From: Macrostomum lignano | Taxonomy: Eukaryota | Direction: 5' to 3' | Assembly: GCA_002269645.1 (NCBI GenBank) | Contig: NIVC01002154.1 | Span: 1 to 64,000 of the forward strand | DNA length: 64,000 nt | Shown: positions 1 through 64,000 of the stretch, in pieces | Layout of the letters: every line of letters begins with the position of its first letter | Numbering within the stretch: position 1 is the first letter of the stretch | Notes under the pieces: model-generated | What the model was told of the DNA's origin: nothing | The model's input: the letters and a program-made list of their open reading frames with translations, nothing else | The model's database searches: none | Made by a program: the position numbers and the translations under genes

Positions 1-11472: not shown

Positions 11473-14400
11473 TCACGACACAACTTTAAAGCTTGTCCGC
11501 ACCCTGCAGTCGGCGCAACTCTCGTCGAAATAGTCGCCAACCAGCAGCCCATAGTTGCCGGGCAGCTGGCGCATGAGGCCGGCGCTGCCGTCCCACAGCT
11601 GCATGTCCCTGGCCAGGACGCTGAGGCTCACTGTCGATGCCGAGGAGCCGCTTTGCAGCCGGAATTTGCGAAAGCTGGCCAACCAGATGGTTGGATTTCT
11701 TCCCACGCCAGTCGGCGGGGTCAGGTACGCTTTGAGCACAATCGGGCACTCGGAGATGCCGCTAGTCGAAGCGTTGGCGGCTACCCGCAGGCTGAGGTGG
11801 AGGTCTTGGCCAGCCGAGATGCTCGCGGGAGCCGTCAGGTGGGTCAGCGAGAAGCGGCAGTAGGACAGGCCCTGTGGGGCATCGGTTTGAGCCAAGTTGA
11901 GCACAGATGATGCAGTCCCGCTAGGACCCACCAAACGCAAGGGACATATTCGTTGAATTCCTACTGAGTTTCATCCCAATTTGAGTTTCTAATCGATTAT
12001 TACCGGCGTAACTACGAGTTTCATCGCTTGTCTACGAGTACTCGTAGGAGACAGCCCGTTCCACTGACTAGGATCAGGCAGTGCAGAGCGCACACTGCGT
12101 CTTGTTGGTCCCCACGAGCGAGGATCGCGCAGTACCCAGGGATCGCGCGCAGGAACTCTGGAGCTCTGGTTTTAATCAAGCTCTGATTTACTGAGATACA
12201 AAAGCGCTCTTAGCATTGGCAGCACTGTTTGGTTGAAGAACTTGGTAATTGAGTGTGTTATGCTAAGACTGGCATCTTCTCAGACTGTTTTCTTAAGACT
12301 TCTCAAGACAAAAATCACCCATATTATCGGTGTTTCCTGTCGAATTCTACAAGAAGTTATCATTGTAGTTGGTTTGATCTTGGGACTTGACTTTGGATCC
12401 GCTTCCGGAGATTAAAGTTGCGGCCCAAAGTTTCGAACAAAGCTTCGGCTTTCTGCTCGCAACAGATCCCAAACAACAGGGATCCCAGTCGGAGCTCACC
12501 TGGCCAAAGCGGAACAGAGGCGGAGGCGAGCCGGACCAGGGCTCGGAGAAGCGGTAGGTCTGGTTGCGCGCAGCCAGATCGTAGTCGGTGATGCTGGGCA
12601 GCTGGGCGCGCTCCGACGGCCAGGTGAACGGCAGGGCGGCCGATGGCGAGTAGCGCCCGGTCAGCAAGTTGATGAGCGCCTGCCAGTTCAAGAGTGAATC
12701 AGTTGGTATTTGAAGCAACCTCCCCTACTGCAAGTAGGAGTGAGAGCGTTAGGTAATCAGAAATGGTAGAAGACAATCAAACGACCCGCAGCGACAAAAA
12801 CGTATTCATTTTAGATATCAGGTTAAAGGCTTAACGTTTTTTTTCAAAAACTTCTTCTTGAAATCATTTTCAACTTTTGGCTCTTAGAGGCTACAATGGA
12901 AAATAGACACGGCACTAATAACATTATTAAATACCACCATATGCACTGCACACCGTCAACCCCCACACAATCAAAACCCCCACATTCCAAACCTGCACCC
13001 ACGCACCGGTCCGAAGGTCTGCGCGGGATAGCCGCACCAGACCACCGCTCGTACGCTGTCATTGCCAATCGCCTCGTCCAGGCCGACGGGAGCTCCGGAC
13101 ACCACGGCCAGCACAACCGGCCTGCCGCTGGCGGTCAGCAACCGCAGCAGGGCAAGCTGCCCGTCCGGCAGGGTGAGCTGCCGCCGGTCCAGCGCCTCGG
13201 TCTCGATGTCAACGCTGGTGCCAACAACGGCTAACAGAACGTCGCTCTGCGCGATCAGCGAAGACACCGCGGCCGGATCCTGTCGAGTGCAATAGACTCC
13301 GCCGTCTGTGCAGTAGGTCGCGTGACTGAAGGGCGAGATCAGGGCGGCTGCGCTGGGTGGCTGCGATCAGAAATGCCTCTCCATTGAACTCTCTCTGCTC
13401 TCTTTCATCCGCTCTCTTCTCTACGCCGCTCCTTCCATTCGCTCCACTCTCTTCACTCTGTTTCACTTTGTCCAACTTATCCGCTCTTCACACTCTTGTC
13501 TTACGCTTTCTTCTCTCCTCTCTTCCCTGCTCTCGGCTTCAAACTCTACCATCTGCTATATTAGACATCTGCCAACTCATTTTACTACCCTTCCGTCTCC
13601 ACTCCCAAGCGATCACACCTGACTTTATCAGCACCGAATCGCTCCTTGAGCGCCGGCAGCAGCGGCTGCTCAAACTGCGGCATCCGATTCGGCGAGTAGT
13701 CGCCGTAGACCAGCGACATGTCGTCGGACAGCGGGCCGACCACGCCCAGGCGGAGGCCGGGCCGCTTTATCAGGCCGTCGGGCAGAAAGCCGCCGAGGTT
13801 CTTCAGCAGCACCAGCGAGGTCTGGGCGGCCGTCAAGCTGAGCGCCCGGTGAGCGGCGGACTGGATGAACTGGTCGGGCCGAAGGCTGGAGTAGGGGTTC
13901 AGGGCCGGCGGGTCGAACTCACCCAGCCGCAGGCGGGCAAGGAACAGCGGCCAGGCGGCGGCCCGCAGCTCCGCCTCGGATATCCGGCTGGTGTTCAGCG
14001 CTACTGAGAGCTGCTCAAAGACCACGCAGGACTCGTAGGGGCAGGCGGACAGGTCAAGGTTGACGCCTGCTCTCAGGGACCCGATGGCAGAGCTCTGCGG
14101 GCGGGAAGAATTGGTTGGGAGGGTTGGGAGAAAAACGAAGAGGAGAGAGACCCGATGGAAACGGTACCTAGGCCAAGAAGCGTCGCGTCAAAATAGTTTT
14201 AGAGTCGTTGCAGGTAACACAGGTAAAATACGAAGAAAGCGACTCTAGACGACTCCTAAAAGACAATATGTTACGGTACAAGTTGCCAAAAAGTCAATTC
14301 CATGTGTTTTATTGTCTGCAACTCTAGGGAGAGACGCAAGTGAGTCTGGGGCCGCAGAGTCGTATCTGAGGCGTGCTGGAGTTGCTGTAGAGAATCGCTA

Positions 14401-16518
14401 GAGTCACTAGTGAGTTGTTTTCAATGACGTTTTCTTTGGGAGACAGAGAAGGAAGAGAGGGGAGATGAGGAGCCACGGGGAGATAAGAACGGATGATAAG
14501 GGAGATGGTGAAGTTCTCTGCACGATGAATATTAGGAACTCAAGGTCTTCCAATGAGCGAGGCAGCAGTAAAAGTCACCCCAGCGCACCAGGCGGTCCGC
14601 AAAGTATTTGTGGAAGAGGATGGCGAACTCCAGCGCTCCGGCGTCGCTCACAACGTAGCCGGTGAAGTTCCAGCGCTCCCGAAGGACTCCGCGCAGCAGC
14701 TGAGCGTTGGCGCAGGCGGGCACCCCGTTGATGGCGTTGTAGCTGCACATCACGCTGACACTGCCGGCCTCAACGCAGCGCCGGAACTGCGGCAGGAAAG
14801 TCTGCTCCAGATCCTGTTGGCTGACCAGCGCGTTGAAGCCAAAGCGCGACTCCGGATAGCTGTCGGGGCCGTCGTAGGCGGCGAAGTGCTTGCAGCCGGC
14901 GCCTGTGAGCAGGTAGCGGTTAGTGGCGTTGCCCTGCGGGCAGGTGAGCAGAGGACTCGAACTATAAGGTCACTTGTGAGATGAGCTTCTCAAAAAAGTA
15001 GTCACAAAGGTTAAAAGCTTGCACAAGTCCTTTAACTGTCAGGGTTATTGAGACACAGAATTCACGGTCATTGGATCAGAGATTTCAGGGTAATTGGGTC
15101 ACCGAATTCAGGGTCATTGGGTCAGAGAATTCAGGGTCATTGGGTCAGAGAATTCAGGGTCATTGGATGAAGGAATCCCGGGTCAATGGATCACAATGTT
15201 GCCAGAGCCAACCTGCAGTCCTCCAACGTAGGCGGCCCCCAGCACACCGCTCAGGTGAGGATCTTCCCCGTAGGTCTCCTGGTTGCGGCCCCACAGTGGG
15301 TGCCGCAGGATATTAATCACCGGAGCGAAGCACGTGAGCCCTGTGTGATCGCCGTAGTCGCCCTTGGCGACGAAGTCGTTGTGCTTGGCGCGAACCTCCA
15401 GGCCGGTGGCGCGGCCAACTTGGCTGAGAATGTCCGGATCGAAGGTGGCGGCCAAGCCGACCGCCTGGGGGAAGGAGGTGGCCTGGCCGGACTTGACGGC
15501 GCCGCGCAGGCACTCAGTGTTCCACTGGTACGGCCCGATGCCAAGGCGGGCGATGGCGGGCGCCGGGCCACCAAACGGGCCGACGCCGCCCTTGGCCAGC
15601 TGCTGCACCAGCTCCTGCGGGCAGTGGGGGCTTGCCGGTTTGTTTTCAAGATTTTTTGCGAACATTGTGGGGGCGTTTATGCAACTTTTGGGTCATTGAT
15701 GCCAAAATGTGATTGATGGGCATCAGCACAAGTTACCGGCCGATATTTTGGTTGGGTTGCATCCATATATTTTAGAGGTTTTTTTATGCGGACATCTACC
15801 TGACGCTTTATGTGAACGATTTCAACGTCTTCATCCAGCCATTTTCGGGGATGTTTATGCGGATTTTTGTGAACGATTTAAGGGTGTTTATGTGACTCTT
15901 TTTTACATCCTATGAACCTATTTTCAAGAGTAATTGGGCAGAAGATTTCTAGGGTGATTACAGATTGGCCGGATGTTTTTATATAATAATAATAATTGAC
16001 TACACCTGCCCCAATGCGCAGATGTGCAACCGACAGCTCAGCCGCAGCTATTGTGCTGCGCATCTGAAGGCTGCGTACGGCTGTTCAGTCCCAAGGACTG
16101 GAGGGTCGCCACACACACCCTCAATTACCCTAGTTAATGCTGGTACTCATTTCACAACTGGTTTGACTGAAGCAATGCAGAGTTAAGTGTCTTGCTCAAG
16201 GACACAAATTGTTCAGAGTGGGTCGAGAATCGAACCCCCGACCTTTCAGTCGCTTCAACTCCCTCCGAATGCTTGAACTAAAAACTGTGGATGTTGAATT
16301 CAAGAACGCAATGTTTTTACGATGCAAAAACAGGCGAAAACTGGGGCAGGCTTTCCTGGCTCGGCATTGCCCGCCTTCCCCCTCACCTGAGCAGTCAGGC
16401 GGCCAACCAGATCGTCGGCCCGGTCCGGCCACGGGAGGCTGACATTGCGAAACGGGAAGTCTTCATCAGCCTGGCAGGCCGCCGCCAAGCTCAGTAGCAG
16501 GAGCAGCAATCGAAGCAT
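11473..16518 (-). CDS. Secreted glycoside hydrolase family 3 beta-xylosidase/beta-glucosidase-like protein, 7 exons, ~750 aa
   Basis: Exons 16518-16387, 15614-15213, 14933-14589, 14094-13619, 13325-13007, 12679-12500, 11871-11473; all GT-AG and phase-consistent (2253 nt). Signal peptide MLRLLLLLLSLAAACQA; GH3 motifs WGRNQETYGEDP, CKHFAAY, MCSYNAINGVPAC and GYVVSD (nucleophile Asp); C-terminal Fn3-like domain. Confidence 0.93.
15063..15190. repeat. 23-bp minisatellite (~5 copies) in GH3 intron 2
   Basis: Unit cagggtcattgggtcagagaatt. Confidence 0.85.
15980..16290 (-). mobile_element. tRNA-derived SINE with CORE-like central domain, in GH3 intron 1
   Basis: The minus strand has a B-box GGTTCGATTC (16227-16236), then gtgtccttgagcaagacacttaactctg...tgtgaaatgagtacc, which resembles the MIR/CORE-SINE core, and a (TAT)n tail near 15983-15996. 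Confidence 0.6.
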
Positions 16519-17107
16519 CTCTGTCTGCTTGACGTTGGCTCAGCGTTTATTTTACCTGGAAAACAAAATTGAAACTAAATTAGCGCAGGTGGTCTCATAG
16601 GCAGATCGTTTATCTTTTTTACACGTAGCGCGATCGCTCGTACAGATGATACTGCAGTGCAAAGGGCGGCAAGGCGATCGACTGCACACTGTGGGGTAGA
16701 GCTGTGCTGCGCATTGCCCAGGGGCAGTATTGACTCGAAAGCCTGAGAGAGATACGATATTCGCTATAGCTGGGGCATGGACAGCTAACGCTGCACTGGC
16801 AAATCGTGACAATTTTTGCTGGAGGCTGCAGGTTTTCGCTGCAAAATGCATTGGCGAGTAGGGAATTTTTGTTTTTACAAGTATAGCACTAAATTCTAAA
16901 CTGCAAAGAACTGACGAGTGAGTAGTAAAAAATAATTATTTGGACAGCAAACTTCCTCTTCGGTTTTGGAGATTATCACCATTTTTATAGTCTATGACCG
17001 AGACGGTGACAAGGTTAATCGTGGCGTGCTCAGCCCAACCCATGGCAGTGACTTGAGGCTGCCTGAGCTGCCGCAATAATTTGCCTTCGCAAGCCGCGTT
17101 GGCCAGC

Positions 17108-18178
17108 ATGAAGCTGGACTACTACGACATCTTGGGGCTGTCGAGAGCCGCAAAGGCCAACGAAATCACCGAGGCTTACAAACAGCTCGCTGAGCAGTGA
17201 GTAATTTGCTAGCGTTAAATAATCAGACTTAAACGCCAAATCGAAATATTGAGGCCTGAAGCAAGTCCAGAGGCTTGGGCAGGTATTAGACATGTATTCT
17301 TACTCGTACCTCTTGAGACTAGGACAGGTGTTAGAAACATAATCACTCATACCTCAATCAGCATGATTCAGCAAAGCTTCTGTGCCCGCAAACCGGTCTC
17401 CAGGTGGCACCCGGCCAACAATCCGGGCTACGAAGCCCGGGCAGAGAAGCGCTTTCGCAGGATTAGCGAGGCCTATCAAATCCTCTCGGACCACAAGCGC
17501 AGGTATCACTACAAAAAGGCGCTGAAGAAGGCGGCCAAGCCCTTTGTGAAAAAGCCCGGTTCCTCCATGCAGTTACTCAACGAGGAATGCGCCGGCCCAG
17601 TACAAGTTGAGAAGGCCAGAAGCGAAAGTAGCAGCAGCCTGAGCAGCGTACTGTCTGAGAGCGGGTCGAAAGCGGCAGAGGAGCCGGTGGTCCTGGGTCA
17701 CAAGTACGCGCACGCGCAGCCCAAGGGACTGCCGGACGAGACGGCCCTGGGCAAAAACCTCATGATTCAGCAGGTGGGGGGAAACACCGTCACGTGCTTC
17801 CCCGAGACGCTGCTGTCGCTACGCAACCCGTACCGCGTCTACAACGAGGTGGTTGGCGGCGCGAAGCCCAACAAGAGTCCGTGGACCTACTGCGAGCAGC
17901 TGGTGGAGTGGCACATTGCCTCCATGGCCAAGCTCACCGACGTCCTTGACGTATTCGGCAACAAGACGGTGATCACCACGATTGACTACACCGATGGCAT
18001 GAAGAACATCAAGGTGAAGCGGAACGGCAAGCTGGTGCAGAACTTCAGCGTCAGCGTGAAGCCGGAGGACTGGCAGGAGGAGGAGCGGGAGACGAAGCGC
18101 GGGGCCGGGCACATCATCATCATTGATGAGGCGCCTGACCCGCCGCCAGGCATGCGGCGGCTGCCCAGAGACCCGTGA
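17108..18178 (+). CDS. DNAJB6/B2-like J-domain protein, copy 1 (HPD replaced by HPA), 287 aa
   Basis: Exons 17108-17196 and 17404-18178 (phase 2). MKLDYYDILGLSRAAKANEITEAYKQLAEQWHPANNPGYEARAEKRFRRISEAYQILSD; later LRNPYRVYNEV and a C-terminal beta-type segment ending NGK. Confidence 0.88.
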
Positions 18179-18900
18179 CGACCGAATCTCACGGCCTATA
18201 CACTTCTAATCATAATTTTCTGTTATTATTTAAATGGAAGATATTACGATATTTGGATTTTGCTTTCTTGAGGCATCATTTTAAGACCGGGCATTTTATA
18301 CCTTTTGGTTTTTCTGAGCTTTACTCTTTCCGAGACTGCCAGGTGTACACGGAATATCGCCGTAAAAGGGACTCAATAATATCAAGGGCACAGCTCCAAA
18401 GACAGCTCGAAATCTACGAGAATAGAAGTTGAAAGTGCATCAAATGAGATAGGAGAGTTATGATCTTTCAGTTTTATTCAATAAATTGACCACTCCACAC
18501 CTGGACTTTTCGGATAAACATTTGAACCCATTACGCTCATATAATCTGCATCAGCTAATTAAACAAATACTATAACTACATTTTATGAGTATATTGGAAG
18601 TTCAGGTGAGAAAATCATTTTCTGCGATTCTGTATTCAAGGTACTTAAAGGCCAATGGTTAGCAGAATCGGCTTTCCATTCCAGGTTTTTAATTCTAGAA
18701 GCCCGTGGATCAAGACGATTATTTTCTGTCTTGGCGAGGAAGTGAAGATGTTTGACAAATAAGACCACAGACTATTCGAGTTCGGTCACGGGTGAAGTAG
18801 CTAAGGCCATCTTTAAGTAGAGCTGATGAAGTACTTAACAGCTCAAGACGGGTGGCCCTTGCAGCGAACTTGAGATTTGTTTCGGAGAAAGCAGGCCACA

Positions 18901-21041
18901 ATGAAGTTGGACTACTATCAAGTTCTGGAGCTGCAGCAAACTTCCGACCCGAAGATAATCAAAGATGCTTACCTGCGATTGGCCACTAAGTGAGTCGCAA
19001 GGACAAATAATTGAAATTGGAGCGTTCTTGATCGAGATTGATAACTGACCAGAATGTCCGATCAAGAGTGCGTTGAGCTGACCAGAATGTCCGGTGAAGA
19101 GTGCGTTGAGCTGACCAGAATGTCCGGTGAAGAGTGCGTTGAGCTGACCAGAATGTCCGGTGAAGAGTGAGTTGAGCTGATCAGAATGTCCGGTGAAGAG
19201 TGAGTTGAGCTGATCAGAATGTCCGGTGAAGAGTGCGTTGAGCTGACCAGAATGTCCGGTGAAGAGTGCGTTGAGCTGAGCAGAATGTCCGGTGAAGAGT
19301 GCGTTGAGCTGACCAGAATGTCCGGTGAAGAGTGCGTTGAGCTGACCAGAATGTCCGGTGAAGAGTGCGTTGAGCTGACCAGAATGTCCGGTGAAGAGTG
19401 AGTTGAGCTGAGCAGAATGTCCGGTGAAGAGTGAGTTGAGCTGACCAGAATGTCTGATGAAGAGTGAGTTGAGCTGACCAGAATGTCCGGTGAAGAGTGC
19501 GTTGAGCTGACCAGAATGTCTGATGAAGAGTGAGTTGAGCTGACCAGAATGTCCGGTGAAGAGTGCGTTGAGCTGACCAGAATGCCTTATTACTCGTAGT
19601 TTGCAGTGGCTTTGGTACTGCAAAAATTGTGACAACAGTCTATCCACAGCCGGCGAGGATCCAAGCAGTCATGCCTGTTCCACTGATGCACTCTCGCAAA
19701 CGAATACGAGGCTTATGCATGCAGGCACACGTTCACACAGGTTGTATAGCGACTCCGGTTCTCATTGTCAGGCATGTATGCCTCAGGGGCTAGGGCTAAC
19801 CGCAGAGCTATTCTGCTCTCCTCCAAAAACTGCAATGCTAGGAGTCAAATTTCACGAGTGTTTTGTAGCGACCAGATAGTCCAATTAGGGGTCTGTGACT
19901 GTGACTCACTGACTAACTAAACTAACAAATTGTGATTAATAACAAACAAACAGTCAGTTGTGGAAATTTAAATATTTCATTCATGCGAAATCGCGAATAC
20001 AAGTTGCAGATTCGGTGTTATTATGCTACTGTCAATAGTGTTCAACTAATGTACGCCGTATTCAATCGTCGCTTTTATTCCTCAATGCGTAAATTCTTCT
20101 ATTCAATCTCGATCTCAAGCAGCACCTGTACACCAGAAATCAATTTGCGTTTCAACCCTGATTATCAGCTTCCCATTGCCTCACTCCGACCAAATCACTC
20201 CCTTGCCAATCTGACACCAAGGTGGCACCCGGAGAACAACCCGGACAACAAGGCGGAGTCTGAGCGGCACTTCTTCCGCATCAGCGAGGCCTTCCAGATT
20301 CTGTACTGCAACGAAAAACGCAAACGCTACCTGCAGTGCCTTTTGAAGTCTAACGCACAGGACCTCGAAAAGAACGACGTTAAATCCAAGGAGTCGCGAG
20401 TCAAGCAGGAATCCACCATGGAACTGGACCAGTTAACCGAGGAATTCGAGACGGCACTCAGGAAGAACTTCCTCAGCGAGAAGTCGGAGAGCGGAGAGGC
20501 GCTCTCTTTCCCGTCCAACCTAATCTCTCTGCGGGATCCGTACAAAGTGCACGTCGAGGCCGTCTGCAACTCGCCGTCTGACCTCAGCGACCGGGCCTTC
20601 TGCGAGCAGCTGGTGCAGCGGCACATCGCCAAGGGCACCCGTCACACCAAGAATGTGGACCCGTTCGGCAACAAGATTGAAATTACCACCGTGCAGTCAA
20701 CTGGCGGTGAGATGACCCTTAATGTAACCCGCAACGGCAAGGAGGTGGACATGAGAATCAAGGGGCTGACCACCAAGTTGACCAACGTCTCCAAGGCAAT
20801 GACAGTCTCGGTTGGTCCCATATCGCAGCGCGGTGGTGGTCCCAGCTCACAGCATGGTGGTCCCAGCTCGCATCATGGTGGTCCCAGCTCGCACCACGGT
20901 GGTCCCAGCTCGCACCACGGTGGTCCCAGCTCGCACCATGGTGGTCCCAGCTCGCACCACGGTGGTCCCAGCTCGCACCGCGGTGGTTCGCACAAAACAA
21001 CATCCGTGTTGACAACAAAAAGTACCAAGACTAACAAGTGA
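18901..21041 (+). CDS. DNAJB6/B2-like J-domain protein, copy 2 (HPE), 302 aa, with GGPSSHH tail
   Basis: Exons 18901-18989 and 20222-21041 (phase 2). MKLDYYQVLELQQTSDPKIIKDAYLRLATKWHPENNPDNKAESERHFFRISEAFQIL. Confidence 0.88.
19044..19586. repeat. 33-bp minisatellite (~16 copies) in the intron of J-copy 2
   Basis: Unit gagtgcgttgagctgaccagaatgtccggtgaa. Confidence 0.95.
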
Positions 21042-21492
21042 ATGGTGGAGGACAGCCAAAAGTTATAAAGGATTTGGAACTGGAAGATAAGAGAGCAAAG
21101 TCTGCTTACGACGAGTGCTTTTGATCGGTGCACTCTCATTTTCTAACTCTCACTCGACCTGCAAACCAAATTTCCGGACACCGAACCTCTGTTATTAAAA
21201 GCGTTTTAAAAAGAATAATTCATTTCAATTCACTGAGCTTCAGTAGCATTGAAGATTTTTTTGTTTATAAGGTCAACCCAAGACATTTTAGTTCAAAAAA
21301 ATATACAGATCTTGATTTTGCACTAAACCAACAATCCTTTTCAACACTCGCTACGACACCTTACGACATGTGCTAATTAAAGTATTTTAGCTCGCGCAAG
21401 CGTAGTCTATGGCACAACCGTATTTGCGTGCATATTCTGGAAAGCACACAAGTGATGCTAATTAGAATAGTAAGATTAGCAAAGACGAAACC

Positions 21493-22340
21493 ATGTCCAA
21501 CCCCGAGGACTTTTACGCCATTCTGGAGGTGCCTCCATCGGCCACGGCCAGGAGATTAAGGAGGCGTACAAGCGACTGGCACTAAGGTGAGATTTTACCA
21601 AAGATACCAAAGAGATACCTCATACCAAAGAGAAGTAAAGATGACATTGTGAATGCTAGATGTCAGTAAAGTGCGTGATGTCTAGTGATGTCAGTAAATG
21701 ACAAAAGGCGAAGTACCTGTAAGAATGTCAGCAGGGTGTATGAAAGGCTCGTAATTAAGACTCGAGAAATGTATCAATTAAGTGCCAGCAAAGCACCAGA
21801 AAAAGATGAGTTCAGCAAGATGCGCTGAAAAGGCGGAAAACGGTCATTGCCAACCCTAACTCACCCGCGCACTGCACTTCGCACCACTGCTCCAGGTGGC
21901 ACCCGGACAAGAACCCGAACAACCGACCGGAGGCCGAGCTGCGATTCCGCAAGCTGTCCGAGGCCTACCAAGTGCTGTCGGACCCGAGCCGCCGGGCGGA
22001 CTATGACCGCACTCGCCGCAGCTCCCACGGTCCGCGGCCGGGTGGCGGCAGCTTCAGGTGGAGCAGCACGACAGCCGAGCAGCTGCACCGGAACCTCTGG
22101 AGCGCCTTCCGCGACCCGTTCTTCGTCTATAACGAAGTGTTCAGCAGTGCCGGCGTCGGCAACGATGGAATTGTCGGGCAGTTCAGCGCGGTCAGCGAGA
22201 CGACCACGGAAGACGGGCAGGGCAACCGGACGGTCGTCAGAACGACAGTCGAGAACGGGGTAAAGGTGACGACGGTGTTCAAAAACGGCGAGCAGACGGA
22301 GCAGACCACCACGGCTCTGAACCAGCTGGCTCGGCGCTGA
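21493..22340 (+). CDS. DNAJB6/B2-like J-domain protein, copy 3 (canonical HPD) with an apparent 1-nt frameshift in exon 1
   Basis: Exons 21493-21586 and 21896-22340. [18 protein letters not shown] / [50 protein letters not shown], with [12 protein letters not shown]. As written, the ATG frame stops at 21583-21585; adding one base near 21547-21550 gives 179 aa. Confidence 0.8.
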
Positions 22341-22570
22341 GCTGAAATCAAATCATCAAGTATCAACTGACTACTGGAAGTAGCCTGAGCAGCGTTTCTG
22401 TAAACTTTTACCAATTTCATTTAATAAAAAATAGCCTTCGTTTTGCATTCAAAACTGCCGATTTGAATAAGAAAACCAAAATGCACTCTATGGCAAGAAT
22501 TCGATCCCGAGTCCGTATATAGATTTGAGACAAAATCTGGAAACTGATCCGCGCTCTGACGGCAAGATTC

Positions 22571-24450
22571 ATGGCCGAGGATTTCTACTACGAGGTGCTG
22601 GGCGTGTCGGGCTTGTCCAGCAAGCAGAGCATCGAATCTGCCTACAGACAGCTGCGTGAGCGGTGAGTTCTCGCCTGCTTTGAAAAGCTTTGACATATTA
22701 GAACTAATATTCAATTTAGATTAGCAGTCCGTGCTACACTACTAAATCTATAATTAGCTAGATAAGCATTCCACTCCGTAATTCCAGCTGGCATACTGGC
22801 TAGATTCGCAATCCACTCCGTTATTCCAGCTGGCATACTGGCTAGATTCGCAATCCACTCCGTACTTCTAGCTGGCATACTGGCTAGATTCGCAATCCAC
22901 TCCGTACTTCTAGCTGGCATACTGGCTAGATTCGCAATCCACTCCGTACTTGCAGCTGGCATACTGGCTGGATTCGCAATCCACTCCGTTATTCCAGCTG
23001 GCATATTGGCAAGATTAGCAATCCACTCCGTAATTCCAGCTGGCATATTGGCTGGATTAGCAATCCACTCCGTAATTCCAGCTGGCATATTGGCTGGATT
23101 AGCAATCCACTCCGTAATTCCAGCTGGAATGTTGGCTGGATTAGCAATCCACTCTGTAATTCCAGATGGCACCCTAGCAACAACCCTGGCAACGAGTACG
23201 AGGCGTCAAGGCGCACACAGCAGATCTACCAGGCCTACATGACCCTGGCCGAGCCCTACCGAAGACAAACCTACGACGGACTGCGAAGCAACCAATACTT
23301 CAGGCAGAGACTGCGGGACCACTGCAGCGGCTGGGCCGGCCATCTGGGCTACGACTCGACCCGGCGTGACCTGAACTACAACGACTCGACTGCGCGCCTT
23401 ATCCATGAGTTCGCGCCAACCGTGCTGCTGCTATTCTATCCAGTGGAGCCCAGCGTGTCGATGCCCGCCTACCGCGGCTCGATGCCGTTCGGTCAGACGC
23501 AGGCGCCGATGATGCACCAGCAGCGCCCAATGAGCTTCGGTGCGCCGAAAAGCTTTTCGGGCGTTCCCAAGCTTATGGGCTCGGCCATGGTCGGCGGCCT
23601 GGCTGGCGGCCTCGCCGGCGGCCTGGCCAGGAGCGGCCCCAATATTGGCATTCCGAAGTGGGGTGGCCTGTCGAGGGGTGGCCTGTCCAGGGCTGGCCTG
23701 TCCAGGGGTGGCCCGTCCAAGGATGGCCTGTCCAGAGGGCTGTTCGTGGGCGGCTTGCTCGGGGGACTGTTCAGAGGAGGCCTGTCTGGGGGCGGCCGGT
23801 CGTGGGGCGCTAAGCCTCGGCGCGCCAAGCCGTGGATTGCCAACAGAATGATGCAGCCCAGATGCTCCCCAGACGAGGAGGACGACGATGATCAAGATGA
23901 GAGCGATCACGACATGGATCACGATCAATTCGATCACGATATGAGTCATGACTTATTTGATCACGGTATGAGCCATGACCAGTTCGATCACGGTATGAGC
24001 CATGACCAGTTTGATCACGGCATGAGCCATGACCAGTTCGATCACGGTATGAGCCATGACCAGTTCGATCACGGTATGAGTCATGACCAGTTTGATCACG
24101 GCATGAGCCATGACCAGTTCGACCACGGTATGAGCCATGACCAGTTCGATCACGGTATGAGCCATGACCAGTTTGATCACGGTATGAGCCATGACCAGTT
24201 TGATCACGGTATGAGCCATGACCAGTTTGATCACGGTATGAGCCATGACCAGTTCGATCACGGTATGAGCCATGACCAGTTTGATCACGGTATGAGCCAT
24301 GACCAGTTCGATCACGGTATGAGCCATGACCAGTTCGATCACGGTATGAGCCATGACCAGTTCGATCACGGTATGAGCCATGACCAGTTCGATCACGGTA
24401 TGGACTATAATGGCGACTTTGATGGTGGCTTCGACGGAGGAGCAGACTGA
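22571..24450 (+). CDS. Divergent J-domain protein, copy 4 (HPS), 458 aa, with Gly/Arg-rich linker and DHGMSHDQF repeat tail
   Basis: Exons 22571-22662 and 23166-24450 (phase 2, total 1377 nt). MAEDFYYEVLGVSGLSSKQSIESAYRQLRERWHPSNNPGNEYEASRRTQQIYQAYMTLAEPYRRQTYD. Confidence 0.82.
22769..23171. repeat. 42-bp minisatellite made of the splice-acceptor region of J-copy 4
   Basis: Unit ccactccgtaattccag-ctggcatactggctagattcgcaat; the last copy ends ttccag|atggcaccc, the acceptor that gives the uninterrupted J-domain. Confidence 0.93.
23905..24402 (+). repeat. 27-bp coding repeat DHGMSHDQF (16 exact peptide copies plus 2 degenerate)
   Basis: gatcacggtatgagccatgaccagttc repeated from 23959 to 24390; the nucleotide variants are all third-position synonymous. 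Confidence 0.95.
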
Positions 24451-24676
24451 CAAAAATCAACGCAGTGACCAGCAGCTGACCAAACTGTGACTTTCATTTT
24501 ATCATTCATTTGAGTGCCGATAAATATAAAATCTATTCTGAGAAGTCATGTTTCAGGAACGACTGTACATTGTGGTGGGGCAGGGAAGGTCGGGAGCGAG
24601 TGTACGTTGGGGTGAGGCAGAGAACGCCGGGAGCGAGTGAAAATTGGGGTGAGAGAGGGAAAATCGGAAGTGTACA

Positions 24677-25262
24677 ATGGGGTGGGGCAGGGAGGGCCGG
24701 GAGCGAGTGTACATAGGGGTTGGGCAGGGAGGGCCGGGAGCGAGTGTACATTGGGGTTGGGCAGGGAGGGCCGGGAGCGAGTGTACATTAGGGTTGGGCA
24801 GGGAGGGCCGGGAGCGAGTGTACATTAGGGTTGGGCAGGGAGGGCCGGGAGCATTGGGGTTGGGCAGGGAGGGCCGGGAGCGAGTGTACATTGGGGTTGG
24901 GCAGGGAGGGCCGGGAGCGAGTGTACATTAGGGTTGGGCAGGGAGGGCCGGGAGCGAGTGTACATTGGGGTTGGGCAGGGAGGGCCGGGAGCGAGTGTAC
25001 ATTAGGGTTGGGCAGGGAGGGCCGGGAGCGAGTGTACATTGGGGTTGGGCAGGGAGGGCCGGGAGCGAGTGTACATAGGGGTTGGGCAGGGAGGGCCGGG
25101 AGCAAGTGTACATTAGGGTTGGGCAGGGAGGGCCGGGAGCGAGTGTACATTGGGGTTGGGCAGAAAAGGCCGGGAGCGAGTGTACATTGGGGTTGGGCAG
25201 GGAGGGCCGGGAGCGAGTGTACATTAGGGTTGGGCAGGGAAGGCCTGGAACGAGTGTACCTT
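24677..25262. repeat. 37-bp G-rich minisatellite between J-copy 4 and ARMC8
   Basis: Unit gggcagggagggccgggagcgagtgtacattggggtt. Confidence 0.95.
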
Positions 25263-25943
25263 GGGATGAGGCAGGAAAGGCCTGGAACGAGTGCATGCTA
25301 GCAAATGGTTACGATTAGAGCTATTCGAGTTTAAGTTATTTAGCTTGCAATATGCAGTTAATGTTTACAGCTAAGATTACTGTTTAGACATTTATGAGAT
25401 AAACCGATAAGTACTTATATGAGAAAGTGGTTAAACAGTTATAAGCTCGGCAGGGCAGCTGTCCTCCAACTGTCCCAAGTACTGTATTACGGGGTCTTAT
25501 GCTAGGACACCTTTTTCCTGCAGTTCTGAGATCAAATAAGCAAAGAAATGATTTAAGTTAAATTTTTCAAAAAACGATCTGATGTATTTTTGAGTATGCC
25601 AGCGCAATGACCATCATCAGTGAGAGCGGTGTGTGCTAACAGGTTCAGCAATTGTTAGAATTTCAATGAACTGATGTTCAGTTTAAAAAGCACTGCAATC
25701 GAAAACAATAAACTGGTCGTTATAAAAAGGGGAGCAGACGGGGTCGCGAGGTCAGAGGGGTAAAATAGGCGGGAAGCGCTCTGTCAGACAAGTTCCGCTG
25801 TGGCCAATAGACTGCGCCACGAGGCAGTAAAAGCAGCAACTAGAATGGGATAAAATTGGGAATAAAATGTCGCAATGTAACACTTAGACTAAAGATTGAA
25901 CAAATGGCGATTGAATAGTGTTAGGCAGTTTAGAATAAATAAA

Positions 25944-31666
<5,723 letters not shown>

Positions 31667-32062
31667 TTCCAACCGCTGCCGCCTCCGCTGATGCTTTGGC
31701 TACTGAGGCTGATAGCAGGAGGCTGCAAGATGAAGGTGAGCTTTACCTGGTATCTGACTGGAGTGGATTAAATCAGCTAGCTAAAATAAACCCTAAATCA
31801 TTTTTGCTGCATTGCCTTGAACTCTAAGTTCGCAGGCCTATAAACTAAATAATGAAAGACAACAAAAGTTGCAAAAGCAGCAAAGACCAGAAGACGCGTT
31901 CATATAAAAACCGTGGGCACACAAAGCTGCCGCAGAAATTTTACTTGAGACTCGCTCAGCCAAAAAACGACTGAGATGACGCCAGTGACTGCACCTGAGA
32001 TTCAGGATACTAAAAAACCTGAAGAAAAAGTTTGAATTGCTGAGCACAGAAGCAAATTGTGA

Positions 32063-33631
32063 TTAGATTTTCCTGAATATGAATCTGCAATGTCTGCAAC
32101 ATCTTTTCTTCCGGCCGCGCGCCAGCAGCAACAGCAGAAGAAGCAGCACGGGCGGCAGCAGCAGCGCCAAAGAAGGATGCGCGCCGGAGGCCCGAATCGA
32201 TGCAGGCGACCGCTGAAGCCGCTCTGCAAGGACGCGCCGACCCTGCAGCGACATCAGCAAGTAGGAGGAGGCGGCGCTGGCGGCCACCCCGGTGAGATGC
32301 AGCTCGCAGACTCCGCCAGCCACGCTGCCGACTACCAGCGGCCTCCGGGACGGCGGCGTTGGAAGCGACTGGCGGCCGAAGCAGCCGAGGCGCGGGTGCT
32401 GAGCCGTCAGAAGGGCCGCCAGCAGACGCGAGTCCAAGACAAAATCCAGGAATCCGATTCTGCCGCAGGCGAACACTGTGAGTGGGTGAGAGGGAGAGGG
32501 TGAGAGGGAGATGGGTGAGAGGGAGAGGGTGAGAGTGGGAGAGGCGGTGAGGGAAAGCGGTGAGAGTGGGAGAGAGAGACCGGGGGTGAGAATGAGAGGG
32601 TGAGAGTAGGGGGTGAGAGGGAGAGAGGTGAGAGTGGGAGAGGGGATAAGAGGGAGATGGGTGAGAGGGAGATGGGTGAGAGGGAGAGGTGAGTGAGGAG
32701 GGGGTGAGAGGGAAAGTGAGAGGGGATGAGAGTGGGAGAGGGGGTGAGAGGGAGAGGTGAGTGGGGAGGTGGTGGGAGGGAAAGTGAGAGGGGATGAGAG
32801 TGGGAGAGGGGGTGAGAGGGAGATGTGAGTGGGGAGGTGGTGGGAGGGAAAGTGAGGGGGTGGCGAGTGCGAGAGGGGATGAGAGTGAGAGAGGGGGTAA
32901 GAGGGAGTTGAGCACGCCCCCTTACACAAATCCCTCAAGTTCCGCAGCAAGGCGGCAAAACTTTGGACTGGGGCAGGCGATGCTGAGCTGACAACTCATA
33001 GGGGCCGAACATGCGATTCGCGACCAAGAGGGCCTGCAGCCCCCAGGGCACGGAGAGTGCAAGGCGGGCATGCAAGCAGACGCCGGAGCAACTGCGGCAA
33101 CTCACTCACCCTGCTCCAGGGCCAGGTCGAACATCAGCGGGCGGCTTCGCCGGCGAACCTTCAAACTTCGGCGACCGGTAAGTCGACTGGCTCGCCATGG
33201 CGCCAGGAGGTCCAGCAGGAGCTGCCGGTGCTCCAGCAGGGCGCGGCCGCACAGCTGGGCCAGACGGCGACGCAGGCCGAGTGAAGGCGGAGCGCAGCCG
33301 GACTGAGGGGTGCGTGCGGGTTGCTGTGGGATGCGCACTGAGAGCGCAGGATTCTGCGGCCCATCGCAGGGCTACTGGCTAAGTTAATTAACAAGTTCCC
33401 AGCGGATTACTCGTTACATGTATGTTTATCAGTTGGCTTAGCAGGAAAAACAAGACTGGATTAGACAGACAACACGGGATGCTTCCCAGAAAATCCGACT
33501 GCTCTTTGCTTACAGATAATACCGCTAACGCCTTAACTGGCCTATCAACTGGGATTTCCTTAGACTAAACTACTAATAGTAGCGTAAAAGAAAATCTGCG
33601 TTACCAAAATGATGCTCCTAAATTATGCCCC

Positions 33632-33699
<68 letters not shown>

Positions 33700-33700
33700 C

Positions 33701-33731
<31 letters not shown>

Positions 33732-36700
33732 CAGATCAAGCAGTTCCCCATCAGTATGAAACAAGGTGCCATAGCAACTCTCACGGCTTCAATAAAAGTC
33801 GCATAGAGTATCTGGTGCGTGAGGTGGTAGCCCCGAGCTCCATCTCTGTGCAGCATCAGCCTGAGGCAGCTGGAGTCGAACCGGCACCGGTCTTTGTTCC
33901 TGTGCACATCGAGCAGGCACTGGTCGCTGCGGGACTCCGTGAATTCCTCTGCAAATGGCGCACAGGTGGCACAGTGTATTGGCATGAGGGATCTGCCAAT
34001 ACTGTACAGGCACGCACTTGTACACGCGCTCACTCAGGATGTACACTTTCTGTGCATTGGGGGGTTGGCCGTAAAAAGTGTGAATTGTACGACAACACAC
34101 ATTGGAATTCCAGAAGTAAACAATGAAGTTTTTAAACATTTTAAGTGAATAGACATTAAAAATTTACCTTTCAGTTTGGCTTCATCAACTGCTCCTTCTG
34201 AATTCCAGTTTCCAGTGTTATGCTCAGCAGTGAGCAGTTCGTATTGAACTTTTGGCCTCCAACTGCTAGACAGAAGAAATCCCATGTTAGCAAAGTACAC
34301 CTCATCCGATTGCTGCACCCTTGGCAAGGACTGATTGACAGTGCGACGTGAGACAAGCTGCAGTTGGAGTAGCACCTGCCGCATCTGGTCTGGCAAGGTG
34401 GGCTCTGTGGCTAGCAGGTGTTCCAGTGCACCTAAAAGATTGAATTTTTACAAGTAATAGTACTTTGGCAGCAAGACGTTTTGGCAAAAATTTTGGGGCA
34501 AATCAAGTTTTGGTGAAAAGCATACAATATGAATGTATGAATAAAATTGGATTTGACAAACAATTTATATTTGTATATCATTCATTACAAAAGTAAGATT
34601 AACTATAAATAGTGTCACAAAGATACTATATTAGTAAAATGAAAATAAAAGTCAGTTATGCACTTCATTAAAACATTTAAAATATCTTATTGATTTTAAT
34701 TTCAATAGAAAAAAATCATTAAAAGAAAATAAAATAAAACAGTCAGTCCATTTTAGTAAGTTAACTCACTATGAAATTATAGATGGACATTTCAGGACAT
34801 TTAGCCAACTACAGGAGTCAAGTTAGCGGCAAAGCTAACTTGCTTCCTAGATAATATTGCTTCCACAGCTTCCAGAATTTGCCTCATCTTTGAAGCTGGT
34901 CTTTTTGCTATTTTGTTACTTTGTTAAATTGATATATTTAGAGATTTACCAAAATAACCTAATATTATTGCTGAGATATCACCTAAGTGTCCATTGCCAA
35001 TGTCTTGTTGTTAAAGTGACTAGTAGCCAATTTTGCTTGCTGTTATCAAAAAACTATAAGAATACATTAAATCAAGAATTAAATAAGGTATTAAAAGCAA
35101 AAGTTATTTGAGATAGTTAATTATAATAAATCTAATCTAAATGATACATCTATTACAAATTAGAAAAGGTTGGCAAACTCTAGCCCATATATCACATGTG
35201 GCCTACAAAGCCTCTATTTGGCCCTTAAGTCCTTTGGAACTTTATAATAGCAGTCTGGCCCACTCAATGTTTGTCTTTTATAAGTATCTTTTCTGTTCTC
35301 TATTCTCTCTACCCTTTCATTTATTTTCTGTCTTTTCCTTTCCTCTCCTAGCTCTCTTCTTTCTCCTTTTTTCTTTTCTAACCTTTCTCCTCTCCTTACT
35401 CATTCCTTCTCTCTCTATTTCTCTTTTTTCTTCCCACTTTTCTCCCCACTCCTCTCCCTATTCTTTTCTATATTCCTCTTCCCACTATTCTCCCTGCTCA
35501 TTTTTTTCTCTCATATTTTTTATCTTTTCTTTCTTTTTATCTTCTCCCTCTTCTTTTATATATATCTTTTTTATCTCTGATCTTGTTTCTTACCTTTTAT
35601 CTTTTTCTTTTGTCATTATTCCTTTTCTTTCACCTAACCTATAATAATGATTGAGATTATTAATCTGGCCTATAGAATAAAAAATTTGTGAATATCTAAT
35701 TTATTAATATTAGCAAAAATGCTTTAAAGTTAATAAAACTTTATTCAAATATCTGAACTGGCAATAATATAACTATTCTAAAACTAAAGTATAAAGAACT
35801 AAAAGTAAAATATTTTATTAGGCCTAATTAATTAATTTTTATTCTTTTTTTAGCTTTTATATATGATCTATAATATAAATTTGGATTTTGGATATTGATA
35901 ATGATATATTTATTTTTATAATTTATAGGCTATATCCTAAACTTATATCTAAAAACTAAATATTTTAAATCAAGTATAAAGCATCATAACAAGCATAGAG
36001 ATATGATTTAATCCTTAGGCCTATATAAGTTTTTGCTAGTATTTAGCCATAGGGCCTAGTCAGGAAGGTGGCCTCTGAGGGGGAAAATTCCCACGCACAC
36101 AAAGGGTCTCGGCGCACATTGGCGCACAAGCGCGGCGCACTTGGCGCACACTGAGGTCCCTAGTGCATGCGGCGCATAATTGTGGCGCATAAGGTCCCTG
36201 ACATGCATGAAAGTTGTAATGCAAATTAAAAATTTTACGTAAAATAAAGGATATTTGTATAGTCTAGAAAGTCAGTAATAAACTTTTGCTTCTTTAAAAT
36301 TAACAGTAAATAAAATAGTATAAATTATCACTAAAAACGTCAATTTTGCATTACTCTATTTGTAGGTATAATTTATGTTTGTTTAAAATGAAAATGTGCA
36401 TAATATTTTAAAAAGGCTTTTCATACAAAGGCCTTTCTTAGAAAACTTTACTTGTGAAGAGTGGCGCACAGACGGTGCATAGACAGCGCACAAATGGCGC
36501 ATAGATTGTGCATAGATGGAGCACAAATCATCCCAAAAAAATTATTCCGGCGCACACTGTGCCACCTTCCTGACTATGGGTATTTAGTAGGCCTACTAGA
36601 CTTAGAAGCAACATTTTAATATTTTGATAAAAAAATTTCATTAAAGAAAATTATTAGGCCTAAGTGTAAGTGATATAATATATTTGGTTTTTTCTTACCT

Positions 36701-36764
36701 TCAATAGCACAAAGACCAAAAAGCCCATCAATGCTAAGTGGGTCCTGATTTTTTATGAAAAAAT
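32063..36764 (-). CDS. UPF0764/C16orf89-like protein with C-terminal hydrophobic anchor; 5' end unresolved
   Basis: Exons 36764-36699, 34431-34168, 33948-33785, 33302-33110, 32475-32063, phase-consistent. Motifs FTESRSDQCL, GYHLTHQILY, VFACGRIGFLDF, GCFG and CELHLTGVA match recalled C16orf89 motifs (FSEERSDVCL, GYCLSHQLLF, MFCGMGGFSDF, GCFG, CSSHNTATA). A possible further exon lies near 37241-37298. Confidence 0.8.
32480..32910. repeat. GA-rich low-complexity tract in the last intron of the C16orf89-like gene
   Basis: gagagggagagg/gtgagaggg-type degenerate repeats. Confidence 0.85.
33632..33735. repeat. (TAGA)n microsatellite
   Basis: Directly visible. Confidence 0.95.
36057..36576. mobile_element. 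Non-autonomous DNA transposon (MITE-like) with 16-bp TIRs and GGCGCA subterminal repeats
   Basis: tagtcaggaaggtggc (36057-36072) and gccaccttcctgacta (36561-36576) are perfect reverse complements beginning and ending in TA. Clusters of ggcgcac/ggcgcat lie just inside both ends, and the centre is AT-rich. Confidence 0.7.
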
Positions 36765-39607
36765 CTAATATTTTTATAATTAAAGGTAGTAAATACTCAA
36801 AAGAAAAATAAAATGCCATTGCTATACAATTCAGAGTATCATTTAATGCAGACTATCTGCTGAATAGAGATAAAATAGTTTTTGGAAGTGTCAGAATTAG
36901 AGGTTTTAGTCACTGGACAACTTGATTAATGATTGTGTTAAAGTTAGGGGCCTATATAAACTTAAAAGTTCTCAGTTAAATAAACAAATTTGATATAGAA
37001 TGTCAATAACAATAGTGATCATGAACACGAATATCTGCATTGTGAGAAACCACTAGCCCTAGCCCCTAAGAATGAATCGAATTACTTATGACACGAGGCC
37101 TAAGACAAGAACTCAATGAAATGAAATGATTGTTGTGAAAAAATAGTTTCGAAGCATTTTTCGATGTAAATAATATGTATAGAGAATTCATAAACTCAAT
37201 TGTCATGGTCATGAGATAAGTGTGAATTATTTTACATATTGAGTCTTGAAGCAAGTGACAGTCTGCCTGCAGCGCCTGCTCGCCTGTGTGGCCCTAGCTG
37301 CTAAGTGCTAGACCTGGATTTAGACCTGCTTTTTCTTTGAATTTTATAAAAATTAAAATATTCTAAATAGGATATATTTGTGTCAATTTAAAGAAGCTTT
37401 AACTCAATAAAATAAACAAAAAAATTAACTGTTTTTGTTGTGCCTTTTTGTTTTACATAAATATATATAGAACGACGCATTTGTTATTATTGAAACGAAA
37501 AAGTCCGTTTATACTGACGTAGATACAGCTACATATAACAAATCAAAAGGCTTTATAAGCTACATGCATACGCCCTCACGAGAAGACGAATAGCTATTGG
37601 TATGAATTATGCATGCTGCAGTTAAAAGAAAAAAGGAGTTCAAAGAAATTTATCAGACTTACATGTAGAACCAAATGGGAGGCGAGTGTGCACTGTCACA
37701 ATTACAATGTATAGCGCGCCTGCGAATTTTTGACACTCTGGCACAAGCGAGTATCCGCCCTTGAAGCACTAGCTTTGACGTCCGGCAACGTATCCGCCAA
37801 CGATCGAGAACAACGTCGGTGTAATTAAGTGTAGGTAAAAGTAACCCATTTCCCGCAATGTTTGAAGACGTCGAAAACATCGTCAACGTCTGAATGCTGC
37901 ACAGGATAAGCGCGCATGCACCGGCTTTGTCAATTTTAGGCACAAGCGTGCAGGTAAATAATTACACCGAAGTCAAAGTTAACAGTGTTGTACCAAATAA
38001 AGTAATTCGACCATTCGATTCCCGGCAGGTGAAGCACCTTTCACTGCCGAAGTAGGACACGTCTCTTCGACTATAATTTTAATTCGACCATTTCCGATAG
38101 CCAACAGCTAGAGCTGACCTGCGCCTCTCACGCACTCCGAACAGCTTGCCATAAAACTTGGCAAATTTTGCGTGATTACGCGGCTTGTACTTCAGTTTTC
38201 GTCGCTTTGTACACCAGTCATGGGATTTAATGGTTCATTTGATGGCTATTTCATCAAGCCCTGAGTGGTTCTGATCTAAGGTTGACTCTGGCCATGCTGT
38301 ACTCCTCAAACCAATCTTGCCCTCATTTCCGCCAATGCGCGCTTATGGCAGACTGTTAAGAGTGCGTGCGCTCTTTTGACAGCCCTCATAACCAAGCCAG
38401 TACGTCTCCGTGCGATGCAATAGTCACTCATTCAAATTAATAAGTGCTTGACTTTCTGTTTCTCTCTTTTGAAGCACGTCTTAAAAAGCAGCGCGCTGCG
38501 AGCGTATAACTGCAGCATACAAACAGAGCTCGATCTTTTCAACTCAATAAATCATCCGTTTTCGGGACCGAGAGAGGTCGCAGAGGAGACAAACCAGCAG
38601 CAGACTCCCCAGAGGTCTAAAACCTGTCCCTCTCCATCTCTGCGTGCATGCGGGGAGCTTTTCCATCTCCGCTCCACTGTCTGACACCGGCAGGCAGGCA
38701 GACAAACCGTCAACCATTTGAAGCAACACCCGGCCAGAAATTGGTCGCTTGGCTGGGGGGGGGAGAGGAGATGGGGAAGCCTGTGCCGGGGGATCATTGT
38801 TGCCTCACTGTACAACACCGCATCCACAAAAAATTGACTGATTGGCCATGCTGGACTGGGGGATTTTTCTTTGCGGGAGTGCATGCGGCCGGTTCAACCC
38901 TCTCCGCTTGATGGGGCTGGCTGTACGGCGACTTGGGAGGCTGTGAAGCTGGGCTTGGGGGAGAGCGGGAGACAGGGGAGAGATGGATGGAAGGGCGAGT
39001 ATGCGGCGGGGCTCGCCTAGAAAGAGGCGCAGCAGTGTACGCCAGCGGCGACTGCCTCCCCGCGATTCTCAAAGCTTCCCGCCAGGCCGTCTCACCGCGG
39101 CCCGTCCTTGCTCTCCAGTGCACTCTGCAGGGCCAGCAGTGCGCGCGGGCAGCAGTCTGCATGCAAGTGCCTGCCCCCCCCCCTAAAGCTCGGCTGCCAC
39201 CCCAGTTTCTCTGCCCCGCCCTGCTCGAATGCCAAAACATAGCAGCCGAGAGCGGCACCCAGTCAGACTGAAGCGGAACCAGTCGCAGGCAGCTGAACTC
39301 TGCATCGCTGATATCGGAGAGGCAACTGGAGAAGGCCGATTTTCTAATAACATTACAGTAAAAATAAACGGAGTCTATTAACCAGTAAGTTGATTGTTGT
39401 AATCGCTTGTTAGCGATATTTTTATATTCGAGTTGAGGGCTCGAACACCAGTACATAGAGCACGTCAGCTAGATATTAGGGTCCATTGCACTGTTCTGAC
39501 ATGGCTTAAGACACTAGTCTCTGGATTATAAAATCACTCAGGAAAAGCTTCTCTAGGGGCGATAGTAGAGTTCTTTTAAAGGCCTAAGACACAAATCTAA
39601 GGGTGAT

Positions 39608-39830
39608 GGCAAGGCTCAATTGACAAGAATCTCAGGGTGCTGACAAGGCTCAATTGACAAGAATCTCAGGGTGCTGACAAGGCTCAATTGACAAGAATCT
39701 CAGGGTGCTGACAAGGCTCAATTGACAAGAATCTCAGGGTGCTGACAAGGCTCAACTGACAAGAATCTCAGGGTGCTGACAAGGCTCAATTGACCAAGAA
39801 TCTCAGGGTGCTGACAAGGCTCAACTGACT
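39608..39830. repeat. 34-bp minisatellite (~6 copies)
   Basis: Unit gacaaggctcaattgacaagaatctcagggtgct. Confidence 0.92.
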
Positions 39831-39981
39831 AAGAATCTCAGAACTCTCTAAAGCATCTCTAAAGAGTAACCTCATGGAGTAGAGTCTCAGGGAAGTTGCT
39901 CCAAGAGTCAAAGGGCTTGCCAAGAAGCCACAGATCTCAAGCTTCAATTCCGTCACAAAGCATCGGCTGTACAACTTGCAG

Positions 39982-52122
<12,141 letters not shown>

Positions 52123-53404
52123 CTTTCTAGGCTTCTTAATCACAACTTGCGCTTTAGACTACTGAAATTGCTGGACAGTAGCAAGTATGGAAAACTATCG
52201 TTAAATTAGTAGACGTCAGTAAAAAAAGTACTTTACTGTTAGTGATAATGCCAGAGCTATTTGCAGCCCCGGATGGGCCAGTTGGTAATTTGATGCTCAT
52301 GCTACTTTCGATTGGGCGTCTGCTGGGATTTTTGGTCGAATTAAAATTAAAATTAAATGTTACTACAGGCTTCTCTGCTCTTTCCGATGACTTTATTGGC
52401 TCAGTTATCGATCGCTTCCCTAGCCCAACCCTCGGACCACGTATTCTGCACCCGAAATCTCTTACCCCGAGGCCCCCTGCCCCATTTTATTTGCCTTCCC
52501 CAGCCATGTACATTTTCAGAGGCGCCAGCTAAAAATGTACATTTAGACTGCCCTGATAGCAGGGTTCTTTTACGCTTACAACTTCAGCTGTTTTCTGTAC
52601 GTTTTCTTCCAAACTTAATGTCCTGACGAACAAATTAAGGAAGTCATGCGCACTCTTATGCCCAACAGAAAGTAGACTGGGTGCATTTTGTAAGAAAATT
52701 TATCGAGTGGCTTATGTAAAGGGGTTTTAATATGAAACTGGCTTACTTTTGCTACTGCCTACCCTTCAGTGGTACACAAGGTTCACATATCATTTGAATG
52801 GCATTAGCATCATTGGAGCATAAATTAAATATTCGCTGTGATTCCATTGATGAGCTTGCTTGCCCGCTTGCCTATTGTGAAATATTCATGCTTTCCGGCA
52901 ATCCATGTTTCACCAGAATTAGTCAAATTTTTAATGCCCTAATCATTGCTTGCGTCTCGCTACAGTTTTTGCTCCTTGTCTCTGCTTAAGTTTGCTTAAT
53001 TAGAATTTAAAGTGCTTACAGAATTGTCTATCTGGCGATGCATTTGAGTGTTGAGCTGGGTTGAAAGCAAAGCTGTTAATTGTTTTTGTTAAAATTAGTA
53101 AACAATGCTTCCATGCCTAATCCAGCCTCGGTAGTTGCTTTTAGCACTCGCATTTTGTTACAATGCCGCACATCTTGATTGCTTATTAATGCAGTGTAAA
53201 GCAGAAAAGAGCTTTCTGTTTCTTGCTGTATTTGTCTGCTTAACGATTGAAGGCAATTTGTTTTGCGAAACAGCTTTGGTTTATTTATTAGAGCACTGTA
53301 CATTTAAATCAGTTGTTGTGAATGCCAATTGTATATCTTTATGCCTCATAAAGCACATGCCCTACTCACTGGAAGACTACAAACGTAGAAACGCCTCCTA
53401 ATCT

Positions 53405-53800
53405 GCCTCTTTCCTTTTCCACCCCATTCCCTAGGATATACACGCTCAGAAAGTCTCTTCCCCTGGCCTTGCCTTTTAATTTCCTACCCCGCGAAGTGCC
53501 CACCTCACCCCCAGGGTGTACACACTCCCTTCTTATTTCCTACCCCGCGAAGCGCCCATCCCCCTCTCAAGATGTACACGCTCAGTGAAAGTCTCTTTCA
53601 CTGGGTCTTGCCTTCTAATTTCCTACCCCGCGAAGCGCCCACCTCACTACCAGGATGTACACGCTCCCTTCTAATTTCCTACCCCGCGAAGCGCCCACCT
53701 CACTCCCAGTATGTACACGCTCAGTGAAGGTCTCTTCCCCTGGCCTTGCTTTCTACGAGTATTATAATTTCCTATCCCGCGAAGCACCCACCCGATTCCC
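53405..53800. repeat. Degenerate tandem repeat containing atttcctaccccgcgaagcgccc (5 copies)
   Basis: The motif recurs at irregular spacing. Confidence 0.75.
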
Positions 53801-54239
53801 TAGATGTGTAAATACAAACTATATAAACCCTGTTGTTCGCTAACATAGGCTCTCGCTAATAAGTATCGCTATATCGCTAACTCGCTATAATAAGTATATG
53901 GCTTTCTCTTGTATTATGCTTTGTCAAAATTTTGTCAAGTTTTATTCGACTAGCTCTATTATGTACGAATACTTGAAATTTCGTTCCCAAATACAAACCA
54001 CACACCGAAAATGAAGATGTAAATATCAAAACATCGTATCAAAAACGTTATCATTATTGCCCAGTAAGATGTAATTTTCATTGTTTTTAAATAAAAAATG
54101 GTTGCGAAGTTCTACGAATTGAAAATTTGATAATCAAATATACATTCAAATTGGGCGTTGAAGAGACAAAGGTTCAGTCATACGCACAGGCAGGCACACT
54201 CACACACCATAGTGCGGCCTATACGCTTGAATTTCCGGC

Positions 54240-54695
54240 ATACATAATGGACTGGGGGTTGGGGTGGGGCTTGGCGTACATAATGGATTGGGGTGGGGCT
54301 TGGTGTACATAATGGATTGGAGGTTGGGGTGGGGCTTGGCGTACATAATGGATTGGGGTGGGGCTTGGCGTAAATAATGGATTGGGGGTTGGGCTTGGCG
54401 TAAATAATGGATTGGGGTGGGGCTTGGCGTAAATAATGGATTGGGGGTTGGGCTTGGCGTAAATAATGGATTGGGGTGGGGCTTGGTGTACATAATGGAT
54501 TGGGGTGAGGCTTGGTGTACATAATGGATTGGAGTGGGGCTTTGCGTACATAATGGATTGGGGAGCTTGGCGTACATAATGGATTGGGGAGCTTGGCGTA
54601 CATAATGGATTGGGGGTTGGGGTGGGGCTTGGCGTACATAATGAATTGGGGAGCTTGGCGTACATAATGGATTGGAGTGAGGCTTGGCGTAAATA
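54240..54695. repeat. ~25-35 bp minisatellite (ggcttggcgtacataatggattggggt)
   Basis: Directly visible. Confidence 0.9.
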
Positions 54696-55829
54696 ATGAA
54701 ATAATGGACGCCTAAGTAAGGAGGCGGGGCTAGAGTAAATTTCGGCGGGCATAAATGATGAGGCAACCAAGACAATAGAATGCCGCAAACAAGTAGGAGT
54801 TCACAGTGGAATGAAGCAGCGCATGAAAAAACTACAGCAGCCAGCATCCGTTTCAGAGAGACATCAAAGGCGAGGCGGCTAACTGCCCCATGCGGTTGAC
54901 AGGCGGACACGGCCGGCCGGAAAAAACAAAATGAGCCCGGCGCGGAGGCCGCTCCAGAGGAGGAACAGCTGGAACAGCCAAGACCGACCGCCAACCCCGA
55001 GGAGCGTAGCTTTATTTCTTTGAGTTAAAGTGAAGAAAAACGCGATGAATCCGCTAGACAAAATAAAGGCAACGCAGTTGATAAAGAGAGCTTTACAAGT
55101 GTAATGTTAAGAATTTCGGCGTGATCATAATTACAATTTTAAAAACACTTGAAAAAAATTATAACTTCACGTATTAAAACGAATCAATTTTAATAATAAG
55201 TCACAAATATTTTATTTATTTTGTTTATCTTTTCCATTTCCGGCTGAAAAGATTTTCGAAACAATGGCTCATACAGGAGTGCACAGCGGCTGTACTGACG
55301 CCGGCACATACGAAATAATATAGCGTCGCTCTGGATCGAGTAGGCTACGGCCCCCTGGATTACACATGCAGGCAAGACACATTTCAGGGTGGAAAATTAC
55401 TGGATGGCACATTATATCCTCCTTACATACATCCTCCTTGGTGAGGAATGAAGGGGTGCAAAACAGAGGGAAGGAGAAGCCACAGGAAACAGAAGTACGG
55501 CCAGACCTGCGTCTTTTGTTAATTAGCGCGCTCTCAAGGAGCCCGTTGCCAGGGACGCCAATGCCTCTCCTCTCTGCACCCCACCTCTCCTTCCCCCTAA
55601 GACTGAAGCGGACAATTAGCAATCGGAACAAGGACCACTAGTTTAGACGTCTTTGCATCGGAAGCGATGCAACGAGATGCGAAAATAGATAGAAATAGAT
55701 GGGCTTTGGGCTCTGGCACGGACCAACTGTTGACAGTTGCAACAGTGCATGGCAACCAGCAATTTTTAGCATCCAAGCTGCATTCATTCCCGATAAATAT
55801 GCACGAAACAAAACAGCAGGACTGCACAG

Positions 55830-57457
55830 CACACTTTGATCTTGAAAGTGCGAGCCTCAACCCTTCTGCTGGCAGTTCTGTGCTGCCTCGCCCTGCGCCA
55901 CTCCATGGCTGCCGAGTTCGCTCCCCTGGGCTGCTTCATCGACTTCTCGGAAGATGGGAGCCGCGACCTCAACGGCCTGGCGGGCTGGTCCAACGTCTCT
56001 GCGGCTACGGCAACTTCAAGTACTTCGGCGTCCAATTCCACATCGAATGCTATTGCGGCAACTCGTACGGCAGTTTTGGCGCGGCACCGGACGCCGACTG
56101 CTACGCCAAATGCGCTGGCAACCCCGCCCAGATGTGCGGAGGAGCAATGCGGATCTCCGTGTACCGCCAGATCTACCTGCGCTCCGGTGAGGCAACAGCT
56201 TGATTACAGAATTTGGTGCAGTGCAGCGTTTAGGCCTACCTTGACCGACTATTCAAAAGCATTCGATATTAGTTAATAGAATATTAGAAAATATCTTAGC
56301 AAGTTTGATGAAAATCGAATTTAGCTGTTTGTCCCTTCAACCAGCAATAAACTTGTGAAACCCTCAGACCAAGACACCCTTCAACCAGCAATAAACTTGT
56401 GAAACCCTCAGACCAAGACACCCTTCAACCAGCAATAAACTTGTGAAACCCTCAGACCAAGACACCCTTCAACCAGCAATAAACTTGTGAAACCCTCAGA
56501 CCAAGACACCCTTCAACCAGCAATAAACTTGTGAAACCCTCAGACCAAGACACCCTTCAACCAGCAATAAACTTGTGAAACCCTCAGACCAAGACACCCT
56601 TCAACCAGCAATAAACTTGTGAAACCCTCAGACCAAGACACCCTTCAACCAGCAATAAACTTGTGAAACCCTCAGACCAAGACACCCTTCAACCAGCAAT
56701 AAACTTGTGAAACCCTCAGACCAAGACACCCTTCAACCAGCAATAAACTTGTGAAACCCTCAGACCAAGACACCCTTCAACCAGCAATAAACTTGTGAAA
56801 CCCTCAGACCAAGACACCCTTCAACCAGCAATAAACTTGTGAAACCCTCAGACCAAGACACCCTTCAACCAGCAATAAACTTGTGAAACCCTCAGACCAA
56901 GACACCCTTCAACCAGCAATAAACTTGTGAAACCCTCAGACCAAGACACCCTTCAACCAGCAATAAACTTGTGAAACCCTCAGACCAAGACACCCTTCAA
57001 CCAGCAATAAACTTGTGAAACCCTCAGACCAAGACACCCTTCAACCAGCAATAAACTTGTGAAACCCTCAGACCAAGACACACGCTCGCTGCGAATAAAC
57101 CGCTCCATACTTGCACCAGATCAATAACACTGTATGCTTTCTCAGCGACATTGGGCCTGCAATTAGTTTTTATCGTTACTATCAGCGGAACTTCCAAGAT
57201 CTCAACCGTGCAAATTTCCCTTGTTCCCGTGCAATGTGTTCACTCGGTCCGAAAAAGTCTACCTGAACGTGACATCCTCTAGTGGGCCCCTCTACCGGAC
57301 CGTGCAGCCCGTGACGGACCTGACCGACTGCATACTCAGCTGCGGTGCCGACTGCCAGGCCGTGCTGTTCCACCTGGACGCCTGCTACCTGCTGAGACTG
57401 CCCGTTCTGCCGCACGAGCTACAGGACGTACCTGGGGAATTCTTCCTTCGCGTGTGA
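55830..57457 (+). pseudogene. Signal peptide + WSC carbohydrate-binding domain + Cys-rich PAN/apple-like domain gene, frameshifted within WSC (pseudogene or assembly error)
   Basis: LLLAVLCCLAL signal and LGCFIDF...RDL are in one frame; RLCGYGNFKYFGVQFHIECYCGNSYG...CAGNPAQMCGGAMRISVY is in another, switching near 55986-55997. Donor after 56186, acceptor before 57186, stop at 57457. Confidence 0.65.
56333..57081. repeat. 44-bp perfect minisatellite (17 copies) in the WSC gene intron
   Basis: Unit cccttcaaccagcaataaacttgtgaaaccctcagaccaagaca; no spacers and no variants seen. Confidence 0.96.
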
Positions 57458-57639
57458 GAGACTGCGGCTGCTCCCTGGCTGCGATGCCAGCTGAGTGATT
57501 AAAACAAACTCTTGAACGCTTCGCCCCCAATGTCACACCGAGTCTGCGGTTGAGTCTGGCTTCTGCGTTATGAACGGCTGATTTGTAGTAAACTATCCCT
57601 AACAAAATAGATCGAAGGTTTTAGCCAATGTATGCTCTG

Positions 57640-57985
57640 ACTCAGCAAGCTCTGTCATTGCTAACTCAGCAAGCCCTTAACCCAATGTAAGCTCTGTCTC
57701 ATTGCTGACTCAACAAGCCTTCAACCCAATGTAAGCTCTGGCTCATTGGTGACTCAACAAGCCTTTAACCCAATGTAAGCTCTGTCTCATTGCTGACTCA
57801 GCAAGCCTTAACCCAATGTAAGCTCTGTCTCATTGCTGACTCAACAAGCCTTTAACCCAATGTAAGCTCTGTCTCATTGCTGACTCAACAAGCCTTCAAC
57901 CCAATGTAAGCTATGTCTCATTGCTGGCTCAGCAAGCCTTTAACCCAATGTAAGCTCTGTCTCATTGGTGACTCAACAAGCCTTA
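57640..57985. repeat. ~43-44 bp minisatellite (~8 copies)
   Basis: Unit actcaacaagcctttaacccaatgtaagctctgtctcattgctg. Confidence 0.92.
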
Positions 57986-58514
57986 ATTGCTGGTCTTGAT
58001 TCCTGGATCAATTTTAGGATGCAGAGTGATTGCACTGCTGCATCGCCCATGCATCCGCACTGCACAAAGTTATGCACTGCAAAAATCAATAACGAAGCAA
58101 AAAATCCCGACAATTACAACGCAAAAGTTTATCGAGATTTTTCTTATCACGCGACACAAATCAAAGCTTAAAAAAATCGTTGCTTGTATAAGCGTTGACA
58201 AGAGTAGTATATTTTGAATTTTGTTGCAGAAGTCCCCGCCAGTTAAAAAATTTATAAAAGCGGTGCAAGACAATTACAATGAGACCACATCTGAGCTTCG
58301 TAGAGCCTGCAGGTGACAACTTAGAATGCTGAAGCAAACAAAAAATTGTTTAGACAAAATATGAAATATTGCAATCAACAACATTGAATGGATGCAGAGC
58401 CTTAATAAACAGTGCAGGCGGACAGGACTCTGCGGACAGCAATACTGCAGCTGCACGGCCAGCACTGCTACCATGAAAAGCTGCCCGAAAACTGCTCGAG
58501 TAGTTAAGAATCCC

Positions 58515-59195
58515 TTCATACTACTTACAGTCGGGTAGAATACAATCCCAACATAATACTTACAGTCGAGTAGAATACAATCCCATCATACTACTTACAG
58601 TCGAGTAGAATACAATCACATCATACTACTTACACTTGAGTAGTATAAAATCCCATCATACTACTTACAGTCAAGTAGAATACAATCACATCATACTACT
58701 TACAGTCGAGTAGAATACAATCACATCATACTACTTAACATTTAGGTAGAATACAATCACATCATACTACTTACAGTCGAGTAGAATACAATCCCATCAT
58801 ACTACTTACAGTCGAGTAGAATACAATCACATCATACTACTTAACATTTAGGTAGAATACAATCCCATCATACTACTTACAGTCGAGTAGAATACAATCC
58901 CATCATACTACTTACAGTCGAGTAGAATACAATCACATCATACTACTTAACATTTAGGTAGAATACAATCCCATCATACTACTTACAGTCGAGTAGAATA
59001 CAATCCCATCATACTACTTACAGTCGAGTAGAATACAATCCCATCATACTACTTACAGTCGAGTAGAATACAATCACATCATACTACTTAACATTTAGGT
59101 AGAATACAATCCCATCATACTACTTACAGTCGAGTAGAATACAATCCCATCATACTACTTACAGTCGAGTAGAATACAATCCCATCATACTACTT
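58515..59195. repeat. 35-36 bp minisatellite (~19 copies)
   Basis: Unit catcatactacttacagtcgagtagaatacaatcc, with a recurring aacatttagg variant. Confidence 0.95.
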
Positions 59196-59829
59196 ACCGC
59201 AGCTGTCAGTAGCATAAAGGGCGAGCGGCATCGCAATTAAGGGCGCACAAAGCAAACGCAGAGCGAGAATTGCAGGATTCGGGAAACGTGGATAAAATAT
59301 TCGGCAAGCAGCGAGACTGACATAAACAGAAAAAATGGTTTAAATAATTGCGGGACAGAATATCAGCGGGCAGTGCTACAGATTCTATTCTAAAGCAAAA
59401 AATAAAGATGAAAAATCGAACAGAATGTCAAAGCTTTCCGGTGCCGAACCTCGTGGACCGGCGTGCGTCCAGATCGATCGGCTGATTGGATAAAGATCAA
59501 ACAGGTGGCATCAGTCTGACAGGCTATGATAAAATATCAGCTTCGTATTAATAAGCGCAAGTATAGAATAGACAGCAGGCTGACAAATGCGAGACCAACA
59601 ACACATTTCTACTGCGGCTTCGATGCTGAATACAAAAAATACACATTAGCCGGCTGTACAAAATCACAACAGTTACAGAATTAATATGGCATAAAACTAA
59701 AATTCCTTAAGCCAAAATTGTGTGATGAATTATTTGTTACTCCACATTTCATAAAATCTAGAGTGTTAAATTTCGGTTTCAAAATTTTTTTTCTGCTGTC
59801 CGCAGTAAAACAGACAGAGTTTAGTAGAC

Positions 59830-60295
59830 TGGCGTGGTCTGGGGTGCGTGTTGAGGTTAGAGTTGGAGGGCTTGGTCTGGGGTGCGTGTTAAGGTTAGAG
59901 TTGGAGGGCTTGGTCTGGGGTGCGTGTTAAGGTTAGAGTTGGAGGGCTTGGTCTGGGGTGCGTGTTAAGGTTAGAGTTGGAGGGCTGGGTCTGGGGTGCG
60001 TGTACATTGGGGTTAGAGTTGGAGGGCTGGGTCTGGGGTGCGTGTACATTGGGGTTAGAGTTGGAGGGCTGGGTCTGGGGTGCGTGTACATTGGGGTTAG
60101 AGTTGGAGGGCTGGGTCTGGGGTGCGTGTACATTGGGGTTAGAGTTGGAGGGCTTGGTCTGGGGTGCGTGTACATTGGGGTTAGAGTTGGAGGGCTTGGT
60201 CTGAGGCGTGTGTTCATTGAGGTTAGAGTTGGAGGGCTTGGGTGCGTGTACATTGGGGTTAGAGTTGGAGGGCTTGGTCTGGGGTTGGAGCGCTG
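59830..60295. repeat. 38/42-bp G-rich minisatellite
   Basis: Unit ggggtgcgtgtacattggggttagagttggagggctgggtct. Confidence 0.93.
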
Positions 60296-60451
60296 TTAAG
60301 GAGGGTTTCTAGTTTATGTAGTTCAAATGGTCGATTTTTAAAAAAGTGATTTTTTTGAGAATACTTGTTTTCGGAAAATTGTTTGTTGCAAACAATGGGA
60401 CAAATATTTGGGTTTCGAGTTTTAAAATTTGGAACTGGGCAGGTTCAGCCC

Positions 60452-63400
60452 TCACCAGACGGTGCATTTTTTCACCGGGTTCATCCGAGCCCCGGCCGGG
60501 CATTTAAAGACGCCACCAAAGTCGTGGTTGTTGCTGATAGGCCCCCACACCCGCATCTTGCCGGGCGGGTGCGGGTCCACCTTCGCCGACTGGCGCACCG
60601 ACTCCTTGGTCTCCAGCTCGCACCAGGTCTGCGCGGCGATACAAAGGAGAAGTGAGAGATCGATTTAAACTACTGAGAAAAGTAGACAAATAAAGATTTG
60701 AAACGTAAAATCTTTCACAAAGCCCGATTATTCATCGCCATAAAAGAAACACCTGTGCACACTGAGAGAGGACGGCGTGTGGCAATGGCTGGCTGATAAA
60801 GACTGCTGAGCAAAGTTCGACCCTACTTTGAGTTTGTCACACGAAAAGGCCGCTTTGGGGCTAAGGGATTTTAGAAGTTAGGACAATTCACTACAGGAAG
60901 TGAGAATCTTTGGGAAGCGGAGATCACGGGAATTCTGGGGAATTCGGAAATTCGGAAAGATTCGGAAATTAGGGACTATACTATTTTGGGGATTCGGGAA
61001 TTGGGGGTTCGGGAATTAGGGATTTGGAAATTGGGGATTCAAGAATTGGGGATTCGGGAATTAAAGATTCGGGAATTGGAGATTAGGGAATTGGGGATTC
61101 GGGAATTGGAGATTAGGGAATTGGGGATTCGGAAATTGGAGATTAGGGAATCAGGGATTCGGAAATTGGGGAATCGGGAATTGGAGATTAGGGAATTAGG
61201 GATTCGGGAATTGGAGATTAGGGAATTGGGGATTCGGGAATTGGAGATTAGGGAATTGGGGATTCGGGAATTGGAGATTAGGGAATCAGGGATTCGGAAA
61301 TTGGGGAATCGGGAATTGGAGATTAGGGAATTGGGGATTCGGGAATTGGAGATTAGGGAATTGGGGATTCGGGAATTGGAGATTAGGGAATTGGGGATTC
61401 GGGAATTGGAGATTAGGGAATCAGGGATTCGGAAATTGGGGAATCGGGAATTGGAGATTAGGGAATTGGGGAGCAGGGAGAAACTGAAAAGCACGGCAGC
61501 TAAGAGATGTGAAATCTTGGGTGGGATAAAATCAAAGCTGGAGGCGGGACCAGCAAAGTTGAACAAGGCAGCCTCATTAGGCTTAGAGCAGCGGGCCAGG
61601 ATTCTCACCTGTGAGTAGGCGATGAACAGCAGCTGCTCTTTGGTGAATCGCTCGTTGAGGTTGGGCAGCAGGGGCTCCGGCAGCAGGTTTGCCCTGTCCT
61701 TATAGGCCTGCGGAGTATCGAGGATGGGCGGCAAACTACTTGGGGATTTCGTTAAATTTCGCAAGTTTTCTTTTCCTTTCGATTACAAAAGCTGAGGGTA
61801 ACCTCCTAAGGAACCGGCGCCAACACCAAAGTGCCCTTAGCAACCAATGTGCAACCGCTCACGCCACTCAGGATGCATATTTGCATAGCAACAGTCTCCA
61901 ACCTGCACTTAATATTCTCTAACTTGCCCTAGTAACCGTCTCCGACATCTCCTAGAGCCGTCTCTAACATCCCCCCTAGCAACCGTCTCTAACATTGCCA
62001 TAATCCTAGCAACCGTATTCTCCATGCCCTAGCAACCAGATCATCCATACCCTAGCAACCGTATCTTCCATACTCTAGCAACTGTATCCTCCATACCCTA
62101 GCAACTGTATCCTCCATACCCTAGCAACCGTATCCTCCATACCCTAGCAACTGTATCCTCCATACTCTAGCAACCGTATCCTCCATACCCTAGCGACCGT
62201 ATCCTCCATACCCTAGCAACCGTATCCTCCATACCCTAGCAACTGTATCCACAATCCCCCAACAACCGTATCCGTAGTGTAGAAACTTTATTCACAATTC
62301 CCTAGCAAACGTATCCACAATTCCCTAGCAACCGTCTCCGATATCCTCCTAGCAACCGTCTCTAACATTGCTATAACAACCGTTTTTAATAACCCTAGCA
62401 ACCGTTATCCACTATACCCTAGCAACCATATCCTAGCAAACATCATCCGCGCGCAGCTCACCCTGTAGGCGCTCTTCAGCCCGCCGTTGTCGGCGATGCT
62501 CTCGCCCAGCACGAGCTGCCCGGGCACCCGCACGTCGCCGTCAACCACGAAGTCCTCGTACTGCTTGGCAATGCAGGCGGCCGCCTCCTTGAAGGACTGG
62601 GCGGTGCGGTTGCTCCACCACTGCCGCTGGTTGCCGTTTCTGTCGAAGTTCTTGCCGTCGTCGTCGAAGCCGTGGGTGACCTCGTGGCCGATGACGGCCC
62701 CGATGGCGCCGTAGCTGATGTACGGCGGGAACTGCGCCTGGTAGAACGGGCGCTGCAGGATGCCGGCGGGGAAGGCGATCACGTTTGAGGAGGGCGAGTA
62801 GTAGGCGTTGATGGACTGCGGCGTCATTTCGAACTCGACCTTCACGGGTTCGGCCAGTTTGGCGATGGACTTCACGTGGCCGAGCCGCTGGATCTTCAGC
62901 AGGTTGTTGAAATATTCGCCGGATGCGAACCGGAAGCTGCCGAATTCCTCGCGCATTGCCGTCTCGTTGCCGAAGTAGTCCGGGTAGCCGACCAGGTTGC
63001 GGATGCCCACCAGCTTCGCCATCGCCAGCCGCCTGGTGGTCGCGTCCATCCACGCCGCCTCCTGCAGGCTGCGGTTGAAGGCCGCCTTCACGTCGTTGAT
63101 CATGGAGTTCACCGCCAGCTTCGACTCGTCGTCGAAGTGCTGATCGACGTACAGCTTGCCGAGCCCGAAGCCGAACATGCCGCTGACGGAGCGGACGCAC
63201 AGAGCCCACGGGTTAGGCGAGCCGTGCACGCCATCCGTGATGTGGTGCAGCTTGCGGGGAATGGCAGCGGCTTCCTTGTTGAGCACAGACAGGAAGATCC
63301 ACACAGACCGGATGAGCAGGTAGTTGTTCACGGTGCTGAAGTGGTGGTGCATGGGGGTTGCTCAGGTGTCGCTCAGACCCTGTGGGAGCTGCTCAGACCC

Positions 63401-64000
63401 AGTGGCAGCTGCTCAGACCCTGTGGAAGCTGCTCAGACCCAGTGGCTGCTGCTCAGACCCTGTGGGAGCTGCTCAGACCCTGTGGCAGCTGCTCAGACCC
63501 TGTGGAAGCTGCTCAGACCCTTTGAGAGCTGCTCAGACCCAGTGGGAGCTGCTCAGACCCTGTGGAAGCTGCTCAGACCCTGTGGAAGCTGCTCAGACCC
63601 TTTGAGAGCTGCTCAGACACTTGAGAGCTGCTCAGACCCAGTGGCATCTGCTCAGACCCAGTGGCAGCTGCTCAGACCCAGTGGCAGCTGCTCAGACCCT
63701 GTGGAAGCTGCTCAGACCCTGTGGAAGCTGCTCAGACCCTTTGAGAGCTGCTCAGACCCAGTAGCAGCTGCTCAGACCCTTGAGAGCTGCTCAGACCCAG
63801 TGGCATCTGCTCAGACCCAGTGGCATCTGCTCAGACTCAGTGGGGATGAGAGTCCCAGCTTCACAGCTTCACAAGCTTCTTCACAAGCAAGACTCACAGC
63901 TTCTTTTGCGGATCGGCCGCCAAACGCTGCAGCAGCGGGCAGAGCTGCCGCAGGTAGTTCTCATCCCGGATGTTAACAGGCGTGTCGGGGGTGATGTGGT
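60452..64000 (-). CDS. M13 zinc metallopeptidase (neprilysin/endothelin-converting enzyme-like), 3' portion; continues beyond the window
   Basis: Exons (64000)-63898, 63335-62462, 61707-61609, 60628-60452. Motifs INAYY, FPAGILQRPFY, HEVTHGFD (HExxH), GESIADNGG, DPHPPGKMRV and C-terminal KKCTVW*. Confidence 0.95.
60985..61470. repeat. 15-bp-based minisatellite in the last neprilysin intron
   Basis: Units gggaattggagatta / gggaattggggattc. Confidence 0.93.
61930..62435. repeat. 23-bp minisatellite in a neprilysin intron
   Basis: Unit ccctagcaaccgtatcctccata. Confidence 0.9.
63370..63835. repeat. 20-bp minisatellite in a neprilysin intron
   Basis: Unit ctcagaccctgtggaagctg. Confidence 0.93.

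What the first reader, a model, noticed from the sequence alone, without database searches (positions are those of the whole stretch)
17108..24450. Tandem array of four DNAJB6-like genes, three of which have lost the HPD motif
Seen: four head-to-tail two-exon genes share a phase-2 intron immediately before the Trp of WHPx. Their loops read WHPAN, WHPEN, WHPDK and WHPSN. The rest of the J-domain (YYxxL, helix II AY, FxxISEAYQIL-type helix III) is kept, and copies 1-3 keep the RNP/RDP..Y.E and C-terminal beta motifs of the DNAJB6/B2/B8 family. Established: the HPD Asp is required for J-domains to stimulate Hsp70 ATPase, while DNAJB6-type C-termini suppress aggregation. Inference: a lineage-specific family of Hsp70-uncoupled or decoy J-like proteins. 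Three different substitutions at the same Asp in otherwise intact ORFs suggest selection for altered function rather than decay.
Basis: partly seen in the sequence, partly recalled or inferred. Interest (0 to 1): 0.8.

Follow-up and report, generated by a model that had tools for sequence, protein, structure and literature searches.

The report
Flatworm testis J-protein array lacking HPD
Four neighbouring DNAJB6-like co-chaperone genes of the flatworm Macrostomum lignano are real, three have replaced the aspartate needed to switch on Hsp70, and these three look like maintained, probably testis-expressed 'pseudo-J' proteins of an already known kind, while the one canonical copy carries a frameshift in this sequence.

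Summary
The array is real. Four head-to-tail two-exon genes (17108-24450, + strand) all match Pfam DnaJ. All share a phase-2 intron just before the Trp of WHPx, and the loops read HPA, HPE, HPD and HPS. The organism is Macrostomum lignano: copy 1 is 100% identical to GenBank PAA47171.1.

- Exon 1 of the only HPD copy (copy 3) is frameshifted here. One C is missing at 21548-21549, giving TAA at 21583-21585. It is intact in GenBank contig NIVC01004548.1.
- HPE (copy 2) is the one replacement reported as tolerated.
- Copies 1, 2 and 4 also lost other near-invariant J-domain residues.

The HPD-less copies do not look like decaying genes. Their reading frames are open although synonymous sites between paralogues are saturated (dS ≥ ~1). 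GC3 is 0.72-0.83 against 0.38-0.44 in non-coding DNA. Copy 1, and a product at copy 4's position, are in an annotation built only from RNA-seq. Published tables class the Mlig000041 entries as testis-region, germline-enriched genes; one has exactly copy 4's CDS length.

Copies 1-3 keep the DNAJB6 architecture; copy 4 keeps only the J fold. They fit the known 'type IV / pseudo-JDP' category. This is a new member of a known kind, of moderate interest. Selection at the Asp site and a 'decoy' role remain untested.

The parts
17108..17196 (+). Copy 1, exon 1 (89 nt; helix I and helix II of the J-like domain)
   Evidence: The spliced model gives 287 aa, 100% identical to GenBank PAA47171.1 (BOX15_Mlig000041g5).
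17404..18178 (+). Copy 1, exon 2: WHPAN loop (Ala codon GCC at 17414-17416), disordered Ser-rich linker, RNPYRVYNEV helix, CEQLVEWHIA helix, four-strand beta C-terminal domain
18901..18989 (+). Copy 2, exon 1 (89 nt)
   Evidence: identical in L001.
18990..20221 (+). Copy 2 intron, with a 33-bp x16 minisatellite at 19045-19584 (about 40 units in the GenBank contig)
20222..21041 (+). Copy 2, exon 2: WHPEN loop (Glu codon GAG at 20232-20234), RDPYKVHVEA motif, CEQLVQRHIA, beta C-terminal domain, (GGPSSHH)x7 coding repeat at 20835-20987
21493..21586 (+). Copy 3, exon 1 (94 nt). Frameshifted in this window: the CC run at 21548-21549 is CCC in GenBank contig NIVC01004548.1, and there is an in-frame TAA at 21583-21585
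21896..22340 (+). Copy 3, exon 2: canonical WHPDK loop (Asp codon GAC at 21906-21908), [12 protein letters not shown] helix-5 motif, DNAJB6-type beta C-terminal domain
   Evidence: With the frame restored as in L001, it aligns over residues 6-178 to DNAJB6b 6U3R (E 4e-24).
22571..22662 (+). Copy 4, exon 1 (92 nt)
22663..23165 (+). Copy 4 intron, mostly a 42-bp x10 minisatellite made of copies of the 3' splice site plus the Trp-His codons (nine decoy acceptors)
23166..24450 (+). Copy 4, exon 2: WHPSN loop (Ser codon AGC at 23176-23178), Gly/Leu-rich low-complexity region, (FDHGMSHDQ)x17.6 coding repeat at 23929-24402; no DNAJB6-type C-terminal domain
   Evidence: The CDS is 1377 nt, the same length as Mlig000041.g1 in Brand et al. 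2020 Table S8.

Best explanation
This is a tandemly duplicated cluster of DNAJB6/DNAJB8-like (non-canonical class B) J-domain protein genes of the flatworm Macrostomum lignano. It is part of that species' reported very large HSP40 expansion.

Copy 3 is the canonical member. It has HPD, a basic helix II, the helix-5 motif and a beta-sheet C-terminal domain.

Copies 1, 2 and 4 are old, diverged paralogues that have stayed open, codon-biased and (at least copies 1 and 4) transcribed. Published tables point to expression in the testis and germline. Their Asp is replaced by Ala, Glu and Ser, and other Hsp70-contact positions are eroded. The hydrophobic core and the predicted J fold are intact.

They therefore belong to the known category of 'type IV' or pseudo-J-domain proteins.

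Inferred mechanism:
- Copies 1 and 4 no longer trigger Hsp70 ATP hydrolysis.
- Copies 1 and 2 retain the DNAJB6-type client-binding and oligomerising C-terminal domain. They probably act as Hsp70-independent holdases, or as subunits that dilute or tune Hsp70 recruitment in mixed oligomers during spermatogenesis. The J-like fold would be kept as a structural docking module for helix 5 and the C-terminal domain.
- Copy 2 (HPE) may keep a weakened or partner-specific Hsp70 coupling.
- Copy 4 keeps only the J-like fold, joined to a disordered His/Asp-rich repeat tail, and has probably taken on a different role.

Shown: gene structures, family membership, loop residues, intactness, composition, and transcript-derived annotation. 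Inferred: loss of ATPase stimulation, holdase or modulator role, testis function.
For: - Gene models and loops.
- Pfam DnaJ for all four.
- Organism, and the exact protein match for copy 1.
- The GenBank annotation is built only from RNA-seq transcripts (PMC5730564). It contains copy 1 and a 436-aa product at copy 4's coordinates.
- Copy 3 aligns over its full length to DNAJB6b 6U3R. The J domain of copy 1 is closest to DNAJB6, B8 and B2.
- AlphaFold model of copy 1: confident J domain, helix at 172-179, four strands at 207-247. The top Foldseek hit is 6U3R.
- The J-like fold of copy 4 has pLDDT 94-97 and the rest is disordered.
- In a comparison with 75 HPD J domains, copy 3 departs at no column conserved at 90% or more. 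Each of copies 1, 2 and 4 loses several such residues on the helix II / loop / helix III face but keeps the core. Helix II net charge is -1, +1 and +1, against +3 in copy 3 and +5 in DNAJB6.
- Paralogue dS is about 1 or more with dN 0.4-0.75. GC3 is 0.72-0.83 against 0.38-0.44 in introns and intergenic DNA.
- The chance that the exon-2 frames are open is 3e-4 to 2e-7.
- There are 0/1752 substitutions in the CDS of copies 1+2 against 11/3807 in adjacent non-coding DNA (p = 0.02).
- Mlig000041.g1 (1377 nt, equal to the copy 4 CDS) and .g4 (1350 nt) have counts of 16/551/643/474 and 20/783/842/584. They are classed 'Testes', germline_FACS and OvI_up.
- Established knowledge: D->N abolishes ATPase stimulation, type IV JDPs exist, and HPE is tolerated (PMC13254874). 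DNAJB6 and DNAJB8 suppress polyQ fibrillation independently of HSPA1 and ATP, and DNAJB8 is testis-only (PMC3933622). [quoted passage not shown]
Against: - No biochemical data exist.
- Transcription of copies 2 and 3 is not shown; neither is in the GenBank annotation.
- The testis assignment for copy 4 rests on an identical CDS length plus a shared cluster prefix, not on a sequence match. The expression pattern of copy 1 itself was not found.
- dN/dS between paralogues is unreliable at saturation.
- No orthologue from another Macrostomum species was available, so purifying or positive selection could not be measured on any branch.
- The G/F-rich and S/T-rich regions typical of DNAJB6 are weak or absent, so anti-aggregation activity cannot be assumed.
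- In the GenBank contig, copy 4 carries a 12-nt deletion (NPGN) right after HPS. This suggests relaxed constraint on that J-like loop.
Confidence: 0.6

Rival explanations
1. The HPD-less copies are still functional Hsp70 co-chaperones. They would work with a co-evolved or specialised Hsp70 paralogue, as E. coli DjlB and DjlC (HPE) do with HscC. On this view the loop changes retune partner specificity rather than uncouple the proteins.
For: - HPE is reported as the only tolerated replacement and occurs in about 1% of roughly 280,000 J domains.
- M. lignano has expanded HSP families, with 163 HSPs of which 123 are HSP40.
- Copy 2 keeps three basic helix II residues.
- A designed J-domain analogue lacking HPD can stimulate Hsc70 (review).
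Against: - Ala and Ser are non-conservative. Even D->N abolishes stimulation.
- Copy 1 has also lost the basic helix II face, and copy 4 the invariant helix III Phe.
- No candidate partner Hsp70 was examined.
Confidence: 0.2
2. Copies 1, 2 and 4 are decaying duplicates (young pseudogenes or transcribed relics). The three loop variants would reflect neutral drift after one loss of function.
For: - The shared K->N next to the lost Asp and the weak clustering of the three copies fit a single relaxation event.
- Copy 4 shows a polymorphic 4-residue deletion in the loop and has lost conserved J-domain residues.
- Coding minisatellites vary between the two sequences.
Against: - The frames are open over 258-428 codons although synonymous sites between paralogues are saturated.
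- There is a strong GC3 excess over non-coding DNA in all copies.
- There are no substitutions in the CDS of copies 1+2, against 11 in the flanking non-coding DNA.
- The J fold and the C-terminal domain are predicted with confidence.
- Transcript-derived annotation exists.
Confidence: 0.1
3. The loop variants or the gene models are assembly or annotation artefacts.
For: The two available sequences differ by 12 single-base indels in about 11 kb, mostly in short runs, so consensus errors do occur. The copy 3 frameshift may be one of them.
Against: - The A, E and S codons differ from GAC by substitutions, not indels.
- They are identical in two independently derived sequences.
- The spliced product of copy 1 equals a transcript-derived GenBank protein.
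Confidence: 0.02

Closest known systems
Human DNAJB6 / DNAJB8 (Drosophila Mrj): non-canonical class B J-domain proteins
   Same: - N-terminal J domain, which is the closest PDB match for copies 1 and 3.
- Helix-5 motif FRxPxxV(F/Y)xE.
- Small beta-sheet C-terminal domain; copy 3 aligns to 6U3R over its full length.
- DNAJB8 is testis-restricted.
- Their anti-aggregation activity is largely independent of Hsp70 and ATP.
   Different: - DNAJB6 and DNAJB8 keep HPD and a strongly basic helix II.
- The flatworm copies have almost no G/F-rich region and only a weak S/T-rich stretch.
- Copies 1 and 2 carry an extra helix (CEQLV..HIA) and long charged or Ser-rich linkers.
- Copy 4 lacks the C-terminal domain altogether.
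Type IV / pseudo-J-domain proteins (e.g. human DNAJB13 with HPL; the 13 P. falciparum type IV JDPs)
   Same: - A recognisable J domain with the HPD Asp non-conservatively replaced.
- DNAJB13 has class B architecture and a sperm/axoneme role.
- The Plasmodium set is a lineage-specific expansion.
   Different: - DNAJB13 is a canonical class B protein (two beta-sandwich domains plus a dimerisation domain), conserved across eukaryotes and single-copy.
- Here the architecture is DNAJB6-like, and the genes sit in a tandem array next to a canonical sibling.
- They appear restricted to this lineage.
Pam16 (Tim16/Magmas) with Pam18
   Same: A J-like protein without HPD that pairs with and modulates a functional J protein. 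This is the precedent for the 'modulator in a hetero-oligomer' reading.
   Different: It is a mitochondrial class C protein with no sequence relationship beyond the J fold. No interaction between the flatworm copies has been shown.
E. coli DjlB / DjlC (HPE J domains working with HscC)
   Same: Natural HPE loop, as in copy 2, and still functional with a dedicated Hsp70.
   Different: These are bacterial proteins with an unrelated architecture. Copy 2 also has other departures at conserved columns (R->L, LSD->LYC, YD->YL).

Membership tests
J-domain protein (Pfam PF00226 DnaJ) | Sequence match to the J-domain profile above the gathering score (27.8 bits) | tested here: met
   The scores are 72.3, 61.4, 91.9 and 55.3 bits for copies 1-4, with the copy 3 frame restored.
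J-domain protein (functional Hsp70 co-chaperone) | His-Pro-Asp tripeptide in the helix II-III loop | tested here: not met
   Only copy 3 has HPD. Copies 1, 2 and 4 have HPA, HPE and HPS. HPE is a reported tolerated variant.
J-domain protein (functional Hsp70 co-chaperone) | Stimulation of Hsp70 ATPase | not testable with these tools
   This needs purified proteins.
Type IV / pseudo-JDP | A clearly recognisable J domain in which HPD is non-conservatively replaced (definition in PMC13254874) | tested here: met
   Met for copy 1 (HPA) and copy 4 (HPS), given the Pfam hits and confident J folds. Inconclusive for copy 2, because D->E is conservative.
DNAJB6/DNAJB8-like non-canonical class B | N-terminal J domain closest to the DNAJB6/B8/B2 J domains | tested here: met
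   The top PDB sequence hits for copies 1 and 3 are 6U3R (DNAJB6), 2DMX (DNAJB8), 2EJ7 and 2LGW (DNAJB2).
DNAJB6/DNAJB8-like non-canonical class B | G/F-rich linker after the J domain | tested here: not met
   Copy 3 has only GPRPGGGSF. Copies 1 and 2 have charged or Ser-rich linkers predicted to be disordered. Copy 4 has a Gly/Leu-rich region instead.
DNAJB6/DNAJB8-like non-canonical class B | Helix-5 (putative autoinhibitory) motif FRxPxxVFxEFF | tested here: met
   The motifs are [13 protein letters not shown] (copy 3), SLRNPYRVYNEVV (copy 1) and SLRDPYKVHVEAV (copy 2). They align to DNAJB6 FRNPDDVFREFF. In copy 1 the helix at 172-179 is predicted with a block-mean pLDDT of about 84. Copy 4 has only a low-confidence helix at 107-111.
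DNAJB6/DNAJB8-like non-canonical class B | Ser/Thr-rich region required for anti-amyloid activity | tested here: inconclusive
   Copy 1 has SESSSSLSSVLSESGS and copy 3 has short S/T runs. Neither is comparable in length to the human region. This was judged from the sequence only.
DNAJB6/DNAJB8-like non-canonical class B | Small C-terminal beta-sheet domain | tested here: met
   The alignment of copy 3 to 6U3R runs through the C-terminal domain. Copy 1 has strands at 207-247 with pLDDT 72-88 and 6U3R as top Foldseek hit, although the global TM-score is low (0.28/0.41) because of the disordered linker. Copy 2 shares 44% identity with copy 1 in this region. Copy 4: not met.

The most novel reading that the evidence does not exclude
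The locus records the birth of a cytosolic, DNAJB6-type counterpart of the Pam16/Pam18 arrangement. In this reading, testis-specific HPD-less paralogues keep the J fold only as a docking surface. They co-assemble with the canonical neighbour (copy 3) and so set how much Hsp70 is recruited to sperm-specific, aggregation-prone clients. The Asp replacements would then be adaptive, not accidental.
Probability: 0.15. Interest if true: 0.65.

Novelty: new member of a known kind. Interest (0 to 1): 0.35.

Why it matters
A 2026 review of J-domain proteins says it 'remains enigmatic' whether natural departures from HPD are accidents or are selected (PMC13254874). This locus offers a compact natural series in one array: HPD, HPE, HPA and HPS on related DNAJB6-like scaffolds. 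The animal has published transgenesis (PMC5730564) and, to my knowledge, RNAi. The published expression data point to the testis. That makes several things directly testable: Hsp70 coupling, anti-aggregation activity, hetero-oligomerisation and fertility phenotypes, copy by copy.

It also adds detail to the reported but unexplained 123-member HSP40 expansion of M. lignano (PMC9559072). It fits the pattern that reproduction-related genes evolve fast in this genus (PMC7336406). By itself it does not reveal a new kind of system.

Tried and rejected
1. A third database search used an alignment of all four proteins. It returned only generic bacterial and eukaryotic DnaJ proteins and not even copy 1, so it was uninformative.
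2. A profile of the C-terminal regions of copies 1 and 2 was searched against 1.84 billion representatives. The only hits besides copy 1 were spurious repeat proteins (an Ig-like repeat and a PepSY-like repeat). I use this only as evidence that no relatives are detectable.
3. Exact look-up of my models for copies 2, 3 and 4 found none in the collection. This includes the 436-aa model at the coordinates where the contig look-up lists a 436-aa gene; that discrepancy is unexplained.
4. Pairwise dN/dS between paralogues is saturated, with dS from 0.96 to 2.5. I use it only to show that the duplicates are old.
5. Codon parsimony at the Asp site: three independent changes from GAC need 4 steps, and a single loss followed by further change needs at least 5. 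The difference is too small to decide at this divergence.
6. The supplements of PMC5816591, PMC12896417 and PMC5946080 were searched for Mlig000041 and gave no hits.
7. Mlig000041.g2 (483 nt) could not be assigned to any copy. The only 483-nt ATG ORF nearby is the first coding exon of the GH3 gene on the opposite strand.
8. The source organism of P0013, the closest J domain to copy 3 (96% bootstrap), could not be resolved.
9. I considered whether the copy 3 frameshift could be bypassed. The protein has no internal Met, and the J frame upstream has no ATG. If the frameshift is real, the allele is null.
Full report
**What is in the sequence**

Reading 16500-25200 and splicing the obvious GT-AG introns gives four head-to-tail genes on the + strand.

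| Copy | Exon 1 | Exon 2 | Product |
|---|---|---|---|
| 1 | 17108-17196 | 17404-18178 | 287 aa |
| 2 | 18901-18989 | 20222-21041 | 302 aa |
| 3 | 21493-21586 | 21896-22340 | frameshifted here; 179 aa in GenBank contig |
| 4 | 22571-22662 | 23166-24450 | 458 aa |

- In each gene the intron is phase 2 and lies immediately before the Trp codon.
- The loops are W-H-P-A-N (GCC), W-H-P-E-N (GAG), W-H-P-D-K (GAC) and W-H-P-S-N (AGC).
- All four match Pfam DnaJ well above threshold. A tblastn scan finds no further J domain in the 64 kb.
- The exon-2 frames would be open by chance with probability 3e-4 to 2e-7.
- The core observation is therefore correct and is not a chance pattern.

**Source and an independent copy of the locus**

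- Copy 1 is 100% identical to GenBank PAA47171.1, 'hypothetical protein BOX15_Mlig000041g5 [Macrostomum lignano]'.
- The contig carrying it is NIVC01004548.1 of assembly Mlig_3_7, held here as L001. It is the same locus at 97-99% identity but is not the same sequence.
- It carries the same four genes and the same four loops. The A, E and S codons are therefore not read errors.

*1. The only HPD copy is broken in this window.*
- Its exon 1 is 94 nt, which is 1 mod 3. The other copies have 89, 89 and 92 nt.
- The ATG frame ends at TAA 21583-21585, and the J-domain frame has no ATG.
- L001 reads ACGGCCCAGG where the window reads ACGGCCAGG. This gives a 95-nt exon and an intact 179-aa protein.
- The two sequences differ by 12 single-base indels in about 11 kb, mostly in short runs. 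I cannot tell a consensus error from a real null allele.
- Copy 3 also carries the only two CDS substitutions found in copies 1-3 and exon 1 of copy 4. Both are non-synonymous.

*2. HPE is not a clear loss.*
- A 2026 review calls it 'the only replacement tolerated', citing E. coli DjlB and DjlC with HscC.
- A survey of about 280,000 J domains found HPE in about 1%.

*3. The Asp is not the only change.*

Equivalences to E. coli DnaJ numbering are from my memory of that literature.

| Copy | Departures at columns conserved at 90% or more |
|---|---|
| 3 | none |
| 1 | K->T at the 97% Lys (DnaJ R22 position); YD->YK |
| 2 | R->L at the 96% Arg (DnaJ K26 position); A->S; LSD->LYC; YD->YL |
| 4 | K->E; A->R; F->T at the 100% Phe (DnaJ F47 position); E->Q |

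- Net charge of helix II plus the loop is +5 in DNAJB6 and +3 in copy 3. It is -1, +1 and +1 in copies 1, 2 and 4.
- The core residues (Y, L, I, A, Y, L, A, L, R, Y) are kept in all four.
- AlphaFold predicts confident J folds for copy 1 (pLDDT 82-96) and copy 4 (94-97).
- The pattern is a preserved fold with an eroded Hsp70-binding face.

**Family**

- With its frame restored, copy 3 aligns from residue 6 to 178 with human DNAJB6b (6U3R, E 4e-24). The alignment includes the helix-5 motif and the C-terminal beta domain.
- The J domain of copy 1 is closest to DNAJB6, DNAJB8 and DNAJB2.
- The model of copy 1 has a disordered linker (78-167), a helix on RNPYRVYNEV, a further helix on CEQLVEWHIA and four strands (207-247, pLDDT 72-88). 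Foldseek ranks 6U3R first.
- Copy 2 is 44% identical to copy 1 across this C-terminal region.
- Copy 4 has no such domain. After the J-like fold it is predicted to be disordered, with a Gly/Leu-rich stretch and about 18 FDHGMSHDQ repeats.
- The G/F-rich linker that helps define DNAJB6-type proteins is essentially absent, and the S/T-rich region is weak.
- I therefore call copies 1-3 'DNAJB6-like' rather than orthologues.

**Maintained or decaying?**

- Between paralogues, synonymous sites are saturated (dS 0.96-2.5) while dN is 0.4-0.75. The duplications are old, yet copies 1, 2 and 4 are still open.
- GC3 is 0.72-0.83 in all four, against 0.38-0.44 in introns and spacers.
- Between the window and L001 there are 0 substitutions in 1752 nt of copy 1+2 CDS. 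There are 11 in 3807 nt of adjacent non-coding DNA (Fisher p = 0.02).
- These three lines argue against decay for copies 1 and 2.
- Copy 4 is less clear. L001 lacks 12 nt (NPGN) directly after HPS, and its repeat number varies.

**Transcription**

- The GenBank annotation of Mlig_3_7 is derived purely from RNA-seq transcript assemblies. Transcripts overlapping repeat annotations were removed (PMC5730564).
- It contains copy 1 with exactly my splice, and a 436-aa product at copy 4's coordinates.
- Copies 2 and 3 are absent from it. Given the repeat filter, this is not evidence against their expression.

In Brand et al. 2020 the Mlig_37v3 entries are CDS sequences (PMC7336406). Their supplementary tables list:

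| Entry | CDS length | Relation to this locus | Counts: head / +testis / +ovary / whole worm |
|---|---|---|---|
| Mlig000041.g1 | 1377 nt | exactly the length of the window's copy 4 CDS | 16 / 551 / 643 / 474 |
| Mlig000041.g4 | 1350 nt | one 27-nt unit fewer | 20 / 783 / 842 / 584 |

- Both are classed 'Testes', 'germline_FACS' and 'OvI_up' (up in octets versus isolated worms).
- The link to copy 4 is an inference from the identical length and the shared cluster prefix with copy 1 (Mlig000041g5).
- I could not place the third entry, Mlig000041.g2 (483 nt).
- The same paper reports that testis-, ovary- and tail-region genes have higher protein divergence and occur in fewer species. This fits the absence of any detectable relative of the copy 1/2 C-terminal region among 1.84 billion representative proteins.

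**One loss or three?**

- All three HPD-less copies share AAC (Asn) where copy 3 has AAG (Lys) right after the Asp codon.
- In a neighbour-joining tree of the J domains they group together, but weakly: 58% for the three, 69% for copies 1+2. Copy 3 groups at 96% with a J domain from another assembly.
- Codon parsimony slightly favours three independent changes from GAC (4 steps against at least 5).
- Neither argument is decisive.

**Mechanism**

Established knowledge:
- D->N or H->Q abolishes ATPase stimulation.
- DNAJB6 and DNAJB8 suppress polyQ fibrillation independently of HSPA1 and ATP, the J domain is largely dispensable for this, and DNAJB8 is testis-only.
- In DNAJB8 the C-terminal domain docks on the J domain and competes with Hsp70.

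My inference:
- Copies 1 and 4 are uncoupled from Hsp70.
- Copies 1 and 2 can still bind clients and/or oligomerise through the C-terminal domain. The J-like fold is retained as an intramolecular or oligomeric docking module.
- Copy 2 may keep a specialised coupling to Hsp70.

Rival readings are listed with their tests: a co-evolved Hsp70 partner, decay, and artefact.

**Comparison with what is known, and verdict**

- J domains with a replaced HPD are a recognised category, called type IV or pseudo-JDPs. Examples are Pam16, class B DNAJB13 (HPL) and 13 proteins in P. falciparum.
- The large HSP40 expansion of M. lignano is published (123 members).
- What is new here is a set of DNAJB6-like type IV members. 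They sit in one tandem array beside a canonical sibling, probably in the male germline of a tractable animal.
- The verdict is a new member of a known kind, of moderate interest. Its main value is as a test bed for whether HPD loss is selected.

Noticed in passing
window 22663-23165 (minisatellite 22757-23171): The 42-bp x10 minisatellite in the copy 4 intron is built from copies of the 3' splice site plus the start of exon 2. It contains nine decoy acceptors (TTCCAG, TTCTAG or TTGCAG), each followed by C TGG CAT.. (R-W-H..). Four of them hit TAG after five codons if used. The GenBank contig has one extra unit.
   Followed up: partly
window 19045-19584: A 33-bp x16 minisatellite in the copy 2 intron carries six donor-like GTGAGT sites. 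The same array is about 40 units long in the GenBank contig.
   Followed up: partly
window 20835-20987 and 23929-24402: Two in-frame coding minisatellites give His-rich tails: (GGPSSHH)x7 in copy 2 and (FDHGMSHDQ)x17.6 in copy 4. Both differ in unit number between the window and the GenBank contig (7 against 6 units, and two units fewer). The composition suggests metal binding, which was not tested.
   Followed up: partly
window 23176-23190 versus L001 ~16875: In the GenBank contig, copy 4 lacks 12 nt (AACCCTGGCAAC, coding NPGN) directly after HPS. The deletion is flanked by GCAAC direct repeats. It is an indel polymorphism inside the J-domain loop.
   Followed up: yes
window 11237-19044 and 19585-22756 versus L001: Substitutions between the two sequences are uneven. 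There are 35 in 4755 nt over the GH3 gene region, 11 in 3807 nt of non-coding DNA around the array, 0 in 1752 nt of copy 1+2 CDS, and 2 (both non-synonymous) plus the frameshift in copy 3. There are 12 single-base indels, mostly in short runs.
   Followed up: partly
window 15183-15665 (-) and ~11200-15700: A glycosyl hydrolase family 3 gene lies divergently upstream of copy 1; it is annotated as 474 aa in the GenBank contig. Its first-exon ORF is 483 nt, the same length as the unassigned testis-class entry Mlig000041.g2.
   Followed up: partly
whole window; e.g. 24556-25293, 26114-26683, 54259-54698, 59831-60285, 43752-46150: The window is exceptionally rich in minisatellites: about 30 arrays score 300 or more. 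Several share a GTACAT...GGGG core. One array has 98 copies of a 25-mer and another has 17 perfect copies of a 44-mer (56333-57081).
   Followed up: no
window 62405-63352 (-): This ORF has Peptidase_M13 and M13_N domains, so it is an exon of a neprilysin-like gene.
   Followed up: no

What the first reader, a model, noticed from the sequence alone, without database searches (positions are those of the whole stretch)
23905..24450. His/Met/Asp nonapeptide repeat (DHGMSHDQF)x16 with synonymous-only variation
Seen: 16 identical peptide copies, while the DNA varies only at silent sites (TTC/TTT, GGT/GGC, AGC/AGT, GAT/GAC). They follow a GGLSR-rich basic linker and an acidic DEEDDDD run, and the protein ends GDFDGGFDGGAD. 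Established: His- and Met-rich repeats are typical Cu/Zn/Ni-binding tracts. Inference: the silent-only pattern suggests selection on the peptide, making this a J-like domain fused to a multivalent metal-binding or condensate-forming tail, an architecture I do not recognise.
Basis: partly seen in the sequence, partly recalled or inferred. Interest (0 to 1): 0.7.

Follow-up and report, generated by a model that had tools for sequence, protein, structure and literature searches.

The report
Flatworm J-like protein, His/Met/Asp repeat tail
The repeat is real: it is a young, copy-number-unstable coding minisatellite forming the disordered, very acidic, histidine-rich tail of a transcribed J-domain-like protein of the flatworm Macrostomum lignano. 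Metal binding is plausible but untested, and the "selection on the peptide" argument is only weakly supported.

Summary
**Observation: confirmed.** Window 23959-24390 holds 16 perfect DHGMSHDQF units (27 nt each). Two degenerate units precede them (23905-23958). The DNA varies at only four sites, all silent C/T.

**Source.** The window is the start of contig NIVC01002154.1 of Macrostomum lignano (Mlig_3_7).

**Gene.**
- It has two exons, 22571-22662 and 23166-24450, encoding 458 aa. This equals the RNA-seq-derived GenBank product exactly.
- It is the last of four tandem DNAJB6-like J-protein paralogs, whose motifs read HPA, HPE, HPD and HPS.
- It keeps a J fold (Pfam 7e-15) but has HPS in place of the catalytic HPD.
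- It lacks the DNAJB6 C-terminal domain.
- It ends in a +14 Gly/Arg block followed by a -53 His/Asp/Met tail.

**Evolution.**
- 30% of the window is tandem repeat. Noncoding arrays reach 100% identity over 17 copies, so peptide identity mostly reflects recent expansion.
- A second genomic copy is 99.6-99.8% identical in unique DNA. It has 14 units, two of them with non-synonymous Ser changes, plus a 4-aa deletion beside HPS.
- Pooled across both copies, 5 variable sites are silent and 2 are replacement (P about 0.001-0.03). That is only modest evidence for constraint.

**Relatives.** No protein elsewhere shares the tail.

**Function.** Multivalent Cu/Zn binding is an inference from composition only.

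**Verdict.** New variant of a known kind, with modest interest.

The parts
22571..22662 (+). Gene D exon 1 (MAEDFYYEVLGV...QLRE + 2 nt of Arg31): helices I-II of the J-like domain
   Evidence: Donor CG|GTGAGT. The spliced product equals the GenBank product. Pfam DnaJ covers residues 6-68.
22663..23165 (+). Gene D intron (GT...AG, phase 2), at the same position as in the three paralogs; contains a 42-nt minisatellite at about 22757-23165
   Evidence: Copy number is 9.9 here and 10.9 in the sister contig.
23166..24450 (+). Gene D exon 2, from WHPS... to the stop codon
23170..23178 (+). HPS tripeptide in place of the catalytic HPD of J domains
   Evidence: The sister copy additionally lacks the next four residues (NNPG).
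23569..23865 (+). Gly/Arg-rich basic linker (residues 166-264; 28% Gly, net charge +14.5), including 12-nt and 15-nt (GGLSR) micro-arrays
23866..23904 (+). Acidic run SPDEEDDDDQDES, which grades into the oldest, degenerate repeat units
   Evidence: TRF row 23882-23943, period 27, 77% matches.
23905..23958 (+). Two degenerate units, DHDMDHDQF and DHDMSHDLF
23959..24390 (+). 16 perfect DHGMSHDQF units (27 nt each), forming a coding minisatellite
   Evidence: The sister copy has 14 units, 12 of them perfect.
24391..24450 (+). Partial unit plus unique C-terminus DHGMDYNGDFDGGFDGGAD and the stop codon
17108..18178 (+). Paralog A (exons 17108-17196 and 17404-18178; 287 aa; HPA)
   Evidence: The same product is annotated on the sister contig.
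18901..21041 (+). Paralog B (exons 18901-18989 and 20222-21041; 302 aa; HPE). A 33-nt minisatellite lies in the intron, and the C-terminus carries GGPSSHH x7 (20835-20987)
21493..22340 (+). Paralog C (exons 21493-21586 and 21896-22340; HPD). It is DNAJB6-like over its full length. In this contig exon 1 is 94 nt, which is a frameshift

Best explanation
**Shown**
- The array is a coding minisatellite in the last exon of a real, transcribed gene of Macrostomum lignano.
- That gene is the fourth member of a head-to-tail cluster of DNAJB6-derived J-protein paralogs. All four share one phase-2 intron immediately before the W of WHP(D).
- This member keeps the J-domain fold but has HPS instead of HPD.
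- It has lost the DNAJB6-type C-terminal domain.
- It carries instead a two-block tail: a Gly/Arg-rich basic block (+14), then a 194-residue block of 26% Asp, 19% His, 10% Met and 10% Phe (net charge about -53 at pH 7.4 and about -35 at pH 6). A single-sequence AlphaFold2 model gives the tail no secondary structure and low confidence (pLDDT 32-38), which is consistent with disorder.
- The array is evolutionarily young and unstable. A second genomic copy that is 99.6-99.8% identical in unique DNA differs in unit number (14 against 16) and in variant pattern.

**Inferred**
- The units arose by slippage or unequal exchange. This process is rampant in this genome, and only in-frame outcomes survive in an exon. 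The peptide identity is therefore mostly recency and homogenisation.
- Weak purifying selection spares His, Met, Asp and Phe. Both replacement changes seen fall on the Ser.
- With the catalytic Asp missing, the J-like domain probably cannot stimulate Hsp70 ATPase and serves as a docking or scaffold module.
- The tail most likely acts as a low-affinity, high-capacity, pH-sensitive binder of Cu and Zn (possibly Ni). The ligands would be the His-x3-His pairs, the flanking Asp carboxylates and one Met per unit. Copy number would set the valency.
For: **Gene model and expression**
- the spliced model equals the GenBank product on NIVC01002154.1.
- the assembly is M. lignano Mlig_3_7, and its GenBank annotation derives from an RNA-seq-guided transcriptome.

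**J domain and paralogs**
- Pfam DnaJ, 55.3 bits against a cut-off of 27.8.
- the four paralogs read HPA, HPE, HPD and HPS, with the core residues invariant.
- the intron position is shared by all four.
- paralog C aligns to human DNAJB6 through its C-terminal domain (2.6e-21). D matches only through the J domain, and its best hits are DNAJB8, DNAJB6 and DNAJB2.

**Age and instability of the array**
- 29.7% of the window is tandem repeat. Intronic arrays show 3.0% and 6.3% variant cells spread over all phases. Noncoding arrays of 17 and 15 copies show 0% and 0.3%.
- the sister copy is 99.6-99.8% identical in unique DNA. All six large arrays differ in copy number, and D' has 14 units.

**Constraint**
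- silent-site excess, 4 of 4 in D and 5 of 7 pooled.

**Tail properties**
- composition and charge.
- pLDDT 32-38 and no secondary structure in the tail.

**Chemistry precedent**
- His-Met clusters with neighbouring Asp in the disordered N-terminus of human CTR1 bind Cu(II) and Cu(I) (PMC8867124; PMC9117721).
- The HPD motif is required for Hsp70 ATPase stimulation, and HPD-corrupted 'type IV' J-like proteins exist (PMC10349383).

**Family context**
- The M. lignano HSP40 family is greatly expanded, with 123 members (PMC9559072).
Against: - No metal-binding, expression-level, localisation or Hsp70 data exist for this protein. The metal role rests on composition only.
- There is one Met per 9 residues, which is not the MxM/MxxM spacing of known Cu(I) 'Mets' motifs.
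- The protein has no signal peptide or membrane segment. It would sit in the reducing, metal-buffered cytosol or nucleus, where free Cu and Zn are scarce.
- The sister copy tolerates two replacement changes, an altered last unit (DHGM to DQNM) and a 4-aa deletion next to HPS. This is also what relaxed constraint would look like.
- No ortholog was found, so conservation of the tail cannot be shown.
- The silent-site excess rests on about 4-7 events. It is partly explained by CpG decay and a transition bias.
- The AlphaFold run used a single sequence, so low pLDDT is weak evidence of disorder.
Confidence: 0.55

Rival explanations
1. Neutral by-product. The tail is an in-frame minisatellite expansion tolerated in a disordered C-terminus of a redundant, functionally decaying paralog. 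The His/Met/Asp composition is an accident of the seed sequence (an ancestral acidic D/H-rich stretch) and has no specific role.
For: - Minisatellites cover 29.7% of the window, and noncoding arrays are equally or more homogeneous.
- Copy number and unit sequence differ between copies that are 99.6-99.8% identical elsewhere. The differences include two replacement changes and a 4-aa deletion in the key J loop.
- HPD is lost.
- The neighbouring paralog C is frameshifted in this contig.
- The HSP40 family has 123 members, so redundancy is likely.
- No relatives share the tail.
- Paralog B has likewise grown an in-frame GGPSSHH array.
Against: - The J fold is still recognisable at 55 bits although it is only 36-47% identical to its paralogs. 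The non-repeat reading frame of 277 codons is intact. This argues for long-term purifying selection on the gene as a whole.
- The gene is present in a transcript-derived annotation on both contigs.
- Silent sites are in excess, and both replacements are confined to the one residue least likely to matter.
Confidence: 0.3
2. Charge-patterned condensate or scaffold protein. The +14 Gly/Arg block and the -53 acidic tail drive self-association by complex coacervation. His protonation would make this pH-switchable, largely independently of metals. The J-like domain would recruit or dock the assembly.
For: - The blocks are strongly segregated: +14.5 against -53, and the tail charge changes by about 18 units between pH 7.4 and 6.0.
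- The model gives the tail no secondary structure and low confidence, which is consistent with disorder.
- The repeats are multivalent.
- There is precedent for His-rich sequences undergoing pH- and Zn-dependent phase separation in a marine invertebrate protein (PMC13022425).
Against: - The case is purely compositional.
- The net charge of the whole protein is -35, which disfavours simple self-coacervation without counter-ions or partners.
- No data exist on localisation or assembly.
Confidence: 0.1
3. Artefact. The repeat number or reading frame is an assembly or annotation error, or the CDS is merely the longest ORF of a non-coding or precursor transcript, and no such protein is made.
For: - The assembly is PacBio-based, repeat-rich and redundant.
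- Paralog C shows a 1-bp homopolymer difference between contigs that could be an assembly error.
- Two reverse-strand frames are also open across the array. This shows that open frames across a stop-free unit are cheap.
Against: - The same architecture is assembled independently on two contigs, with an intact frame in both.
- Of the three forward frames only the one continuous with the J-domain exon is open across the array.
- The splice sites are canonical and at the position conserved in all four paralogs.
Confidence: 0.05

Closest known systems
DNAJB6 / DNAJB8 / DNAJB2-type class B J-domain proteins
   Same: - The J domain of D is most similar to these (best PDB hits are an 'HCG3 gene' DnaJ J-domain entry, DNAJB8, DNAJB6 and DNAJB2, E 7.5e-13 to 1.5e-9).
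- Its neighbour, paralog C, matches human DNAJB6 along the whole protein, including the C-terminal domain.
- A Gly-rich segment follows the J domain.
   Different: - D has HPS, not HPD.
- The Gly-rich block is Gly/Leu/Ser/Arg with only 2% Phe, and it starts about 100 residues after the J domain.
- The S/T-rich region and the beta-rich C-terminal domain are absent. The acidic His/Met/Asp array takes their place.
J-like ('type IV') proteins with a corrupted HPD motif (for example Plasmodium type IV JDPs, human DNAJB13, E. coli DjlB)
   Same: The J fold is recognisable but the catalytic triad is mutated. C-terminal regions are diverse, often repetitive, and of unknown function. Whether these proteins act through Hsp70 is debated (PMC10349383).
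   Different: - D has an independent origin, by tandem duplication of a DNAJB6-like gene in a flatworm.
- None of those proteins is known (from my own knowledge) to carry a His/Met/Asp nonapeptide array.
His/Met/Asp copper-binding clusters of the CTR1 N-terminus, and the Met/His/Asp repeats of bacterial CopA/PcoA-type copper-resistance proteins (the latter recalled from memory)
   Same: Short, disordered clusters combine His imidazoles, Met thioethers and Asp carboxylates, and they bind Cu(II) and Cu(I) (PMC8867124, PMC9117721). The local D-H-x-M-S-H-D pattern resembles those clusters.
   Different: - Those segments are extracellular or periplasmic parts of transporters and oxidases, with MxM/MxxM spacing.
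- Here there is one Met per 9 residues and no signal peptide or membrane anchor.
- There are 16-18 near-perfect tandem copies, fused to a chaperone-type domain.
- The resemblance is compositional. No homology was found.
His-rich metal-storage or metallochaperone tails (Hpn, the SlyD, HypB and UreE tails, the Helicobacter GroES/HspA tail) and other His-rich tandem-repeat proteins (histidine-rich glycoprotein, histidine-rich Ca-binding protein, Plasmodium HRP2, the copper-binding octarepeat region of PrP); named from memory
   Same: A His-rich, low-complexity extension is appended to a folding helper or carrier. It binds divalent metal multivalently and with low affinity. In HRC the acidic and His residues occur together.
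   Different: The tail has a different unit sequence, a different taxon and a different partner domain. No sequence relationship was detected, and no evidence for metal binding exists here.
Coding minisatellites (for example the PRDM9 zinc-finger array, mucin VNTRs)
   Same: The unit length is a multiple of three. Copies lie head to tail, with a homogenised interior and degenerate edges. Copy number and variant order differ between near-identical genomic copies.
   Different: The encoded unit is a 9-residue disordered peptide rather than a folded domain or a glycosylation module.

Membership tests
J-domain protein (Pfam PF00226 DnaJ) | Sequence matches the four-helix J-domain profile above the curated threshold | tested here: met
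   55.3 bits against a cut-off of 27.8, E 7e-15, residues 6-68 matching profile positions 2-63 of 63.
J-domain protein (functional co-chaperone) | Invariant His-Pro-Asp tripeptide in the loop between helices II and III | tested here: not met
   the tripeptide is HPS. The sister copy also lacks the next 4 residues. D is therefore J-like ('type IV'), not a canonical J domain.
J-domain protein (functional co-chaperone) | Stimulates Hsp70 ATPase | not testable with these tools
   This needs a biochemical assay.
DNAJB6/DNAJB8 subfamily | J domain closest to this subfamily | tested here: met
   after an 'HCG3 gene' DnaJ J-domain entry, the best solved-structure hits are DNAJB8, DNAJB6 and DNAJB2.
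DNAJB6/DNAJB8 subfamily | G/F-rich linker directly after the J domain | tested here: inconclusive
   a Gly-rich block (28% Gly) exists, but it has only 2% Phe, is Arg-rich, and starts at residue 166.
DNAJB6/DNAJB8 subfamily | S/T-rich region and C-terminal domain homologous to DNAJB6 (6u3r) | tested here: not met
   the alignment to 6u3r stops at residue 69. In contrast, paralog C aligns to residue 186 of 6u3r.
Cu-binding His/Met clusters (CTR1-type 'Mets' motifs) | Clustered His, Met and Asp in a disordered segment | tested here: met
   19% His, 10% Met, 26% Asp; pLDDT 32-38.
Cu-binding His/Met clusters (CTR1-type 'Mets' motifs) | MxM / MxxM spacing of methionines | tested here: not met
   there is one Met per unit, that is M-x8-M.
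Cu-binding His/Met clusters (CTR1-type 'Mets' motifs) | Extracellular or periplasmic exposure | tested here: inconclusive
   The sequence starts directly with the J domain (MAEDFYYEVLGV), with no evident signal peptide or transmembrane segment. No dedicated predictor was available.
Cu-binding His/Met clusters (CTR1-type 'Mets' motifs) | Measured metal binding | not testable with these tools
   This needs ITC, ICP-MS or spectroscopy.
Coding minisatellite | Head-to-tail units of 10-100 nt, with a period that is a multiple of three, in frame with the flanking CDS | tested here: met
   period 27, 0% indels. Of the three forward frames only the CDS frame is open across the array.
Coding minisatellite | Copy-number and variant-order differences between alleles or recent duplicates | tested here: met
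   17.6 against 15.3 TRF copies. There are 16 perfect units against 12 perfect units plus 2 variants, on a background 99.6-99.8% identical in unique DNA.
Coding minisatellite | Homogeneous interior with degenerate edge units | tested here: met
   the units at 23882-23958 are degenerate, and the last unit is partial.

The most novel reading that the evidence does not exclude
The tail is a genuinely selected, metal- and pH-responsive multivalent module. Cu or Zn loading, or acidification, switches the His/Asp/Met array between an extended polyanion and a cross-linked or condensed state that engages the adjacent Gly/Arg block. This turns an Hsp70-uncoupled J-like scaffold into a metal buffer or metal-stress sensor of a marine flatworm. 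The unstable unit number would then be an evolvable dial for capacity.
Probability: 0.15. Interest if true: 0.6.

Novelty: new variant of a known kind. Interest (0 to 1): 0.3.

Why it matters
If the tail binds metals, it would be a natural, genetically tunable multivalent Cu/Zn-binding peptide attached to a chaperone-derived domain. M. lignano has routine RNAi and transgenesis and is already used for marine metal toxicology, so the idea could be tested cheaply.

The locus also gives a clean example of how J-protein families diversify:
- a tandem duplication series with the motifs HPA, HPE, HPD and HPS;
- loss of the catalytic Asp;
- replacement of the client-binding C-terminus by minisatellite-born low-complexity tails.

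If the tail has no function, the locus is still a useful caution. In repeat-saturated genomes, identical peptide repeats with only silent variation are expected from recent expansion. They should not by themselves be read as selection.

Tried and rejected
1. **Unspliced ORF look-up.** The ORF 23239-24447 is not on record. The spliced model was found instead.
2. **Full phmmer scan against 1.84 billion representatives.**
   - It gave 411 hits, all confined to the repeat part of the query.
   - The eight sequences inspected are unrelated tandem-repeat proteins, several with a 9-residue unit, with units such as DSGMQHGSV, SDLVDGAVS and QQYQHQIST.
   - None of the 150 best hits has the nonapeptide within 3 substitutions.
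   - I rejected these hits as periodicity and composition artefacts.
3. **Word-indexed searches.**
   - Residues 1-270 gave only one generic DnaJ.
   - The tail within the full-length range gave nothing.
   - The tail alone, in the fragment length range, gave nothing.
   - A local control shows that a true relative would score 1e-59 to 1e-83.
   - The gene's own cluster is evidently withheld from these libraries. 'No relatives' therefore means none besides itself and its sister copy.
4. **Rfam and tRNA scans of the window.** Both returned nothing.
5. **AlphaFold2 on a single sequence.** There is no confident structure in the tail, so I ran no fold search.
6. **Guesses at the organism before identification.** I considered a dinoflagellate, another protist and a lamprey, because of the repeat load and the tandem same-strand genes. 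All were dropped once the contig was identified as M. lignano.
7. **Reverse-strand ORFs across the array (216 and 166 aa).** I rejected them as trivial consequences of a unit that has no stop codon in those frames. They have no annotation and no upstream coding continuity.
8. **dN/dS between the two genomic copies.** The unique CDS differs at only 3 of 819 sites, all inside the GGLSR micro-array, so there is no power.
9. **Register-based variant counts.** These are unreliable for arrays with indels (the 24-, 35- and 20-mers), and I did not use them.
Full report
**1. The observation**

- The frame that starts at 23239 reads two degenerate units: DHDMDHDQF at 23905-23931 and DHDMSHDLF at 23932-23958.
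- Sixteen identical DHGMSHDQF units follow at 23959-24390.
- The protein then ends DHGMDYNGDFDGGFDGGAD, with the stop codon at 24448-24450.
- TRF calls the array period 27, 17.6 copies, 94% matches and no indels.
- Within the 16 perfect units only positions 3, 9, 15 and 27 vary. That is 10 of 432 cells, all C/T transitions at third codon positions and all silent.

**2. Where the window comes from, and the gene model**

The exon is preceded by a canonical acceptor (ttccag|A TGG CAC CCT AGC). Upstream of a 503-nt GT-AG intron lies a 92-nt first exon, MAEDFYYEVLGVSGLSSKQSIESAYRQLRER.

The spliced 458-aa protein is letter for letter the product annotated on NIVC01002154.1 of GCA_002269645.1. Window coordinates equal contig coordinates.

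The accession series NIVC belongs to the Macrostomum lignano Mlig_3_7 assembly. Its GenBank annotation was made from an RNA-seq-guided transcriptome, Mlig_RNA_3_7_DV1.v1.coregenes (PMC5730564). The repeat is therefore inside an assembled mRNA. I infer this from the paper's methods; I have not seen the reads.

**3. What kind of protein it is**

- Pfam finds a complete DnaJ domain at residues 6-68 (55.3 bits, E 7e-15) and nothing else.
- The catalytic tripeptide reads HPS.
- The gene is the last of four same-strand paralogs. All are interrupted at the same place and phase, just before the Trp of WHP(D):
  - A, 17108-18178, HPA
  - B, 18901-21041, HPE
  - C, 21493-22340, HPD
  - D, 22571-24450, HPS
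- C aligns with human DNAJB6 through its C-terminal domain (E 2.6e-21).
- D matches DNAJB8, DNAJB6 and DNAJB2 only through the J domain.
- After the J-like domain D has about 95 residues with no recognisable family. Next comes a Gly/Arg block (residues 166-264, 28% Gly, +14.5) containing 12- and 15-nt micro-arrays. An acidic run follows, and then the array.
- The last 194 residues are 26% Asp, 19% His, 10% Met and 10% Phe. Net charge is about -53 at pH 7.4 and -35 at pH 6.
- AlphaFold2 on a single sequence gives the tail pLDDT 32-38 with no secondary structure.
- The HPD Asp is required for stimulating Hsp70 ATPase, and HPD-corrupted J-like proteins form a recognised class (PMC10349383).
- The M. 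lignano HSP40 family is reported as exceptionally large, with 123 members (PMC9559072).

**4. Is the silent-only pattern evidence of selection?**

*Context.* Tandem repeats cover 29.7% of this window, in 55 arrays. The genome paper gives 15% simple and tandem repeats genome-wide.

*Noncoding arrays are just as homogeneous.*
- The 44-mer at 56333-57081 has 17 identical copies.
- The 23-mer at 48197-48558 has 1 variant cell in 345.
- The intronic 33-mer of B has 3.0% variant cells, and the intronic 42-mer of D has 6.3%. In both, the variants are spread over all three phases and only about 43% are transitions.

At 2.3% variant cells the coding array is not unusually conserved at the DNA level. 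Sixteen identical peptides mostly reflect recent expansion and homogenisation.

*What is unusual* is that all four variable sites are silent. P is 0.004-0.008 with transitions only, and about 2-5e-4 with a uniform or intron-like spectrum. The commonest variant, TTC to TTT, is a CpG transition across the unit junction.

**5. A natural replicate**

The DV1 line carries duplicated chromosomes, and the assembly holds 180 Mb of duplicated blocks. Contig NIVC01004548.1 (L003) carries the same four-gene cluster.

Unique DNA is nearly identical between the two contigs:

| Region | Differences |
|---|---|
| Non-repeat CDS of D | 3 of 819, all in the GGLSR micro-array |
| C-D spacer | 1 of 230 |
| 3' flank of D | 0 of 105 |
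| Gene A with its intron | 2 of 1071 |

All six large arrays differ in copy number:

| Array | Window | L003 |
|---|---|---|
| 33-mer | 16.4 | 40.4 |
| 21-mer | 7.3 | 6.3 |
| 42-mer | 9.9 | 10.9 |
| 27-mer | 17.6 | 15.3 |
| 37-mer | 20.3 | 15.3 |
| 22-mer | 26.2 | 12.2 |

The sister gene D' (436 aa, also annotated) differs from D as follows:
- It has 14 core units: 12 perfect, one DHGMGHDQF and one DHGMNHDQF.
- It has a silent CAA, two TTT and one GGC.
- Its final partial unit begins DQNM rather than DHGM.
- It has a 12-nt deletion that turns WHPSNNPGNEYE into WHPSNEYE.

So silent-only variation is not a property of the locus. Pooling both copies, 5 variable sites are silent and 2 are replacements (P 0.0005-0.03 depending on the model). 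Both replacements hit the Ser, while His, Met, Asp and Phe never change. I read this as modest evidence that the reading frame and the ligand-type residues are under some constraint. It lies on top of a very high mutational turnover of the array.

**6. Relatives**

No other protein shares the tail or the middle region.
- The exhaustive phmmer scan of 1.84 billion representatives returned only periodicity artefacts.
- Word-indexed searches of 5.8 billion clusters found nothing for the tail at either length range.
- For residues 1-270 they found only a generic DnaJ.
- A control shows that a real relative would score 1e-59 or better.
- The gene's own cluster is evidently withheld from these libraries. 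The absence statement therefore covers other species and other paralogs. It cannot speak for unsampled Macrostomum species.

**7. Is D a live gene?**

Its J domain is only 36-47% identical to those of its paralogs. Even so it keeps every core position and a 55-bit Pfam score, and 277 non-repeat codons remain open. That is hard to reconcile with long neutral decay.

Against this, the deletion in D' beside HPS, and the loss of the Asp, show that the Hsp70-activating loop is no longer protected.

**8. Mechanism**

*Shown:* the architecture, the charge pattern, the low-confidence structure-free model of the tail (consistent with disorder), and the instability of the array.

*Inferred:*
- Each unit offers His-x3-His, which lies on one face if helical. 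It also offers two Asp and one Met. This is the ligand set that binds Cu(II) and Cu(I) in the disordered CTR1 N-terminus (PMC8867124; PMC9117721).
- I therefore favour a low-affinity, high-capacity, pH-sensitive Cu/Zn-binding tail on an Hsp70-uncoupled J-like scaffold.
- Caveats: the Met spacing is not the MxM/MxxM type, the protein looks intracellular, and nothing has been measured.

*Main rival:* a tolerated in-frame expansion with no specific role.

*Second rival:* charge-driven, pH-switchable self-association of the basic and acidic blocks. His-rich Zn- and pH-dependent phase separation has precedent (PMC13022425).

**9. Verdict**

- The protein is a J-like (HPD-less) derivative of a DNAJB6-type gene. 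Its tail has no known counterpart, so it is a new variant of a known kind.
- It sits in a genome where such coding minisatellites are to be expected.
- Interest is modest (0.3). It would rise if orthologs keep the peptide or if metal binding is shown.

Noticed in passing
window 17108-24450 (+): Four tandem, same-strand DNAJB6-like J-protein paralogs share one phase-2 intron just before WHP. Their catalytic motifs read HPA, HPE, HPD and HPS, so only one of the four keeps the canonical Asp. Spacers are short (230 nt between C and D), which may mean polycistronic, trans-spliced expression, as is known in this species.
   Followed up: partly
window about 21545 (gene C exon 1): Exon 1 of the only HPD paralog is 94 nt here and 95 nt on the sister contig (CC against CCC in ...GCCACGGCC(C)AGGAG...). 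In this contig the reading frame is therefore broken. This is either a real frameshift in one duplicate or a homopolymer assembly error. A, B and C are not among the genes annotated on this contig.
   Followed up: partly
window 20835-20987 (gene B C-terminus): A second in-frame His-containing coding minisatellite, GGPSSHH x7 (21-nt unit), ends paralog B. It has 7.3 copies here and 6.3 on the sister contig.
   Followed up: partly
L003 16866-16890 (sister copy D'): A 12-nt deletion between short direct repeats removes NNPG right after HPS (WHPSNNPGNEYE becomes WHPSNEYE). This shortens the helix II-III loop of the J-like domain.
   Followed up: yes
window 19045-19584 and 22757-23171: The introns of paralogs B and D each carry a large minisatellite (33-mer and 42-mer). 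The 33-mer has 16 copies here and 40 on the sister contig, while the surrounding unique DNA is more than 99.6% identical.
   Followed up: yes
window 24556-25293, 26114-26683, 54259-54698, 59831-60285: Several separate minisatellites (units of 37, 22, 29/59 and 42 nt) share a G-rich core followed by GTGTACAT or GCGTACAT. They look like members of one dispersed satellite family, or derivatives of a mobile element.
   Followed up: no
window 56333-57081, 43752-46150, 28118-28275: Some noncoding arrays are strikingly homogeneous or long: a 44-mer x17 at 100% identity, a 25-mer x98 (2.4 kb), and a 25-mer x6.3 at 100% identity. Overall 29.7% of the window is tandem repeat.
   Followed up: partly
window about 11473-16518 (-), 55667-56203 (+), 62405-63352 (-): Other genes are present. 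A multi-exon GH3 beta-glucosidase with an Fn3-like domain is annotated with a 750-aa product. There is a WSC-domain ORF. There is also a large single-exon piece of an M13 (neprilysin-type) metallopeptidase with HEVTH.
   Followed up: partly
window 23810-24460 (-) and 23953-24453 (-): Two reverse-strand frames are open across the whole array (216 and 166 aa). This is because the 27-nt unit has no stop codon in those frames. It is a reminder that long ORFs over repeats are not evidence of coding.
   Followed up: yes
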